Source: an uncultured virus (IMG/VR IMGVR_UViG_3300006128_000010) | Taxonomy: Duplodnaviria > Heunggongvirae > Uroviricota > Caudoviricetes | Reading direction: 5' to 3' (one strand) | DNA length: 64,000 nt | IMG/VR virus record: IMGVR_UViG_3300006128_000010 | In this document: piece after piece, positions 1 through 64,000 of the stretch | Position numbering within the stretch: position 1 is the stretch's first letter | Layout of the letters: every line of letters begins with the position of its first letter | Translations under genes and position numbers: made by a program | Notes under the pieces: model-generated | Database searches by the model: none | What the model was told of the DNA's origin: nothing | The model's input: the letters and a program-made list of their open reading frames with translations, nothing else

Positions 1-139
1 CTTGAGCCTCAATAGCATCAGCGGCTTTAAGCGCATCTTCTGGGTCAACCGTAGGCGCCATTTCCACACATTTCAATGTGTCTCGGGCAGCAATACCGTC
101 ACGACGCAATCTCTCAACAAGGTCTGAATAGTCAGTCAT
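1..139 (-). CDS. hypothetical early protein (partial, runs off window)
   Basis: ATG at 139 (MTDYSDLVERLRRDG...) with GGGGAG SD and upstream early promoter. Confidence 0.6.
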   Translation of the reverse strand, partial: MTDYSDLVERLRRDGIAARDTLKCVEMAPTVDPEDALKAADAIEAQ

Positions 140-164
140 ATCATGCTCCCCTGTTTATGAGTTT

Positions 165-192
165 ATAATAGCACCTTTGCGGGTGTTGTCAA
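165..192 (-). promoter_or_regulatory. sigma70-type early promoter
   Basis: TTGACA-N16-TATTAT preceded by TGC; same layout recurs at 409, 2347, 2596, 2836, 23937. Confidence 0.75.
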
Positions 193-383
193 TAGGACCC
201 AATACCTCTGCGGACTTTGCGTTTAGGAGCAGCAGGTTTACGCTTGCTGATGTTTACATTTAGAAACTCTACAAGCAGGGCATCCATCATAGCATCACGC
301 TGGGCAGGGTCGTTGGTCTTGAGAACCTGGGCTAATTGGGGTGCTGCTCTATCTAGGAACTTATCCATTGCCTTAGAAGACAT
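189..383 (-). CDS. small basic-tailed early protein, copy 1
   Basis: near-identical paralog at 2620-2811; own promoter and GGAG SD. Confidence 0.8.
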   Translation of the reverse strand: MSSKAMDKFLDRAAPQLAQVLKTNDPAQRDAMMDALLVEFLNVNISKRKPAAPKRKVRRGIGSY

Positions 384-408
384 TTAACTCTCCTTTGTTT
401 ATGAGTAT

Positions 409-436
409 ATAATAGCATCTTATGCTGACTAGTCAA
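409..436 (-). promoter_or_regulatory. early promoter
   Basis: TTGACT-N16-TATTAT followed by ATAAACAAAGGAG leader. Confidence 0.75.
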
Positions 437-465
437 CCGTTATTTTTGGTGTTGTAAGTCGTTGA

Positions 466-651
466 TTATTTTAGCCATTCTTTGTGGTATTTTATCAATG
501 TTTCTACTATCTGACCAGCATCTGCTGAGCCAAGCGTGTTTACATCTAGCATACCGTTTACATACGAGACTGGACTTAGATTGCGTTTGGTAGCGTATTC
601 TACAGCAAGATCAATCAGCGTCTGGACTCTCTGCTCTGTCAGCTCTGACAT
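466..651 (-). CDS. hypothetical protein
   Basis: ORF; likely start MSELTEQ at 651 with GGAG SD. Confidence 0.6.
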   Translation of the reverse strand: MSELTEQRVQTLIDLAVEYATKRNLSPVSYVNGMLDVNTLGSADAGQIVETLIKYHKEWLK

Positions 652-865
652 TTTGAATACTCCGCTCGTTATGTCTCCAAACATAGTAGCACACTCCTGC
701 AACTACTGCAAGAGTCGTCCATGGCTCTGGTGGTACTAAAAATCCCAGATCTGGACCACACTCATAAGCATATGCACAGGCTTCATTCCAATCTTGAAGA
801 TATTGATCAAGGGCAGTTGTCACAGCTAAATCTCCCTGTTTTTGGATATTTATTGCATCGCACAA
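611..865 (-). CDS. hypothetical protein
   Basis: ORF co-oriented in the small-gene array; overlaps next gene. Confidence 0.35.
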   Translation of the reverse strand: MCDAINIQKQGDLAVTTALDQYLQDWNEACAYAYECGPDLGFLVPPEPWTTLAVVAGVCYYVWRHNERSIQNVRADRAESPDAD

Positions 866-894
866 ATTTAGCTGAGTTTGGTGCAGTTGTCAAG

Positions 895-1140
895 TTATTC
901 TTCAATTTCTTTAACTGCTGCCTCTACAGCTTTTTCTACCCGATCGATAGCTGAGTTGTCGCCGGGGAATAATTCTTTACTCAAGGCAATTATAAATCTC
1001 ATGTTTTGAACTTCTTCTTCAGCGAGAATCTGTTGCTCTATTCGGTTGAGGTGTTCTTGTTCTAATTCTTCAGGTGTCTTGCCATTGACTAACGGTTCCT
1101 TAGGGACCGGCATGAGTTTATTAAATAACCAATTTATCAT
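895..1140 (-). CDS. hypothetical protein
   Basis: 81-aa ORF, tightly packed, SD present. Confidence 0.65.
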   Translation of the reverse strand: MINWLFNKLMPVPKEPLVNGKTPEELEQEHLNRIEQQILAEEEVQNMRFIIALSKELFPGDNSAIDRVEKAVEAAVKEIEE

Positions 1141-1144
1141 TTTA

Positions 1145-1402
1145 TTATTCCTCCATGATTGCTTTGAGCAAATCTTCTTTAAATCCTGTAGCTATGATCA
1201 TTTTCTGTAACAGTTTGATCTTTTCTGCTGCTATTTCCACAATCTGCCAATCCTCTAAACCTTCCGGACCACTATCTATGCCCCATAACGCAGTAGCAAG
1301 ATCGCCCATGGGCAAATCCATTTTAGATTGATAATCTTCATCTGGTAGTTTGTTTTCAACAACAAACGGCCAGACATCTACTTTACTATCAACTTCAGAC
1401 AT
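1145..1402 (-). CDS. hypothetical protein
   Basis: 85-aa acidic ORF, tightly packed. Confidence 0.65.
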   Translation of the reverse strand: MSEVDSKVDVWPFVVENKLPDEDYQSKMDLPMGDLATALWGIDSGPEGLEDWQIVEIAAEKIKLLQKMIIATGFKEDLLKAIMEE

Positions 1403-1414
1403 TCACAACCCCTA

Positions 1415-1648
1415 TCACTTGTTGAATACTGGTTTTGTATCACTCTCTACACACTCATGCACAATGTTTTCTCGTTTGATACCCGGATACTGTGCTTGAA
1501 GTTTAGCCAAATAATCAGGTTTTGTAAACACTGCATCTGCACGTTTTTCAAAGTCAGGTAGGTATGCTGTACAAGCATTCCAGTCGGGCATGGGCCCAAC
1601 TACTGCCGATAAGACACCCATGATCTTAATGGTTAAGAATGCTTTCAT
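1415..1648 (-). CDS. hypothetical protein
   Basis: 77-aa ORF, GGAG SD. Confidence 0.65.
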   Translation of the reverse strand: MKAFLTIKIMGVLSAVVGPMPDWNACTAYLPDFEKRADAVFTKPDYLAKLQAQYPGIKRENIVHECVESDTKPVFNK

Positions 1649-1660
1649 TATACTCTCCTG

Positions 1661-2320
1661 TTACAAGATCCGCACACGGTTGAGTTGCGTAATACCATCA
1701 TCGCGGTGTGCTTTGATTGTGCCTTTAAACGCTATTGTAACACCATCCTCCAGCTTATTGCGATATGCAAAGAACATTACATTGGTACCAAACTGTGCAG
1801 TAACATAGTGGGTACCCCACTTCTCACTGTAACGGCTTTCAATTACAGTGGCGTTGCCGACAACCTTTTCACCAATTTTGCCAAAATGGTTGCTACCAAA
1901 AGTGGCTTCTTGCTTCTTAACTCGCTGCTCGTCGCGCTTCTGTCCGCGAACATAGCCTTCTGGAAGGAATGCAACTGTAGCAAGTCCCAACCAATCATTG
2001 GCTGCAAACTCTGTACGGTTGGCTAATTCTATAGCCTGTGTGGTAAACTGATTAGCAGTACCTGACAGCACTTCCATCATCTTGTTGCGCCAGTAGGTGC
2101 GCACAACTTCTGCTTGAGTGCGATCTTCATTCGTAATGGATTCTGGAGCAAACAGGATATCGCGCATTATTACCTTATTAGGGTACGTAACAGTGTTTGT
2201 ATCTTCGGTAATTTCTGGCTCTTTAAGGTACTTGCCGTTAATACGCAGAGCTGCACACGCCGCAGCCCACACAAGGTTCGCATCAATCATAGGAACTTCA
2301 GCAGCTTTACGTTTAGCCAT
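1661..2320 (-). CDS. phage protein with probable C-terminal OB-fold
   Basis: C-terminal beta-rich pattern HFGKIGEK...KGTIKAH...TQLNRV. Confidence 0.6.
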   Translation of the reverse strand: MAKRKAAEVPMIDANLVWAAACAALRINGKYLKEPEITEDTNTVTYPNKVIMRDILFAPESITNEDRTQAEVVRTYWRNKMMEVLSGTANQFTTQAIELANRTEFAANDWLGLATVAFLPEGYVRGQKRDEQRVKKQEATFGSNHFGKIGEKVVGNATVIESRYSEKWGTHYVTAQFGTNVMFFAYRNKLEDGVTIAFKGTIKAHRDDGITQLNRVRIL

Positions 2321-2336
2321 GTCATTGCTCCTTTGT

Positions 2337-2570
2337 TTATGCTGTTACTTTAGCAGACTTTGCCACATTGTCAACCAGGTCACCGTTGATGTCAAATGGG
2401 AACTCACAAGCCTTATCTAATGCCATGCGAGTGATATAGAGATTGTCGGGATCTTCATCAGCCTCTAGATAGCGGATACGAGCACGACGGGCACGATCGA
2501 TGGTAGTAAATAAACCCAGCAACTCGTCAAAGTGCCCGGCTCGGTACCACACTCCGTATACATTTGACAT
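2337..2570 (-). CDS. hypothetical early protein
   Basis: own promoter (2596-2623) and GGAGG SD. Confidence 0.7.
   Translation of the reverse strand: MSNVYGVWYRAGHFDELLGLFTTIDRARRARIRYLEADEDPDNLYITRMALDKACEFPFDINGDLVDNVAKSAKVTA
2347..2374 (-). promoter_or_regulatory. early promoter
   Basis: TTGACA-N16-TAAAGT then ATAAACAAAGGAG. Confidence 0.7.
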
Positions 2571-2595
2571 AGTAGCCTCCTTTGTTTATAAGTTT

Positions 2596-2623
2596 ACTAT
2601 AGCACCATTGTGGGTATTGTCAA
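2596..2623 (-). promoter_or_regulatory. early promoter
   Basis: TTGACA-N16-TATAGT. Confidence 0.75.
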
Positions 2624-2811
2624 TAGGACCCGATACCTCTGCGGACTTTGCGTTTAGGTGCAGCAGGTTTACGCTTACTGCTGTTTACATTCAGGAACTC
2701 TACAAGCAGAGCATCTATCGCAGCGTCACGCTGGGCGGGGTCGTTGCTCTTGAGAGCTTGGGTGAATTGGGGTGCTGCTCTATCTAGGAACTTATCCATC
2801 GCCTTTGACAT
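2620..2811 (-). CDS. small basic-tailed early protein, copy 2
   Basis: paralog of 189-383; start MSKAMDKF at 2811. Confidence 0.8.
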   Translation of the reverse strand: MSKAMDKFLDRAAPQFTQALKSNDPAQRDAAIDALLVEFLNVNSSKRKPAAPKRKVRRGIGSY

Positions 2812-2835
2812 CGTATACTCCTTTGTTATGTGCTT

Positions 2836-2863
2836 ATAATAGCACAATTAACCGGGTTGTCAA
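2836..2863 (-). promoter_or_regulatory. early promoter
   Basis: TTGACA-N16-TATTAT. Confidence 0.75.
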
Positions 2864-2907
2864 TCGAAATCTGTATGTAAACAAGGGTGTTATAAGTCAT
2901 TGATTTC

Positions 2908-2946
2908 AAAAAAATAGCCGGATCTACCACCATAATGACCCGGCTA
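2908..2946 (-). terminator. intrinsic terminator
   Basis: TAGCCGG/CCGGCTA stem followed by T7 on minus strand. Confidence 0.65.
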
Positions 2947-2971
2947 CTGAGCTTGATTTTATGTTATTATG

Positions 2972-3676
2972 TTAATTTGGATCTCTAAAAGCTATACGGC
3001 TTGCAGGGTACCAAACAGTCTTAACTCTATTGCTGGTATTACCTGCTATAACGCTGACGTACTTGCGTCCGTTACGATAGGAAGTACCTGCAACAAATCC
3101 CACATGATGTGGCATTACCGCAATGTCACCAGCATTACCATTTGATGGTGTACCATAACGGTAGAAACTTCTAGCCATATTGCTACCAGTTCCTCTATGA
3201 CCACTTTGACGTAGAACTGCATTAGCCCATGCTGCACACCAAGGGGTGCGAGCTGGATCAACACCAAGTGTTCGCGTTAACGAACCGCGATTACCACGCT
3301 CGCTCATGCCCATATATGCCTGGGCACGAGACAATACGTTAGAACCACCGCTCCAGCCCCATGAATCAGTTGACTCAGATTCTGGTGCAGCATAACGTGC
3401 ATGTCTTGATGCTTTGCGTGTTGCTCTGGTTGTTGGCTGTTCATTGGTATATCCATTTACTGGATCCCAGCCAGTAGACGCAGTTGCGTTACTGTTTGAA
3501 CAATCACCAAACAAGTCAGTGCATTGTGCCTGTGGTGCAGCGACACGACCAGCGTGTCGCGCATAATGATGGCCATGATAGGGCCTTGCCTGTACTTCTG
3601 TTGCAAATGCTGCAAGACCAAATAGTCCCACAACTGCTACAAAGGTACTCATAAGGCTTCTCTTGCCTGTCTTCAT
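2972..3676 (-). CDS. secreted NlpC/P60-CHAP-type peptidoglycan hydrolase (TIGR02594-like)
   Basis: signal peptide (…TEVQA|RP); TPWCAAW, GDIAV, HHVGFV, IAGN motifs. Confidence 0.85.
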   Translation of the reverse strand: MKTGKRSLMSTFVAVVGLFGLAAFATEVQARPYHGHHYARHAGRVAAPQAQCTDLFGDCSNSNATASTGWDPVNGYTNEQPTTRATRKASRHARYAAPESESTDSWGWSGGSNVLSRAQAYMGMSERGNRGSLTRTLGVDPARTPWCAAWANAVLRQSGHRGTGSNMARSFYRYGTPSNGNAGDIAVMPHHVGFVAGTSYRNGRKYVSVIAGNTSNRVKTVWYPASRIAFRDPN

Positions 3677-3927
3677 TTCACTCTCCTCAATTTTAAAGCC
3701 GCGGAATTGCGACGCAGAATCTCTTGGTGGGTGAGATTCAAAGAGGTAGAACTAATTCGCGTGTTAGTCTACCCAAAGATGTTGTCTTGCCATCGATCAA
3801 CATCTGTGCAGGCTTGTGTATATCCTTTGTTTAACCCGCACACACTGCATAAAACACTGAAAAAACAGCAATCTATGCAAGAGCTCGTTGGATATTTACC
3901 ATCTCAATGAGCTCATTAACTACTATA

Positions 3928-4890
3928 TTAACAATTCACAGTCTCATACACAATCTTCTTGCCGTGTTTCCTCATTACAAAATTCTTGATTTTTAATTCA
4001 TTTCTGGAATCTAAATCAGCCACCGTAAGACTTTTTGCAAACTCTTCAACTTGATGTGTACTAAACCCTGTGATGTGATTTTGATCTAAAATATGTAGAA
4101 GTAAATTCTTTAATCTACGTCTGGATAATAATTTGACCTTACGCCAATCTAACGATCCGTCACTGTTAGAACATGACTCTAAATCAATACGTGCCAGATC
4201 CTGTGTCAGTTCCCAACCCTCGTTAATCAACGCAATAGAGCGATGTAGGTTAATGTCTGCGATCTCATTGCGTTCTATAATCACAGGCCATAACTCATGT
4301 CTGATCCAATTACGATCAAAATTTGTATCCATATTACTAGCATCTTCAATATTGGGAACCAGATTATCTGCAGCATAATTTTTAATTCTATCCTTGTCCC
4401 AATTCAACAAAGGTCTTACTAATAATACCTGTGGATCGATCCAACTTGGTCCAGTTTTGGTCATACAGCGTAGGCCTTTTAATCCACTGCCTCGGAATAA
4501 TTTTAAGAAAAAGGTTTCGCATTGATCGTCAGAATGGTGAGCAAGTACAATCATATCAGAGTGTTGCTCAGTAAATGCTTGATATCTAGCCTGTCTGGCT
4601 GCACGTTCTAAATTGTTTCCAAACTGCTTGACATCTACTCGCACAACTTCACAGGGAATAGATCTTTCAATACAGTAATCTTCAACAAACTTGGCCCAAG
4701 TTGCTGAATTTGGAGAAATTTGATGATCCACATGTAACACCTTGAAATCTTTTTGAAAATAATTGCGATTTCTGTGTAAAATGTCAACTAGTACCATGCT
4801 ATCAACACCGCCACTGACTCCAACAATGATTTTTTTGCCCGGTGCTAGTAGTTCTCGTAATTCTTTTAACTCATGCGGCTGCATTAACAC
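3928..4890 (-). CDS. tilS: tRNA(Ile) lysidine synthetase
   Basis: SGGVDS PP-loop, VDH, ERAARQARY, AHHSDDQCET, RG.G..GL, RPLL, D.SN, RNWIRH. Confidence 0.93.
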   Translation of the reverse strand: MLMQPHELKELRELLAPGKKIIVGVSGGVDSMVLVDILHRNRNYFQKDFKVLHVDHQISPNSATWAKFVEDYCIERSIPCEVVRVDVKQFGNNLERAARQARYQAFTEQHSDMIVLAHHSDDQCETFFLKLFRGSGLKGLRCMTKTGPSWIDPQVLLVRPLLNWDKDRIKNYAADNLVPNIEDASNMDTNFDRNWIRHELWPVIIERNEIADINLHRSIALINEGWELTQDLARIDLESCSNSDGSLDWRKVKLLSRRRLKNLLLHILDQNHITGFSTHQVEEFAKSLTVADLDSRNELKIKNFVMRKHGKKIVYETVNC

Positions 4891-4948
4891 TATTCCTATT
4901 GAAATTAACTAGTATTAACTTATAACCTATTGTATTGATTGTCAATGC

Positions 4949-5398
4949 CTAGACCAGAGACTCTAACCATTCATGTAGAATTTCAGCTGACTTATCGCTG
5001 TTTAACATGGCATCTAGTCCCCAATGCAGGGGAGTTGGAAGGTCGTCTAACCCGCACCATTTATATTCAGCAGACTCCCAATCAAGTATTGGCTTGAATT
5101 GTTTTTCAACTTGAACTGCATAGACTTTGTAAATGCTCATTGGCCACTCGGTCTTGAGAGCATAAATCATTTTCATAGGACAATCAGCAACATCATAGTT
5201 GATTTCTTCAAGGGTTTCTCTGATTGCTGTGGTTACATAGTCTTCTCTGGCAGATCCTCTACCACCAGGTATGCCCCAGGTATGCGGATTGTCCACATAT
5301 TCACCGCGGAGAACAAACAACCAATTGTTGGTATCACGAGCGTGTATAAGACAACCTGCTGCTCTGTGTATATCTGGATTCAAGTCACTTGCTCTCAT
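4949..5398 (-). CDS. Nudix hydrolase
   Basis: WGIPGG...A.RETLEEI Nudix box; LHWG. Confidence 0.88.
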   Translation of the reverse strand: MRASDLNPDIHRAAGCLIHARDTNNWLFVLRGEYVDNPHTWGIPGGRGSAREDYVTTAIRETLEEINYDVADCPMKMIYALKTEWPMSIYKVYAVQVEKQFKPILDWESAEYKWCGLDDLPTPLHWGLDAMLNSDKSAEILHEWLESLV

Positions 5399-5403
5399 AC
5401 TGA

Positions 5404-5411
5404 TATTTATA
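5404..5411 (-). promoter_or_regulatory. T4-like late promoter
   Basis: TATAAATA 5 nt upstream of ATG. Confidence 0.65.
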
Positions 5412-5418
5412 GAATTAT

Positions 5419-6789
5419 TTAACGATCTATCTTTGGCAGTTTCTTTAGTGCTTGCAACTCACTCTTATAAATTGCTCGTTGTCTGGTGGGATCACCCAGT
5501 ATGTCTTGGTAGTCTGCAATAGTAGCTGTCAACTCTGCAATGCGCTTGGCTATTTCATCATATGCATCCCGGGCCCAGCGATAGCTGGGTAGACTTGCAA
5601 TACGTTCTATTTGATCATCATCAAGTGGTATCTTAGCCTTGTTACATATGGTTTTAATTTGTTCAACTACTTCTGCTTTATTCTGGGCCGTGGGTAGAAA
5701 CTTGGGCAAGTTCTTGTCAATACACTCTTTAAGTGCCAAGTTGAAACACAGTGTATAGGTAGCATCTGCAACTAACTTTTCATAACGAGTTACATACCAA
5801 CCCAATCGCCAAGCCACAAACTCTGTTAACAGTATTTCTGCATCTTCATACTGCTTGATACTATCACCGTCCCAGTCAAGAACAACCAATCGTTCAGTTG
5901 TTTTACTCTTGAGTTTGAAGAATTCGATTGCTTTATCTTCTGTCCAACCGTTAATAGTGCCACGCTTGAACCGTACTTCAATCTTGATCTCTTTTGTACT
6001 GCGATCAATGTAAGTTTGTATTTGATCATCGTCTTCCATTTTGTTAAGACGTGCTTTGAATTTTTCTAGTGTTAGATCAGGTGGCAATTCTTCAACCCAA
6101 ACTGTGCTGCCGTCTAGTCTGACTTTACCAGTAAACTCCCAGGCATTGCCGCCCAGGTTACGAGTCTTACAATCAAGGTAATCATATGTTGGAATCAGTC
6201 GATCAAACTTCTTACCGTCTAATACCTTAATACATGATTCAATTAGATCTTCTAACTTGCGTGGTAGTATTTCTGTACTCCAACCCACAGCAATACCACT
6301 AATACCATTTAATAGCACCAGAGGTACAAGCGGTAAGAAGTTCTTGGGTTCTAATACTGAACCATCATAGTTTTCTTTTAGTGGAATAATATCGTAGTCA
6401 GGATATATTAGTGCCTCTGTTATGCCGTTCTTTTTGAGATAGGTATAACGAGGAGCACCCCAATCAGTAGGTCCAACCTTGGTACCAAATGCACCAATGC
6501 CTTGCAAGAACGGGACATTATTACAGTACGTAGCAGCCATTAAACTTAAAGTATCAGCAGCACTTGCGTCACCATGGAGGTAACAACCGCTTGATATCAT
6601 TGATCCTGCTAAAGAAATAGTTTTAATTTTTTCACTAATTGGTTTAATAACAAATAAAGCTTTACGTTGTGCATCTTTAAGACCATCACTGATACTAGGA
6701 ATGCCGCGGTTTTGGCATACATATATGGAATATTCCCGACTAGTAGTTTTAATATAATCTGTAGTATCCTGGTACATTGTTATTGTCAT
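5419..6789 (-). CDS. type II topoisomerase breakage-reunion subunit (gp52/GyrA-like)
   Basis: DGLK..QRK, YLHGD, APRY catalytic Tyr, LLNG.SGIAVG. Confidence 0.95.
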   Translation of the reverse strand: MTITMYQDTTDYIKTTSREYSIYVCQNRGIPSISDGLKDAQRKALFVIKPISEKIKTISLAGSMISSGCYLHGDASAADTLSLMAATYCNNVPFLQGIGAFGTKVGPTDWGAPRYTYLKKNGITEALIYPDYDIIPLKENYDGSVLEPKNFLPLVPLVLLNGISGIAVGWSTEILPRKLEDLIESCIKVLDGKKFDRLIPTYDYLDCKTRNLGGNAWEFTGKVRLDGSTVWVEELPPDLTLEKFKARLNKMEDDDQIQTYIDRSTKEIKIEVRFKRGTINGWTEDKAIEFFKLKSKTTERLVVLDWDGDSIKQYEDAEILLTEFVAWRLGWYVTRYEKLVADATYTLCFNLALKECIDKNLPKFLPTAQNKAEVVEQIKTICNKAKIPLDDDQIERIASLPSYRWARDAYDEIAKRIAELTATIADYQDILGDPTRQRAIYKSELQALKKLPKIDR

Positions 6790-7670
6790 GTTGCTGATGC
6801 CTTTTTACAATTATCTCCGTGCCATCTTGTATAATTTCCTAAATTTGTTTCTATTCCGCAGTGTGGGCATACCTTACGAGCATTTCGAGCCCGCAATCCA
6901 GGACCACATTTTTCAAGTCGCTGTTCAGGTGTCATAGAGTCCCAATTTGCTTTTACAATTTTAGAGCGTCGTTCATAGTACAGTTCTTTTTCTTTTTCAG
7001 TAAAATCTTTCATTGCCATTCGTTCTTTAAATTTCTCTCTGCCGTGTTGCCAGGATTCTAAATTCGGATATTGTTTAGCCAACTTAGCTATTTTTACCTT
7101 CCATGCAACTTGTTTATCTGTTAAACCATTGTTTCTTTCTTTTTGTTCTGCTATCTCTTGTTCTAGTAATCGTGTTTTACATTCAGGATTATAATTAATA
7201 TGTTTTACTGTATTATTTAGAACATCTGGATGATTTATAGATAATTTTTTAATGCTACCGTCTGGATATCTATAAATTGCCATACCTGATCGTCCAGTTG
7301 ACTTATGTAGTCCTGCTTGATGATTTTGAAACCGAGTTTTGCGAGCCTTTTGTAATATCTCAGGTGTTTTTACAATATAATTGCCTTTATTACCGTTATA
7401 ACCATTGGGCCATAATGTTCCTAAATATTCTATGTAAAATTCCTCCTGAGTTTTAAAATATAAATCATCCTGATTGCCTTCTTCTAACAACTCGACTACA
7501 AAATCTTCAACAGTTGCGCTACCTGATTTTAACTCATTCCATAAATAAACTCCGCCTTTACCGGTCATATGCTCCTGAAATCGTTTAAGATAATCTTTAT
7601 CTCTTGCTATGACTATTCCAATGTAAGACTTGTTATTCTTAATATTTGTAATTTTATAAACTTGTTTCAT
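6786..7670 (-). mobile_element. free-standing GIY-YIG homing endonuclease
   Basis: VYKITN..NNKSYIG, R..EH, E..YI, GYN; C-terminal CPHC...RWHGDNC; lies between the topoisomerase genes. Confidence 0.85.
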
Positions 7671-7729
7671 GATTTTCCTTATCGCTAGTATAATTATAAT
7701 ATATATTTGCACTGCGATAAATTTTATTT

Positions 7730-9616
7730 TTAATTAATTTTATTATCTAAGCTAATCCACTCCTTGCGATTATCAGCCCTTGCTGAATTAAATATCAAAT
7801 CCAGTGCCTCACCTAATTTACCATCATCTGTGATAGGAATCAACTGAGGTACCTTTAAACTGTGTATCCAATCTTCTTCTTCAAGACTACCCAGGCCCTT
7901 GGCTCTGGTCGGCTTTGGACAGTTTTTCCAATCCTTAGGATCATACTCGTGATAGTTGTGAGCATACCAGTAGTGACGTTTCTTGGCCTTCTCCTGAATA
8001 ATAAAAGGAGTTTGAAATGCATAAAAGTAGGGTTCCTGTTTGGGATCAAACAACTCCGGCCAATACAAATAAAAGAAGTTGATCAACAATGCAGTAATGT
8101 TAGCACCGTCTGGATCCTGATCCGCTGCCAAGTATACTTTACCGTAGCGTAGATCTTTGCGTTCAGCTCGTTGGCCTAACACACAACCAATACTGGTCAT
8201 TAGATCCTGTATGATTTGATTTTCTACAATGTCCTTGGGTGCTTCGCCACGTACGTTTAGAATCTTACCACGTAGGGGTAAAGCGCCATGTACTTCTGGA
8301 TCACGTACAGCACTTATCATTCCTTTAGCAGAATCACCTTCTGTAATAATAAGAATACAAGTGGATCTGTCTTTACCATTGGCATCTAGTAATTTTGGTA
8401 CTTTGTTACGCATGAGCTTGCGACCAATCTTGGCCAAGTCTGCGTCATCTCGTTTTTGTGTTCTAGCTGCACACCTTGCGTAGATTTCGTCAATCCACGG
8501 CTTGTGCTTTTTGATAATGTCCTTAAACACTTCCTCATTATCGAAGTATGCTTTGATATAACTGTCAACATTCTCATTAATGAGTCTGGATTTAGATTGT
8601 GAGTCAAAGTCTGGAGAAAACATAGTCGTCACGTTATAAATTAACAACCCCTCGCTGATGTCAGACCGATTAGGAGTTAATCCTCGACGTTTGCTTTCAC
8701 GTTCTAGTGCTCGAATAAGCCCGCTATAGAACATTCTCTTGAATGTATCAATATGAGTACCGCCATTGAACGCAGGAATATCATTTACAGTGGTATGTAT
8801 ATACTCGCCGTCTTTGGCAAAGTTACTCACAAGATAGAACGCACTATTAAAGTTCTTATCATCGACGCTTAGTTTAATAACTTCTTTGTCATTAAAGAAT
8901 GTGCGTTCAATTGAGTGCTTGACCATAATACGTTCGCCATTGAACGTAAATTTAACCCTGGGATGGTTAGCGGCTATTTCATGTATACGTGCTTGCATAA
9001 ATGCCAAAGGTAACTTGGCATTTTTAAACACAGTCTTGCTTAATTTAAATTTAACTTGTGTTCCGCTATGACCACCGTTCTTGGTAATCTTTGGTTCATT
9101 GATTATTAATTCTGGAAATAGGTCGGATCCTTCTTTGAACTCTTGTATAAACTTCTTGCCGTCACGATGTATTTCTAAATGAAACCATTCAGAGCAGTTT
9201 ACAACCGTGCTTGCACCAATGCCGTTGGTACCACGTACTTCTTGACGATCACCAAAGTTACGACCAGCTCGGGCTTGTGTTAGTGCCAGTGTAGCTTTGT
9301 GTATACGTTCATTCTCATCCCAGTCAATTGGAATACCGCGACCATCATCAGTAACTGAGAACACCATTTCTTTTGGTTCAAAGGTTATGTCAATCTTGGA
9401 ACCTTTCTTGTGACCGATTACCTCGTCCAGTGCATTATCTAGTAGCTCTCTAAATGCACAATAAACAGCAGGTGTCCAGGTTAGATCCATTGGCAGTAAT
9501 TTGGTTCCATTCCAATGTACTATGTTTTGTGTATGAGCAGTTCTACTGCCCAGGTACATTTCTGTACGTTTGCGATGATGTTGGTAATCTGTGAGTTTGA
9601 TAATTTCTTCTGACAT
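7730..9616 (-). CDS. type II topoisomerase ATPase/TOPRIM subunit (gp39+60/GyrB-like)
   Basis: ELLDNALDE, DDGRGIP, GTNGIG, EGDSA, PLRGKILN, DQDPDG, KGLGS. Confidence 0.95.
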   Translation of the reverse strand: MSEEIIKLTDYQHHRKRTEMYLGSRTAHTQNIVHWNGTKLLPMDLTWTPAVYCAFRELLDNALDEVIGHKKGSKIDITFEPKEMVFSVTDDGRGIPIDWDENERIHKATLALTQARAGRNFGDRQEVRGTNGIGASTVVNCSEWFHLEIHRDGKKFIQEFKEGSDLFPELIINEPKITKNGGHSGTQVKFKLSKTVFKNAKLPLAFMQARIHEIAANHPRVKFTFNGERIMVKHSIERTFFNDKEVIKLSVDDKNFNSAFYLVSNFAKDGEYIHTTVNDIPAFNGGTHIDTFKRMFYSGLIRALERESKRRGLTPNRSDISEGLLIYNVTTMFSPDFDSQSKSRLINENVDSYIKAYFDNEEVFKDIIKKHKPWIDEIYARCAARTQKRDDADLAKIGRKLMRNKVPKLLDANGKDRSTCILIITEGDSAKGMISAVRDPEVHGALPLRGKILNVRGEAPKDIVENQIIQDLMTSIGCVLGQRAERKDLRYGKVYLAADQDPDGANITALLINFFYLYWPELFDPKQEPYFYAFQTPFIIQEKAKKRHYWYAHNYHEYDPKDWKNCPKPTRAKGLGSLEEEDWIHSLKVPQLIPITDDGKLGEALDLIFNSARADNRKEWISLDNKIN

Positions 9617-9955
9617 GACAGTTGTTAGTTATACCTTTTATCAGTAACTTGTACAATATAGTACTTTAACTTCGATTAATTTATTTGTCATCTGAAAAGA
9701 TTGAAGCGATGCTGTAACTGTACAACATCGCTTCTTTCGAGTTAATAAGGTTAATATATTACGAGTTTTTACAAAAATAATTAAGTTAAATTTCAATCAA
9801 TTCAACGCATACACGTGGCTGATTGAATAATACAAAAATAATTTACGCTACAATAAGTTTCATCAAACATCACTTGATATCAACTGTTTGTCTGGTTAAT
9901 ACCAAGCAATGTTATTTATAGTACCATTCAGTGGCATTAACTGTCAAGTTTAAAG

Positions 9956-10162
9956 TGTGGGTATCGTAACCTGTTTAAAATCCGCAGTCCTAATGACTCT
10001 TACTAGTGTAGTCCACCGGCTACCGCAGATTCCCAATATTAGATCTTTCAGCCAGTTGTCCTACCTGGCACCTGCTACTCCCCTGTTACGGGTGATCTAA
10101 ATTTGGGTCGTGCTGTTCCTCTACGATTAGGATCTGTGACTCGTCTTTCCTCCAGACCCACA
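9956..10162 (-). ncRNA. unassigned structured ncRNA (~207 nt)
   Basis: GC-richer non-coding island with nested helices; promoter TTGCAA-N16-TATAAT ends just before the 5' helix. Confidence 0.6.
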
Positions 10163-10202
10163 AGATCATTATAATAGATAAGTTTAAAATTGCAACCGTT
10201 GG

Positions 10203-10397
10203 TTAGATAATTGCAACAGCAGCAGTCACATATCGTGATGCAACCATAACGCCGATGTTGGAAATTATCTTCAATATTGCTGTAACAGTCTTACGTCTTT
10301 TGTTGATTTTGAACACACGTTTAACCAGGAACATAACGCCTTCGATTACCACAAATTCTATGACTTCTTTTATTATTATATTTCTTGCTGTCAACAT
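10203..10397 (-). CDS. small hydrophobic/basic protein
   Basis: 64-aa ORF, GGAG SD, two hydrophobic stretches. Confidence 0.5.
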   Translation of the reverse strand: MLTARNIIIKEVIEFVVIEGVMFLVKRVFKINKRRKTVTAILKIISNIGVMVASRYVTAAVAII

Positions 10398-10484
10398 GGA
10401 CGTTACTCCAACTACAAATAGTGTTCGTCAATATTTACTTATAGTTCAAAAAAAGTCAACTCTTGTTGTGATTTTTAAAGTAAT

Positions 10485-10800
10485 AGGGAGATTGTTTAAT
10501 ACGGTTCTCCCCTGACCGCAGACCTTAAACCTTAAGCAGCGATTTTCATCTCTACAACAGGTGTATTGTCATTTGCAAATGCGTTAGCATTTATTAGTTT
10601 TATTGCATTAACCAAGCTTTCGCCGGACCATCTACTTCAATCTTTATTCGCTTGTTAATCCTATGTCTGGCCCATCATAGTAACATTGCCAACCGCAAAG
10701 GGCGATTTCGTGGGCTAAGCCTAGGAAACAATGTTACTATGGTAGATCAGCCCGGTACTGCCCCGGGGTCCATAACGTTTTATTACATTGCTATCAACAA
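10485..10800 (-). ncRNA. ssrA: circularly permuted (two-piece) tmRNA
   Basis: T-arm and acceptor end ...CTGATCTACCA (to 10740) precede 5' piece GGGCCAG (from 10673); G3:U70 pair, A73; tag frame (ANAF)ANDNTPVVEMKIAA* at 10532-10588. Confidence 0.92.
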
Positions 10801-10808
10801 TGGTAATT

Positions 10809-10838
10809 TATTTATAGTGTCTTATTTTAAATTGTCAA
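10809..10838 (-). promoter_or_regulatory. tmRNA promoter (overlapping early and late boxes)
   Basis: TTGACA-N16-TATAAATA. Confidence 0.7.
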
Positions 10839-11023
10839 TCAACGCTGTCTTCTTTGCCAGAAATGGATCTCATCAATGATATGGGATAATCCACAATACG
10901 AGACAGTGCTTCTATTGCTAGTTCTTGTCTGACACCACCAGCAATTTTATCTTTAGACCACATGACATATTTGATTAATGCATTAATATCACGTGCATTT
11001 TGATCGCGAATTTCGTTCTGCAT
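10835..11023 (-). CDS. hypothetical protein
   Basis: 62-aa ORF with GAGGG SD downstream of a structured leader. Confidence 0.55.
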   Translation of the reverse strand: MQNEIRDQNARDINALIKYVMWSKDKIAGGVRQELAIEALSRIVDYPISLMRSISGKEDSVD

Positions 11024-11026
11024 TTT

Positions 11027-11153
11027 GGACCCTCAGAATCGCCTTCTGCAAAGATACTTACCGTCACAGACTGAATTATAGGAGATCAACCCTATAAATT
11101 GTTCAGTCCTCCGGAATTGTATCTTTGCGAAGGTCCCGGATATCTGTATCCGG
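11027..11153 (-). ncRNA. structured leader or small RNA
   Basis: long interrupted rod 11042-11133 plus hairpin 11136-11153; TTGACA at 11184-11189. Confidence 0.5.
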
Positions 11154-11185
11154 CTGTTTAACTATTACTTCAAATATCTAAGTTG

Positions 11186-12202
11186 TCAACTTGGACCTGT
11201 TGGTCCTGTTGGTCTTGTAACAGCGGGTTTTTCAACTGGACGGAAATCTGTATTGTCATCTACATCAGCACCACAGTCGTGTACATCGTCGATTTCTGTT
11301 GATTGTTGTAGGTTTTTGGCTATTACCATGCTGAGATAAGTCCAACAAATGGTAGCAGCAGCTAAACTGGTTATTTCAGCATGATCGTACGGAGGTGAAA
11401 CCTCTACTAGATCCATACCTATCCAATTTAATCCAGCCAAATATTCCAAGCATTCTAACACCCACATGCTGGATAGTCCACCAATTTCTGGTGTTCCGGT
11501 ACCGGGTGCATATGCAGGATCTAGTGCATCAATATCGAATGTAAGATAAACCGGAGTATGGTCAATAATTTTAATTGTGTTTGAAATCACGGCCATTAAG
11601 TTAGTCTGTGCATATCTAGCAGTAAATGTAGTACCACCATGGTGATCTAGAAAGTTTCTGGACTTACTATCGGAAGGACTTCGTATTCCGATGCTAATAA
11701 TCTTTGTGGGATCAACCAGTTCTTCTGTGATAGCATTATACAACCAAGTTCCGTGGCCAACAGGTTCATCAAAATTTGTACGCCATGTATCACAGTGTGC
11801 ATCAAAATGTACAACAGCTATCTTACCATATCGCTTGTTCATAGCACGTAGTATTCCAATGGTAACTGTGTGATCACCGCCCAGAAATACTGTATGCTTG
11901 TTCCAATTTAATACATTATTTGTAACTGTTTCAACTTGTTCTAACATTTTCAATGTATTACCGACAGTTATGTCAGCATCGCCGAGATCCACTGTATGAT
12001 CTCGAATGTTGACATTGAAATAAGGGTGATACCCATCCGTTAGCATCATGCTTGATTCTCGTATAGCAGCAGGTGCAAATCTTGCACCCGGTCTATATGA
12101 TGTAGCAGTATCGCTAGGTAATCCTATAACTGCAAAACGTTTTGTTGTATCGTCGGATGTTTTACAAAATGTACGTAAACCTTGAAATGGTTTAGATATC
12201 AT
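11186..12202 (-). CDS. speB: agmatinase (ureohydrolase)
   Basis: RPGARFAP, GGDH, HFDAHCD, HGT, FDIDALDPAYAPGTGTPE. Confidence 0.88.
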   Translation of the reverse strand: MISKPFQGLRTFCKTSDDTTKRFAVIGLPSDTATSYRPGARFAPAAIRESSMMLTDGYHPYFNVNIRDHTVDLGDADITVGNTLKMLEQVETVTNNVLNWNKHTVFLGGDHTVTIGILRAMNKRYGKIAVVHFDAHCDTWRTNFDEPVGHGTWLYNAITEELVDPTKIISIGIRSPSDSKSRNFLDHHGGTTFTARYAQTNLMAVISNTIKIIDHTPVYLTFDIDALDPAYAPGTGTPEIGGLSSMWVLECLEYLAGLNWIGMDLVEVSPPYDHAEITSLAAATICWTYLSMVIAKNLQQSTEIDDVHDCGADVDDNTDFRPVEKPAVTRPTGPTGPS

Positions 12203-12537
12203 ACAATAAGACCTTTTTCTCCTGCTCTTGGTACAGCAATACCACTCGTGTTGTGGATATATCCACTTTTAACTTCATCAGCTGCTGTAAGCATGGTTAT
12301 AATATGAATATGTTTTAAGGTTATTTTTGAATCGCTATTAGCACCCAGCACAAAAAATGGGAGCATTTGTATACCAGGCCTTCCTGTTTTTTCGTCAATT
12401 GACACGTTCAGTAGTACTGGCTTTTGAATGGTAACTGTATTGGTATCTTGTGACACAAATTTAGCAACAATTTCTTCCTGAGTAACCAACTTAATGGTTA
12501 CAACATCATTGGCTTCGATAGCTTTTTCTATTAACAT
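12199..12537 (-). CDS. conserved phage protein, possible Sm-like fold
   Basis: VVTIKLVTQEEIVAK beta pattern; likely start MLIEK. Confidence 0.55.
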   Translation of the reverse strand: MLIEKAIEANDVVTIKLVTQEEIVAKFVSQDTNTVTIQKPVLLNVSIDEKTGRPGIQMLPFFVLGANSDSKITLKHIHIITMLTAADEVKSGYIHNTSGIAVPRAGEKGLIV

Positions 12538-12594
12538 GATCAATCCTTGGGTAAATGATATTTTAGTATACCATGTTAATATCGTCGAGATCAA

Positions 12595-13503
12595 TCAAGC
12601 TTTGAGATAACTTGGTAAGTTTTCTCCATTTTGGCCGGCGCTGATAATACTAGGTGGGTTGGTTGTGTATCCTACTCTTGATGCATCACTTTTTGGAATA
12701 CCTCTGTTATATGATACATGTATCCAACCTGCTGCACTTCCGCTTGGGGACTTTTCATATAGCAACTGACGGAATTTTATTCCGCTATTCAATATCCATT
12801 TAAACATTGCTACATTACCGCTAGGAGTTCCTAGGCTAATATCTGCTGCACAACCGGTGATATGTTCACTTGTTAACGAGCCGCCTATCCTTTGATTATA
12901 TGCTGTAGATCTATAAGCACTATTAAGTGGATCTTTGTTGAAATGAAATTGTGCATAAACTGGATCTAATACATTTAAACAAAGTTCAATAAAATTTGCT
13001 GCAACTTGTCTAGCTGATAAGTTAAATGTTGATTCATTTTGAGGTGGGTTTCTAATATGTGCCATTTTAAAATATTGACTTATTTGTTTATTATAAAATG
13101 GATCAGATATATCAGTTGGGAAACTATTGGGAAGATTATCAACTGATAACTCATACGTACCCGACGGTGCGCTGGGATTTGGATTAGGGCCTGTGGCGCT
13201 AAAATCATTGTATGCACCGGTTGCACCTGCACTAGAACTGATTCCGCTACTAGCTGGATCACCGCCATTGTCATCACCTTTAGCACCTTCCCCCATGAGT
13301 GCAGCTTCATTTCTTAACATAGCAGCATGACCACTTTCGTTGGAACTATACATGGTCAAACCGCCAACTGATGCTGTACCAGGAGAACCATCATTAAACG
13401 CACCAGCAGGCGGTCTCCAGAGAGCCACTGGTACTTTATTAACAAACACATTGTTGCTGTAAAAAACATCTAATCCTGCATATGTTGGAGGATTTAATGG
13501 CAT
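12595..13503 (-). CDS. peptidase M15 Zn peptidoglycan hydrolase, probably virion-associated
   Basis: SAYRS, SEH...AADI, WIHVS motifs; late box upstream. Confidence 0.8.
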   Translation of the reverse strand: MPLNPPTYAGLDVFYSNNVFVNKVPVALWRPPAGAFNDGSPGTASVGGLTMYSSNESGHAAMLRNEAALMGEGAKGDDNGGDPASSGISSSAGATGAYNDFSATGPNPNPSAPSGTYELSVDNLPNSFPTDISDPFYNKQISQYFKMAHIRNPPQNESTFNLSARQVAANFIELCLNVLDPVYAQFHFNKDPLNSAYRSTAYNQRIGGSLTSEHITGCAADISLGTPSGNVAMFKWILNSGIKFRQLLYEKSPSGSAAGWIHVSYNRGIPKSDASRVGYTTNPPSIISAGQNGENLPSYLKA

Positions 13504-13601
13504 ATTAGCATCCTTAAAATTATATTGTTTTGATATTTATAACTGATTTTTAGTTGAAATTAGGAGTAAATATATTATATTACAATTTAATAGGTTTTTC
13601 G

Positions 13602-15227
13602 ATGAGTAATGATTTTGGTGGCATTAATGATCCATCTAACGGGCAGGGAGCGGTACCAAGCTATGCAACTGCATTCAAAGGCACTTTTGCACCGTTGCCT
13701 ACTGCATTGCCAGATTCTGGCAATGTACCTTTAATAGGGTCCCCTATTATTGGTACACCTGTTGTAACTGATACATTACAATTGAAAGAATGGAGAATCT
13801 ACTCACAAGATAATAAACTATGGGCCAGTAACGGAACACATAATTTACAATTTGTTCTTGTTAACCCAGCAGGTTTAGTACAAAGTACCAACGCCCCGAA
13901 CAAACTAAGTGACGGCAGCGATGGTAGTAGTGGATCTAGTCTTGGTAATACTGCTGTAACTGGACGTACGGTTAGCGCAACTGGTGGTGCTAGCACTGCT
14001 GCCGGAATACCAACATTTAATAATATTACCTATGGCAACACCAGTACAGATGTACCTCCGCCTGAATCTTCTGCTGGGGGATCATCTGCAAGCGGGTCCA
14101 CAAGTGGCGGAGGTACCGGAATTGTAAATCAAGCAATTTCTGCATATGGAAGTTTAGGTATTGGTCCTCTTAATAACACACCTTGTTTACCTCCTGATAT
14201 ATCTAATATGTTGAGTGGACTTACCCCTGGTGGGTTGACTGCACTTGTTATGGATTTATCTAAACAAACTCAAGAGTTGACTAATATGACAAAAATGATA
14301 TCAACTTTATTACCAGGGTTACCATATAGTGCAACAGGTACAATATTAAGTCAACTCACCAAGGGAATCAAAGGTATTACCAGCGGGCTGTCTAGCATTA
14401 AAGGGGAATTAACAGGAGGATTATCCAATATTACTAGCGAGCTTGGTTGTATCACACAAGATTTAACTGCAATCAGTTCATCTATTACGTCAACCATTGG
14501 GTCATTATCTAATCAAAGTTTTATCAGTTCATTGCCCAACAACTTGTCAGTTGATTCATTAATAAGTCAACTATCGTCAACAAATTCCCAATTGAATGCC
14601 GGAGTTTCTGCTATCAATTCATTTAATAATAGTTTGGGTTCACTTGGTACAGTAGGACCACTTAGTACTACTACACAGATTATTCAGCCAGGGATTACCA
14701 ATACCACAGTCACAACTACATCTATGCAAATGGCCGGTGCTGAACTTGAATTTTTAGTAAATGGCGTTTACAAATTAACAAATTTTTCATCATCTGTTAG
14801 TACTGGTTTTCAAACTGTACAACAATATTTAGGTAAACCTATATCAGTCACAGATTGGAACCATTTGATTGCTGCTGCACATGCGGTGTCTGGATCTGAT
14901 CTAACAGAATATGTGTGGGCAATTGGAACTATATTAAATCGCAGTCGATTAACAGGATTAAGTGTGACAGATATTTTAAAACAACCTGGCCAATTTACTG
15001 CAATAATATCATTTCTTGACAATACATGGTCTGAAAAGTTTATAAACGGACCTGCGTTTGATCAAGAATATATTATTAATGATTTAATAGTTAAAGATTT
15101 AAACTCTATCCCAAAAAACAACTACTACTTTGATTCAGCTATAGGTAAGACCGCTGCAAAACGCAGCGGTGTAGATGGTATTTTAATAGGACAAAGTTTT
15201 GTATATCCCGGCGCAAAATGGCCTTAG
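13602..15227 (+). CDS. S/T/G-rich virion protein with C-terminal SleB-like domain
   Basis: TILNR...VTDILKQPGQF, YYF, IGQSF pattern; likely start MSNDF. Confidence 0.6.
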   Translation: MSNDFGGINDPSNGQGAVPSYATAFKGTFAPLPTALPDSGNVPLIGSPIIGTPVVTDTLQLKEWRIYSQDNKLWASNGTHNLQFVLVNPAGLVQSTNAPNKLSDGSDGSSGSSLGNTAVTGRTVSATGGASTAAGIPTFNNITYGNTSTDVPPPESSAGGSSASGSTSGGGTGIVNQAISAYGSLGIGPLNNTPCLPPDISNMLSGLTPGGLTALVMDLSKQTQELTNMTKMISTLLPGLPYSATGTILSQLTKGIKGITSGLSSIKGELTGGLSNITSELGCITQDLTAISSSITSTIGSLSNQSFISSLPNNLSVDSLISQLSSTNSQLNAGVSAINSFNNSLGSLGTVGPLSTTTQIIQPGITNTTVTTTSMQMAGAELEFLVNGVYKLTNFSSSVSTGFQTVQQYLGKPISVTDWNHLIAAAHAVSGSDLTEYVWAIGTILNRSRLTGLSVTDILKQPGQFTAIISFLDNTWSEKFINGPAFDQEYIINDLIVKDLNSIPKNNYYFDSAIGKTAAKRSGVDGILIGQSFVYPGAKWP

Positions 15228-15490
15228 TTAATACCCCAAAATGCTATTAATTCATTATAGCCGCCTATATAATTATTGTCTAGCCATATTTGTGGTACAG
15301 TCTTGGCATTAGGAGCTCGTTCGAGTAATGCTTCGCGAGAAACCAATTCTTGATTTGGCTTAAGATCCGAACCTTGTGATTCTGTCAACTTTATTATTTT
15401 TTCTTCGTATTCTACGCCCTTGATTTTAAATAAATTCTTAGCCTTATCACAATATGGGCAATTAGGCTTTGTCCAAATTTCTGCTTTCAT
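15224..15490 (-). CDS. glutaredoxin
   Basis: CPYC, TVPQI, YIGGY; start MKAEIW at 15490. Confidence 0.92.
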   Translation of the reverse strand: MKAEIWTKPNCPYCDKAKNLFKIKGVEYEEKIIKLTESQGSDLKPNQELVSREALLERAPNAKTVPQIWLDNNYIGGYNELIAFWGIN

Positions 15491-16190
15491 GATATTCCTT
15501 TGAATCCTTATGTTTAATGTGTATGAGATTTCCCACCGCGTCTTGACCAATCCACACTGAATCTGGCGGCGGTTCCACTCCAGCATGTTGATAATGCCAC
15601 GCCCACTTGCTAACATAGGCAACTGTGGGTTTAAGGCATTGAACTATTGATAACTTACTTTGTTTAACAGCTTCCCAAAAATATCTATCACTCCATAATC
15701 TAGACCCCGGATCAGTAACCCAATATGACATCAAATGTAAAGCTGCACGAGTTAAAAACATGCAGTTGGTATCAACCATGTTCTCACCGTTGCTCTCTAT
15801 TCTATCCACATAAAGTTCTGTACCGTCTAGTGCATGTATTCTACGAGTAGCTATAACTCCTGCAGCACCAGATTCTTTTAGTGTTTTAACCATATTTTCA
15901 ATATGATCCGAATCGATCCAGTTGTCTGCATCTAAAAATCCTACTGCATCATATCCTCTACTAAATGCTGAAATTGCACCCAATGCTCGGGGTGTAGCAC
16001 CTGCATCTACGTGAGAGTGAGGTAACTCTACGTGTTCTACATTCCATGATTTACATTTGGGATTAGGAAACCCATCAGCGACCATCAAATGAGTTACATT
16101 TGGATGTGTTTGATTCACAACACTGTCGTGACACTTTTTCAGACATTTGATAGACTCCTTATAATAAGGAGTAATTATGGCTACTTTCAT
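15462..16190 (-). CDS. family 2 glycosyltransferase
   Basis: IITPYY, SVVNQT, VADG, FLDADN. Confidence 0.85.
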   Translation of the reverse strand: MKVAIITPYYKESIKCLKKCHDSVVNQTHPNVTHLMVADGFPNPKCKSWNVEHVELPHSHVDAGATPRALGAISAFSRGYDAVGFLDADNWIDSDHIENMVKTLKESGAAGVIATRRIHALDGTELYVDRIESNGENMVDTNCMFLTRAALHLMSYWVTDPGSRLWSDRYFWEAVKQSKLSIVQCLKPTVAYVSKWAWHYQHAGVEPPPDSVWIGQDAVGNLIHIKHKDSKEYHESRNLDKA

Positions 16191-16207
16191 TTTGTATCTT
16201 TTCTAAA

Positions 16208-17308
16208 TTACAAGTTTGGAAGCTCGTTGTAATCAATAACAGAATCCATTACACCTATTATATAATTTGTGCTTTCAGACTCTTGCAATGCAGTTTGCTT
16301 CTTGCTAGGATCACTGTGCTTATTGAACCAAGGTATAGGAGTAGTCTTAGGACCAAAACCTTGATATTTAATGCCAACTTCTTTCAATGCAAGCATTGCT
16401 GTATAATCAACAAAATCTTTTAGAATGTTAGCATTGAGCCCAATTACAGGACCCTTCTTAAACAAGTAATCTGCCCAGGATTTTTCTTCCTGTATCACAC
16501 TCATGTACATTCTGTAGACTTCGTCTTGACATTCTGCTTTTGCATCAGCAAATCTAGCGTCGTCTTTTGCTACTTGATTAATAATATAAGCAGTCCACTC
16601 CTTATGCAATATTTCATCCTGTAAAATTAAGCTGATAATATTACCATTACCAATAAAGATTTTGTTCTCTACCATAGCTAGGCTAGTAGCAAATGATACC
16701 ATGAAACGAAACGCTTCTAGTGCATAGCTAGCATGTAATGCCAACCAAACTGCCTTAACATGGTCTTTTTCAGATACAGTTGCGCCAGTTTCTTTTAGGC
16801 AATTTATTTGATGCAATCTATCATAATAATTACCCACACTAGAAGCCATATCAACAATCTCTTGTGTATCATGAATCGTATTAAACACATCTTTTGGTAC
16901 ATTATAGATGTTTCTAATGATATGACTATAACTGCGGCTATGGATGTTTGTTTCAAACATTGACCAAATCAGTACCAACGCTTCTAATTCTGGAACACTT
17001 ACCACAGGACTGAATACCTGCACCGGGCCACGGCCTTGTATACTGTCCAGAGCTGTTTGACGCAGCAAGTTGCTGGTAAAGATATGTTTTACTGCATCGC
17101 TTGCATCTTTGAAATCATTGGCATCTTTGGTTAGTGATATTTCCTCTGGGACCCAGAAGAAACCTCGTTGAGTTGCTTCGAACTTTTGTATCTTAGGATA
17201 ATGCACTTCTTCAAATCGTTGAATAGTTACTGGTCCAGCAGGATCTAGAAACATCTTTCGATTAAGATAATCAGTTTTTGTTTTTAAATTATATTGAGCC
17301 GTTGACAT
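16208..17308 (-). CDS. nrdB: ribonucleotide reductase class Ia beta subunit
   Basis: FFWVPEE, QTALDSIQGR, ETNIHSRSY, DEILH. Confidence 0.95.
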   Translation of the reverse strand: MSTAQYNLKTKTDYLNRKMFLDPAGPVTIQRFEEVHYPKIQKFEATQRGFFWVPEEISLTKDANDFKDASDAVKHIFTSNLLRQTALDSIQGRGPVQVFSPVVSVPELEALVLIWSMFETNIHSRSYSHIIRNIYNVPKDVFNTIHDTQEIVDMASSVGNYYDRLHQINCLKETGATVSEKDHVKAVWLALHASYALEAFRFMVSFATSLAMVENKIFIGNGNIISLILQDEILHKEWTAYIINQVAKDDARFADAKAECQDEVYRMYMSVIQEEKSWADYLFKKGPVIGLNANILKDFVDYTAMLALKEVGIKYQGFGPKTTPIPWFNKHSDPSKKQTALQESESTNYIIGVMDSVIDYNELPNL

Positions 17309-17329
17309 TGTCTACTCCGTTATCCATTA

Positions 17330-18418
17330 TTATAGCTTACAAGCTTCGCAGTCTGAATCATCGTCACTGTAGTCTATCGGTGCCAGTTCTTTAATTAGAT
17401 CAAGGTCATCAACTTTTGACCCAGATTTATCCATTAGGCTATAATACAAGGTCTTCAATCCCCATTTATGTGCCTGCATTAAATTTTTAGCTATCAATGT
17501 GGTTGGGACTTTGCGATCTGGAAAATGTTTAGGCGAATAAAACGTATTCACTGAAATAGCCTGATCAACATATGCAGCTAACACCGCAGCAGTTTTCAAA
17601 TATCCGATACAGTCTGTTTGATCCCACATCAACTGATACTTGTTCTTGAGTCTGTGATATTCCGGAACCACTTGCGTAAGTGATGCAGCCTTGCTTTCTT
17701 TAGTAGCAATCAAACTCATTGGCATTTCTATACCATTTGTTGAATTAATACAAACTGAACTTGATTCAACAGGAGCAACTGCTAGCAGCGTAGCATTACG
17801 TACTCCGTGTTGTTTTATTTCATTTCTTAATGATTCCCAGTCAAGTTCTGGTGTAAAGTCTGTAAGCTCATTAACACCATTTGCTCTTAACTCCCAAGGA
17901 AACGTGCCTTGGCCATAGCGTGTCTTAGCACTATCTAAACAAGGACCGCGTTCCTTTGCCAGCTCTACTGTTGCTTCAGTTAAATAAAATGCCTGATGCT
18001 CTATAAATGTCTTTACTTCTGCTAAGCATTCTGGATCACCATACTTCAATCCTCTCTTGGCTAAGAAGTATGCTAGATTAGTGACACCTATGCCAATCGG
18101 ACGTATCTCGTCATTTGATAATTTAGATTGGATACTCAAGAAGTCCTGATAATCTAAAATGTTATTCAAGCTTCTAAGCAGAATTCTACAAGCACGTCTC
18201 ATGTCTTCTGGATTGCGGAATGCACCCCAGTTAATTGATCCAAGTGTACATAGGGAAATACGACCTTCTGCATCATCTAAACGCTTGAACGGCTTGTTAG
18301 GTAGTGTGATCTCACAATTATGAATCAATATATCGTTAGCAAAAAAACATTCTGTTTCTGGAACAGAAATGTCGTATACGTCAGTTTGTTTAACTTTGAT
18401 TTTTTTAATTTTGATCAT
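17330..18418 (-). CDS. nrdA: NrdA C-terminal fragment fused to C-terminal split intein (34 aa)
   Basis: VYDISV...FFANDILIHN|CEITLP; CTLGSIN, KTLYY, C-terminal CEAC. Confidence 0.95.
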   Translation of the reverse strand: MIKIKKIKVKQTDVYDISVPETECFFANDILIHNCEITLPNKPFKRLDDAEGRISLCTLGSINWGAFRNPEDMRRACRILLRSLNNILDYQDFLSIQSKLSNDEIRPIGIGVTNLAYFLAKRGLKYGDPECLAEVKTFIEHQAFYLTEATVELAKERGPCLDSAKTRYGQGTFPWELRANGVNELTDFTPELDWESLRNEIKQHGVRNATLLAVAPVESSSVCINSTNGIEMPMSLIATKESKAASLTQVVPEYHRLKNKYQLMWDQTDCIGYLKTAAVLAAYVDQAISVNTFYSPKHFPDRKVPTTLIAKNLMQAHKWGLKTLYYSLMDKSGSKVDDLDLIKELAPIDYSDDDSDCEACKL

Positions 18419-19356
18419 ATTTTTAATTTTCCTAATTTAAAATCTGGATTATGTTTACAAAATTCTGCTTCGTTTGTGACTTTTATATTTTTCACTCCAT
18501 TATTGTACCAACGATGTTTTGAAGAATGCGCAGATGCTAATTTTCTTTGTGCATTGCTTCTATGATATGAATCATATTTAATTTGAGTACCTTTTACTGA
18601 GTTAACTTCATTTAATAAATCATTCACAGAATCATAATTATTCCAAATCCAAGCTAATGATATTTTTTTAAACTCTGAAAATTCTTTTTTTATTGCAGAA
18701 GTAAGTAGTGACAATTTTAAATACCTGTCTTGACAAGAATTAACTACACAATTTAATAATCTTTCTCGTCTTTCAAGGGTTAGCTCTTTATAATTAGTGT
18801 TATTTGAACCTACTTGTGACTTTCTATTTGCTGTTTTTGCTGGAAGACCTTTACAATGGTGAATCCATTCGCCGGATAATACTTTCGGATGATCTATTGG
18901 CACAGAACCTATTTTTTTCCGAGTTAGTGCATCCACAACCGGCATTTTTCCAGTTTTTGCTTTACTAATACTCTCGATTCCCAACATACGCAAGTGTTCC
19001 ATCTCTTTCAAAAAATTACTATCAATCTCTGATAAATTTTTCTGTCTTTTATGATTCCCTGTGGCTTTTACAAAAAAGAATTGCAATGCTGAGCCAGCTG
19101 AATATGCATATCTTGAATCTTTATATATTTCATACAAATAATAATGTGCTATTAAATGTTCAGAAAATGTTAGAAAAACCAAGTTATCAGAACTGTTTGG
19201 GTTCCCATCTAAATGTCCCTTAGGTCCGGGTCGCCTCCGGTTTTTAAATAGAAAATCTGGAATAATATGATGTACTTCATAATATATTCCTTGATTCTTC
19301 ATTCTATTCTCTTTTCTAGCATTATCAATAATATTTTTATACAACTTTTTATACAT
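18415..19356 (-). mobile_element. free-standing HNH homing endonuclease inside fractured nrdA
   Basis: YEVHHIIP...NLVFL...EH..AH; WYNNG module; AT-rich. Confidence 0.88.
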
Positions 19357-19388
19357 ATGAATTTCTCCATATGTATTTATGTTAGCAA

Positions 19389-21050
19389 TCAGTTTTCAAT
19401 ACATAACTCGTCCGTTTCTACAAGTTCATCCGCTCTAACATAACCTCTATTTTTGGTATAAATTAAATGATCAGCAGTGCATTGGATAATCTTACCACTT
19501 TCATCTGTGATCTCATAAAGTTCTGTTACTGTTTTAGTTTTCATTGCACCTGAAATATCAGCCCATATTACTTTGTCATTCTTAAAACTTTTAATCTTTG
19601 ATTCAGTAAGGCCGCCTAATTCAAATCTTTCTACTGCACTAGCAACCGACATTGTTTCAATTTTCCCGCTTTTATGTAAAAAGGTTACGCGAGTATCGCC
19701 TGTAATACAACAGAGATTTGATTGGTAAATTGGATGTACCTTGGGATCAAACGGTCCTTGATTCTGAACATTATCAGTATACATCAAATAAATTCGACCA
19801 GTATCAGTACGTTCTTTTAAAATACCGCCCTTAAATACTTCTTCTGCACTCATAGTCTTAGTGCGTATATCTTTACGTTTTTCATACTTAACATAAAGGT
19901 TTTCAAATAGTTCCGTATCTCCATAAAATGCTTCAAATAAATCTGGTACTTCGTTCGGATCAAAGAATGTGATATTTTCTTTGTTCTTAAAGCGACGCCA
20001 AAAGAATGCGTTCAATACTACTGCATAATCCATATGACGTACACGAGTTTCTTCAGTACCTTGATTATTTTTTAATACAATCAAATCATCAAATTGATAG
20101 TGCCATATTGGGAAGTAAACAGTACAGCTGGAATTCCTAATACCACCTTGTGAACAGCTACGTAGATCACCAAACCACTTCTTTAGGAACGGAATCATAC
20201 CTGTATGTGTAATCTCCCCGCCTCTAATTGGACTACCAAGGGGACGTAGTCTACCAATTTCTAACCCGATACCAGCTCGTTTACTTGCATACTTGGCCAT
20301 CATTTCGCCAGCAGCAAAAATACTGTCTAGATTATCGTCAGCACGTATGAGAACACAACTACTGAACTGTTTAGTTGGTGTTCCTAATCCTGCTAGCACA
20401 GGTGTAGCTAGAGTAAACAATCCGTCTGAGGCAGCATTATAGTATTCTTTAATATATTTCATTCTAGCTTGACTAGGTTCTTCTCTATGAAACACTGTTG
20501 CGGCTGCTACAATATACCTAATCTGCGGTGTTTCGTATATCTGTTTAGTGGCACGATTACGTATCAAGTATTTTTCAATTAATTGTTCAATTGCTGCATA
20601 GCTGTACGCTTCATCTTTGGTATGATCAAGGATATCGTTCATTCGATTCCAATCATCAACTGTGTACCAATCTAATAAATCTCGGGTATATAATCCTAAT
20701 TCCACATTATGTTTAACAATTTCATATATGTGAGGCGGATTATACTGACCGTAGACATCCTTACGCAACATACCAAGTCGTTGATTGCCGGCTACAAATT
20801 GATAATTGGTATGTCCGATATCTGGATTAGATTCTATATCGATTAGATCAACTATAGCACGTAGGGTTATTTCATCTATTTCTCTGGTGCTGATACCATC
20901 ATAAAAATGTGGTTGTGCTTTGATTTCTATCATTGATTGACTAACGTCAGCTATGCCCGTGCAGACCTTGGTGATCTGATTTTGCCATTTAGTAACATCT
21001 AACGGCACTTTTGCTCCGCTACGTTTTACAACTCGAATCGATGACATCAT
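19389..21050 (-). CDS. nrdA: NrdA N-terminal fragment fused to N-terminal split intein (106 aa)
   Basis: ATP cone VVKRSG, QFSSC, QGGIR, QSNLC|CITGDT...CTADH...RGYVRADEL. Confidence 0.95.
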   Translation of the reverse strand: MMSSIRVVKRSGAKVPLDVTKWQNQITKVCTGIADVSQSMIEIKAQPHFYDGISTREIDEITLRAIVDLIDIESNPDIGHTNYQFVAGNQRLGMLRKDVYGQYNPPHIYEIVKHNVELGLYTRDLLDWYTVDDWNRMNDILDHTKDEAYSYAAIEQLIEKYLIRNRATKQIYETPQIRYIVAAATVFHREEPSQARMKYIKEYYNAASDGLFTLATPVLAGLGTPTKQFSSCVLIRADDNLDSIFAAGEMMAKYASKRAGIGLEIGRLRPLGSPIRGGEITHTGMIPFLKKWFGDLRSCSQGGIRNSSCTVYFPIWHYQFDDLIVLKNNQGTEETRVRHMDYAVVLNAFFWRRFKNKENITFFDPNEVPDLFEAFYGDTELFENLYVKYEKRKDIRTKTMSAEEVFKGGILKERTDTGRIYLMYTDNVQNQGPFDPKVHPIYQSNLCCITGDTRVTFLHKSGKIETMSVASAVERFELGGLTESKIKSFKNDKVIWADISGAMKTKTVTELYEITDESGKIIQCTADHLIYTKNRGYVRADELVETDELCIEN

Positions 21051-21142
21051 TTACCTCAATAATTTAAATTTTCAATAGCGGATTTTTTTTGGAAAGTAAC
21101 TCTATTTACAAATTATAACAGATAATATCTAAAATTTAATTA

Positions 21143-21598
21143 TTAAATTTGAATATATTTTTTGTCATTATACCTGTATCTACTATGTATAATCAATGCA
21201 TTGTCAAAATCTATTACATTTGCATGACTAACATTCAGCACAAACTTGTTATCTACAATTACAACCAAGTGCTGCATAGTTTTTTCGGTATCACTGGCTA
21301 GACCAATTTGTACTCTATCCGAAGTCCATCGTTCGCCTCCGCTTAACAATAAAGTATACTGCATGCCCAGTGCTATAGCACTGTAGTCTAAATTTTTTGT
21401 AGCAATTAATTCCCAGGGATCAGGCCATGTTGCTCGATCGTCCCAGTTTAACCAATATTTTGAAATTGGGCATTGTGCCCACCATTTTGCTACAATATTT
21501 AACTGTTCAGAGTCAGTTAGAGTATCATTCAAGCTATTTCTTAGTTGTTTCCATTCTTTTCTTAGATTTTGTGGGCTTTCAAAGAAAGGGTTGTTCAT
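21143..21598 (-). CDS. conserved hypothetical phage protein
   Basis: 151-aa ORF, WPDPWEL motif, coupled to upstream gene. Confidence 0.75.
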   Translation of the reverse strand: MNNPFFESPQNLRKEWKQLRNSLNDTLTDSEQLNIVAKWWAQCPISKYWLNWDDRATWPDPWELIATKNLDYSAIALGMQYTLLLSGGERWTSDRVQIGLASDTEKTMQHLVVIVDNKFVLNVSHANVIDFDNALIIHSRYRYNDKKYIQI

Positions 21599-21599
21599 A

Positions 21600-23138
21600 T
21601 CAGGTTAACCATGATGATGAAGAAACTATGAAAAATGATGCATCATATCCTGTAGTAGTGCTAAGATATGTTATTATCAATTTTCCATTAGCACTGTCTA
21701 ATCTATATCCAAATGTGATCCCAACATCATCTTTTAATGTTGTGTACTCATCTTGTAATACAGTATTAACACCGTCAGTTAACATGGTTATTGTACCAGT
21801 TCTTTTGTTATTATTTCTAGATATACTATAGATTATATTAATTGTATTATACTCTCTTATATAGAAAAATATTTCAGTATCAACTGCCGATGACGGATTA
21901 TTGTCTAATAAAAGTATTGGTCCTGCTATATCAGGCAAATTACTTATTACACTATATTTTTGAGGATTGATAGTAATATTAAGGGCAGGATTATTATCTT
22001 GAACCAATTGTTGTGAATTAATAAACTGATCACCTATACTAGCACAACTACTTGTACCGGCACTCCATAATATGGGAGGATTTGAGTAATACACTCCTAC
22101 CCCGTTAAAGCTATTACCGGTGCTAATTACTCCAGGATTGGTTGAGTAACATGCAATACCATATGAATCTATATCAGTAAATACACAGTTGGTTATTTTG
22201 ATCATTGACGGCCCACCTAGATACGAGCTTTGTCCTAGAACTACACCGTTCCAACAATTGTGCATATTTGATAGATTAATTCTTAAATTAGTAATTGGAT
22301 CATTTGAAAAAACTGCATAACCCATTCCTGATATTTCACAATCTTGTATTGAAATATTGTCTGGTATATATGTACTGCCAAGACTTTCTATACTAATACC
22401 ATTTGTGTCTATTTGTATGTTACTACTATTGACCCACGGTCCTGTTATTTTTACACCAGTTACCGTGACATTCTTTGCTCGTTGTAACAAAATAACATCT
22501 TTATTATTGTTTGGTTGATTTAACCAAAGATCAACCAAATCAATATATTGAGGTAGTGTAGCAGAATTCATACCTATATTTGTTGCGGTATTTCCATTAC
22601 CGTCCACTGTTTGAAACATACAATTCGCAACTGTATTATTCATAGTTATTAAAGTTCTATTACTGCCTTCTCCCTGTAATTTAACATAAGGGTACAGTTT
22701 TATAGGTTGTGATATCACGTATGTGCCAGCTGGTATCCAAATGGTCGCATATCCACCAAGTGGACTATAACCGGAAGCAGCTATTACTGCGTATCGATCT
22801 TCGATAGCTGCTTGTATAGCAGCAGTATCATCAGCAAGTCCATTTCCAATTGCACCATAATCTCTAACTGAAACAAAATCATCTAATTTAGAACCTATAC
22901 TACGAGGCATTGCAGAGGATCGAATTCCATTTGACCCACGATATGTATGCTGTATGAGTGCATCGTTTGGGGTCCATTCTGTGAGTATTTGACTATTTCC
23001 GCCAAAACCGTCGCTGTTACCTATGAACAATTCTCGAGTATCTAAACACCATCCAATCTCTCCTTCATATAAACTAGTGGGTAAATCACTCTTAAGACCG
23101 CGTCGATTTTGTAAACGGCTAATTTTTGTTATGGCCAT
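21600..23138 (-). CDS. virion fibre/spike protein with pectate-lyase-like beta-helix
   Basis: RRG...LP..L.EGEIGW.LDTRELFIG head; SVRDYGAIGNG.ADDTAAIQAAI, IPAGTY. Confidence 0.8.
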   Translation of the reverse strand: MAITKISRLQNRRGLKSDLPTSLYEGEIGWCLDTRELFIGNSDGFGGNSQILTEWTPNDALIQHTYRGSNGIRSSAMPRSIGSKLDDFVSVRDYGAIGNGLADDTAAIQAAIEDRYAVIAASGYSPLGGYATIWIPAGTYVISQPIKLYPYVKLQGEGSNRTLITMNNTVANCMFQTVDGNGNTATNIGMNSATLPQYIDLVDLWLNQPNNNKDVILLQRAKNVTVTGVKITGPWVNSSNIQIDTNGISIESLGSTYIPDNISIQDCEISGMGYAVFSNDPITNLRINLSNMHNCWNGVVLGQSSYLGGPSMIKITNCVFTDIDSYGIACYSTNPGVISTGNSFNGVGVYYSNPPILWSAGTSSCASIGDQFINSQQLVQDNNPALNITINPQKYSVISNLPDIAGPILLLDNNPSSAVDTEIFFYIREYNTINIIYSISRNNNKRTGTITMLTDGVNTVLQDEYTTLKDDVGITFGYRLDSANGKLIITYLSTTTGYDASFFIVSSSSWLT

Positions 23139-23242
23139 AATTTTATCCTAAAGGTATGCCTAGTATTTATTTAATAACTAATGATGTTCGACGTATACCA
23201 TGTCCTGCTAAATATCACATCAGCATAATTACCGAGGTTACT

Positions 23243-23869
23243 ATGAAAATTGACGAGATATTATCAGAATTAGACAATCGTCCAGATGACAATTTCACAG
23301 CAGAGGACCTGCATCATCTTTCAAAAATACGTGATCTCAGCAAAGCGCAAGAATTCGCACTAAGCTTAATCAATAAACCCAGCAAAAAACCTTTGACTAC
23401 TGCTAAAAGAGCATGGTTTGAACGTGCTATACGTGGTGCTACCAGTGTACAAAAACTAACCAAAATGTTATGGGACATGATGTTAAGCGGAGAAGGGCAC
23501 TCTGTTATTGGTACTAGACACAGCACCGATCCTAATTCATATCGCAAGCAATTCGGCGAGGATGCTACAGGACCACACTATTCAAGAGCATATGAATTAG
23601 GCTTTATATCTGCAATGACACCAGATGGACAGATACATCATGTTAAAAGCAAACACGACGGTGCTGCTTTACCAGTGGGAAGTATACTGCTCAGTGCAGA
23701 AGAACATAGACCAGGACAGTACTTATACCAACTATACAAGAAAGTTGACGACTCAACTGATATTATGACTAACTCATTTGAAGATCTGGGATTTTTAAAG
23801 GTTGGCTCATATGCCAAAGCGGCAGAAGTTGCTGCGGCCTTTAAAGATCAGGCATCTAAGCTAGTCTGA
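23243..23869 (+). CDS. putative internal head protein
   Basis: start MKIDEILSE, GAGG SD, CTAAATA late box upstream. Confidence 0.6.
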   Translation: MKIDEILSELDNRPDDNFTAEDLHHLSKIRDLSKAQEFALSLINKPSKKPLTTAKRAWFERAIRGATSVQKLTKMLWDMMLSGEGHSVIGTRHSTDPNSYRKQFGEDATGPHYSRAYELGFISAMTPDGQIHHVKSKHDGAALPVGSILLSAEEHRPGQYLYQLYKKVDDSTDIMTNSFEDLGFLKVGSYAKAAEVAAAFKDQASKLV

Positions 23870-23936
23870 TATTTGTTTACATTTATTCAACTTGTAAGTA
23901 GTTGATATTAAACTTCTAAAATTTTTAATATTTTGG

Positions 23937-23964
23937 TTGACAGTACTTTATCAGATGCTATTAT
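23937..23964 (+). promoter_or_regulatory. early promoter
   Basis: TTGACA-N16-TATTAT with TGC extension. Confidence 0.75.
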
Positions 23965-23997
23965 AAACATTATTTTATTAAGCATATGAGGTATATC

Positions 23998-24105
23998 GTG
24001 GCTAGAGTTGGAAGTCTTAAAGCAAAAAAAGCAAAAATCAAAAGAATTCGTAAAAATGAAAATGCTAAAGTTAAACGTGCTCAAAAGAAAAAAAGAGGTT
24101 TCTGA
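23998..24105 (+). CDS. 35-aa highly basic peptide (absent from the ORF track)
   Basis: GAGGT SD, GTG start, MARVGSLKAKKAKIKRIRKNENAKVKRAQKKKRGF; TGA overlaps next ATG. Confidence 0.7.
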   Translation: MARVGSLKAKKAKIKRIRKNENAKVKRAQKKKRGF

Positions 24106-24524
24106 TGAATACGACGTTTGCAATACCAGCTGTTGGTAGCGTTATCGAAGTTGAAATGGCCAATCCTCTTATGGTTAGTGCTCGTTATCCTGGTATGCCC
24201 TCTAGATCAGTTTACCGAGGTACAGTGCTAACTCCGTTCAAATGGGTCGATGTAGATGACTTTTGTTTGTCGACTGGTATTGCAGATTCTCCTGTGAGAA
24301 TTCTAGACAGTAAACTGATACTGGCACTCAAACATCAGGATGGGTCAACAGCCGTTGCTGCGCCCGATGATCGTCCGCAGGTTCGAATCTGGACTATTGA
24401 AGGTAGTAAAGGTAATGTGTATACAGTTACACTAAACGGAGATAAATTTGTTTGTGATTGCGTTGCGGGTAAATTTAACAGGTTTTGTCGTCATATTTCG
24501 CAAGCTAAATCATCTATGACTTAA
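24105..24524 (+). CDS. SWIM zinc-finger protein
   Basis: GSKGNVYTV...CDC...CRH. Confidence 0.8.
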   Translation: MNTTFAIPAVGSVIEVEMANPLMVSARYPGMPSRSVYRGTVLTPFKWVDVDDFCLSTGIADSPVRILDSKLILALKHQDGSTAVAAPDDRPQVRIWTIEGSKGNVYTVTLNGDKFVCDCVAGKFNRFCRHISQAKSSMT

Positions 24525-24571
24525 ATTTACAATTATCAAAATGCCATCTACGCATAAACAAAGGAGACAAA

Positions 24572-24772
24572 ATGACCAGCAAGGTACAAATAACACCAAA
24601 TGAATTGAACAGACTAGTTGAATGGTTAAAGACACTACCAACTGCACCTATGAACATTATCATAGAAGAAGGTGAACCAACTGGTATTGGGAATATTGTT
24701 AAAGTATACACTACAAATGTTGACGGTAGTAGTGGTCAATGGAAACTGCTAACAGACTATAGCGAGTGGTAA
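24572..24772 (+). CDS. hypothetical protein
   Basis: AAAGGAG SD, TGIG motif. Confidence 0.7.
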   Translation: MTSKVQITPNELNRLVEWLKTLPTAPMNIIIEEGEPTGIGNIVKVYTTNVDGSSGQWKLLTDYSEW

Positions 24773-24790
24773 AATAATTCAAGGAACCTC

Positions 24791-25042
24791 TTGATAATGT
24801 CCTATATAGTTGATATTGAACAATATGAGAAGCCTTTCACCAAGTGCCTTGGACATATAGCAAATAGTATAACTCGTAAAAGTATCGTTGGATTAGAATA
24901 TTACGAACAACTTATAGATGAAATGAAAAAAGAATATAATATCAAAGTACATAAACACCCAGCATATTCGGGTGTTGTTTGGAATCAATTAGAATTTGAA
25001 AATAGAGACGCTTTTACATTTTGGTTATTGAAATGGGACTAG
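24791..25042 (+). CDS. hypothetical protein
   Basis: C-terminal FE...AFTFWLLKW motif typical of small phage proteins. Confidence 0.65.
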   Translation: MIMSYIVDIEQYEKPFTKCLGHIANSITRKSIVGLEYYEQLIDEMKKEYNIKVHKHPAYSGVVWNQLEFENRDAFTFWLLKWD

Positions 25043-25542
25043 TTGGTAAAACCTTTAGATACTTTACGCTGACCTTGATATGATTTCATGCTCCTGATTG
25101 GTATTCCTCTTTCAGCAGCAAGTTTAATAATGCTAGGCAGTATCTTGTCTTGTGGGATATCAGGATTGATTTCTATGTGACTTATGAAAGGTTGTTTAAG
25201 AGGGATTGGTACTAAGACTTCTTCTTCCTTTTCTGGATCCTTACCTTTAGGAGTGCTCGTGTAATAAGGTGACCACCCAAATGGTTGTACTTTTATGCCT
25301 GCTCTCCTTAAAGCATCACGATCTATAGCAAATTGAGCAGCACCTTCATAATTAGGGAAGCGATAGAATTGATCGCGAGTTAGACTAATAACAGGATTAG
25401 TTCTACCCATTTCAGAACCATGTGTGGCTACACGAGGGAGAATCTTACCACTTTGTAGGATCTTTTCTAATATAGAAAAACTGTATACACTGTGGTATAA
25501 GAGGTTGGCTCCAACGGCTTCTAAAAGTTCACTGATACGCAT
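25039..25542 (-). CDS. putative ADP-ribosyltransferase-fold protein
   Basis: LYH..., IL.SG.I, ISLTRD, F.ID, EKEEEV pattern; TATAAATA upstream. Confidence 0.55.
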   Translation of the reverse strand: MRISELLEAVGANLLYHSVYSFSILEKILQSGKILPRVATHGSEMGRTNPVISLTRDQFYRFPNYEGAAQFAIDRDALRRAGIKVQPFGWSPYYTSTPKGKDPEKEEEVLVPIPLKQPFISHIEINPDIPQDKILPSIIKLAAERGIPIRSMKSYQGQRKVSKGFTN

Positions 25543-25602
25543 AAGGTATTTATAGTGTATCAGTCCTTGAATACATGCTTAGTATAATAGTCAGATACTC
25601 TG

Positions 25603-26664
25603 TTACTCCAGTCTATCTGGCTTTCTTTTTACTTTTCCTGAAATAAATCCGTTAGGCTGCTCTTTGGCCATAATATTAAGATTTCCGTTATTATACCATT
25701 TCAATCCAACTGCTCCGCCTTTACACCTGCCTGAGTACCACCCATTCGGCGATTCGTATGCTAATGTTTGGTTTATACCATTTGTGTACCATTTTTTACC
25801 ACGCGATTTACCGTAAGTTCCTTTAAGTGCTCCTTCTACAAACCCGTCTGGTTTATCAACTGATAATATTTGTTCAATTCCGTTATTATATAGTTTTTTA
25901 TCTTTGTTATTTCCTATTATATTAATTTTCCCAAGTGTCCATCCTATTGGTACAGATTCACTTAGAACTTCTTCAAATCCGTTATTATACCACTTTTTAT
26001 TTTTGATTTTACTTGCTAGTCTACCGGGCGTAAAACCTTCTGGACAGTTAACGTTCATACATTCAATTACACCATTATTGAACCATAATGTTCCTGAAGT
26101 TGGACTGTTTAATCTTCCCGGCTTAAAACCATTTGGACATATTTGAGCTGTTATTTCAACCAATCCATTATTGTACCAATTAAAAGCGTTAGATAAACAA
26201 CCTAGCTGCCAGCCTTGAATTGGGGTATGTGATAATTGTTCTTCTGTACCATTATTGTACCATCGTTGTCCTTTTAATCCGTTTATCGTGGCCAATTTTA
26301 ATCGTTCATACTGTCTGGAATTCTAATTCCTTTTCTGACCTATTCCTTTTTGTTTAAGTTTTCCAAATGCTAATTCCATTTTGTAGTACATGGGTCCATT
26401 TGGTACCATTTTGGTTAATAACCAATGGCATATATAATGTTCTCTTGCCTGAAGTTTAACTAAATTTATTCTATTATTCGGATCTCCGTGTAAGCATCCT
26501 TTCTGACCTTTTCTTGATCTTTTAATGTAAAAGCAATCTGGAATGATATGATGTACCTCAACATAATCATTAATGATTCTATTTTTTGATTTTTCAATTA
26601 TTTTAAAATATAAGTCAGTATATTTGTTATTAATAAAAGGTGTATAATCTGTTTCTGTTTCCAT
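25603..26664 (-). pseudogene. HNH homing endonuclease with seven WYNNG-type repeats, interrupted by one in-frame TAG
   Basis: HNH half and repeat half are in the same frame; TAG at 26323-26325. Confidence 0.8.
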
Positions 26665-26683
26665 ACATAATTTTATTATACTT

Positions 26684-27373
26684 TTACTTAAAAACAAATT
26701 TATTATAATATTCGTCAACACGTTGACACCATTTTAATTTAAATTCTTCCATTTCATATCCACCAATTTCAAACTGTTGATACTCACAATCTCTGCTGCA
26801 CATAAAAATAACACCTCTATCTATATTTGTTCCAAATGTGTTATCATGTGCCATTGCATAAGCACATAATTGTAAAAAATAATCTTCAATCCATTGAATC
26901 TTTTTTGGTCTATTTGTTGTCTTAAAGTCGATAATAGCTGGTTTACCTTTATAAATGCCAACACAATCAGTGGTACCTGCCCATATTGTGTCATAATATA
27001 AATGAGATTCAACTCCCCAAATCTCATCAACATCTATAAAACCATTTTGAATAACGGTGTCAGCCATACGTTTAGCCATAAGTCGGCCATAGTTATTACC
27101 GCCCGGACGTTCTTGTCCCAAAAGGTATGATTCTAAGTGACTATGAAAAGTTGTGCCAAGTCCGGCACTTTCTTCGGTGATCTGTTTGGCTTTATCTTCG
27201 CCGACACGCTTGCGCCAAGCAATCAAATGTGTAATGTCTTTTGTTTTCGACAAAATTGTCGTAACTGATGGAATTTTATTACCAATTTCATCTACATAGA
27301 CTCGACCGTTTCCATCGCCGTCGTGTCTACCAAGTTTCTTATATTCATAAAGTGGATTAAGTTTAACGCCCAT
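26684..27373 (-). CDS. PD-(D/E)XK exonuclease (Cas4/RecB-like phage family)
   Basis: PSVTTIL, GT.FH, E..L, AGTTD, IIDFKT, Y.LQL.AY. Confidence 0.88.
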   Translation of the reverse strand: MGVKLNPLYEYKKLGRHDGDGNGRVYVDEIGNKIPSVTTILSKTKDITHLIAWRKRVGEDKAKQITEESAGLGTTFHSHLESYLLGQERPGGNNYGRLMAKRMADTVIQNGFIDVDEIWGVESHLYYDTIWAGTTDCVGIYKGKPAIIDFKTTNRPKKIQWIEDYFLQLCAYAMAHDNTFGTNIDRGVIFMCSRDCEYQQFEIGGYEMEEFKLKWCQRVDEYYNKFVFK

Positions 27374-27376
27374 GTT

Positions 27377-27685
27377 TCAATGCTTTGCTAGTAGGATTCT
27401 AATGTAACCAGTTATATCAATACAAAACAAACTCAAATTAAACGCTAACATACCAAAGCTACCTCTGCTGTATGAACAGAACATCATGCAGAATAGTGCG
27501 CTTAGCCACAGTGGATAAAATACTTCCCACGGCGGATTCGGTACTGTGCTTGAAACTATTATACCGCTGACTGCACTTGCAATCCAGCTGTAAACTTCGG
27601 CAATGGTTCTAGTTTTGCTACTAGCCCAATCTGTTTTAATATAATCGACGAAACTGTTAACGGCTTTGGTGACAAATGTTTTCAT
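27377..27685 (-). CDS. small membrane protein
   Basis: three hydrophobic segments. Confidence 0.7.
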   Translation of the reverse strand: MKTFVTKAVNSFVDYIKTDWASSKTRTIAEVYSWIASAVSGIIVSSTVPNPPWEVFYPLWLSALFCMMFCSYSRGSFGMLAFNLSLFCIDITGYIRILLAKH

Positions 27686-27918
27686 GACTTATTATAAGCG
27701 GCTTGCATCATATCTGCTAATTTTTCTGCAACTGATGCTGCTCTTGTTTGGTCTGCTTGTTTGCGGATATTGAGCAGGCCTTTTATAACGTCTGACTTTT
27801 CTGGAAGAGCTCGAATCTCGTCCTCCGTCATGGTTTTAGCACGTTCGACTAGTTCTTGTATGTGTGGTTTTTTACTTTTGAGTAGGAATGCTTCTGGACC
27901 GTGTAGTGTACTTCTCAT
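27682..27918 (-). CDS. hypothetical protein
   Basis: translationally coupled ORF. Confidence 0.6.
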   Translation of the reverse strand: MRSTLHGPEAFLLKSKKPHIQELVERAKTMTEDEIRALPEKSDVIKGLLNIRKQADQTRAASVAEKLADMMQAAYNKS

Positions 27919-27921
27919 GGT

Positions 27922-30216
27922 TTACCACATTACAGACCACTGAATTGTGTTTCCTGTTGCAGGATTTGTCTGTCTATTAATAGTGTAGCCTAGGTTAGTA
28001 AAGTATGCAATAACTGTGTCCATTCTTTCTTGGTATGGTCTTGTATACAGGGTGTTGCTAGGGGTTTGGTTCTTCCAAACTTTATAGTAGTCTCTACTGT
28101 TATCGTACAGAGTTAAAACAGTTGTCCCTGTGCTAGCACCGATTGTAGCTGTAGCAGTTGCCACATTACCGAAATTACCAGTTGGCGTTGCAACTGTAAC
28201 ATTTGGTATATTAACATATCCTGATCCGGCATCAGTAACCACTATATTATTCACACCATATCCCAGAGTTGTAGCTGTTGCTGGTTGAATTATGGAAGCA
28301 GGATTAAGTTCTTGAGGGTTTGGTATTATTTGAATTTCTGGTATCGATGTGTAGTATGTTCCTGGTTCAACAACATCTATTCTGTCAATACCAGTTGGTT
28401 TAAAATAAACAATTGTACTGACTGATCCAGAATCTACTATTATATTCGGCGGAGATGTGTAATTTTCTCCAGCATTGGTAACAGTAATTGATGTTACATA
28501 ACCATTGCTTATAGTAGCGTTAGCTGTTGCACCACTTCCGCTAGTTATTGATACATTGGGAACCGCAGTATATCCACTACCAGCCGAAAATACCTTTATG
28601 TGATCAACTATACTGTATGTAGCAGTATCTAAAACTGCTTTAGCAACTGCACCAGTTCCATTATTGTCACTTGGGGCAATAATCACTGTTGGTGGGTATG
28701 TATAATTTGATCCGCTCGCCGAAATATTAATCTGTCCGAGACCAATTGCGAGATTAAATGTAGCCGAATTACCCGTGCCGCCTAATACACTATTATTATT
28801 TAGAATAGGCAATACATCATAAAGTCCGCTTGTTATTAAATTATAACTAGAAATTTCTCCAAAATTACCAACAGTTGTAACCTGTATAGATGCACCAGAA
28901 GTGCCACTGCCACCGGCTACCAATAGTACGTCACCCACGCTGTATCCACCACCACTACTGGACAACATTGCGCTGACAATTGACATATATATTGCGGAAA
29001 TTGTTGCACCACTGCCGGCTGCTTCTACGGTTACATTTGGGGGATTTGTATAGGTATTAGTACTACTGAGAACTGTGATATTACCTATCCTAGTCGGTTG
29101 TATAACTGCTTTAGCTGATAGTCCATATCCTGACCATAATGCAATGCTTGCATTGATATTTGTATATCCACTACCAGTAGAAGTTACAGTAAATCCAATT
29201 ACTGCTCCCCCGCTTACTATTGCTGTTGCTGTTGCATTAACCGCAGCACCCCCACCCGATATTAACACTACCGGTGGTGCATCATATCCAACTGTGCCGA
29301 CTGATGTTACAGAAATTGAACCAATTCCCATAACCAAATTTAAAGTACAGCCTGTGCCTCCCCCTGGCAAAACAGTTGTTGAAACACTGCTCAGGGTTGG
29401 TAAACTTGTTGTATACGCACCAGGGTTACTAAGATTTATACCAGTTACAACACCTCCAGCTGATACACTAGAAACTGTTACTGTTGCAGCAGTATGTGTA
29501 CCCGTACCACCTACGACACTCAGTACATCACCTAATCTATAGTTAGTTCCGCCACTTGATACACTTACATTAATTACAATAAAAGTAATAGCATGTCCTG
29601 TAACTCCGGTGCCCTGAGAAGTTGGTTGTACTTCTGGAACACGAGTATATCCGCTGCCGTAGCTTAGAACAGATATGCTATCGACATCTCCCCATGGCAT
29701 TAGATTGGCAACTGCGGTTGCTGTACTACCAGTTGGGCTAGAATTAATTGTTACTGAAGGTGTTGACACATAACCATTACCAGAATTTGTAACATTGATG
29801 TTTGTGACACCGACACCAAAATCAATACTCATCGGTATTGAATTAACAGCATCTGCATATGATCCGGCTAATTTAATGTGATCAGCATCTATGTAGATAA
29901 CTGAATAAAATGTTGTAGAGTTTAACGGTGACGGTAAAGTAGTATTGCTACTTACAGTAACGATATCACCTGTTTTAAATGAGTGAGCAGGTACATACAT
30001 TTGATTAGTGTTTAAATCAACTGAATTTACGGTAGCGGTTACTGCACCATTTCCAGTCATCGGTGACCCACTTGTCAAGGTTGCTTCAAACAATCCGTTT
30101 TTAACAGCTTCTAATATAGCTGATTCAATAGCACGAGCTTCGTCATGTACTACTGATTCTCTGATTGGATTTTGTCTAGCATCTGTAGCTGTTATCATTA
30201 TACTTGAACTGGCCAT
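27922..30216 (-). CDS. virion structural protein with G(S/T)GYT..P.V repeats
   Basis: many GSGY-type beta repeats, G/S/T-rich. Confidence 0.8.
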   Translation of the reverse strand: MASSSIMITATDARQNPIRESVVHDEARAIESAILEAVKNGLFEATLTSGSPMTGNGAVTATVNSVDLNTNQMYVPAHSFKTGDIVTVSSNTTLPSPLNSTTFYSVIYIDADHIKLAGSYADAVNSIPMSIDFGVGVTNINVTNSGNGYVSTPSVTINSSPTGSTATAVANLMPWGDVDSISVLSYGSGYTRVPEVQPTSQGTGVTGHAITFIVINVSVSSGGTNYRLGDVLSVVGGTGTHTAATVTVSSVSAGGVVTGINLSNPGAYTTSLPTLSSVSTTVLPGGGTGCTLNLVMGIGSISVTSVGTVGYDAPPVVLISGGGAAVNATATAIVSGGAVIGFTVTSTGSGYTNINASIALWSGYGLSAKAVIQPTRIGNITVLSSTNTYTNPPNVTVEAAGSGATISAIYMSIVSAMLSSSGGGYSVGDVLLVAGGSGTSGASIQVTTVGNFGEISSYNLITSGLYDVLPILNNNSVLGGTGNSATFNLAIGLGQINISASGSNYTYPPTVIIAPSDNNGTGAVAKAVLDTATYSIVDHIKVFSAGSGYTAVPNVSITSGSGATANATISNGYVTSITVTNAGENYTSPPNIIVDSGSVSTIVYFKPTGIDRIDVVEPGTYYTSIPEIQIIPNPQELNPASIIQPATATTLGYGVNNIVVTDAGSGYVNIPNVTVATPTGNFGNVATATATIGASTGTTVLTLYDNSRDYYKVWKNQTPSNTLYTRPYQERMDTVIAYFTNLGYTINRQTNPATGNTIQWSVMW

Positions 30217-30551
30217 TACTCACCTGCTGCTTTCTTAATGGTCTTTTTGGCCATATCTTTCACCTTGTCTTTGCTTTTTTCAGCTTCATCTTTACCAAGT
30301 GCGTCTTCTGGGTTCTCACCCTGGAGATATATGGTATCGCCGCTTATGCGTTTGATTGCGGGTGTAGTTTTAATAATATCTATTATTAATCTGCGATCTA
30401 CATCAAAATTCTGCCTATGCAGTGTTTTTAACACTACATCTAACGGAATCTCTGTTTTATTGTTAGCTAGGTACACCGCAACAAGGTCTAAAATAGCATT
30501 TTTAGCTTCTTCCGGTGTACCAGGTAATGCAGCAATTTCACTATAGCGCAT
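30216..30551 (-). CDS. conserved hypothetical, late cluster
   Basis: coupled ORF, MRYSEI start. Confidence 0.7.
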   Translation of the reverse strand: MRYSEIAALPGTPEEAKNAILDLVAVYLANNKTEIPLDVVLKTLHRQNFDVDRRLIIDIIKTTPAIKRISGDTIYLQGENPEDALGKDEAEKSKDKVKDMAKKTIKKAAGE

Positions 30552-30552
30552 A

Positions 30553-33500
30553 TTATCCCTTCTTTGCAGTTAAAGATCCTATACGCTTATCAAAGTCACT
30601 TGGATTAACCAATTTGTGTTCAATTAATGAGTCACGGTTAAGATCTATCCAATATTTTCTTAAATCGTCTGATTCAAAAAATCTCTGATTCTTCTTACCG
30701 GCAGTGTCTTTCCAAAGTATACCATATGGTGCACGAGCCTTTGACTCAGCTAGCTTCGCAGCAAGTTCACTGTTCTGTTCTGCAACAAACAACTCCTGCA
30801 TACCTGCTTTAACTTCTGTGCGGATCATTTCCTTTAACTTGGCAATCATGCTGTCAGTGTCACTGATTTGATCAAGCAATGTTTGACCTTCTAACCCATA
30901 ACCAGCCTTTAGCGGATCAGCAGCAGTGCCTTCGCTAACCATACGAGCATATTTTGCCTTGTGAGCATCAAATGCCTTAACAAGTGTTTTACGCTTGTCT
31001 TGTACTGATTCCAGCATTGCTTCAGCTTTCACGTAGCTTTCGCTTTTCGGACCAAACTTCTTCCATGCTGTGGCATAAAGAACTTCTTCCCAACGCTTAC
31101 CATAACGATCCTTAAAACTTGCCTTGTTCTTCCTGATAAAGTCCTCAGCCTTCTTGCCTGGAGGTGCTACTTCGTTGATCTTGGACTCTTTAATAGGCGA
31201 ATTATTAACATATACATTGCTTACACCAATTCTATCCCAATGAATAGTCTTCTTGAGCTTTTCGATACCCTTTTTCTTAGCTTCTTCCTTGGTAGCTGCT
31301 TTAATTTTGTATTCTACTTTATCATGAGCAGTAGGACCATATTCGCCCCAAACTCTCCAAGTCTTTGGCTCATCTGTAGCTTCCTTCATGGTCATAGCAG
31401 CCTTGGTCATGCCTGCAATACGCTTGTCTGCTGTTTTACGAGCATCTTCAGCCTTCTTACCAGCTTTAGGAGTCATGTCCTTCTTCCAACCAGCTTTCTT
31501 AAGGCCTGGAAGCTTTTCAGCAGCAGCATCAATATAGTTCTGCTTCATTTTATTGCCTTCGTCGACCTTCTTAGCATCAGCTTTTTTCTTGTCAGCAGCA
31601 GCCTTTTTTATAGGCTCTTTTGTATCCTTATCCCCGTCGATATCTGGAAAGTCTGGCTTTGCAGTTTCGCTAACTTTCTTAACAGGCTTTAGATCAGTAC
31701 GTGGATCAAAGGCACTCTTAACGTCTTTAGCACGGCTTTTAGGTGGAACAACTTCCTTTTTCTTAGCCTTGTTTACTTCTTTGTCTTTGCCTTCTGCAAC
31801 TTTACCCCAACCTGACTTGGCACGTAGAGCAAAATTGATCTGCTTTACTTCTTTTTGCTCAGCAGCAGTACGGGACTCTTTGTCCATTAACTTCTTTTTC
31901 TTAGCCTTTAGCTCAGCTACTGTATAGCCTTCCCACTTGCCTTTGTCTTTTTCAGCAGTCTTCATCTTGGCATCCCAAGCTTCATCTACCTTGTCAACAC
32001 CAGTTTTACCGTCATGGAATTTAGAATAAACAGTGCTATCCTTTCCGTGTCCGTGTCTGTAAGCCATTGACTTTAACTGTTCAACTGACTTACCTGAAAA
32101 ATATTCTTTTTTTTCGGCGTTGCTCATATTATCAATTTTTTGTTTATGCTTGATAACACTAGCTGGCATACGACCCTCTGCAAGATCAGCTGGTTCCTCG
32201 TCTTTCTTAGCACGACCTAATGGCTCTTCTTCGTCACCAGCCGCAGCAGGTGTTGCACCAAAATCGTCACCCATATCCTCTTCGTCACCTGCCGGAGCAG
32301 CAAGATCAGCAGTAGCTAAGTCACTAGCAACACCCGGGACTTGTCCCTGTTGCATAGAAAGTATAGCGTTGTCAGCGGTATCTTTAGCATCAGTAATGCT
32401 AGCAAGAGCTGCATCAATCACTGCCTTAACAGTTTCGTTGAAGCCGTTAGCAGCTTCTTGACCAAACTGTTCCTTCATGGTATCAACTAGTGGCATAAGG
32501 TCGTCAACACCCATCTTAGCAAGCTTCTCGGCAATACCCTGTAGGTCGTCACTCATACTCTTAGCAGCAAGCAATGTTTCAGCTTGTGCTAGATCCTGTT
32601 CTTCGTTGAGCATCATGGTCATTAGTAAGTTACCAATAGTAACCATTTTTCCTTCCTTGATTGCTTTCTTTTTGCCTTCTGCAACAGGTTCAGCTGGCAT
32701 TTCAGGCATTTCGCCCATCATGTCACCCGCATGTTTTTCGAACTGTACGTAGTCTAAGTGATGCTTGCTACTGCTGACTGCTTCGCTAGCAACTGTCAGC
32801 TTCATAGCAACCCAACCTTCTAGTTTATCACCAGGATGGATCATGCGGAATAGTTTGGTACTGTATTCCATGATCATCATTAGGTTTTGGCGTGCAATAC
32901 TGCCATCATCACCTGGGATCATGTCAGCTTCTTCGTCAACTGTTACAGGACCTGCTGCAAGATCTGAGGAAGGTTCTGGCTTTTCAAATGTGATATGATA
33001 GTCCATGTAATGAAATACTTTATCAAGTATTTCGGCTGCTTTGGTTAGGTTTGTAGCAATCCATGGCACAACACTGTCATCTGGACCAATCATTTTCATC
33101 ATGTCCATAGCATACTTGGTGTTGCGATATAATTCGCTACGTGCCATGCTTGCTTGATAATCATCGTGATTTTCCATGTGAGCTGATTCCTTTAAACTTT
33201 TCTTAGCAGCTTTGATATCATCACATACTTTATCATATTGCTTGTGTAACGGATCTGTTTTTGACATTTTTCCGCCATCTTTAACAATTTTGTCCATTTT
33301 ATCTTCTAGCTCTGCTTTTTTCTTTTTTAGAGCTTCAAGATCTGGCTTCTTAGCTTCCATCATAGACTCCTTGTTATATGATTTATCTTTGGTCTTGGCA
33401 ATAGCATCTTCTCTGCTCATACCACTTTTCATCATACGAGCAATCATAACGTCAGCAAAGTCATTATCACCATCATGGTCTTGATCAGTTGCTTCGTCGA

Positions 33501-34233
33501 TACCATACTTCTTGTAAAGCATGCCTAGTTCGTCGTCTTCGGCAACTGGCTGAAAGCCTTGTTTCTGCTTATTAGCAAGATCCTTAGCATCGATAACTTC
33601 TTCTTGATTCGAACCATCTTTTTTAACTTTTAGCATACCTGGTTGTAGTTTTACTTCTTGACCGGGAACTGTTTCTGCTACTTTCTGCGCCGACATTCTA
33701 CGACGTGCAACTTCAATAACTTTCTTGTCAATGTCAGTAAGTGTAGTTGGTCCAAATGGTGTACCAACCTGTGTTAGTTTATCACCAACCTGACTAATTG
33801 CATTAAGAATACGTAGTTCTTTGTCGTCTGTGCTACGAGCATTCTGTGCGTAGTCCATCATCTTACGACCAAAGTTAGCTAGTTTTACCATATTGTCGGG
33901 ATCTAGTCCTTCTTTAACAGCCTTTTTCTTCTTGCTCATACGTTTTGGGGCAATTTCAGCTAGGTAAATCTTAACAGCTTCCATGATCAACATGTTCTTG
34001 GTGTATTCTGGATTCTGCATGGCTGTGTTAAATGCACCCTCATGTACAATGCTGTTCTTAATAATTTCACAGCTTTCGCCTAAGGTCCTGATTTCATCTT
34101 CACTACTAGAATCAAAATCTAATTTAACACCATGTACACTTTCTAAAGTATGCATAATTTGCTGTAATCTATACTCTTTGCTGTTTTCGAATTCATTGAC
34201 TATCATGATAACCTTCCCCGGCTCTGCGGCCAT
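30553..34233 (-). CDS. large K/E-rich prohead core or scaffold-like protein
   Basis: 1226 aa; repeated (I/L/V/M)xE(G/A/S/T) sites; ATAAATA upstream. Confidence 0.6.
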   Translation of the reverse strand: MAAEPGKVIMIVNEFENSKEYRLQQIMHTLESVHGVKLDFDSSSEDEIRTLGESCEIIKNSIVHEGAFNTAMQNPEYTKNMLIMEAVKIYLAEIAPKRMSKKKKAVKEGLDPDNMVKLANFGRKMMDYAQNARSTDDKELRILNAISQVGDKLTQVGTPFGPTTLTDIDKKVIEVARRRMSAQKVAETVPGQEVKLQPGMLKVKKDGSNQEEVIDAKDLANKQKQGFQPVAEDDELGMLYKKYGIDEATDQDHDGDNDFADVMIARMMKSGMSREDAIAKTKDKSYNKESMMEAKKPDLEALKKKKAELEDKMDKIVKDGGKMSKTDPLHKQYDKVCDDIKAAKKSLKESAHMENHDDYQASMARSELYRNTKYAMDMMKMIGPDDSVVPWIATNLTKAAEILDKVFHYMDYHITFEKPEPSSDLAAGPVTVDEEADMIPGDDGSIARQNLMMIMEYSTKLFRMIHPGDKLEGWVAMKLTVASEAVSSSKHHLDYVQFEKHAGDMMGEMPEMPAEPVAEGKKKAIKEGKMVTIGNLLMTMMLNEEQDLAQAETLLAAKSMSDDLQGIAEKLAKMGVDDLMPLVDTMKEQFGQEAANGFNETVKAVIDAALASITDAKDTADNAILSMQQGQVPGVASDLATADLAAPAGDEEDMGDDFGATPAAAGDEEEPLGRAKKDEEPADLAEGRMPASVIKHKQKIDNMSNAEKKEYFSGKSVEQLKSMAYRHGHGKDSTVYSKFHDGKTGVDKVDEAWDAKMKTAEKDKGKWEGYTVAELKAKKKKLMDKESRTAAEQKEVKQINFALRAKSGWGKVAEGKDKEVNKAKKKEVVPPKSRAKDVKSAFDPRTDLKPVKKVSETAKPDFPDIDGDKDTKEPIKKAAADKKKADAKKVDEGNKMKQNYIDAAAEKLPGLKKAGWKKDMTPKAGKKAEDARKTADKRIAGMTKAAMTMKEATDEPKTWRVWGEYGPTAHDKVEYKIKAATKEEAKKKGIEKLKKTIHWDRIGVSNVYVNNSPIKESKINEVAPPGKKAEDFIRKNKASFKDRYGKRWEEVLYATAWKKFGPKSESYVKAEAMLESVQDKRKTLVKAFDAHKAKYARMVSEGTAADPLKAGYGLEGQTLLDQISDTDSMIAKLKEMIRTEVKAGMQELFVAEQNSELAAKLAESKARAPYGILWKDTAGKKNQRFFESDDLRKYWIDLNRDSLIEHKLVNPSDFDKRIGSLTAKKG

Positions 34234-34310
34234 GACAATATATTGCTGCTGGTATTTATTTATCGAATACCGTTAGGAAAATTATCTATTTGGATAATTG
34301 ATATATTGTA

Positions 34311-34967
34311 TTATACGTCAGATCGGAAGTTTTTGATCTGTCTCTTAGCTACCATGGCACGATCAATACTTGCCTGCTGTCTTGATTCATAGATACCATG
34401 TTTAGTAAAGTCACCTTTACGTTCAGCAACAATCATAGCTCTTTTATATCTAACAGCGTCCTGTTTATGACTAGTATAGGTTTGATCATGTTCAAATAAT
34501 GATCTAACATCTGAACTATTAGCATATCTACCATTATTTAATAATTTAACAACAGATAATGCTGTTTCATAAAGACTTAGATCATCCGCTATAATGTCAT
34601 TTGTTCTTGTATTGTAAATGCTGTAATACTGCTTGCCTGCTAGACGTTTAGGATCTTCTTTGATCATAATTTGGTATTTTCCAACTTTAACACCGTCATC
34701 GTTCCTACTTGTATTTAACGCTAAATCAACTACTGGGCTATGTTCTGCTTCAGTGATCATCTCACCAACAACTTGATTACTAACACTATTCAATTTGGTA
34801 AGCACGTCGGCCATAGCACTGATATCAGCATTAGTAACTTGACCAGGACCTGCTAGTTCAACTGCATTACTAGCATTTGAATTAGTGGTGGGCTTAACTG
34901 AAGCTTCTCCGTTAAGAGTTCTCAGTATATTAGCCATTGCATCGCGTTCTTCGGGTGATACAGTCAT
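34311..34967 (-). CDS. hypothetical protein
   Basis: 218-aa ORF in operon. Confidence 0.75.
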   Translation of the reverse strand: MTVSPEERDAMANILRTLNGEASVKPTTNSNASNAVELAGPGQVTNADISAMADVLTKLNSVSNQVVGEMITEAEHSPVVDLALNTSRNDDGVKVGKYQIMIKEDPKRLAGKQYYSIYNTRTNDIIADDLSLYETALSVVKLLNNGRYANSSDVRSLFEHDQTYTSHKQDAVRYKRAMIVAERKGDFTKHGIYESRQQASIDRAMVAKRQIKNFRSDV

Positions 34968-34969
34968 AA

Positions 34970-35200
34970 TTAATTACTCCAGATATCCTCTAATTCATTA
35001 TAGACAAGGCATTGATCGCCGTCAACTTTAATTCTGGACAACACCCCTCGGTGCACCAATTGACGTGCAACTTCGCCTTCTCGTTCATTTAGTGTTTTTG
35101 AAATGAGAGGTTCGATTGAACCTTTCACTTTTTCTATCAGTAATACTTCCTCGTTGCTTACAGGAACCAGAGTATTACCTCTTATCTCCATAAATCTCAT
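34970..35200 (-). CDS. hypothetical protein, possible winged helix
   Basis: LNERE..VARQLV.RGVL pattern. Confidence 0.65.
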   Translation of the reverse strand: MRFMEIRGNTLVPVSNEEVLLIEKVKGSIEPLISKTLNEREGEVARQLVHRGVLSRIKVDGDQCLVYNELEDIWSN

Positions 35201-36201
35201 TCAGGCGTCCCCGGTGCAGTTGATGGCTTGGTCATTGCTGTAGCAGTCTTGATAAGTTCTGCACCAATACCCGGAACCATTTTCATGTGATTCATAATTT
35301 CTGGTGGTAAATCAGTGGGCAACTCACCGATTATGCTCTGTAATCCTGCTAGTACTTGTCCAACTGTAGCAACTTTAGCAGCATTTGGATTATTTTTATA
35401 AGCAGGGTTGTTGGTATTAGCTGTAAGCAATTGGTTAAACATTGTACCTGCACCAGCAGCTTCCTCAACCGTTTCTCCTGTAACTACTTCTTCCTCAGCA
35501 GTATCAACATCTTCTACAACTGCTCCGCTGTGTTCTAGTCCAGCTAATTGCATGATTCTGTTCAGGGGTCCTAGTGGCTTCATTCCGCCCATAACTCCCA
35601 TACTTTCATCTAGCTTTGAAAGGCTACCACGCTTTACCATTTTAAGATGTCCTTCTAACATAATACCAGCTGTACCATTTGGTCCAACAGGAATACGCAC
35701 TTCTACTTCTTGTCCTTCATAAACGGCTGTATCACCTTTGGAGAAATCACTTGTGTCAGCTGCGTTCATTAATTCTGTTTTGCTCAATTGGTGTTTTGCA
35801 CGACGACTCCAGCGATCGTCGGTGGTGTTGTAGAAACCTTCAGTTTCTTCTAGATCTACTTCTGTGGTTATTTTTAGTTTTCTCATTGCATCCACCTCAT
35901 TTACTGCAAATAATTTGGGATCTCGGTTGCCTTCTTTATATAAACGATTCACTATCTTTGCGATATCGTATATAGGCTTTCCCCCGATGTGTGCTTTTAT
36001 AGCCCATTTAACTAATTCTGGTACTGAGTTATCTATTGATGTGTTATAATGTACTTTCACCAAGTTGTCTGAATGAGGTGCTTTCACAGTTGCTATATTC
36101 TGACCGGATAGATCTAATGTCCAATCACCTATCTTTAGCATGTTGTCTTTTAATTCAACTGATTCAGTTAATTCATTAAAATATTCTGTGAGCTTCTTCA
36201 T
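35197..36201 (-). CDS. putative internal head protein
   Basis: MKKLTEYFNELTE start, RIMQLAGL motif. Confidence 0.6.
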   Translation of the reverse strand: MKKLTEYFNELTESVELKDNMLKIGDWTLDLSGQNIATVKAPHSDNLVKVHYNTSIDNSVPELVKWAIKAHIGGKPIYDIAKIVNRLYKEGNRDPKLFAVNEVDAMRKLKITTEVDLEETEGFYNTTDDRWSRRAKHQLSKTELMNAADTSDFSKGDTAVYEGQEVEVRIPVGPNGTAGIMLEGHLKMVKRGSLSKLDESMGVMGGMKPLGPLNRIMQLAGLEHSGAVVEDVDTAEEEVVTGETVEEAAGAGTMFNQLLTANTNNPAYKNNPNAAKVATVGQVLAGLQSIIGELPTDLPPEIMNHMKMVPGIGAELIKTATAMTKPSTAPGTPE

Positions 36202-36404
36202 TTTCTTTCCTTAGAAATAGGAAATAATGGTTTTTCTTGTTTCGTGGCGAATTTTAGTGGAGCAGTTATTACACGACGAACCTTTTTTAGCTTTCCATCT
36301 TTACGTACAAACACCCATTTTACATTTTCAAATTTGTCAAAAACCTGATCTAATAACATTGATTTTATCCTACTAAGTAGAATATTTATCTTATAAAACA
36401 ACAA
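36198..36404 (-). CDS. small basic hypothetical protein
   Basis: likely start MLLDQVF after ATAAATA box. Confidence 0.5.
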   Translation of the reverse strand: MLFYKINILLSRIKSMLLDQVFDKFENVKWVFVRKDGKLKKVRRVITAPLKFATKQEKPLFPISKERK

Positions 36405-36427
36405 AAGGCGCCATTGGCGCCTTTTGT
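36401..36427. terminator. intrinsic terminator
   Basis: ACAAAAGGCGCCA-T-TGGCGCCTTTTGT perfect inverted repeat. Confidence 0.8.
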
Positions 36428-36447
36428 GTAGAATATCTCGTTAGATA

Positions 36448-36990
36448 TTATAGGAATGTCTGACGTGAAATACTGCTGATTGTGAACGCTACAGTTGGAT
36501 GACCAGTTACAACATCGTCACTTGCCTGCCAAAATAGAGCTTCTGCAATAGCATCTTCTAACATATAACCAGTGTAGTTAGTGTCTGTAGCTGCATTACC
36601 GTAGTTACCAACACCATCGTTTACGAACCATAAGCCAGTTTTTTCAGTTGCAAAATTAATTGCACCTGATGATGGAATGCTAACGATAACTGGGTTAGCA
36701 CGTTGCGAAAATACGTTAACAAGAATGTTTACGTTCTGTTGCTTTTTCCATGCTGTGATATAATCAGCTTTTGTGCTGTATGTATGTGATGTACCGTGAC
36801 CATCAACAACAGTTACTGGTGACCAAACAGTTGAGCTGATCTGATAAAGATCTTCAACTCTTGTTTCAACGTTTGTCTGATCAAATAAGTTACTTGTTGT
36901 GATAGTGAAGAAGTCCATTTTACCGCTGAGGAATTCACCACCAGCGACTCCGCCGTTTACTTTGTTATTAACGCCTGTATTATAAGACAT
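36448..36990 (-). CDS. probable virion/capsid decoration protein
   Basis: own late box, SD and terminator; structural amino-acid composition. Confidence 0.55.
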   Translation of the reverse strand: MSYNTGVNNKVNGGVAGGEFLSGKMDFFTITTSNLFDQTNVETRVEDLYQISSTVWSPVTVVDGHGTSHTYSTKADYITAWKKQQNVNILVNVFSQRANPVIVSIPSSGAINFATEKTGLWFVNDGVGNYGNAATDTNYTGYMLEDAIAEALFWQASDDVVTGHPTVAFTISSISRQTFL

Positions 36991-37052
36991 GTTTTATCTC
37001 CTATTAAAGATGCAAACTTGTTTTGCGTAACTATTTATGCTGTTGACCAAAA

Positions 37053-37262
37053 TTACTTCTGCTTACGGTTCTTCTTTTTGGTCTTTGGTTTAGATTCTGG
37101 AACATACCCAAACAAGTTAGGTTCTGTTGGCATTCGTCTGATCATTCCGCCTACAGAATTAGGAACACTTGCAATTGAACCTGCGGACGATGATCCGCTG
37201 GTTGCAGATTCTAATATACGAAGTAACTTATCGTCCTTTTTTATAAATTCAGTTAAACGCAT
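37053..37262 (-). CDS. small head-associated protein
   Basis: MRLTEFIK...ILESATSGSSSAGSIASV. Confidence 0.65.
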   Translation of the reverse strand: MRLTEFIKKDDKLLRILESATSGSSSAGSIASVPNSVGGMIRRMPTEPNLFGYVPESKPKTKKKNRKQK

Positions 37263-37302
37263 GATTACTCCTAATATGATGTCACTACTAATCTATATAT
37301 TA

Positions 37303-37548
37303 TTATTTCTGATTTCTTAATTCTTTTATTTTTCTCATGAACTTACGTTCATCTTCGGTCATTATGCTACGATACAATCGCTTGATCAAATCGTTTGCTT
37401 CTTCCTCAGAATAACTCTCTCTTATAAGCTGAGATAGATTTGCAGCACTGGCTATTATATGTGCTGCTCTACTTTCTATAACTGTGTGTTTGCTCTTAGC
37501 CGGTACACATTTATCAAGCTCATCTAAAAAACTTTTAATTTTACTCAC
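37303..37548 (-). CDS. conserved hypothetical phage protein
   Basis: 81-aa ORF, GTG start, CTAAATA upstream. Confidence 0.7.
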   Translation of the reverse strand: MSKIKSFLDELDKCVPAKSKHTVIESRAAHIIASAANLSQLIRESYSEEEANDLIKRLYRSIMTEDERKFMRKIKELRNQK

Positions 37549-37634
37549 GTCAGAATTCCTATGCCTCTCTAAATATTTAGTATCAAACTACAATCTAATA
37601 AATAATACTTAAATTAGCAATAAAAGGAATAATT

Positions 37635-38033
37635 ATGTCTGAGTCGTTTTTAGCTGAACATTTTAGAAACTTACTTGATAAATTAAACATATTAACAGAA
37701 ACTGATACTAATGAAAATAATGATGAAACTCCAGAAGTTCACGATGTAGATGGTCTATTGAAAACAGATATCCCGTCAGGCATTAACAAGGAATCTGTTA
37801 AAGAAGTTAATGACCTAGTTGACTATCTAGATCAGTTCCCAGAATTAAAAAAATGGAGAAATGAAAATGCGTTATACGATGATGCTTGTTATGAAAATAT
37901 TCCATTAGATAGCTTAGAAAATATATCTGGATTAACTTTAGAAGATTTGAAAAGAATAGAAGACGGTACCCTACCGTATGAAGGAGCAATAGTTATACAT
38001 AACGGAGTTTTCAGTCTTTTTGGCGGGGACTAA
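37635..38033 (+). CDS. acidic hypothetical, putative internal head protein
   Basis: ATAAATA and AAGGA SD; FRNLLDKLNILTE start. Confidence 0.6.
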   Translation: MSESFLAEHFRNLLDKLNILTETDTNENNDETPEVHDVDGLLKTDIPSGINKESVKEVNDLVDYLDQFPELKKWRNENALYDDACYENIPLDSLENISGLTLEDLKRIEDGTLPYEGAIVIHNGVFSLFGGD

Positions 38034-39454
38034 CGTCTAATCAAAGACGTCAATGTGGTTAAGTCTTTAATGGTTTTTGTTGCTTGAACACTCGATGGAG
38101 CGGAATCAGTTTCTGCTCCTTCCTTTTTAGCTGCACTTGCATTCTTTCTACGTAAATCAGCAAATACATCACTAGCATTACCTGTTTCCATAAGAGTAGC
38201 ACCACCGTCCTCAAGATCAAATATCTTCAATGTATTTGGATCAAATCCCAAATATACCTTGCTACCGACGCCGCTACTACTACGTGTTTTAAGAAACTGC
38301 ACTTGATACTGACCGCGTTCTTTCATAGCTGCACTGGCAAAAATACTGATCACGTTGTCAGCAGTCTGTATCTTACTGATACCACCTGCAATCATGCTAT
38401 GATCATGCTCTTGCTCTTGCGTTGCACTGCGATTTAACTGACTTGCTGTAACACAAAGCATATTTGTTTCTACTGCCAAACCTCTAAGTTCTTCTGTAAC
38501 GAATTTATCCTTAATAAACAAGTCACTAGGATTTACTTTTTTGTTATTAGGGTAAAGCAAGTCTAGGTAATCTACCACAATAACATCTGGTCTTTTTTGA
38601 CGTTCGATCTCATAATTCTTCAAGTATACTTTAATGTCATTAGTTGTACTACCCTGTGGTATCTGTCTGATATACAAATCACCACTTTTGAATCCTGCTT
38701 GCTTGACTTTGATTTCAACTGTGTCAAGGTTACGGAATATGTCTCTGGTACCAACTTCAGTAAGCATACTATCAATACGCATACCAGTTAAACCTTCACT
38801 AAGTTCTAGTGATATGTAAACAACATTAAGTCCCTGTTTACTCAGATTAAGTGCCATGTTCTGCAAGAACAAGCTCTTACCCACACCAGATCCCGCACAC
38901 CAGATGGTAATCTCACCTCTGTTAACACCGCCATACAATTTCTCATCAACAGTCTTCCACCCTGTGCTAATCTGACCGTTTTTATCTTTAATTTTAAGTA
39001 GTCTTTCCCGAGGATCTGCATAATAATTTGTACCAAGATCATTTTGTAAACTAATCAGTATTGCTTCTCTAACACGTTTTTCTACTTCGCCGTAATTACC
39101 CTTTTCAATAAGTGCAACTGCACTTGTTACCGCATCTGCAAGTGCTCTATTCTTACAAAACTCTTCGATTTCTTTCAAGAAACTATCTTGATGTTGGACA
39201 AGAATATTATCAATCTTTGTAAATTCCCCACCTGTTTCTGCATTTACTTGTTCAAACTTTGGTAATACTTTGAACTCATTAGCATATTTGAGTATAAACC
39301 TCATAGAAGGTCTATACTTGTTTACAAAATACTTAGAGTCTAAGATGTTTTGACATCTTGCAAACACTTCCTCACTACTTAACAGCACATCTATTAGTAG
39401 TTTCTGTTTGTCCTCACCGTATTCTTTAATTTCATCTTCTTGTTCTTTAGCCAT
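38030..39454 (-). CDS. replicative DnaB-like helicase (gp41-like)
   Basis: STGW..VD, AGSGVGKS, ISLELSE, VVDYLDL, TASQLNR. Confidence 0.93.
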   Translation of the reverse strand: MAKEQEDEIKEYGEDKQKLLIDVLLSSEEVFARCQNILDSKYFVNKYRPSMRFILKYANEFKVLPKFEQVNAETGGEFTKIDNILVQHQDSFLKEIEEFCKNRALADAVTSAVALIEKGNYGEVEKRVREAILISLQNDLGTNYYADPRERLLKIKDKNGQISTGWKTVDEKLYGGVNRGEITIWCAGSGVGKSLFLQNMALNLSKQGLNVVYISLELSEGLTGMRIDSMLTEVGTRDIFRNLDTVEIKVKQAGFKSGDLYIRQIPQGSTTNDIKVYLKNYEIERQKRPDVIVVDYLDLLYPNNKKVNPSDLFIKDKFVTEELRGLAVETNMLCVTASQLNRSATQEQEHDHSMIAGGISKIQTADNVISIFASAAMKERGQYQVQFLKTRSSSGVGSKVYLGFDPNTLKIFDLEDGGATLMETGNASDVFADLRRKNASAAKKEGAETDSAPSSVQATKTIKDLTTLTSLIRR

Positions 39455-39456
39455 CG

Positions 39457-40479
39457 TTATCCCTTGAACATCTGTCTTTTAACATTTATTTGTAGGGGAC
39501 TTGCAGTCTTATTTGCAAGTATGCTACGAAGTGTATAAATCTTACCATATCTTGCACTAGCTTGTGCAGAGTCTTTGATTGAGTCCTCCCATTCTGGAAA
39601 ACTTACAGCCCAGTTATTATCTAATGCTGCATCAATTAATCCCTGATTCTTACGCTGTCGATCTGGTACTACAACTATTTCTTTATCACATTGCAATAAC
39701 CAAGCTAACTGGTCTTTGGATAACTCACTACCCAACACAGCAACTCCGTCAACAGCTATAGCATCAAACGGTCCTTCAACTAATAATACATATTTACGAT
39801 TGGGGTTGTCTAATGCCTCATTGTTAAACAAATACCCCGGTTGTAATTCGCTATTATAATATCTAGGCGTACCGTGCGGAGGAGTACCAGCATATCTGGC
39901 AGTCCATCCAACAATTTGATTGTCATAATAAAACGGTATAATTACTCTGTGATTCATATCATGCTTGGTACTAGAAGTCCAATGATAATCATAATTATTT
40001 GCTACAGCTGATCCTCTTGATAACAAATAAGAAACAACTTCAAAATAATCATTGGGAATGTCTTCCCATTCGGTTATGCTTTCAATTGTGGCTGCACCCG
40101 GTGGTAGGTTAACTTCTTTGAATTTCCTGTTGAAAATTAGTAGTTCATTAACGCCCTGTCTTTCTACACCATCGATTTTATTTTTTAATAGTTCTAATTT
40201 GGCTTGCTGGATGTCCTCGTGCGGTACCCCTAGCCAATTCAATAACAATTCAAAGTTCTTACTGAGTTCGATGTTGTCAAATCTCGTTTTGAATCCGCAA
40301 TTATAACAATTATATCCTATGACGCCATCTGCAGATACCATAAGATTGCCTCTGTGACGTTTATCTACACTGTGTCCGCGGTGATGACAGCATACAGCAT
40401 TGAATAAAATCCATCCTCGGGGACTTTGACGTCGCTTTGCAGGGATATTGTTTAATACTAATTCATGTACTTGAGCCAT
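39457..40479 (-). CDS. DNA primase (gp61-like)
   Basis: N-terminal Zn ribbon CC..CYNC, RVIIP, GWTAR, VEGPFDA TOPRIM. Confidence 0.88.
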   Translation of the reverse strand: MAQVHELVLNNIPAKRRQSPRGWILFNAVCCHHRGHSVDKRHRGNLMVSADGVIGYNCYNCGFKTRFDNIELSKNFELLLNWLGVPHEDIQQAKLELLKNKIDGVERQGVNELLIFNRKFKEVNLPPGAATIESITEWEDIPNDYFEVVSYLLSRGSAVANNYDYHWTSSTKHDMNHRVIIPFYYDNQIVGWTARYAGTPPHGTPRYYNSELQPGYLFNNEALDNPNRKYVLLVEGPFDAIAVDGVAVLGSELSKDQLAWLLQCDKEIVVVPDRQRKNQGLIDAALDNNWAVSFPEWEDSIKDSAQASARYGKIYTLRSILANKTASPLQINVKRQMFKG

Positions 40480-40499
40480 GCTTTAAATATAAAGCAAAA

Positions 40500-41339
40500 T
40501 CAGGTTTTATACAAGATCTTATCAAATTTACCCTTGTTCATTGAACTTGGTTGATAACTAACTCTTAACCAATATAAGTTCATGGTAAAATTAATTAATT
40601 TAGGTCCTTGGTTATTTTGATCAGTTAGTTCAATATAATCATGATTAACATCTAATGGTATATAGAACCATTCACTGGGTAGAGGAGCATTATTACTTAA
40701 ACTACCCTCAATCCAAATCTTACCTTGCCAACTTGTAGTATAAGCTACTATAGTATGAGTACCACTAGCTCGTTGTGCTTGTGCATCACCTGGTAAAGCA
40801 CCAGTCACCCACTTAGTATCATATGTGTATCCAACAGGAGTTGGAGTAAAATCACTACCTAAAATTTCAACAGCAGGAACCATGCTACTTGATATTCCTT
40901 CAATTAATTCAAACGAGCACCAAGTTTCTTTATTAATATCAGTGAATAACAATCCTAATTGTCCATTTTGATCGATAGTTCTAATATTGAATCTATAATA
41001 ACCAGTTTCCCAATCCTGTATATCTTCTGGATCTAATACTAATTTTGCTTTACCAGTTCTTTCATCGACCATTGTTACGTTCTTTTCCAACAATATTTCG
41101 GTTGGATTTTTTGCACCGCTGGGATTATCAACTTCTCTTATTTGTGCAATCATGGTATATCCAACCATGCTAATAGGCTTTCTATCATTGTTTCTTATAA
41201 CAAAATCAATGGTGTTAGTAACGCCTTTGTAGATTTTAGTATCATATATGATCATGGGCATGTTTATGTTGGGGACGTTCTTATCATCCTGTAGAAGATG
41301 TATATATTCGCGATATTTGTAAAGATATACTGTGGACAT
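40500..41339 (-). CDS. virion structural protein
   Basis: IYKGVTNTIDF..RNNDRKP Ig-like pattern; late box upstream. Confidence 0.6.
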   Translation of the reverse strand: MSTVYLYKYREYIHLLQDDKNVPNINMPMIIYDTKIYKGVTNTIDFVIRNNDRKPISMVGYTMIAQIREVDNPSGAKNPTEILLEKNVTMVDERTGKAKLVLDPEDIQDWETGYYRFNIRTIDQNGQLGLLFTDINKETWCSFELIEGISSSMVPAVEILGSDFTPTPVGYTYDTKWVTGALPGDAQAQRASGTHTIVAYTTSWQGKIWIEGSLSNNAPLPSEWFYIPLDVNHDYIELTDQNNQGPKLINFTMNLYWLRVSYQPSSMNKGKFDKILYKT

Positions 41340-41428
41340 TAAGAATCATCACTGGGTTAATGATATATTTATGGTTAAGTGAGTTTTTGATTTATAAATA
41401 GAGCTGGTTAACCGGGCACACGTCGATC

Positions 41429-41803
41429 ATGAACAATACACACAAAATTTTACAAGAACGTTTTCCATTTTTAACAATAGTCAAATACTTAAAGTCACAA
41501 TACATAGGCATAGTTCAAAATGCTGATCATTTGTTTATCAGCATGTATGTGCTAGATGAGAGTTTTACCACTGAGATGAAACGAGAATTTCTAGAATGTG
41601 GCGAGGTATACTGGTGGGAAAGCAACAGGTCAATCCCAATTAATTTGTTTTTACAGGATGATTTCAAAAAATTCAAACCTTACCTCAGAGTCTTTAGCAA
41701 AAAAGAAGCCGAGGTATTGCAGGGTCCTGTGATCAATTTAAGAGAATTGATGAACAAGAGAATCAAACGTCGTACAATTACTCTTGTTCGATCAGTAGAC
41801 TAA
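41429..41803 (+). CDS. conserved hypothetical phage protein
   Basis: TATAAATA upstream; WWESNR.IPINLFL. Confidence 0.75.
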   Translation: MNNTHKILQERFPFLTIVKYLKSQYIGIVQNADHLFISMYVLDESFTTEMKREFLECGEVYWWESNRSIPINLFLQDDFKKFKPYLRVFSKKEAEVLQGPVINLRELMNKRIKRRTITLVRSVD

Positions 41804-42288
41804 AGTCCAGTCTCGTCCTCATCGCCTTCAAGTATGGTTTGAGTAACTTTGACTCGAATAGTTCCATCTTTGTTGATCTTAACCTTCTGCGGCTTGCGCT
41901 TTTCTTCTGCACGAGCTTCTGCTTGTTTGGCCTCGTCCCACTTTTGGAACAGTTCAACTTGTGCCCATGCAAACATAGCAGCATCACTTTTGTCCTCGAC
42001 TATAGCATAGGCAGTGATCTTTTCTGATTTGGTATCACGCTCTGCCCAGATATTAATTGACCCAGCGATTTGTTCAAGTGTTCCAAAAACTGTACCAAGT
42101 CTATTTGGATCAACATTTGGGCTACGAAACATGTAGCCACTTTTGAGCTTGGAATTTAACCTCTTAATAGGATCAAATTCTAAATTTGCAGCAACCTGCT
42201 CGTTTACTGACTTATCTCTAGTACCTAACCAAACATTAGTGCCAAGAATATTTGTTTCTCGAGTCCAATAAAGTTTACGTTTAGCCAT
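41800..42288 (-). CDS. hypothetical protein
   Basis: GGAGG SD and TTGACT-N16-TATAAT promoter. Confidence 0.75.
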   Translation of the reverse strand: MAKRKLYWTRETNILGTNVWLGTRDKSVNEQVAANLEFDPIKRLNSKLKSGYMFRSPNVDPNRLGTVFGTLEQIAGSINIWAERDTKSEKITAYAIVEDKSDAAMFAWAQVELFQKWDEAKQAEARAEEKRKPQKVKINKDGTIRVKVTQTILEGDEDETGL

Positions 42289-42323
42289 ATTAACGCCTCC
42301 TAATACTGTTATTATAGCAGTAA

Positions 42324-42926
42324 TTACTGTTCAGTCAATGGATTTTGTTCTATGAGCAAATTAGCATGTACATATACCAATACCGCATAGGATATACCGT
42401 GTGCATGTTTAAAAACATAGCCGTTTTCGTCGTGTTTCCAAATTTCGTCAGAAATACTATCAAATCCCTGTTGAATACATTTAGACTGTAAATGCCGTTT
42501 ACCCGGACGAATTAATGCTAATATCATAGCCAAGTCTTTGATAGATTTTGGTTTAAGTTTGGCTACTAGTTCTCCGTAATTGTTGATATGGAATAATTTA
42601 CCAACAAAGTCGGGCTTTTCAAACACAGTCCAATCAATTGTTCGACTCATTAAATCTAATAAATGTGATTCATCTCTAACCATGGTATAAACACCGACAT
42701 TGAGTACATCTATCTTAAAGCAACCCATATCTTCTGCACGATCGTATCCAATACTGCATAGCTCTGTTACAGGGTCTATTGGTACTGCATGAAAATATAC
42801 TCCGGTGTTATGTTTGGTTATCTTACCATCACGGATAATACTAGCAGGAACATGAGTAAGACTTGATAGAGCTAACTCTCTGTTTGCTACGTCTATATCA
42901 ACGTCCCCTCTATCCATTAAACCCAA
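42324..42926 (-). CDS. minimal DnaE (Pol III alpha)-like polymerase core
   Basis: DVDID, KHNTGVY, FKIDVL, ALIRPG, GYVFKHAHGISYA in DnaE order within 200 aa. Confidence 0.8.
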   Translation of the reverse strand: MGLMDRGDVDIDVANRELALSSLTHVPASIIRDGKITKHNTGVYFHAVPIDPVTELCSIGYDRAEDMGCFKIDVLNVGVYTMVRDESHLLDLMSRTIDWTVFEKPDFVGKLFHINNYGELVAKLKPKSIKDLAMILALIRPGKRHLQSKCIQQGFDSISDEIWKHDENGYVFKHAHGISYAVLVYVHANLLIEQNPLTEQ

Positions 42927-43218
42927 ACCTCGAGTTAATCTGATTTATTGCGTTATTAATTTTACTATCACTTCTTCTAGATTCTTGTTTCAAAGTTCTA
43001 ATTTCATTTTCCAGTGAATTACATTTTAATTCTAGTTCATTAATTTTTCGATTTATAAATTCTATGTATTCTGGACTTATTACGTTAAATGTTTGGTCGC
43101 CTAATCTTATCTCCGCAACAAACGAACCTTTTTTAACAGAAAAAGGAGTTGAGATTGTTTGTAATGGTTTTTCATAATCATCTGTATCATATTGACTAAT
43201 AGCATCATCGTCTATCAT
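42910..43218 (-). CDS. coiled-coil hypothetical protein
   Basis: heptad-like C-terminal half. Confidence 0.65.
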   Translation of the reverse strand: MIDDDAISQYDTDDYEKPLQTISTPFSVKKGSFVAEIRLGDQTFNVISPEYIEFINRKINELELKCNSLENEIRTLKQESRRSDSKINNAINQINSRFGFNG

Positions 43219-43219
43219 A

Positions 43220-43906
43220 TTAAACTCCTGCTTCTTTCATGGTCTTCTTGATCCAATCAATAGACTCTCTATTTTTCATAAACTTAATCTTCCACTGTGG
43301 CACTGGTGCAAACTTTTTGATCATATCCTGTTGCTCCATACTACATCTGTCTATCAAATCCAATGCACTGTCCACATTGTACAACAACCACGGACTTATT
43401 CGACCACTTTGTGTCCATTGTACTGCTAAATTTGTGTTGATTTTTCTGAAAAAGTCCTGCCAAGGTTCGCCTGTTTGCATACTCCATTGTTGCATGAGCA
43501 ATATCATACGTTCTAGTGCTTGCTCGGGAGTCTCCTTCTTGGTTATCTCTCTAATGTATTGCTCATACACAAAATCATACGTCCATTTGTCAATTGGCAA
43601 ATTATTTTTGATTACAAAATCTATAAACTTTGCTGGTTCAATTGCATTGATATCGATGATATGTCTACCAAATTTAATAAAAGCTATATAATATCTACTG
43701 TTAATAAATTCTTTATAGTTGTTTTTCTTTTTGGTACCGCTAGATTGTGTTAGTTCGTAGAATCTAGACCATGCTAAAAATCCAAATCTGCTGGATGGAT
43801 CGTCTTTTCTGAACCATCTACGTTTCTTTTCACAAGTATGGTTAATGAGATTACGCTCATCATGAAACTGTCTGCTGCAAAACTCACATGCATGTTTATT
43901 AGCCAT
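43220..43906 (-). CDS. Zn-finger protein, possible gp59-like helicase loader
   Basis: CEFC...H.C; QSGRISPWLLYNVDSALDLIDR resembles the T4 gp59 C-terminal segment as recalled. Confidence 0.4.
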   Translation of the reverse strand: MANKHACEFCSRQFHDERNLINHTCEKKRRWFRKDDPSSRFGFLAWSRFYELTQSSGTKKKNNYKEFINSRYYIAFIKFGRHIIDINAIEPAKFIDFVIKNNLPIDKWTYDFVYEQYIREITKKETPEQALERMILLMQQWSMQTGEPWQDFFRKINTNLAVQWTQSGRISPWLLYNVDSALDLIDRCSMEQQDMIKKFAPVPQWKIKFMKNRESIDWIKKTMKEAGV

Positions 43907-44405
43907 TCTTTGCGTATTTCTTCCAATGATCCATTAATTCTTTTGTTTCTCGTTCACTTTTACCAGCATCTATAGTTAGCTGTTTAAAGCTTTCACTAGT
44001 GTGATTTTCTTTAAGAATAGCTAATTCTATATCATTTGAACTTGGATATAATTCTCTGAAAAATTCATCAAGAGCTGCTGAAACAGATTTCTTTCCTTTA
44101 TTAGGTATCCATTGATGATACTGTTTGCTACCTAAACTTGCTGCACATAGCAGTAGATGCTGTAGATCTGGATATTTACTTAACTGCCAAAATCCAATAT
44201 TAACCAAATCATTTGTTGCAATGATAGCGTATTCTTTATTTCTACTTTGGTCACCGAGACTACTCATGTACCTCATCAGTACCAACGGTGCATATGCTTT
44301 CTTCTCATCCAGTGTTAAATTAGTATAAAATGATTTATTACCTCGATCAAGTTCAGCTAATACTGTACTTAATTCAAGTTTATATTTCTTTTTTTCACTA
44401 GCCAT
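43899..44405 (-). CDS. possible clamp-loader small subunit (gp62-like)
   Basis: YAPLVLMRYMS...Q..LL...QWI pattern, size and replication context. Confidence 0.45.
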   Translation of the reverse strand: MASEKKKYKLELSTVLAELDRGNKSFYTNLTLDEKKAYAPLVLMRYMSSLGDQSRNKEYAIIATNDLVNIGFWQLSKYPDLQHLLLCAASLGSKQYHQWIPNKGKKSVSAALDEFFRELYPSSNDIELAILKENHTSESFKQLTIDAGKSERETKELMDHWKKYAKNG

Positions 44406-44506
44406 ACGCTATCCACCTGTAGAAGTATACTCACTATTGTTACATCTTTACAATAAAACCACAAGAGTGATAAATACCTTACAAAGCATATCAAGGAGAT
44501 CCAAGA

Positions 44507-45727
44507 ATGGGACGCCCACTTAATAAAAAATATTTTGGTTTAACAAATTCAGTTCCACCAGCTGGTGCAGAAATTGGCGGTGAAGGCATAGCAAGCATTA
44601 CTATTACTGCAGGTGGAACATATATCAATAGACTTCCTACAGTATCATTTGCAACTCCATCATTCCCGCTAGGTCAACAGGCTGTTGGGGTACTTTATTC
44701 GACAGCAAAAAGTGCTACACTATCAGCAAAAGGTTCAGGTTACCAAATTGGTGACATACTAACAGATACCAACGGAACAACATATCGTGTTACAAAACTA
44801 CGTGTTTTATCAGCATCATTAAACACTGCTGGTAGTAGCACAACATGGGATGGTACAGAATGGATCGTATGGGATCAGTTCATTAATTCACATTGGACAA
44901 GTCCTACTATTCTTAAAGGTGTAACAGCAGACGGCGGACATCATTTAACTGGTTATAATGCTGGTGCAAGCATATATGGCGTATGGGACGGTACGGATGG
45001 TACTCACGCCCCAACAACTGCACAAACCATTATAGGAGGTCCGACTGCTGGTAGTATGACACCGACTGGTTATAACACTCGTGCTACAGGCGACTATAAT
45101 GGTTCCGGAGTAGGTGATAATAACGGTACTGGTGGTTCTGTAACATTTACATACGGTGTAGAAGCTGTTACAGTTGTTGCCAGCGGAAGTTTTTCTGGAA
45201 CAATTAATTTTGGTGCATTAACAACTACAGTTGCTCCTACAGGTGGTTCAGGTGCAACATTAACTGTTAGTTATCAAGCAGATCATGCAGTGATTACTAC
45301 AGCAGGCGACGGATACCTTGGATCAGAGTCTATGACATTTACTGCTCCAGGTGGTGGCGAAACTGTTGCAACTGGTACTTACGCATTGACAAATTTATAT
45401 AACAACGCTATTGTTGGTATTGATTTAGCTACCAGTCTTGTAATTGACATTGTTAAACAAGAAAGCAATAACAGTTTCTATGTATTTGGTACACAAGATT
45501 ATCCATACATACTGGGATTAGCACCTCCTACTAGTTCAAGTGGTTTATATATACAAGCTACAGATAGTACTGGTAATAGCTACTGGGTCAAAAAGATCAT
45601 GTCACACAAAGCTGTGGTTGGTCAAGTAGGTTCAGGTTCTTTCGAATTTGCTGAGGACGAAATTGTTCTTTGGAGTTTCGATGCAGCTATAGCAGGTGTA
45701 GCAGTATCAATAAGAAATGGTTCATAA
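44507..45727 (+). CDS. G/T-rich virion structural protein
   Basis: MGRPLNKKYFG start, GSGY repeats, GATAAATA late box. Confidence 0.75.
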   Translation: MGRPLNKKYFGLTNSVPPAGAEIGGEGIASITITAGGTYINRLPTVSFATPSFPLGQQAVGVLYSTAKSATLSAKGSGYQIGDILTDTNGTTYRVTKLRVLSASLNTAGSSTTWDGTEWIVWDQFINSHWTSPTILKGVTADGGHHLTGYNAGASIYGVWDGTDGTHAPTTAQTIIGGPTAGSMTPTGYNTRATGDYNGSGVGDNNGTGGSVTFTYGVEAVTVVASGSFSGTINFGALTTTVAPTGGSGATLTVSYQADHAVITTAGDGYLGSESMTFTAPGGGETVATGTYALTNLYNNAIVGIDLATSLVIDIVKQESNNSFYVFGTQDYPYILGLAPPTSSSGLYIQATDSTGNSYWVKKIMSHKAVVGQVGSGSFEFAEDEIVLWSFDAAIAGVAVSIRNGS

Positions 45728-45740
45728 GGTAGAATAGAAT

Positions 45741-46121
45741 ATGGGACGTCCAATTAAAAACGATTATATAGGTAATGTATCAATAAACGGTAGTCAAATA
45801 GCTTGCTATGCTTGGGTACCAGGCGATACTCAGTCCCGTGCAAGTTATATAGACCGCCAAACTGGCACAGGTCGTTACTATGTAACCAGTAACGACGGTG
45901 CACACGAAGGTGAAGTTATACTGGCTAACATCGACGGCGGTAATTTAGCCATCGGTCAAGCTAGTGTTGTTGTTACAACTTTTGCAGAAGGCTCAAAGTA
46001 TGCAGAAGTCATTTATGATAACACTGTAAGAACTTTTGACGGAATCAATTATAAATGGTATTTTAATGACGGTACATATACTATACAATACGGTAATGAA
46101 GCATATCTAGCAAGTTCATAA
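45741..46121 (+). CDS. short paralog of preceding virion protein
   Basis: MGRPIKNDYIG start, IDRQTG segment. Confidence 0.7.
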   Translation: MGRPIKNDYIGNVSINGSQIACYAWVPGDTQSRASYIDRQTGTGRYYVTSNDGAHEGEVILANIDGGNLAIGQASVVVTTFAEGSKYAEVIYDNTVRTFDGINYKWYFNDGTYTIQYGNEAYLASS

Positions 46122-46159
46122 CACTTAGCTTGTTTTAAGACAAACAAGCAGACTCGAGT

Positions 46160-46195
46160 AAAACCCTTAGAGAGCCCGAGCAATCTAAGGGTTTT
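46160..46195. terminator. bidirectional terminator between convergent genes
   Basis: AAAACCCTTAGA/TCTAAGGGTTTT. Confidence 0.8.
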
Positions 46196-46201
46196 GCTTT
46201 T

Positions 46202-46702
46202 CTAAAACAGCTTTCTTATATCGAGACTTTCGGGGATTTTTCCTATATCTTTTAAGAAAAATGCACAGAGTGGACTTTCACTGTCATCTAGTGGTACTGA
46301 TAATATATGTCCATTTTTTAATTTTGGGAAATACCAACGCACATCTGGCCAAATATTAATAATTTCAAATTTCATAAATCGTGGCATATAACCATTGATT
46401 GGATTAAGTGTGAACACATCAAAATCCTTATCATTTAGATAAATCAACGGCATTATCTCAATCTCGCCTAAGTTTATGTCGCCTATAATAACACTCCAAT
46501 CTAATGGCATTTGTATATTATACTTGCCTATTTTGATATCAACACATGGACTATTAAAGCTCTCTAAGAATATCAGAGGCATGAAGTAGTAATCTACATT
46601 ATTTTGATCGCTATAATCAAGAACACAGTATCTGATGTCATCTACTACATCAGGTAATTCGTTCAGATTAAATGCTTTATTTTCATTTGTTAAGATTCTC
46701 AA
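46202..46702 (-). CDS. conserved hypothetical, possible degenerate HINT fold
   Basis: 166 aa, intein-like beta-strand periodicity without catalytic residues. Confidence 0.55.
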   Translation of the reverse strand: MRILTNENKAFNLNELPDVVDDIRYCVLDYSDQNNVDYYFMPLIFLESFNSPCVDIKIGKYNIQMPLDWSVIIGDINLGEIEIMPLIYLNDKDFDVFTLNPINGYMPRFMKFEIINIWPDVRWYFPKLKNGHILSVPLDDSESPLCAFFLKDIGKIPESLDIRKLF

Positions 46703-46846
46703 ATTGAGCCTTTAAAACTGTTTTAGGTATGCGGAAGTATTTAACCTAAATTTTCACCAGTTTGCTCATTTATTTTGTTAATATGTAATTTTATCAATGG
46801 TAAAAGGGTACTGAACCTAAAAACACAGTAAGTTTTAAATTATTTT

Positions 46847-48763
46847 TCATGACTTTTTCCAGATATATTTTTGATGCCCGCAATCCCATATAACATCAAA
46901 ACCGTTTGACAACATGAATTGTTTTTCAGTTAAACCGTTTGTTTCTCCCAGTTTATGTTTTTGAAATTGCAATCTATCATATCTGCAATTGGGTTTATTT
47001 AATTCAACATATTGATATCCTATTGTTGGTTTTCCAAAAGAAGCAAATCCCATTTTTAAATAACTTTTTCCTGTACCGTAACTAAGATCACAATAACTTA
47101 TTACAGAATTGGGATTTTTATTTTTAACAAAATAAGAGAATAGTTTTGATGCACCACCTACTACAACGGTATTACGTATAGCAGCCATTCTAGTTATTTC
47201 AAATTCAAATGATTTATTATATCTAGATTTAGAAAAACTCATGCACATTACCAGTTTATTTTCATAAAATAACCCAATATTATAAGAACTTTTTATATAA
47301 CCGCTGATATGATTATTTTCAAAAAATTCCTCTGCTTGATAATTGTCTATGACACTAACAATAGTTTTTCTTGCAGGGATTTTTGCAGATTTTCCCAATC
47401 TAACGTTTATCATACTTTTTATCAGCAACTTATTATCGTACCAATCATCTGAGAAAATTGTTATTAATTGAATATTTTTATTGTTACATTCGTACCATTT
47501 ATTATAATGATAAAATTTATTTTTATTGCCAAATCCTTCTGTGTGATATCTTAATCCGCAATACTCTATTGCTAGATTTTTGTCCTTTATTACGATATCT
47601 AATTCTTTATTTTTTCTTTTATCGTTTTTATTTGCTAGTACAGTTCTGTCATTTATTAATAAAGGATCAACTCCTACTATACCTTTGATGTAATCTACTA
47701 TTTCTTGTTGACCAGAACTAATATGTGCTGGATAGCATGTAGGACATCTAGGAATTCTGCCGTTTATTGCAGTACCATCAAAGTGACTATTACACGTATC
47801 GCATATCCATTTAAAATGGTTTGAAGTAAAATTAAATGGCTCTTGGTCGTTGGGCCTTATTTTATGAATTTCTAATCTAGAACATAATTTACTATAATAG
47901 GTATCAAGCTGTGCTGTTCTTATTTGTTGTTTGATTATTTCACTTTTGCTCGGATTGTCGACACCGTATTTCTCTAAACTTGTTGATTTGATTTTATCCT
48001 TGATCGAATCAAGATGCATAGGATGATCGACGCCATATCTTTCTATGTTTGTTGATTTGATTTTATCCTTGATCGAATCAAGATGCATAGGATGATCGAC
48101 ACCATATCTTTCTATGTTTGTTGATTTGATTTTATCCTTGGTTGAATCGAGATGCATAGGATGATCGACACCATATCTTTCTATGTTTGTTGATTTGATT
48201 TTATCCTTGGTTGAATCGAGATGCATAGGATGATCGACTCCCAATTTTGCTATATACGACTCTTTTACCTTATCTTGGTCTTTAAATGGATTATCAATAC
48301 CATATCGTTCGATGTTTGTTTGTTTTCTTTTTTCATTTATAGAACTTTTTGTATCATTAGAATAGGAAAGTTTAGATCGCGAAACATTATCGGATACAGA
48401 TTGTTCTGTACATTTGCACCTGCTAGCAGGACCGCATCGTCTATATCCTACAGCATATCCTATAAATTTTATATGTTTATTAAAGGGACATTCGGGTTTA
48501 TACCCATTGACATATACATAAAGTTTTTCGATATCTTTACTTGTAACTAATTTATTACAATCAATTTTTGAGGTTATTTCTTCCCAATAATTTGATTCTT
48601 TTAATTGTTTTATTACCAAATTAGCTACTTTAACATTGTTTTTGTATTTTTCAAAAAGATCGTCAATATGCTTCAGTATGTTATTTTTTTCATTGTGAAC
48701 GGATATTGCACTTCTGTGTAAAATTTCCGTCGTTTCAATTGGTGTCTGTTGCTGAATTTGCAT
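46847..48763 (-). mobile_element. putative homing endonuclease (PD-(D/E)XK/Vsr-like) with repeats and Zn ribbons
   Basis: ELDI...LAIEY.G...H, LITIF..DW, CDTC..CPTC, YCDLSYGTG..Y...GF; start codon uncertain. Confidence 0.75.
47981..48240. repeat. 69-bp coding tandem repeat (~3.8 copies)
   Basis: units start at 47981, 48050, 48119, 48188; encode GVDHPMHLDS(T/I)KDKIKSTNIERY. Confidence 0.95.
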
Positions 48764-50130
48764 TTGCTACTCACATCGTAAATATCTACTGCTTCTTTGT
48801 CATCTGCTTTACGTAAACCACGACCAATACTTTGAATTACTCTAACAAAGCTCTTACCCGGTTCTAATAAAACTAAATTAAAGAGTCTACTAATATTTAT
48901 GCCTGTTGAAGTGGTTCCATAAGTTGCAATCATAATCGCATTATTATCAAAGTTAATTTCTTTATAATGTTCTCTACGCTCAGTAGCTTTCATTTTACCG
49001 CTAATGAATATAGCATCTGGTAATAATTCGTTTAAAATTTGTCCAGTTTCAATTCTATCAATCAGGACTAGAGTATTACCTGTTTTAGCGATTTCCTTGA
49101 CCTTAGTAGCTAGCCACTCGAGTCGTTCTTTATTGGTAACAAGGTACTTTAGTTCTTCTTGATAGTTATTATATACCAATGTTTCTTGAGTTTGAAGAAT
49201 ATTAACATGGCACTGTGCTAAATGTCCTGCGTCTTGTAATTCTTTAGCAGTAAGTTTACCAATTATAGGTCCAATGGCACTGTACAAACTAACTTGGTTG
49301 TATTCTTCTTCTGGAATAGTACCAGTTAATCCCCAGCGAATTGGCACATTAGCAAATGTAGTTGTTAATAGCGTATGTAGTACACCTGTATTCTTAACCA
49401 TATGCACTTCATCACATATAACAGCAACAAGGTTGTCAAGAAATACTTTTAGCTGATCATCATCAAGTGCATCTTTGTTTTTCTTATCTAATACATTCAA
49501 ACTCTGCCAGGTGCATATGGTATGAGTGCGATTATACTCTTTACGATCACCGTACAATACACCAACGTCTAATCCGATATTACGGTAGTCTTCTTCTGTT
49601 TGTTGTACTAGATTCTTATTGGGAACAATAACAATAGTTCTTCCATATTTTTCAGCAAGTTTGCTCAGGCAAGAAGTTACGATTGTCTTTCCTGCACTAG
49701 TAGGAGCAATCGTTATCCCTTGTAAATTATTAACGCATTCATTTATAGCAGCTACTTGATAGTCGCGTATAATAATAGGTTCTCCTGCCATACGATGACC
49801 TTCTGGCCATGTGATATCAGCTAGGTATTGATCGTCGATCTGATCAAGGTTAAACTCATATCGTTGTCTACGATCTTCAATTTCAAATTCAAAGTTGTTA
49901 TCTTCTAGGATAGGCAGGATCTTGTCCAAGAGATTTAAGTAAGTCCTGCCTCCAAGTGTACAAAAACTCTGAGTTCCATCCCATCTGCCTAATTTGAATG
50001 CCGGGCTATAACGTGCATGAGGCAAGAAGTACTTGACTGAATTGGCACACGCTTTTCGTGTAGATAGATCTAGATTTTCTAATTTTATGTTGCACTCGTC
50101 TTCAATAATTATGTTGCATGATTTTATCAT
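48673..50130 (-). CDS. uvsW: SF2 helicase UvsW
   Basis: WDG, RDYQ, APTSAGKT, DEVH, GLTGT, STGINI, QSIGRGLR. Confidence 0.92.
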   Translation of the reverse strand: MIKSCNIIIEDECNIKLENLDLSTRKACANSVKYFLPHARYSPAFKLGRWDGTQSFCTLGGRTYLNLLDKILPILEDNNFEFEIEDRRQRYEFNLDQIDDQYLADITWPEGHRMAGEPIIIRDYQVAAINECVNNLQGITIAPTSAGKTIVTSCLSKLAEKYGRTIVIVPNKNLVQQTEEDYRNIGLDVGVLYGDRKEYNRTHTICTWQSLNVLDKKNKDALDDDQLKVFLDNLVAVICDEVHMVKNTGVLHTLLTTTFANVPIRWGLTGTIPEEEYNQVSLYSAIGPIIGKLTAKELQDAGHLAQCHVNILQTQETLVYNNYQEELKYLVTNKERLEWLATKVKEIAKTGNTLVLIDRIETGQILNELLPDAIFISGKMKATERREHYKEINFDNNAIMIATYGTTSTGINISRLFNLVLLEPGKSFVRVIQSIGRGLRKADDKEAVDIYDVSSKCKFSNRHQLKRRKFYTEVQYPFTMKKITY

Positions 50131-50146
50131 ACTACAGTTTACGCTC

Positions 50147-51196
50147 TTAGGCTACAGATTTCAACACATTCTTATTAGCAAACTTTTCCCAACGTTCTGG
50201 CATGGCTTTACGCAAGTCGGCTACTTTAAGAACCGTGCGAAGACTCATTTCACGCATTTTTGCTGCGTTAAGTTCAACATACTTAACAACCTCGTTCTTT
50301 TCACTTTCCTCAAATCCATATCCGTGAAACATGTCATTGCGTTCGATAACATCTTTAATATGGATTAACTTTTCACGAATGGTATTCATTCCTAACTGCA
50401 TGTAGTGACAACGACTCACAATAGCTTCTAAGTGGTTTGAAATTCTCGGACTTCTTAGATTGTTGAAATCTAAATTAGTAATAAAGATAATTCCGCCTTT
50501 ATACTCAAATGAGTTTGGAATATCTCTATTCTCTAAAATACGGCTATCTTTGTTCCAACAAATTTTACGCACCTTTTTAGAATCAAGTGCCGCTTTGAGG
50601 ATGTTAAGGCTTTCTTCATCATATAACGCACTGTCGCAGTCATCAAACACCAGTACCTGTCCTTCTTCTCTATAACTCCAAAGCTTGGTATATAGAATAG
50701 GAGCACTAATACCACCGGTGATAAACTCGAATTGCGGCATTCCGTTTTTAAATGCAGCCATCAATCCCAGAGTCTTAACCAAGGTTGACTCTACTGTATG
50801 ACTCTTGCCAACACCTGCTGGACCACTTACTACCAAACCTTTAACAATATTGGAAGCAACTGCTTTGGTCATTTCCTCGAGGATATTAAAAGTCTCTCTG
50901 AGTTCTGCTGCAATCTCACCATCGTCGCGAGTATCGTTGGTTGCATCTGTAATCGGACGTAGAATCTTTTCTGCTGCTGCGGCATCAATTGGATGGTAGT
51001 CGCCTGGTGAATCAATATAAAGTCGGACTCGTCCATTGCGAAGATTACTGTGTGGTGTTCCGTCTACAACAATGTATAGACCGTCTTTGTCCTTGTGTGG
51101 ATGGTCTAGCATTTTGAATACTGTATCCTGGATGTCTACTCCCTGACGGGACCGAGCTGAGACAACTTTTACATATGACTGCATTTGGTTCTCCAT
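50147..51196 (-). CDS. AAA+ ATPase
   Basis: SGPAGVGKS, VFDDCD, IFITN, SR arginine finger; start refined to MENQ. Confidence 0.85.
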   Translation of the reverse strand: MENQMQSYVKVVSARSRQGVDIQDTVFKMLDHPHKDKDGLYIVVDGTPHSNLRNGRVRLYIDSPGDYHPIDAAAAEKILRPITDATNDTRDDGEIAAELRETFNILEEMTKAVASNIVKGLVVSGPAGVGKSHTVESTLVKTLGLMAAFKNGMPQFEFITGGISAPILYTKLWSYREEGQVLVFDDCDSALYDEESLNILKAALDSKKVRKICWNKDSRILENRDIPNSFEYKGGIIFITNLDFNNLRSPRISNHLEAIVSRCHYMQLGMNTIREKLIHIKDVIERNDMFHGYGFEESEKNEVVKYVELNAAKMREMSLRTVLKVADLRKAMPERWEKFANKNVLKSVA

Positions 51197-51233
51197 AGTT
51201 AATAGGGTTACATTAACAGATTTTAAAGGTTTG

Positions 51234-51428
51234 TCAAGCTCTAGATAGCACAACCCTTGTCCATTTTTCTTTGTCTACAATTTGTAATTTGTCGGTTATT
51301 CCACATTGTTCAATCAGATATTTGGAAAAACCTTCAAAGGTAGGGGGTTCATCTTCTCTTAAGGTATTTTCATACTCATCAGATATGACCTCGAGTGTGT
51401 CTACAAGATCTTGCAGGCCAGTTTTCAT
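51234..51428 (-). CDS. hypothetical protein
   Basis: 64-aa coupled ORF. Confidence 0.55.
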   Translation of the reverse strand: MKTGLQDLVDTLEVISDEYENTLREDEPPTFEGFSKYLIEQCGITDKLQIVDKEKWTRVVLSRA

Positions 51429-51429
51429 T

Positions 51430-51828
51430 TTATTCCCCCGAAGAATCCTTCCACCGTCCGCAGGTTACACGTTCTGAATAATAACCATTAGATACCCCGT
51501 ACCAACGCAAGGTCACTGATCCCTTTATGGTTGAGAACTTGTAAAAGGTCCAAGTGTACGACTCGTCATCTTCGCTGATAGGAGGCAGATCAGTTGAACT
51601 AGCTTCTTCTGCCAACAGTATTGGGGAATTTTCCAAATCAGCCAGATCTCCAATTACATCTTCCAAATATACTGTTTCACAGCAATCCTGCTCGTGAAAC
51701 AGTGCATAGCTGTCGGACTTGTTTTCTGCCCAAAATATCAGCTCGTCTTCAAACCGTTCAATTTTGGTAAAGGTCTTACCTACCAAATTAGAAACTTCGC
51801 TACGAGAATCATAACCTGTAAAAGACAT
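51430..51828 (-). CDS. conserved phage protein
   Basis: HEQDCCE...SYTWTFY...WYG.SNGYYSE; early promoter upstream. Confidence 0.8.
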   Translation of the reverse strand: MSFTGYDSRSEVSNLVGKTFTKIERFEDELIFWAENKSDSYALFHEQDCCETVYLEDVIGDLADLENSPILLAEEASSTDLPPISEDDESYTWTFYKFSTIKGSVTLRWYGVSNGYYSERVTCGRWKDSSGE

Positions 51829-51889
51829 GCTGCACCTTTTTATAACGTGAAATGAGTATAGCAGGTTTTTGAGTTATGTCAACGGGATT

Positions 51890-52123
51890 TTATAGCCATG
51901 TTAATGTAAACAACATCAAATCTTGTTCATTTTTAAACCAAAATTGCATACCGTGCCATGTAACAGTTTCATTTGGTTTTAAAAACTTATAACACCAATC
52001 TGTAATAGCATAATGCTCTTCAACTTGTTGTAAAAGAGCATAATAAGGCCAACCCTGGTCTTTCATGGTTTGCTGACGAGTAGCTATGGTGTTTAAATAT
52101 TGCTTGCTACAAAGTACCTGCAT
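51890..52123 (-). CDS. hypothetical protein
   Basis: DWC...FWFKNEQD..LF.L.W motif. Confidence 0.65.
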   Translation of the reverse strand: MQVLCSKQYLNTIATRQQTMKDQGWPYYALLQQVEEHYAITDWCYKFLKPNETVTWHGMQFWFKNEQDLMLFTLTWL

Positions 52124-52125
52124 GA

Positions 52126-52590
52126 TTACCCACGAGTATCGAGATGTGCATCTTCCATTCCGACGATCCTCAATTTTACTATATTGGATATCTGAAATTG
52201 CTTGATGTCTAGTCCTTTTATAAGTGCAAGATACTTGTTTCTAACCAGTGCTACTTCATTGATAACTGTACTCATGCTAACAATATCATCTTCTCCGTCG
52301 ATATATTTTTCAATACTACGATCGCTTAATTCACGATTATAGCGTTCATTATACTTGCGATAATGATCAGAACGTAGTTTATCATAATTAATATTAAGGA
52401 ATTTTAGAATTGCTTCGAGTTCTTGTAATTGTGTAAATCTGTAGCTCATGATACCAGCAAGTTCTTGAGCATTCTTTTCAATGTTACCCACTATACGTGG
52501 TTCATTCTTGGCCTTCTCAAGTTCTTTATTATAGAAATCTATGGCAGACGGTATCTCTGCCATATCTTCTACTACCCGATTATACCACAT
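52126..52590 (-). CDS. uvsY: recombination mediator UvsY-like
   Basis: helical; IEKYIDGE, KQFQISNIVKLR; downstream of uvsX. Confidence 0.75.
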   Translation of the reverse strand: MWYNRVVEDMAEIPSAIDFYNKELEKAKNEPRIVGNIEKNAQELAGIMSYRFTQLQELEAILKFLNINYDKLRSDHYRKYNERYNRELSDRSIEKYIDGEDDIVSMSTVINEVALVRNKYLALIKGLDIKQFQISNIVKLRIVGMEDAHLDTRG

Positions 52591-52597
52591 TTAATTC

Positions 52598-52843
52598 CTA
52601 TTCGTCGTAATCGTCTGAATCATATACTGGATAGTCGTCATCTTCTTCATCAGCAAAATAATGCTCAACTGCGCTATCAATATAATCATCTTCGCCAAGA
52701 ATTGTGTTGAACTCGCTCTTTTCAACGCCTTCTTTTGCAAAAATTGATACCAGCTTTGTTGATAGTTCTTCCTTACGGCTGTTAGGCACGTTTTCTGCTA
52801 TCATTTCCCACAAATCAATAATTACCGAAGTGTTTATATCCAT
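52598..52843 (-). CDS. acidic hypothetical protein
   Basis: 81 aa, acidic tail. Confidence 0.7.
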   Translation of the reverse strand: MDINTSVIIDLWEMIAENVPNSRKEELSTKLVSIFAKEGVEKSEFNTILGEDDYIDSAVEHYFADEEDDDYPVYDSDDYDE

Positions 52844-52855
52844 TGTATCTTACTC

Positions 52856-53545
52856 CTATATATTTTTATTTTTATACCAAGGGTTATTTAACCCCGAATG
52901 AGTTTCTCCGTGATTCTGAGTTTCTCTATAAGTTCCTTTACCATTATCAAGGTTAAACGCTTTCCAACCAGAACAACAACCTCTTCTAGGAATCCACCCT
53001 TCTATTACAGCTTTTTTAAGCGTATTAGCAGATATTCCTTTACTTTTACAAAATTGATTTAATCCCCCACATATAATAAATTCTTCTCCGGTTGGAGAAA
53101 TCAATTTCCAATTAGTCGATTTATTATTATCTTTACCTTTTTTTGATGGCCAATTATCAGGAGATTCTGATCTTAATTTAGATATAGTTTGACCTATTCT
53201 TTTTTTAACATCTGGCCAACGTGTATAATTTTGTCTACCACCGACATCTAAATTTATATTCAGTTCGTCTGACATAACTTGTTCTGTGACATATTTCTTT
53301 TCCAATGTGTTCATTTCGTCAAAACTATTTCCAAATTCTAAAATAACTTTTTTTAAACTATTAATACCTTTAGATTTTATATAGTCTTTAATAATAACAC
53401 CCGACCCAAAATAAGTAGGATCAAGTGTTTTTTGACTTATAATTTTATGTTGACCTATATAATATCTATCATCTGGTAATATTGTTTTATAAATATAACC
53501 ATATGGTAAATTGTTATTATCTTTCATCGTAGTCATCGTTTTCAA
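52856..53545 (-). mobile_element. GIY-YIG (Seg-like) homing endonuclease
   Basis: YGYIYKT...YYIGQH, YFGSG, E, NL..GG; overlaps uvsX end. Confidence 0.85.
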
Positions 53546-54593
53546 TTTTTGTATTATCTAATTCTGTAACAGCTAATTTATCTTTAAATTCTTTCATTAC
53601 TAAATCCATAATGTTATTTTCATTACGATTCCATTCTTTTCTATAATACTTGTGTATTTCCCCATTTAAGTCCACATAATAATAACGATTACCTTCTTTA
53701 GTAATTAACTTCTTTTTTTCAAACAAGTCAAATAATCCGCTATATGGGTTAAGACCCGATTCATATGGTATATATAGTTGAATATCAGTAAATGGCTGTG
53801 CGTATCTAGTTTTAAGTACTTTACACCCGGACCGAATACCTAATACATCAGTTGTTTTATTGCCATCTTCGTCTTCTTTAAGCTTCAATTTTTTCATACC
53901 TATTAATATGCTAGAAGCAAAAATAAATCCAGATCCGCCAGATACAACTGGGTCTGGATTATAAGGGTCCTGCGATGCATAAGAATGATTTGTAGCTATC
54001 ATTCCAATATTTAAATTACCAAACATATTGACACAATTTGTTACTAATGCTTTAAGAGCCTTAGGCTTACGTCCAAAATCCCCTTTAGAAGTTTCACCAG
54101 TTTGAAATTGGTCCACCTGTGTAGGAACCATAGCCATACCTAAGCTATCAATAACAAATAGAACTTTTGGTCTATCTTCGATAGATATTTCTTTATAACT
54201 TTTAACAAATTCAGATATAACTGTACCAATATCATCAATCATAGCCATACTAAGTCTCATTAACTTATCTTCAGATGTATTAACTCCTAAAGCCTTAAGC
54301 CAAGATTCGTCTAATGCATTTTCTGTATCAATGAGAACAACATATATTCCCATTTCTTGTGCATTTCTAACAATATTACCAGATGCTAAAAATGACTTAC
54401 CTGAACCTGATTCACCAGAGAGTACTGTTACTTTACCTAAAGGTACTCCTTTGAAAAAGTCTCCCGATATTAAATAATTTAATCCATAACTACCTGTACT
54501 GATCCAGTCTGTTGGATCGTTGAATCCAATGCTTAACCCTTCTATACTTTTAGTGATAGATTTTCTAAATTTTGATACGTCGAATGGCTTCAT
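53517..54593 (-). CDS. uvsX: RecA-like recombinase UvsX
   Basis: ISTG, GESGSGKS, IDTENA, VIDSL, TNH.Y, SGG. Confidence 0.92.
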   Translation of the reverse strand: MKPFDVSKFRKSITKSIEGLSIGFNDPTDWISTGSYGLNYLISGDFFKGVPLGKVTVLSGESGSGKSFLASGNIVRNAQEMGIYVVLIDTENALDESWLKALGVNTSEDKLMRLSMAMIDDIGTVISEFVKSYKEISIEDRPKVLFVIDSLGMAMVPTQVDQFQTGETSKGDFGRKPKALKALVTNCVNMFGNLNIGMIATNHSYASQDPYNPDPVVSGGSGFIFASSILIGMKKLKLKEDEDGNKTTDVLGIRSGCKVLKTRYAQPFTDIQLYIPYESGLNPYSGLFDLFEKKKLITKEGNRYYYVDLNGEIHKYYRKEWNRNENNIMDLVMKEFKDKLAVTELDNTKIENDDYDER

Positions 54594-54665
54594 GAGAAAC
54601 TCCTTCTCTTATTGTTTAAAATATAAAGAGGCGATAGTCAATACTACCGCCTCGTCTTTATTGGA

Positions 54666-55712
54666 TTATTTTCCTTGCTGGCGTCTGCGAATTGCAGCTA
54701 AGATGTCTTCTGGACTCTGAGCTTTCTTAGCAGGTGCTTCTGCTGCTGGCTCTTCCCAAGGAGTTTCATCTTCGGCTTCTACAACAGGTGCTTTAGCAGG
54801 TACTACCTTGGCAACCTTGTTCATGATGCTGGCTGCTGTTACGTTTGATTTAACCGGAGCAGGTGCTGATTCTGCAACAGTTGCATCACCGTTTTCAGTG
54901 TCGCTATCAAATCGCATGCCGTTTGGACGATAGAACTGACTCCAACGATCTGGATCGTATAGTTGCTCTTCAACACTTGCTTGAAACAACTCAAGCATAA
55001 CAGCAAGATGTGCATCATCTGGTTTCTTTGGTAGGAACTGGCTGAGATTGTTAAGACCAAACTTATCAATAGCCTCTAGTTCTTCTACACCGAGTGGGCG
55101 CTCTTTCATGCTCCAGCTGGAGGAGCTGTAGTTGGCATACTCGCCCTTCTTGGTCTTGCTGAGATAAAAGTCACGTCCTGATTCATAATCAGTCGGCGAA
55201 TTTTCAAGATCCTGACGCATTAGAATTGCTTTAATGGAATCAAATACGCTAGGATTAATAATGAATCTGCGAATTGGATTCTCAGGTGTTGCGTCTTCCT
55301 TGTTAGGATTTTGCACTACAAAGCCCTGGAATAGAAAACTCTTCTTGCGATAATACTTACGTGCAAGGTCTTCTAAACTTGAATCCTTCCACCATGGGCG
55401 GATTTCTGCTGTAATTGGGCAGCTACCTGGTTTCCACATGTCAACACATGGAACTTGTACTTCACATGGACGACTGTTATCCATACCCTTTACACCTGGG
55501 AATGGTAGTTTGATAATCAAACGTTCTACCCAAAAGAAGTCGTTTGTATTATCACCGTCTGGAACAAATCGTAATGTTGCTGAACTTCCGTCTGGGTTAT
55601 TCCAAAATGGGTAGATACTGTTATCCCCCGAAAACCCACCGCTCTTTGTGCGGTCTTTGCGAGCTTCTTGCTCTAATAATTTTGCTTGAATTTCTTTTAA
55701 ACTAAGTGCCAT
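54666..55712 (-). CDS. single-stranded DNA-binding protein (gp32-like)
   Basis: LRF.PD, C...CP, GRDF..K, YANY.SS.W; adjacent to uvsX. Confidence 0.85.
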   Translation of the reverse strand: MALSLKEIQAKLLEQEARKDRTKSGGFSGDNSIYPFWNNPDGSSATLRFVPDGDNTNDFFWVERLIIKLPFPGVKGMDNSRPCEVQVPCVDMWKPGSCPITAEIRPWWKDSSLEDLARKYYRKKSFLFQGFVVQNPNKEDATPENPIRRFIINPSVFDSIKAILMRQDLENSPTDYESGRDFYLSKTKKGEYANYSSSSWSMKERPLGVEELEAIDKFGLNNLSQFLPKKPDDAHLAVMLELFQASVEEQLYDPDRWSQFYRPNGMRFDSDTENGDATVAESAPAPVKSNVTAASIMNKVAKVVPAKAPVVEAEDETPWEEPAAEAPAKKAQSPEDILAAIRRRQQGK

Positions 55713-55783
55713 TTGGGACCTCCTTGTGCCTCATTGAGATAAAGATACTGACAAGTCATCTTTCTGTCTTGTCAGTAACAGTA

Positions 55784-55807
55784 TATTTATACTAGATCGG
55801 AGGTCAA
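55784..55807 (-). promoter_or_regulatory. gp32 promoter region
   Basis: TTGACC plus TATAAATA; 10-bp leader hairpin at 55746-55777. Confidence 0.55.
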
Positions 55808-55831
55808 GTAGCAATAAGTTTTATTTTGAAA

Positions 55832-57088
55832 TTAGATCCCGCTCAAAGTTTTGATACGGTCCAACCCAGGATCAACAACCGGTACCTCAGGCTCATGCTT
55901 GATCCCCTTGGATGCTTTGAACACCATCTTAACCAATTCAACATCGTCTGGATCCATTACACCATGTGTTCTCAGTGTACCTGCAGCAGAGGTCAGCTTT
56001 GATCTCAGCATGTCATCATCAACACACTCAGCTAACTGTTCAATTTGCCAAGCCATTCTATCCTTTTGATCAGGATAGTTTGAACACTCGCTGGTTAGAT
56101 CTGGTCTACTTGTAAAATTAACAGTGGGTGCTTCTACTAGATTAGCAGTTGATAGATACTTGGCAGCAACCAATAAAGTTGCAGCATCATTGCTATCACG
56201 TTCGCACATGCACTTCTCTAATAGTTCTTCATATATCTTATTGATAACATTAGAATCTTCATTGATATTTTGTTCTTTTAAGCCGCCCGAAGCCAAAACG
56301 TATCCTCTTGATCCGCTTAGTTTCTTAACATCTTTATTGATTTTATGTAGAGATTCTCTAAGTGCTGTGGTTTTTGATTCATCGCCTGTTGCACGAATCA
56401 TTTTAGCTGATCGTTTGAGATCCATATAATCGCTACTTAATTGTTGAATAGCTTCACCGATTTGATCGTGCATCACACCATTATTTGAAAAGTGTCTGGC
56501 CATTGCTCTAGCACCAGCGATATGCATATGTGGATACATTAATCTTTCGCCTAGTGCATTTTCAACAAATATTGCTCGTACATGTCTCCAGCGGCTACCT
56601 TTTTTTTCTTCGTTGATAGCATCTGTATGACGTATGATTATTTTACTATTGCCAACTCGTTGATAGCTGCTTTTGGTCGATCCAAATGGTTTGCTGATAT
56701 CTTTGCTTTCTACAATGTTGTTAACAACTTCATCTTTTGGTGTAATTGCATGATCAAATTTAAACCAATTAACACTTAAACCTTCTCGATCGCCTACATT
56801 TCGTTGAATACTATTTTTTAATTTGTGTATGAAATCAAAATCCTCATTATTATCCAGGTTAGGTGTTTTAATATCAACGTGACTATTATGATTTTCATCA
56901 TGTACACCAATTAAAATACTATACTTTTCTAATTCTGGATCGTTGCTTGCTATAGTAGCAAAAAATCGTGTAGCTTCATGTGGATCAAGTGTCTTGGTGC
57001 CAGTCTTATCAAACATTTGAAGTGTAAATCCAGAACCCTTTAAGATTCCAAAAATTTTGTCACCAATGATTGACCAATTAAAATTCAT
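55832..57088 (-). CDS. conserved hypothetical, late cluster
   Basis: 418 aa, GARAMARH, terminal RIKTLSGI. Confidence 0.75.
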   Translation of the reverse strand: MNFNWSIIGDKIFGILKGSGFTLQMFDKTGTKTLDPHEATRFFATIASNDPELEKYSILIGVHDENHNSHVDIKTPNLDNNEDFDFIHKLKNSIQRNVGDREGLSVNWFKFDHAITPKDEVVNNIVESKDISKPFGSTKSSYQRVGNSKIIIRHTDAINEEKKGSRWRHVRAIFVENALGERLMYPHMHIAGARAMARHFSNNGVMHDQIGEAIQQLSSDYMDLKRSAKMIRATGDESKTTALRESLHKINKDVKKLSGSRGYVLASGGLKEQNINEDSNVINKIYEELLEKCMCERDSNDAATLLVAAKYLSTANLVEAPTVNFTSRPDLTSECSNYPDQKDRMAWQIEQLAECVDDDMLRSKLTSAAGTLRTHGVMDPDDVELVKMVFKASKGIKHEPEVPVVDPGLDRIKTLSGI

Positions 57089-57118
57089 TATGTTACTCCA
57101 AATGTTTGCAAGTAATAT

Positions 57119-58714
57119 TTAGTTGATGATCACGCTCATTGGCATTGGTTCTTCGTGATCATAATCGTCACCAAAATCGTCTCGCAGTAGGTCACCGACT
57201 CTGTCATCCCAATTTTGAACCATTTGCATCATTCTCACACAGAGCATAGTAGCCATTACACAATCGTCATTCTCACCAGGTTTAGCAGCAAAGCCTTCAC
57301 CTTTACTCACAAAGAATTTAAGTTGTCGTACTAGTGGTCTACTGAATATTTTCATTTTTTCTGCTTCAATTAGGCTTTTTAACTTGGTGCAGGCTTGTGC
57401 TTTGGATCGTGTATTGGTATTAAGACCGCGTCGCGGACGACCTTGTCCTCTAACACGTTGTTCATGTAACATTGTACCATTGAAGCGTTCTTCGCCTATT
57501 TCTGTTATGGTTAATAATGCAGCCTCGCCCCAACTGTTATTTTCAAGTGTAAAGTATATGTCCGGATCGCCTCGGTGCTCGGGCATCTTTTTTAATTCAC
57601 TGTAGATAAAATTCACAATGTTCTGCACAGTCTTTACTTGATTAGGTATACTGGTTCTATTGTGTGTCCACTCTGCTACTTGTTTCATTTCTGGTAAACT
57701 AAACACTTCAATAGCAGCAGGATCCTTACCTACACCTGCACTGGGATCTAATGCCACTAGATAAGTCATATTGGGTTTTAGTTGATCATACCAACGTATT
57801 TCGTTGGTTTTATATATGGGGTCAACACCCTGTAGCTTTAACAATGTTACAGCATTAATAAGTGTTTCATCAGCAGTTAAGAATTGACACCCGTACTCTC
57901 GGTCGAACTTATCTGCCCCTATCTTATTACGTTCTCTTGTAGCCCATTCTTCATCTCTACCAGGAACATCCGAATAGTGTGATGTAAATGCTTTAAATCC
58001 GTTTATACCCAATCCATTTGGTATATCATTGCCCCAATCATCTATTGTCTTGTTAGCACCAACCCAAATTTCAGCAAACTTATCTTCATCACTATTAGGG
58101 GTAGATGTAATAATACATTTACCACCTGTTGCAAGTGTGGGACTCATAGCAGTCCAAAATTCTTCTGCAATACGAGGCTTAACGAACGCAAACTCGTCCA
58201 AGTATAATAGTGAAATAGACATACCACGTCCAGAATCTGGTGTAGTAGTTGTGGCTTTGATTCTCGACCCATTGTCAAACTTAATGTCCTGCACATTATA
58301 TGTTGCAGAGCCTGCACGTAACCAGTTGGGCAATTCTTCATATGCGAACTTGATACGATCCATAATTTCTGTAGCAGCACGGAATTTGTTAGCAGCAATC
58401 AACACTGTTACGTCGTCATTAAACATAGTATACCATAATAAGTAACCTGCCGCAGTCGTAGTCTTTCCACTTTGACGAGGAAGTAGTGCTATAACTTCCT
58501 TGTATTTCCAATAGCATTCTATTAGGTTCTTTTGATATTGATATGCTTCGAATGGTATTTTACCTTGAGTAGGATGTTGTATCCACATGTATTGTTGCAT
58601 GAAGTATAGTGGATCGCTCATACACTTTTTTATTTCTCGTATTTGATGAGGTGTGTATGTGGTCTTTTGGTTAGCTGGTTTAACTAACGTGAAATCAATA
58701 TCAGACTTGCTCAT
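57119..58714 (-). CDS. terminase large subunit (gp17-like)
   Basis: YQYQ, PRQSGKTT, LDEFAF, TSTPN, REY.C.F, DPS.G, ENN, DD.VM. Confidence 0.95.
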   Translation of the reverse strand: MSKSDIDFTLVKPANQKTTYTPHQIREIKKCMSDPLYFMQQYMWIQHPTQGKIPFEAYQYQKNLIECYWKYKEVIALLPRQSGKTTTAAGYLLWYTMFNDDVTVLIAANKFRAATEIMDRIKFAYEELPNWLRAGSATYNVQDIKFDNGSRIKATTTTPDSGRGMSISLLYLDEFAFVKPRIAEEFWTAMSPTLATGGKCIITSTPNSDEDKFAEIWVGANKTIDDWGNDIPNGLGINGFKAFTSHYSDVPGRDEEWATRERNKIGADKFDREYGCQFLTADETLINAVTLLKLQGVDPIYKTNEIRWYDQLKPNMTYLVALDPSAGVGKDPAAIEVFSLPEMKQVAEWTHNRTSIPNQVKTVQNIVNFIYSELKKMPEHRGDPDIYFTLENNSWGEAALLTITEIGEERFNGTMLHEQRVRGQGRPRRGLNTNTRSKAQACTKLKSLIEAEKMKIFSRPLVRQLKFFVSKGEGFAAKPGENDDCVMATMLCVRMMQMVQNWDDRVGDLLRDDFGDDYDHEEPMPMSVIIN

Positions 58715-58717
58715 ATA

Positions 58718-58963
58718 TTAATTTAGCTGTAGAAAATGGTCAACTGATCGATATGATCCGTATTTCCTATCATTTACACTTAAAATCACTTCTTGAACTA
58801 TGGCATCTATATTCTGATGCCAGTAGTTCAAAAATTTATGTGTACGATATAGTTCAGGAACTACATCTTCTGTCTGCCAAACAAATTCTTGTACTATTGA
58901 TGTATAATCAGTTCTAAAATAAAATATATCAATAGTTACCAATTGTTTATGGCGTATGATCAT
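58718..58963 (-). CDS. usg: Usg-family protein
   Basis: VTIDIFY...D...VQEFVWQ..D..P......FL.YW...I pattern. Confidence 0.7.
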   Translation of the reverse strand: MIIRHKQLVTIDIFYFRTDYTSIVQEFVWQTEDVVPELYRTHKFLNYWHQNIDAIVQEVILSVNDRKYGSYRSVDHFLQLN

Positions 58964-60156
58964 TATTTCATTACATCCTGTCTATCAATTTGACTCATTG
59001 GACTCATGCTGCCGTCTGTTTTTGGTTCTTGGCCTGCATGCGGATCCTTATCAAATTCTTGACGATCAGCCGCTGTTAACGGACTTGCTACACCATCTTC
59101 ATTTGGTATGTCGCTTTCGCCTAGGAATTTTACATAATCATTTACGATTCTATTGTAACGTTCCATTGATTCTTCAACCATTGGATTGTCGCCCATCATG
59201 CCCTTGACCATTTTCTGTGCAGGGGTAGGTATCTTATACATGTAAGTTTCTGGATCTACTTCTTTACCCTCATCGTCGACTTCACAGTGTCCGTGATCAT
59301 ATTCAGCATGTTCTTCCATCGTAACACCGTCATGTCCTAATAATGGACCCGATGTTTGTGTAGTCATTGGGCATTCGCACATTGATTCTGGCATATGACA
59401 TACTTCACATGTTCCGCTGTCGTCTGCTACAAAGTGGTCAGCATCAACTTCTGGTTGATCAACTGCTTGTGCAACCGGTCCGTCCATGTCAGGAGCAGGT
59501 GCACCATCCATATCAGGTGCAACTGGAGCTACATCCACAGGTACTGCTTGAATTGGAGCATCATGTGGCATAACAGGAGCAGGTTGACCAGATAGTTGCA
59601 TTAATCTAGCAACAAACTCGTCAGCTTCCGGACCGTCGAGTGTGATGTTTATACCTTCATCAAGTTCGTCGCCTTCGTAAATACCTTCACCCATGCCTGG
59701 GAAACTGGTACCAGCGGAATCAGCTTTTGGTGCAGATTTTGCTTTTGGTGCATCTTCCTTGACATCGTCCTCTTCTAAATCCTCTTCGTCGTCGTGTTCG
59801 CGATCTTCTTCCTCATCACGATCTAAATCTTCTGGTTCCATCCACTTATAACGACCTTTTTCGTCATAGTACTTTGGATCTTTTGGAAATCCGCTAGCTT
59901 CTAAATCGTCATCGTCTTCGTCACCGTCCTCAACAGACTCATCGAAATCTTCTTCTTCGTCGCTGTCGTACTTGCGTTCTTTATGCTTTAGGTCAGCATC
60001 TGGATCCTCGTCATCATGTTCTGGATCATGCGGAACACCGTCTAGGTCATGATCAAAATCTTGTTGAGCTTTTGTACGCTTCCATTCTTTACCATCTTCT
60101 AGCATAGACTCGTTGATAATATCAAGTGACTTTCTTATTAGATCTTTATTTTCCAT
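58963..60156 (-). CDS. very acidic low-complexity protein, probably head-associated
   Basis: D/E-rich; IINES start, RLMQLSG motif. Confidence 0.6.
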   Translation of the reverse strand: MENKDLIRKSLDIINESMLEDGKEWKRTKAQQDFDHDLDGVPHDPEHDDEDPDADLKHKERKYDSDEEEDFDESVEDGDEDDDDLEASGFPKDPKYYDEKGRYKWMEPEDLDRDEEEDREHDDEEDLEEDDVKEDAPKAKSAPKADSAGTSFPGMGEGIYEGDELDEGINITLDGPEADEFVARLMQLSGQPAPVMPHDAPIQAVPVDVAPVAPDMDGAPAPDMDGPVAQAVDQPEVDADHFVADDSGTCEVCHMPESMCECPMTTQTSGPLLGHDGVTMEEHAEYDHGHCEVDDEGKEVDPETYMYKIPTPAQKMVKGMMGDNPMVEESMERYNRIVNDYVKFLGESDIPNEDGVASPLTAADRQEFDKDPHAGQEPKTDGSMSPMSQIDRQDVMK

Positions 60157-60160
60157 GGTA

Positions 60161-60967
60161 TTACCTCACTTTCTCGGCTTTTAGACTAGCTCTTGGAGCC
60201 GAGACTGACTCACGCTTGCCTTTACTGTCTTTCATTAATTTAATTTTCTGTGCTGCACCATCATCAAAATTACCATGATGTCCTAGGTTTATGGGATCAA
60301 CTGGTGGTACATCTTTACCTGCGCCTTTGTTAACAGGCTTAGGTGTATCAAATCTTTCATTGAAGTCATGTGATTCAACTGCTTGTTCATCCATGACCTT
60401 GTCCATGTCAATCCAACTGAATAATGGAGCAGGTGCTTCGTAATGATCTGTTTGTCTATCATCAGCAACTGATCTTAGGTAATCTAACAATTTCTTATTG
60501 TAGTCATTACCAAATACGTCAGTTAGAATTGGTTCTTCTGCATCATTATAAAATCTGTCTGTGCTTAATCTAGCAGCAGGCATCAATGACTTATCAGCAG
60601 CCATATCATCCATATCATGTTCAAATGCAGTGTCATTTGATTCTAGTTCTACGGGTTCGTTAGCACCTCTGACAACTATATAATCTTCTGGTATGTTAAG
60701 CACAGCTTTTAATTGCTGCATTATAATGTATGGGCTAAGTGGCATACCAGTAACTGCTCTAATCTGCCAAATATTCTTATTAGGTATATCATAAAAGTCC
60801 ATCTTGTCATGTTCAACATGTTCTGGTTTGCTGATGCTGATCAAATCATGTTTCTTTAAGAATGATTCAACTGTGTCAAACTGATCGTCAGTTGGCTGCA
60901 TAGCAAACTTTATAGCATAGACATTTTCTTTAACAGACTCTTCTAGATATTGTATAAAACTCTTCAT
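60161..60967 (-). CDS. putative head protein
   Basis: MKSFIQYLEES start resembling a T4 capsid-targeting sequence. Confidence 0.65.
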   Translation of the reverse strand: MKSFIQYLEESVKENVYAIKFAMQPTDDQFDTVESFLKKHDLISISKPEHVEHDKMDFYDIPNKNIWQIRAVTGMPLSPYIIMQQLKAVLNIPEDYIVVRGANEPVELESNDTAFEHDMDDMAADKSLMPAARLSTDRFYNDAEEPILTDVFGNDYNKKLLDYLRSVADDRQTDHYEAPAPLFSWIDMDKVMDEQAVESHDFNERFDTPKPVNKGAGKDVPPVDPINLGHHGNFDDGAAQKIKLMKDSKGKRESVSAPRASLKAEKVR

Positions 60968-61031
60968 GGATTTAGACTCCGAATGCTTTGTTATTTATGT
61001 CAATACCAATGAGAATTACCAACAACTGTTA

Positions 61032-61535
61032 TCACTTGTCGTCTTGGTCAATACCTTTAAGCTGTTTAAGCAGCTCATTACGATCCAATTTTACAGCAGT
61101 TCCTTCTACAGCATCACTGTCACGATATTGCTTGTCTATCTTTAACTTATCTAACTGTAGCTTTAATAATCGTAACTTCTTATCTACCTTGCTGTTCTTG
61201 GCATCTACTGCTATTTTAAGCATTTGACTACTGCTGCTGAAGATTTCACCGGCATGACGTATCTCAACATTCATACCAAGGTCCTGCAGTGTTTTATGTG
61301 CATCTATTGCTAGTTCTGCAAGGTCATCCATTTCCTTATCATGAGTATCATAATGATTCATCTTGCTAAATTGTTTTTCTAAGTCTTTAGCTTGCGTAAG
61401 TGCAGACATTAAATCTTCTGGGCTAGGAGTTTCTTCAACTTCAGTTTCTATGTTAGAATCATCATCAGTGTCATTATCGCTTGCAACACTGTCTAAATTA
61501 AATGTATCCTCTAACTGTTTGAATCTCTTACTCAT
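61032..61535 (-). CDS. possible terminase small subunit
   Basis: helical coiled coil ending DRNELLKQL; near terminase large subunit. Confidence 0.45.
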   Translation of the reverse strand: MSKRFKQLEDTFNLDSVASDNDTDDDSNIETEVEETPSPEDLMSALTQAKDLEKQFSKMNHYDTHDKEMDDLAELAIDAHKTLQDLGMNVEIRHAGEIFSSSSQMLKIAVDAKNSKVDKKLRLLKLQLDKLKIDKQYRDSDAVEGTAVKLDRNELLKQLKGIDQDDK

Positions 61536-61978
61536 TTTTTACCTTTTTGATAAAATAAAGAATCTTCAGTAATGAGCCTAAAAGTTACCCCGTTTTTCTT
61601 ACACCAAGTCATAGCGGCTGCCCATTTAGCCGTATTAACTATTAAAAATGCTTTATCTCTTTTACTCTTTGCATTTTCAGCAAGTGCTTCTTTTTTGGGT
61701 TTTACTTCTACAAGTTCGGCATGTTGTTTACCGTTCTTATCTTTATATAGCACTAAAAAGTCGGGTACATATTGACTTCTTTTACCAGATAGTGGATTTA
61801 CATAGGGTATTTTGATACTTTCACTAGCCCACTGTATAACACTAGGATGGTTATCAAGAAAGGTCATCATCGCAAGTTCCCATGAACTTCTCCAGGTTGG
61901 AGAAGCATTTCCAATAAGTTTATTTGGATTTTTTGGTACAAATGTTCCCTGGCTATATTTTGTTGTTTTTTGATTCAT
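61532..61978 (-). CDS. head completion nuclease (gp4/TnsA-like)
   Basis: RSSWE, WASE, Y.PDF, VEVKP, N.AKW.AA, LITE. Confidence 0.9.
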   Translation of the reverse strand: MNQKTTKYSQGTFVPKNPNKLIGNASPTWRSSWELAMMTFLDNHPSVIQWASESIKIPYVNPLSGKRSQYVPDFLVLYKDKNGKQHAELVEVKPKKEALAENAKSKRDKAFLIVNTAKWAAAMTWCKKNGVTFRLITEDSLFYQKGKK

Positions 61979-61987
61979 TGTTAATTT

Positions 61988-62473
61988 TCACTTTAAAGAT
62001 GATTGTAATGCAGCGGCTATATTTCCGTGTAGTGTGGGATTGTTAACCCATGGTTGTGTAGTATTAAGGCTTTGATAACCGAACTGTACGCTATCATTTA
62101 AGAATGTGTTTATAGTTGCAAGAAAATTTGATTGTAACTGACCATTTTTAAATAATGATTGTACACTTACACCTGTTTGACTGACATAATAAGTAGCTAA
62201 ACTACTAAGACTCTCTACTAACTCGGGTGGTACTGTTTGTCCACCGAATACACCTTTTGCATAGTTGTATACTTCTGCTTTAAGTCCTGATTGATAAGTT
62301 GATGGAACATTAGAAAGTACATAATTACTTGCATTAGCACTACCCGGAAGAGTTGTATTATTTGTAGTGTCAACAAAACTATATGAACCATTTGTGCTGG
62401 AAATATTTAATTGTCCTGCATTGAGAGCTAATTGTTTTTTAATATTATTAATTACAATATCGTTTGATGCCAT
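61988..62473 (-). CDS. hypothetical virion protein
   Basis: coupled ORF in tail cluster. Confidence 0.65.
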   Translation of the reverse strand: MASNDIVINNIKKQLALNAGQLNISSTNGSYSFVDTTNNTTLPGSANASNYVLSNVPSTYQSGLKAEVYNYAKGVFGGQTVPPELVESLSSLATYYVSQTGVSVQSLFKNGQLQSNFLATINTFLNDSVQFGYQSLNTTQPWVNNPTLHGNIAAALQSSLK

Positions 62474-63561
62474 TATAATCTTCCAAAGTTAAATGATCCA
62501 TACGGACTTAAGGTTGAACTAGCAGAGGTATTATAAGAGTTTATAAATGAATATCCTGTACCAAGATAGTTACTGGGAATAGATGGATTTGTTGTTAAAC
62601 CAAATAGTGTATTTGCAGCTTGAACACCTTGTGTTGTTTGCCCGACAATTTTACCAGCAGTAGGGGAAATTATTCCCAGAGGAGAATTATTAAACAAATT
62701 TAATGTGGTATTAGCGATCTGAAAAGCAGAATTAATACTAGACGCTAAATCTGTTGGTAATAAAGTGGATTGTAAACCGCCTAAAGTGCTATATATAGAG
62801 CTAGTAATGTCCTGATTAGGAACCGGAACACCCGGTACTTCTGTAGCTGCCTCAATATCAAATCCAAACTGAGCTAGTTGTATTGCCGTAATTGGGGTAC
62901 TTGGTAGATATTCAATAGCTTCATATGATAATGTCATTTGTAAATCAGCCATTTCACTTGAACTAGAATCATATTGTTGCCAATCAACTCTGGTAATTTT
63001 TGGGTTGATATAATTTATCTGAGTATAGTATCCGCCATATATAGCATAAACTTCAACTCTATCAAAAAAGTTATAGTGTTCATCTCTAGGATTTAATCCC
63101 CAGCCTGTATCGTATGCAAAGTTTGGATCTGTAACCATTTGATTATAAACAGTTGTTGCACCAGTGGCACTGGTACCTTTTGTTCTACTATCCCCAAAAT
63201 AGAATGTAAAATATCTTCGCCACATTTCTAATGGTATGTTATCAACTGTGTCGTAAAGTCGAATAGTAAATGGGTGATAATTTATTTTTGTATATGCGTA
63301 TCTTTTTCTATTGTACTGGTTTAATTCTTGTACATTCAGCTCAATTTGTGGTTTATCAACCGTATGTATTTTAAAACTAACCCCCGTTTCCCAACTACCC
63401 AATCTATAATAATCTGGATATCTATTCAATGCTGCCTGACTAGCTACAAAATTAGCATAGAACATGTATTTGTATCTGGGAATGGCTCCAAATACAGTTG
63501 CAGGTCCGCCTCTTGCTTTAAAGAATGTGGATGCTAATGGTTTTTGACGTACGTATTGCAT
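62473..63561 (-). CDS. tail-tube-fold baseplate protein (gp48/gp54-like)
   Basis: VDKP...NQYNRKR...Y.P..I..YD, NP.IT, L.MTL.YE. Confidence 0.7.
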   Translation of the reverse strand: MQYVRQKPLASTFFKARGGPATVFGAIPRYKYMFYANFVASQAALNRYPDYYRLGSWETGVSFKIHTVDKPQIELNVQELNQYNRKRYAYTKINYHPFTIRLYDTVDNIPLEMWRRYFTFYFGDSRTKGTSATGATTVYNQMVTDPNFAYDTGWGLNPRDEHYNFFDRVEVYAIYGGYYTQINYINPKITRVDWQQYDSSSSEMADLQMTLSYEAIEYLPSTPITAIQLAQFGFDIEAATEVPGVPVPNQDITSSIYSTLGGLQSTLLPTDLASSINSAFQIANTTLNLFNNSPLGIISPTAGKIVGQTTQGVQAANTLFGLTTNPSIPSNYLGTGYSFINSYNTSASSTLSPYGSFNFGRL

Positions 63562-63575
63562 ACTGATATTTAGTC

Positions 63576-63609
63576 AAAAAATAAGGCTACTTTTTGCAGT
63601 AGCCTTATT
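63576..63609 (-). terminator. intrinsic terminator after tail tube gene
   Basis: AATAAGGCTAC/GTAGCCTTATT followed by T-run on minus strand. Confidence 0.75.
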
Positions 63610-63629
63610 GTATTCATTATATTACGCTA

Positions 63630-64000
63630 TTAGCCGGCGAACGGACCAAAACCAGTAATTGGTTGAACCTGTGGCATAATTGTATTGTCCTGTGTTGCAT
63701 TGTCATAACGAACAGTTAATGTGATAGCAACCGGGTCGCTACTAGTGTAGTCCTGACCGTCATATGCAACTGTTTCTAAGTAGCAACCTTCCAAATACCA
63801 GTTTTCTAATACTCCTGTATTTCCGCCGTCTAGTACTTCAATAACTGTAGTAAACTTAAAGTTAATACCAGCAGTGGCACTGGTTTGATCGAAGTGGTTC
63901 ATTTGCTTTTGAACTTGTGCGCCAACTAAACTACTAACACTGTTAGTAACATCGTCGCGTACTTTAATTTCAATGTTATTCCAAGTTGGTTTTTGTGGAA
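63630..64000 (-). CDS. tail tube protein (gp19-like), partial
   Basis: KPTW..I....RDD, ENWYLEGC, YD..DY, TVRYDNA; start outside window. Confidence 0.85.
   Translation of the reverse strand, partial: PQKPTWNNIEIKVRDDVTNSVSSLVGAQVQKQMNHFDQTSATAGINFKFTTVIEVLDGGNTGVLENWYLEGCYLETVAYDGQDYTSSDPVAITLTVRYDNATQDNTIMPQVQPITGFGPFAG

Follow-up and report, generated by a model that had tools for sequence, protein, structure and literature searches.

A 207-nt element between a two-piece tmRNA and a topoisomerase II gene of an uncultured phage is probably a real RNA gene, because its promoter, its paired ends and a step in GC content coincide. As an insert it is specific to the lineage, and the site that it occupies between these two genes is variable. 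The element was studied in a window of 64,000 nucleotides, i.e., the whole stretch of DNA analysed, from IMG/VR record IMGVR_UViG_3300006128_000010. An earlier note on this DNA had described it as a stand-alone, promoter-driven structured RNA of no known family. The promoter, the GC island and the helix statistics bear out this description, and the Rfam scan of the element returned no family at E<=10. The features discussed below are collected in Table 1.

Table 1. Features of the element and of its surroundings (positions in the window)
Feature	Position	Strand	Evidence
Candidate 207-nt non-coding RNA, paired ends, without its own terminator	9956..10162	-	Folding, promoter, shuffles, Rfam null
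Sigma-70-type promoter (TTGCAA, 16 nt, TATAAT)	10168..10195	-	10/12 consensus matches
Closing helix P1, 5' strand, pairs with 9956-9962	10156..10162	-	7/7 pairs, probability 0.78
Middle helix of the earlier note, 5' strand, pairs with 9988-9994	10126..10132	-	7/7 pairs, probability 0.10
Alternative helix B, 5' strand, 7 bp with 9963-9969, adjoins P1	10121..10127	-	Probability 0.26 nested
Core domain, 12-bp helix and two capping hairpins	10032..10107	-	Helix probability 0.96-0.99
Alternative 3' stem-loop D	9979..10031	-	Probability 0.69
Next promoter, 9 nt past the RNA 3' end, TATAAATA word at 9920	9918..9947	-	Promoter scan
Conserved hairpin, 2x4 internal loop, within unit 9947..9703	9793..9826	-	Covariation across relatives
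Intrinsic terminator, nearest one after the RNA	9703..9734	-	Terminator scan
Topoisomerase II large subunit gene, flanking marker	7730..9616	-	ORF and protein family match
Orphan 64-aa basic/hydrophobic ORF (ORF64)	10203..10397	-	Exclusively on contigs also bearing the RNA
Two-piece (permuted) tmRNA	10482..10842	-	Rfam RF01849, RF04321

Genomic setting, promoter and composition

The virus record that contains the window is 65 kb long and ~15% complete. The topoisomerase II of the window is 55% identical to that of Sinorhizobium phage Phosso and 51% to that of Agrobacterium phage Atu_ph07, both of which have genomes of 470-490 kb. The window belongs to a jumbo phage that is a distant relative of these two; its host would be an alphaproteobacterium, and its tmRNA is of the alphaproteobacterial type. 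The minus strand carries, in this order, an arginase-family gene, the tmRNA, ORF64, the 207-nt element, an AT-rich unit and the topoisomerase gene, the AT-rich unit having its own promoter and its own terminator (9947..9703, minus). The element had been placed next to the tmRNA; the tmRNA is indeed there, but ~320 nt off and with ORF64 intervening. Identical copies of ORF64 occur on 12 contigs, of which the longest has 305,602 bp; the ORF has no Pfam or PHROG family, a protein search returned ORF64 itself only, and a feature-based Atlas search gave no usable match.

The two pieces of the tmRNA are separated by a spacer (~10680-10740 in the window) that is long, GC-rich and closed by a hairpin, and that differs from phage to phage among those compared (the window, L011, L017, L028, L040 and L041). 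Homing endonuclease genes lie between the two topoisomerase subunit genes (6786-7712, minus) and inside a split ribonucleotide reductase gene (18415-19356, minus), the pieces of which bear intein domains. The lineage of the window phage collects RNA genes; one complete relative, G004, has GOLLD and skipping-rope RNA and more than 50 tRNAs. The GOLLD and skipping-rope RNAs of G004 are found at L256 13462-13918 and L257 3057-3173, and YrlA-like permuted tRNA modules and an unassigned GC-rich RNA of ~400 nt were seen there by eye (L256 474-900, L257 17193-17600). Both complete relatives also have tRNAs with a CUA (amber) anticodon (L299 1051-1206 in G003, L255 9519-9593 in G004).

The promoter that the earlier note had seen feeding the first helix is present on the minus strand (10195..10168) and has a perfect -10 box. 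With the usual spacing of 6-7 nt, transcription would start at ~10161-10162, and this predicted start coincides with the 5' end of the closing helix. There are 36 comparable minus-strand sites in the 64 kb, and the probability that one of them lies within 2 nt of the helix end by chance is ~0.3% by our own arithmetic. The higher GC content was likewise borne out, with 48.3% in the element vs 28.9% and 32.7% in its flanks; only 1.9% of all 207-nt windows are equally GC-rich. Purines make up 124 of the 207 nt (60%). The statement that there is no ORF has to be modified in that a plus-strand GTG frame of 47 codons (9957-10100) and a 28-codon frame beginning at the predicted +1 exist; neither is supported as a gene, and the element is non-coding in character. 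It is not a leader, since it does not lie upstream of a coding gene. No terminator was found between the element and that at 9703-9734, and the 3' end would therefore come from trimming.

Predicted fold of the transcribed strand

All three nested pairings that had been described were recovered, with 7/7, 7/7 and 12/14 pairs, and so were the two apical hairpins (10051-10069 and 10081-10092), which cap the core helix 10032-10045/10094-10107. The end-joining 7-bp helix arose in 1/1000 dinucleotide shuffles, the 12-of-14 helix in 9/300, and at least three Watson-Crick helices of 7 bp in 31/1000. The folding-energy z of the transcribed strand is only -1.6 to -2.1, which is weak evidence; values of -2.1 or below also occurred in 7 of 30 random windows, and windows of the tmRNA reach just -1.2 to -1.6. 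Among the unpaired bases, 77 of 113 are purines, and purine-rich unpaired bases are usual in loops of folded RNAs.

Within the predicted fold, the closing helix and the 12-bp core with its junction are firm, and the remainder is not. Four folds, namely the best one, the rod and two that are branched, all lie between -59.2 and -60.2 kcal/mol. The middle helix reaches a probability of 0.96 on the plus strand vs 0.10 on the transcribed strand, where stem-loop D competes with it. Helix B may stack on P1, whether as a nested helix or, on the best fold, as a pseudoknot; a pairing of this kind was available in 12/250 shuffles. The apical loop of stem-loop D holds a 6-nt palindrome (10002-10007), as was the case in 9/120 shuffles. 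The helix B pairing and the loop palindrome are leads, not results. An RNA from the plus strand was considered and rejected: it folds better, but its promoters match the consensus at 8/12 positions only and end 34-41 nt before the RNA, and its loops would be pyrimidine-rich.

Distribution among relatives and the downstream hairpin

The earlier note had proposed collecting homologues from related phages; nothing was recovered beyond letter-identical copies, i.e., one distinct sequence. Using nhmmer, the element was found at 2 of 43 topoisomerase loci, both identical to the window, and the remaining 41 are without it; 19 of these have a match resembling tmRNA close by, weak in two cases. In the closest non-identical relative (88% identity) small ORFs occupy the site, which among relatives is variable and filled by differing accessory genes. 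The relatives retain the downstream AT-rich unit and its hairpin without the 207-nt element, the occurrence of which is patchy. A look-up of sequencing runs that contain the element gave no RNA run.

The other similarity searches agreed. With blastn, the phages gave just two short matches at E 0.3, the plasmids gave no match to the element, and the best E among four related records was 0.19. With nhmmer, eight matches were obtained in 109 loci, every one from the two identical contigs, and none in 16 metagenome and genome loci or in 58 stretches from four relatives. The covariance model R1 was built on one distinct sequence and hence has limited reach. It matched only the identical record among 39 virus records (the 38 non-identical ones include three complete genomes and Phosso) and the window alone among 61 sources. 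R1 had no match among 88 pattern loci, among 16 loci, in 151 genomes of one bacterial class, in Phosso or Atu_ph07, or in the 58 stretches of relatives (best E 0.08), and without filters it yielded short partial matches of at most 15 bits. Five pattern scans of viral contigs returned 6, 24, 90, 30 and 31 loci (80 of the 90 with full flanks), in each case the two identical contigs and otherwise chance matches; the 2, 14 and 7 loci from three genome scans were all chance. One metagenome scan by the topoisomerase N-terminus, with identities of at most 83%, gave identical or chance matches only. All of these searches for the element depend on exact words or close similarity, and distant homologues may escape them. 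One of the chance pattern matches (L055 ~560-630), for which Rfam gave no family, resembles on visual inspection a remnant of a tRNA-Cys that lacks the D-arm.

Covariation supports the hairpin at 9793-9826 better than it supports the 207-nt RNA. The stem of this hairpin has 8 bp, and its 2x4 internal loop is fixed; the hairpin precedes the topoisomerase gene by 160-226 nt and is set in AT-rich surroundings with a promoter on one side and a terminator on the other. A strict descriptor found it at 8 of 57 loci, in eight distinct sequences, and in none of 570 shuffles. In an alignment of nine sequences two-sided changes occur at 8 of 11 pairs, and about a dozen further loci show it by eye in a variant register. 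It has no Rfam match and could be a small RNA or an origin element.

Possible functions and comparison with known RNAs

We tentatively favour a stand-alone RNA that is made early and, in trans, binds protein as a decoy or a scaffold; this mechanism was reached mostly because alternatives were excluded. The element would be an accessory gene, transcribed early from its own promoter by the host sigma-70 polymerase into a compact RNA of ~207 nt. The transcript would probably read on to the terminator at 9703 and then be trimmed to the closing helix, giving a mature RNA with paired ends, a stable 12-bp core and a three-way junction. Its A/G-rich single strands may dock mutually via helix B, and the folded surface would, during the take-over, bind an RNA-binding protein or a nuclease of the host and serve as its decoy or scaffold. 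This is consistent with the alignment of promoter and helix end, the GC island, the helix statistics and the purine-rich unpaired bases; with the lack of an antisense target, of a leader position and of a catalytic RNase P core; and with the variable accessory-gene site and a complete relative that has stand-alone RNAs such as GOLLD. Against it stand the missing homologue and hence the missing covariation, the weak folding z, and the presence of four folds within 1 kcal/mol.

A search for a partner protein or binding motif gave none, the ANGGA, T-loop and SRP helix-8 words being absent. A CsrB/RsmZ-type sponge has several ANGGA motifs in its loops, and the 207-nt RNA has 9 GGA but 0 ANGGA. For a tRNA, tmRNA or YrlA identity, with a T-arm and T-loop beside an acceptor-like stem, no T-loop word and no Rfam match was found, and ARAGORN reported 0 genes in the window, having missed the tmRNA too. 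The test for an SRP RNA was likewise negative for the helix-8 word and in Rfam. Several other candidates were rejected, i.e., a tRNA-Leu likeness of the RNA 5' end (no T-arm), an insertion sequence or MITE (an end repeat of just 7 bp, in a single copy in the contig), an antisense cassette (the longest match to its own contig is 14 nt, also seen in 33/500 shuffles), and an antisense RNA to the tmRNA, the ORF64 message or the downstream RNA (duplexes no better than those of shuffles).

It is conceivable, though rather doubtful, that the element is the founding member of a class of compact jumbo-phage RNAs not described so far, in which a long-range helix stacked on the closing stem gives a tertiary fold and a palindromic loop brings about dimerisation. 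Such an RNA could be a ribozyme or an RNA weapon against host defence or transcription. An unlikely alternative is a non-functional remnant, i.e., a GC-rich foreign scrap with helices from small internal duplications, or else a leaderless micro-ORF. The weak z-score, the orphan status and the short internal repeats visible in the sequence are what a remnant would show, and the 28-codon frame from +1 would suit a micro-ORF; however, the coincidence of promoter, paired ends and GC step argues against the former, and the start codon of the latter would lie buried in P1.

It is quite unlikely that the RNA is a small GOLLD/ROOL analogue, in which a palindromic-loop dimer and loop-loop folding would build an RNA-only assembly with no protein partner. 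The palindrome in the hairpin loop and the 7-bp pairing of two loops that are open in the best fold would fit such an assembly, as would GOLLD in a relative, and palindromic kissing loops are reported for GOLLD and OLE in the available part of the source (10.1101/2024.12.08.627333). However, both signals are borderline and were sought post hoc, GOLLD and ROOL are far larger, and the element has no Rfam match. A role in cis or as DNA is also quite improbable, whether as a purine-rich R-loop or primer before the AT-rich stretch or as protein or methylation sites. The 60% purines followed by DNA of 29% GC, the three GANTC and three GATC sites (0.7 and 1.0 expected) and the lack of a terminator point in its direction; on the other hand, relatives keep the AT-rich unit and hairpin without the element, and the GC skew of two complete relatives swings repeatedly, with no clear origin.

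A 6S-like RNA, as the earlier note had suggested, is very unlikely. In this reading an irregular rod would mimic an open promoter and sequester the sigma-70 polymerase, and so time the switch from early to late transcription. Like E. coli ssrS and alphaproteobacterial 6S RNAs, the element has paired ends, a similar size and an energetically possible rod (-59.6 kcal/mol when completed vs -60.2 for the best fold), and T4-like late promoter words are present in the window. The 6S consensus, in the available part of its description (PMC4064990), has one central bubble, with a terminal stem on one side and a long closing stem on the other. This architecture is lacking here; a forced rod is near-equal in energy, but the middle helix has a low probability on the transcribed strand. 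Five real 6S RNAs are rods with outer stems of 15-38 bp, 67-71% of bases paired and 1-3 hairpins, whereas the 207-nt RNA has an outer stem of 7 bp, 58% of bases paired and five hairpins, and is less stable. Four alphaproteobacterial 6S RNAs have five 6-mers in common, all of which are absent from the 207-nt RNA. RF00013, which recovered alphaproteobacterial 6S RNAs in 4 of 5 control genomes, had no match to the element at E<=10 and none in the genome of the phage. Trapping of the polymerase would presumably also withdraw the core enzyme, on which a T4-like phage depends in its late phase. Among the papers listed by literature searches on phage-encoded 6S-like RNAs, none describes a phage RNAP decoy in its title or in the opening lines of its abstract; should the 207-nt RNA prove to bind polymerase, it would represent such a decoy.

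Activity of RNase P is needed by tRNA-rich phages and by two-piece tmRNA, and the element could in principle be a heavily eroded RNase P-like RNA, either still a ribozyme, with an altered core, or an inactive relic able to bind tRNA or RNase P protein; this is highly improbable. In its favour, a scan of 40 related records with RF00010 was negative, one near-best fold shows a similar helix order, and an 8-nt word of conserved region I lies near the 5' end. A further word of 11 nt, chosen post hoc and found in 22/1000 shuffles, is common with E. coli rnpB. The size fits minimal phage RNase P RNAs such as that of phage A3Wally (221 nt), and like a minimal RNase P RNA (RF00010) the element is ~210 nt long with a short closing helix and possibly a long-range helix adjoining P1. 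However, for P4, a bulged pseudoknot helix beside P1, the best partner makes 6/8 pairs and does not adjoin P1, whereas the controls E. coli, A3Wally and MaAM05 make 8/8 each. There is no P2/P3 ahead of the conserved-region word, and no CR-IV or CR-V word by descriptors that are present in the controls. The rnpB alignment was equalled by 151/300 shuffles, a profile of 60 RNase P RNAs yields no score, and the Rfam scan detects the A3Wally RNA at E 3.7e-21 and not the 207-nt RNA.

The RNA of Microbacterium phage A3Wally (MZ150783, L479 617-837) is an unannotated minimal RNase P RNA with two flanking tRNA genes, 72 bits with RF00010 and an intact P4. Microcystis phage MaAM05 (MW495066, L478 762-1161) has an unannotated full-size RNase P RNA of 252 bits, which could be host DNA within the record. 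Diverged RNase P RNAs have been reported in CPR bacteria, as far as the available part of that report goes (PMC8172020). Literature searches on RNase P RNA, jumbo or huge phages and tmRNA and on 6S RNA, with subscription papers mostly outside coverage, gave no description of the 207-nt RNA.

Few phage non-coding RNAs have known jobs, and this RNA is small enough for direct synthesis and testing; its value is limited by the single sequence and the uncultured host. The viral candidate structured RNAs of Fremin et al. are, in the available part of that work (PMC10690425), 30-151 nt long and required at least three distinct sequences. The element resembles them as an intergenic viral RNA predicted from sequence and differs from them with its 207 nt and one sequence; it was not found in three of the six supplements. 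Compared with GOLLD/ROOL as described in the available part of 10.1101/2024.12.08.627333, it falls below the size criterion of >400 nt, being one third to one quarter of their size, and has no Rfam match and no known covariation. It shares with them the stand-alone occurrence in a phage, a neighbourhood of RNA genes that serve translation, and possibly a palindromic loop and contacts between loops. The 207-nt RNA is unlike every catalogued family tested, yet it falls within the stand-alone phage RNAs of unknown function.

Follow-up and report, generated by a model that had tools for sequence, protein, structure and literature searches.

The closest described system is that of Iyer et al. 2021 (Viruses 13:63, PMC7824862), whose accessible text describes group 2.2 jumbo phages with a minimal Pol III alpha divided between two proteins. 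The N-terminal NTP-binding unit and the C-terminal Mg2+/template-binding unit are encoded on distant genes, beside a family B polymerase; examples of the C-unit are 121Q gp16 (YP_009101610.1) and Atu_ph07 gp074 (YP_009611739.1), both in PHROG 11778. In the available part of a 2026 preprint on E. coli Pol III ternary complexes (10.64898/2026.06.29.735100), H511 and K553 contact the primer and R639-G641 contact the templating base, Y754/F756 form the roof of the pocket and H760 excludes rNTPs; H760 is also named the steric gate in the accessible portion of PMC8485763. According to the same part of the E. coli study, R362-G363-S364 contact the dNTP, R362A abolishes activity, and R390A alone carries a 27-fold cost. 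In E. coli Pol III, closing of the index finger drives nucleotide selection. In B. subtilis, DnaE extends RNA primers and then hands off to PolC (PMC3664799, text available in part).

We analyzed a window of 64,000 nucleotides taken from a 65,173-base linear virus record that is estimated to be 15% complete. The ORF at 42324-42926 on the minus strand encodes, with high confidence, the C-terminal half of a miniature DnaE core that is split over two genes in a T4-like (group 2.2) jumbo phage. As the split minimal Pol III alpha was described from sequence in 2021, this is a new example and not a discovery; the gene is one more member of that family, labelled ‘DNA polymerase’ or ‘DnaE-like’ in PHROGs and in several GenBank records. 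The ORF is 38-46% identical to the C-unit genes of 121Q, PBECO4, PA5oct, Atu_ph07, and Phosso, which lie in the same gene order, and its relatives share with the 2021 system the distant N-unit gene (121Q gp56, PHROG 11127) and a family B polymerase alongside. Compared with the C-unit of Iyer et al., the ORF shows no material difference, and the 162-aa insertion downstream is a feature of its close clade. It is a stand-alone Mg2+/template-binding part with no other Pol III domain on the record, an assignment based on the text of the 2021 paper and on the legend of its Figure 3. Relative to those parts of the paper, our survey makes small additions, namely natural fusions of the N- and C-units, a 141-kb non-jumbo carrier, the loss of the index-finger arginines and the change of R390 to Glu. 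The full-text literature searched, which largely excludes subscription papers, yielded no bench study of a split mini-DnaE and no mention of the fusions, although the 2021 supplement may list them; the accessible portions of the PA5oct omics paper and of a 2026 survey of bacterial polymerases contain nothing on the gene.

The ORF is uninterrupted and spans 200 codons from a TTG. An ATG at codon 4 (42917) gives a protein of 197 aa and an 8-base overlap with the stop of the upstream gene, and cluster members 98% identical to the ORF are 195-197 aa long; on both grounds the ATG is the likelier start. One of these cluster members, 197 aa long, is encoded on a contig of 305,602 bases. Residue numbers follow the 200-aa reading. 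The motifs DVDID, HNTGV, KIDVL, ALIRPG, and GYVFKHAHGISYA occur in this order, as the earlier note, which was made from the letters alone, had read them. The D8-V-D10-I-D12 strand (42891..42905, minus strand) corresponds by alignment and conservation to E. coli D401-F-D403-V-D405, with D8 and D10 as metal ligands, and K71-I-D73 (42708..42716, minus strand) corresponds to K553-F-D555, the primer-phosphate lysine and the third catalytic aspartate. The three catalytic aspartates claimed in that note are accordingly D8, D10, and D73, equivalent to D401, D403, and D555; D12, the equivalent of D405, is invariant but is no catalytic aspartate. In the alignment to E. coli DnaE, H39 matches H511 and R140-P141-G142 matches R639-P640-G641. 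The Y170..F172..H176..Y180 helix-loop-helix (42387..42419, minus strand) is the equivalent of Y754/F756/H760/Y764, the roof over the nascent pair and the rNTP steric gate. A promoter scan gave 16 against 13.3 +/- 3.9 expected, which is the level of chance.

Several comparisons place the ORF in the C family. PHROG 11778 (‘DNA polymerase’, 197 positions) matched residues 5-194 with an E value of 1e-56, and the full-length DnaE family PHROG 405 gave a weak match. Homologues were significant at E <= 1e-3 for 740 of 873 candidate proteins of 110-350 aa, and the best 120 of the 740 all measure 189-216 aa. In GenBank, 96 phage records carry a homologue, including those of 121Q, PBECO4, PA5oct, Atu_ph07, and Phosso, and several of these already label it DNA polymerase or DnaE-like. 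A phmmer search with the single ORF against solved-structure sequences returned no match at E <= 1, and a profile of the family found DnaE there weakly (best E 0.0012); Pfam gave nothing above cut-off for the ORF, with PF17657 as the only sub-threshold match. The AF2 model of the ORF alone has a pLDDT of 90.3, and with this model Foldseek placed Pol III alpha or PolC at ranks 1-16 (best E 6e-4). The top seven VIA-align matches were all C-family polymerase chains (Z 10.7-7.0; next match 4.6), and the model spans E. coli DnaE 396-781 (Z 8.5, rmsd 3.7, 194 aligned). The Pol-beta-like palm that bears D401/D403/D555 is thus present, with C-family enzymes as the top structural matches.

Similar to DnaE (E. 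coli; Mycobacterium DnaE1, 5lew; Thermus, 2hpi) and PolC (3f2b), the ORF has the fold (Z 7.0-10.7) and the Asp triad and keeps the equivalents of H511, K553, R639-P640-G641, and Y754/F756/H760. For conservation, 371 representatives at 50% identity were found, and from the best 150 of these, 96 of 175-235 aa were counted and 54 dropped. Among the matches listed, D8 and D10 are each conserved in 95 of the 96 representatives, D73, K71, and P141 in all 96, H39 and R140 in 94 each, and H176 in 93; seven key residues occur all together in 89 of 96. The aspartate conservation proposed as a check in the earlier note therefore holds, and so does its claim that the spacing from DxD to HxxG is compressed to under 30 aa, as D10 and H39 lie 29 residues apart.

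The same distance in E. coli is 108 residues, and that from R140 to H176 is 36 residues compared with 121. From these spacings, the thumb helices and the index finger (R709/R710/K714/K715) are gone, and among the matches listed the RR[AS]M and [YF]QEQ motifs occur in none of the 96 representatives. PHP, OB, and clamp-binding parts are absent from the ORF, as had been noted, and the full thumb and the R709/R710 index finger are missing as well. Unlike DnaE and PolC, the ORF lacks the PHP domain, the N-terminal palm, the thumb helices (about 439-502), the index finger (about 645-735), the distal fingers, the clamp-binding motif, the OB and the tau-binding domain, and the palm is split over two genes. 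The ORF opens at the catalytic strand, only a few residues ahead of the D401 equivalent, and does not contain the R-G-S dNTP-binding motif. A hairpin at residues 26-44 of the model probably represents the pair of thumb strands gripping the minor groove, as judged from order and from H511. R396 has no conserved equivalent in the split units. Among the matches listed, K143 is present in 85 of 96 representatives, position 173 is Lys or Arg in 95, and position 174 is Lys or Arg in 92, with His at this last position in the window’s own ORF; K143/K173/K174 may compensate for the lost R390 and index-finger arginines. Given the loss of basic dNTP contacts and the 27-fold cost of R390A in E. coli, catalysis may be weak or different.

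Since the ORF covers just part of DnaE, it might be read as a decaying fragment of a full-length dnaE, a reading that we consider refuted. No other DnaE-like pieces were found in six frames of the whole record, so the adjacent frameshifted remnants that the earlier note had named as a sign of decay are absent. Across 80 viral loci the ORF is 185-219 aa long in 78, and the remaining two are cut by contig ends; this agrees with the constant length of about 200 aa that had been anticipated. Three measurable pairs of relatives gave dN/dS values of 0.056, 0.083, and 0.084. In comparisons with the window’s gene, synonymous sites are saturated or nearly so (pS 0.70-0.96), while pN is 0.23-0.32 in all ten. 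Judged by these substitution patterns, the C-unit gene is under purifying selection, and the gene order is the same from 121Q to Atu_ph07. The constant length, the conserved aspartates and the low dN/dS (0.06-0.08) support the earlier view of a streamlined C-family protein and not a broken one.

The part of the palm that is missing from the ORF is found in the N-unit. Stand-alone N-units (PHROG 11127) are about 175 aa long (range 167-202 aa), and all 67 distinct sequences contain GRGS. The two units have complementary ends: the N-unit terminates with E-F-L-K, equivalent to E. coli R390-F-L-N393 (about 389-393), and the C-unit starts at about E. coli 397-400. In place of R390, 65 of the 67 N-units have Glu and the other two have Asp. 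Natural fusions also occur, as P0197 (375 aa) and P0255 (336 aa) contain PHROG 11127 followed by PHROG 11778 and both score above the PF07733 cut-off. P0280 and P0281 are likewise fused (375-376 aa, 78-81% identical to P0197), and three more cluster members have the fused length, P0295 and P0296 (375-376 aa) and P0297 (336 aa), of which P0296 lies on a contig of up to 33 kb. No locus for P0197 was found in the viral contigs. An AF2 model of the fusion from a four-row alignment reached a pLDDT of 48 and was discarded, and P0272 (390 aa), which joins the start of a C-unit to a methyltransferase and comes from a single 1.7-kb contig, was excluded as a likely chimera. A rapid, unrooted tree built from 67 C-units places the P0197-type fusions together with split forms (SH-aLRT 98-99), with P0255 elsewhere on a long branch. 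These separate positions hint at separate re-fusions, and a single origin is also possible.

The two halves occur together in related phages. A fused query matched 188 places in the 96 GenBank phage records, equal to both halves in 92 records if none holds three, and among the matches listed at least four records gave a single place. One of the latter is Alishewanella phage Slicko01 (OQ508956.1, 141 kb, non-jumbo), in which a profile search located the N-unit 11 kb upstream of the C-unit (E 6e-19); the halves in this phage are thus about 11 kb apart, with the RFC gene and a gp62-like gene between them. The N-unit is present in four of five long records chosen by the C-unit, and the C-unit in all five chosen by the N-unit. 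The RFC clamp-loader ATPase gene flanks the N-unit in 67 of 80 loci. One viral contig of 117,666 bases (loci L128 and L129) carries two N-unit matches of equal score in opposite orientation, perhaps an assembly duplication.

On the window’s 65-kb, 15%-complete record, the N-unit was not found, and it was found in just one of nine related fragments of 6-42% completeness. Among long relatives, the closest (216 kb, 42% complete, 69% identity) has neither an N-unit nor a PolB. The RFC gene was likewise not found on the window’s record or its fragment relatives in a search run without a positive control, and one fragment (G014) has the N-unit, yet RFC was not found in it. As the usual flanking RFC gene was not found either, we read the missing N-unit as incompleteness of the record and infer a partner N-unit in the window’s phage. 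This bears on the proposal of the earlier note that the 200-aa chain is by itself a complete minimal polymerase, which we judge very unlikely. The proposal draws on the three aspartates on one chain, on the confidence with which AF2 folds that chain alone and on the absence of the partner gene from the record. However, the N-terminal palm with R362-G363-S364 is missing from the chain, and R362A kills the E. coli activity in the available part of the study (10.64898/2026.06.29.735100). The missing part is encoded by a distant, co-occurring gene in relatives and is fused to the C-unit in a few, and the incomplete record lacks the PolB and RFC genes as well.

The gene order around the C-unit in the window is that of 121Q, Atu_ph07, and Phosso. 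A 102-aa coiled-coil gene (42910..43218, minus strand), weakly similar to a PHROG annotated as virion structural protein, precedes the C-unit, and its stop overlaps the ATG by 8 bases. Further upstream are genes for a conserved 228-aa protein whose N-terminus carries a C2H2/C2HC-type zinc finger (43220..43906, minus strand; PHROG 11058) and for a 168-aa protein (43899..44405, minus strand; PHROG 11758). Downstream, a 162-aa gene (41800-42288, minus strand) restricted to the close clade, with 28 of 84 loci, matched nothing in Pfam or PHROG and is followed by a convergent 124-aa conserved gene (41429..41803, plus strand; PHROG 11637). Next are a DnaG-type primase (39457..40479, minus strand; PHROG 47, E 3e-30) and a DnaB-like replicative helicase (38030..39454, minus strand; PF03796, E 2e-20; PHROG 19), which confirms the primase and helicase that had been noted nearby. 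Of 84 loci, many of them truncated by contig ends, 78 contain the 228-aa gene and 77 the convergent 124-aa gene; the 168-aa gene occurs in 73, the primase in 68, and the helicase in 57, and the C-unit is upstream of both of the last two.

Of the putative clamp-loader and helicase-loader genes that the earlier note had placed in the operon, the former survives as a lead and the latter is unsupported. In Atlas, the 168-aa gene scores 0.94 against clusters in which 11-13% of members carry PF16790, and its orthologue in Slicko01 directly follows the RFC gene. Tests of this gene against PF16790 were mixed: one of 30 family members matched at E 0.03, matches to PF16790/gp62 were seen in 0 of 8 genomes, and hhalign to the single T4 gp62 gave a probability of 0.1%. 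A gp62-like clamp-loader small subunit is therefore a lead only for this neighbor. The 228-aa gene matched PF08994/gp59 in 0 of 8 genomes, with 0.06% in hhalign to the single T4 gp59, and had no usable match in Atlas; only its zinc finger matched anything. This finger is eukaryote-like (C2H2/C2HC), with C7, C10, H23, and C25 in 34 of 34 sequences, and the rest of the protein has no known match. The convergent 124-aa gene contains a conserved W-x-x-N-R-x-x-P-I motif; its family has no function on record, and no match was found among solved-structure sequences.

The wider context is that of group 2, with a gp32-type SSB, a UvsW-type helicase, DnaB, a DnaG-type primase, and a T4-like terminase, the SSB match being weak (E 7e-5, below the Pfam cut-off). 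The SSB, RecA, UvsY, and UvsW genes lie upstream of the C-unit in the same orientation. As RecA, UvsY, and UvsW share the operon, the gene order cannot separate replication from repair. In the primase, the TOPRIM residues E235 and D273 are kept in all 55 relatives and D239 in 54; at the second DxD position, 34 of the 55 have Asp and 16 share the Gln of the window’s primase. The possibility that the mini-enzyme substitutes for a dead primase is ruled out by the TOPRIM counts.

The main replicase appears to be another enzyme, as had been suggested. The separate family B polymerase (PF00136) that was to be looked for was not found on the window’s 15%-complete record; in relatives, PolB was found in four of five records chosen by the C-unit and in all five chosen by the N-unit (9 of 10 related records). 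The catalytic and exonuclease-I motifs were intact in four of four PolB sequences examined. In Slicko01, the PolB match is divided between open frames of 578 aa and 322 aa.

The predicted heterodimer is most likely a template-directed, dNTP-selective, distributive accessory polymerase for primer extension or gap filling, and a primer extender or gap filler is our best guess for the mini-DnaE. This role is the least certain part of the model. As the best overall explanation we tentatively propose, at somewhat less than an even chance, that the two-gene mini-DnaE core is a primer extender that acts at the fork before the family B replicase. The C-unit would supply the three catalytic aspartates, the H511/K553 primer contacts, the R639-P640-G641 template contacts and the Y754/F756/H760 pocket, and the distant gene for the ~175-aa N-unit would supply the N-terminal palm with the R-G-S dNTP motif. 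The complementarity of the two chains and the natural fusions suggest that they build one Pol-beta-type active site. With only the beta-hairpin base of the thumb and without PHP, OB, clamp-binding part, or index-finger Arg, synthesis would be templated, dNTP-selective, non-proofreading and distributive. The primase would lay down an RNA primer, the mini-DnaE would add a short DNA stretch, and the clamp loader would hand the 3' end to the family B replicase. The fork role is suggested by gene order and by analogy with B. subtilis DnaE, likewise a second, non-proofreading C-family polymerase between primase and processive replicase. The B. subtilis enzyme, however, is full-length and single-chain with a family C partner, whereas the role of the phage pair is putative and its replicase belongs to family B.

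Evidence counted for a fork primer extender includes the complementary ends, GRGS in 67 of 67 N-units, the fusions, the co-occurrence of the halves, the PolB alongside, and the key residues in 89 of 96 representatives among the matches listed. The C-unit lies upstream of the primase in 68 and of the helicase in 57 of 84 loci, and the N-unit near RFC (67 of 80). Counted against it are the absence of the partner gene from the window’s record, the deletion of R709/R710/K714/K715, the Glu at R390 in 65 of 67 N-units and the unmatched R396; the index-finger loss and the change of R390 to Glu cut against ordinary polymerase kinetics as judged from the alignments. T4, moreover, extends RNA primers with its own family B polymerase and, to our knowledge, needs no enzyme of the mini-DnaE type. 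The same heterodimer could instead serve as an accessory polymerase that fills gaps or bypasses lesions during recombination-dependent replication and repair and not in routine priming, which we consider rather unlikely. The SSB, RecA, UvsY, and UvsW genes upstream in the same orientation would suit such a role, as would an open, finger-less and proofreading-free site suited to low-fidelity distributive synthesis, and repair is one option named in the accessible text of Iyer et al. (PMC7824862). Yet both halves are retained near-universally across the group, which better fits an essential role, and the fidelity residues Y754/F756/H760 are kept.

The losses around the active site could also point away from ordinary DNA synthesis. 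The pair might be a nucleotidyltransferase with a changed output, one that starts primers de novo, tails DNA ends without a template or makes a short oligonucleotide. A missing index finger, a much reduced thumb and the conserved charge reversal from R390 to Glu would be expected if the substrate differed, and Pol-beta-fold enzymes often work without a template. This is unlikely, as the template-base residues R140-P141 (94 and 96 of 96, among the matches listed), the primer contacts H39/K71 and the gate H176 are all kept, and the preserved TOPRIM acidic residues mean that a substitute primase is not needed. That the pair makes no DNA, and binds primer-template DNA or dNTPs or decoys a host Pol III sensor, is more improbable still. 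Several basic dNTP-contacting residues are indeed gone, but the three aspartates and the counterparts of K553, R362, and H760 hardly vary although overall identity is 30-50%, which is the pattern of an active enzyme.

A bolder version, possible but doubtful, is that the halves or the 336-376-aa fusions are the smallest working C-family polymerase, which lacks an index finger and serves as an essential, Pol-alpha-like primer extender in which K143/K173/K174 and the terminal Lys/Arg of the N-unit replace the R390/R709/R710 contacts. On this version, a DnaG-type primase would be bridged to a family B replicase in a hybrid bacterial/T4-type fork, found across a large phage lineage and down to 141-kb genomes. 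If active, the pair would set the lower limit of what the bacterial replicase fold needs for catalysis, and T4-like jumbo phages would have a fork with two polymerases. The fusions P0197, P0280, P0281, and P0255 make the activity directly testable with one small protein.

Other genes of the window were recorded in passing. The ribonucleotide reductase large subunit (17330-21050, minus strand) is divided between ORFs at 19389-21050 and 17330-18418, which are separated by a gene for a homing endonuclease (18415-19356, PHROG 655). The ORF at 19389-21050 ends in an intein-like segment (PF14890, below cut-off) that starts with Cys-Cys, and that at 17330-18418 starts with a 34-residue piece ending in His-Asn before Cys; by these features it is apparently a natural split intein with a free-standing endonuclease. 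Host-like genes encode a PP-loop (TilS-like) ATPase (3928-4890, minus strand) and an arginase/agmatinase-family enzyme (11186-12202, minus strand). A further homing endonuclease gene (6786-7712) lies between the two topoisomerase II subunit genes in the region 5419-9616 (minus strand), and another (46847-48763) overlaps the end of the UvsW-type helicase gene in the region 46847-50130 (minus strand).
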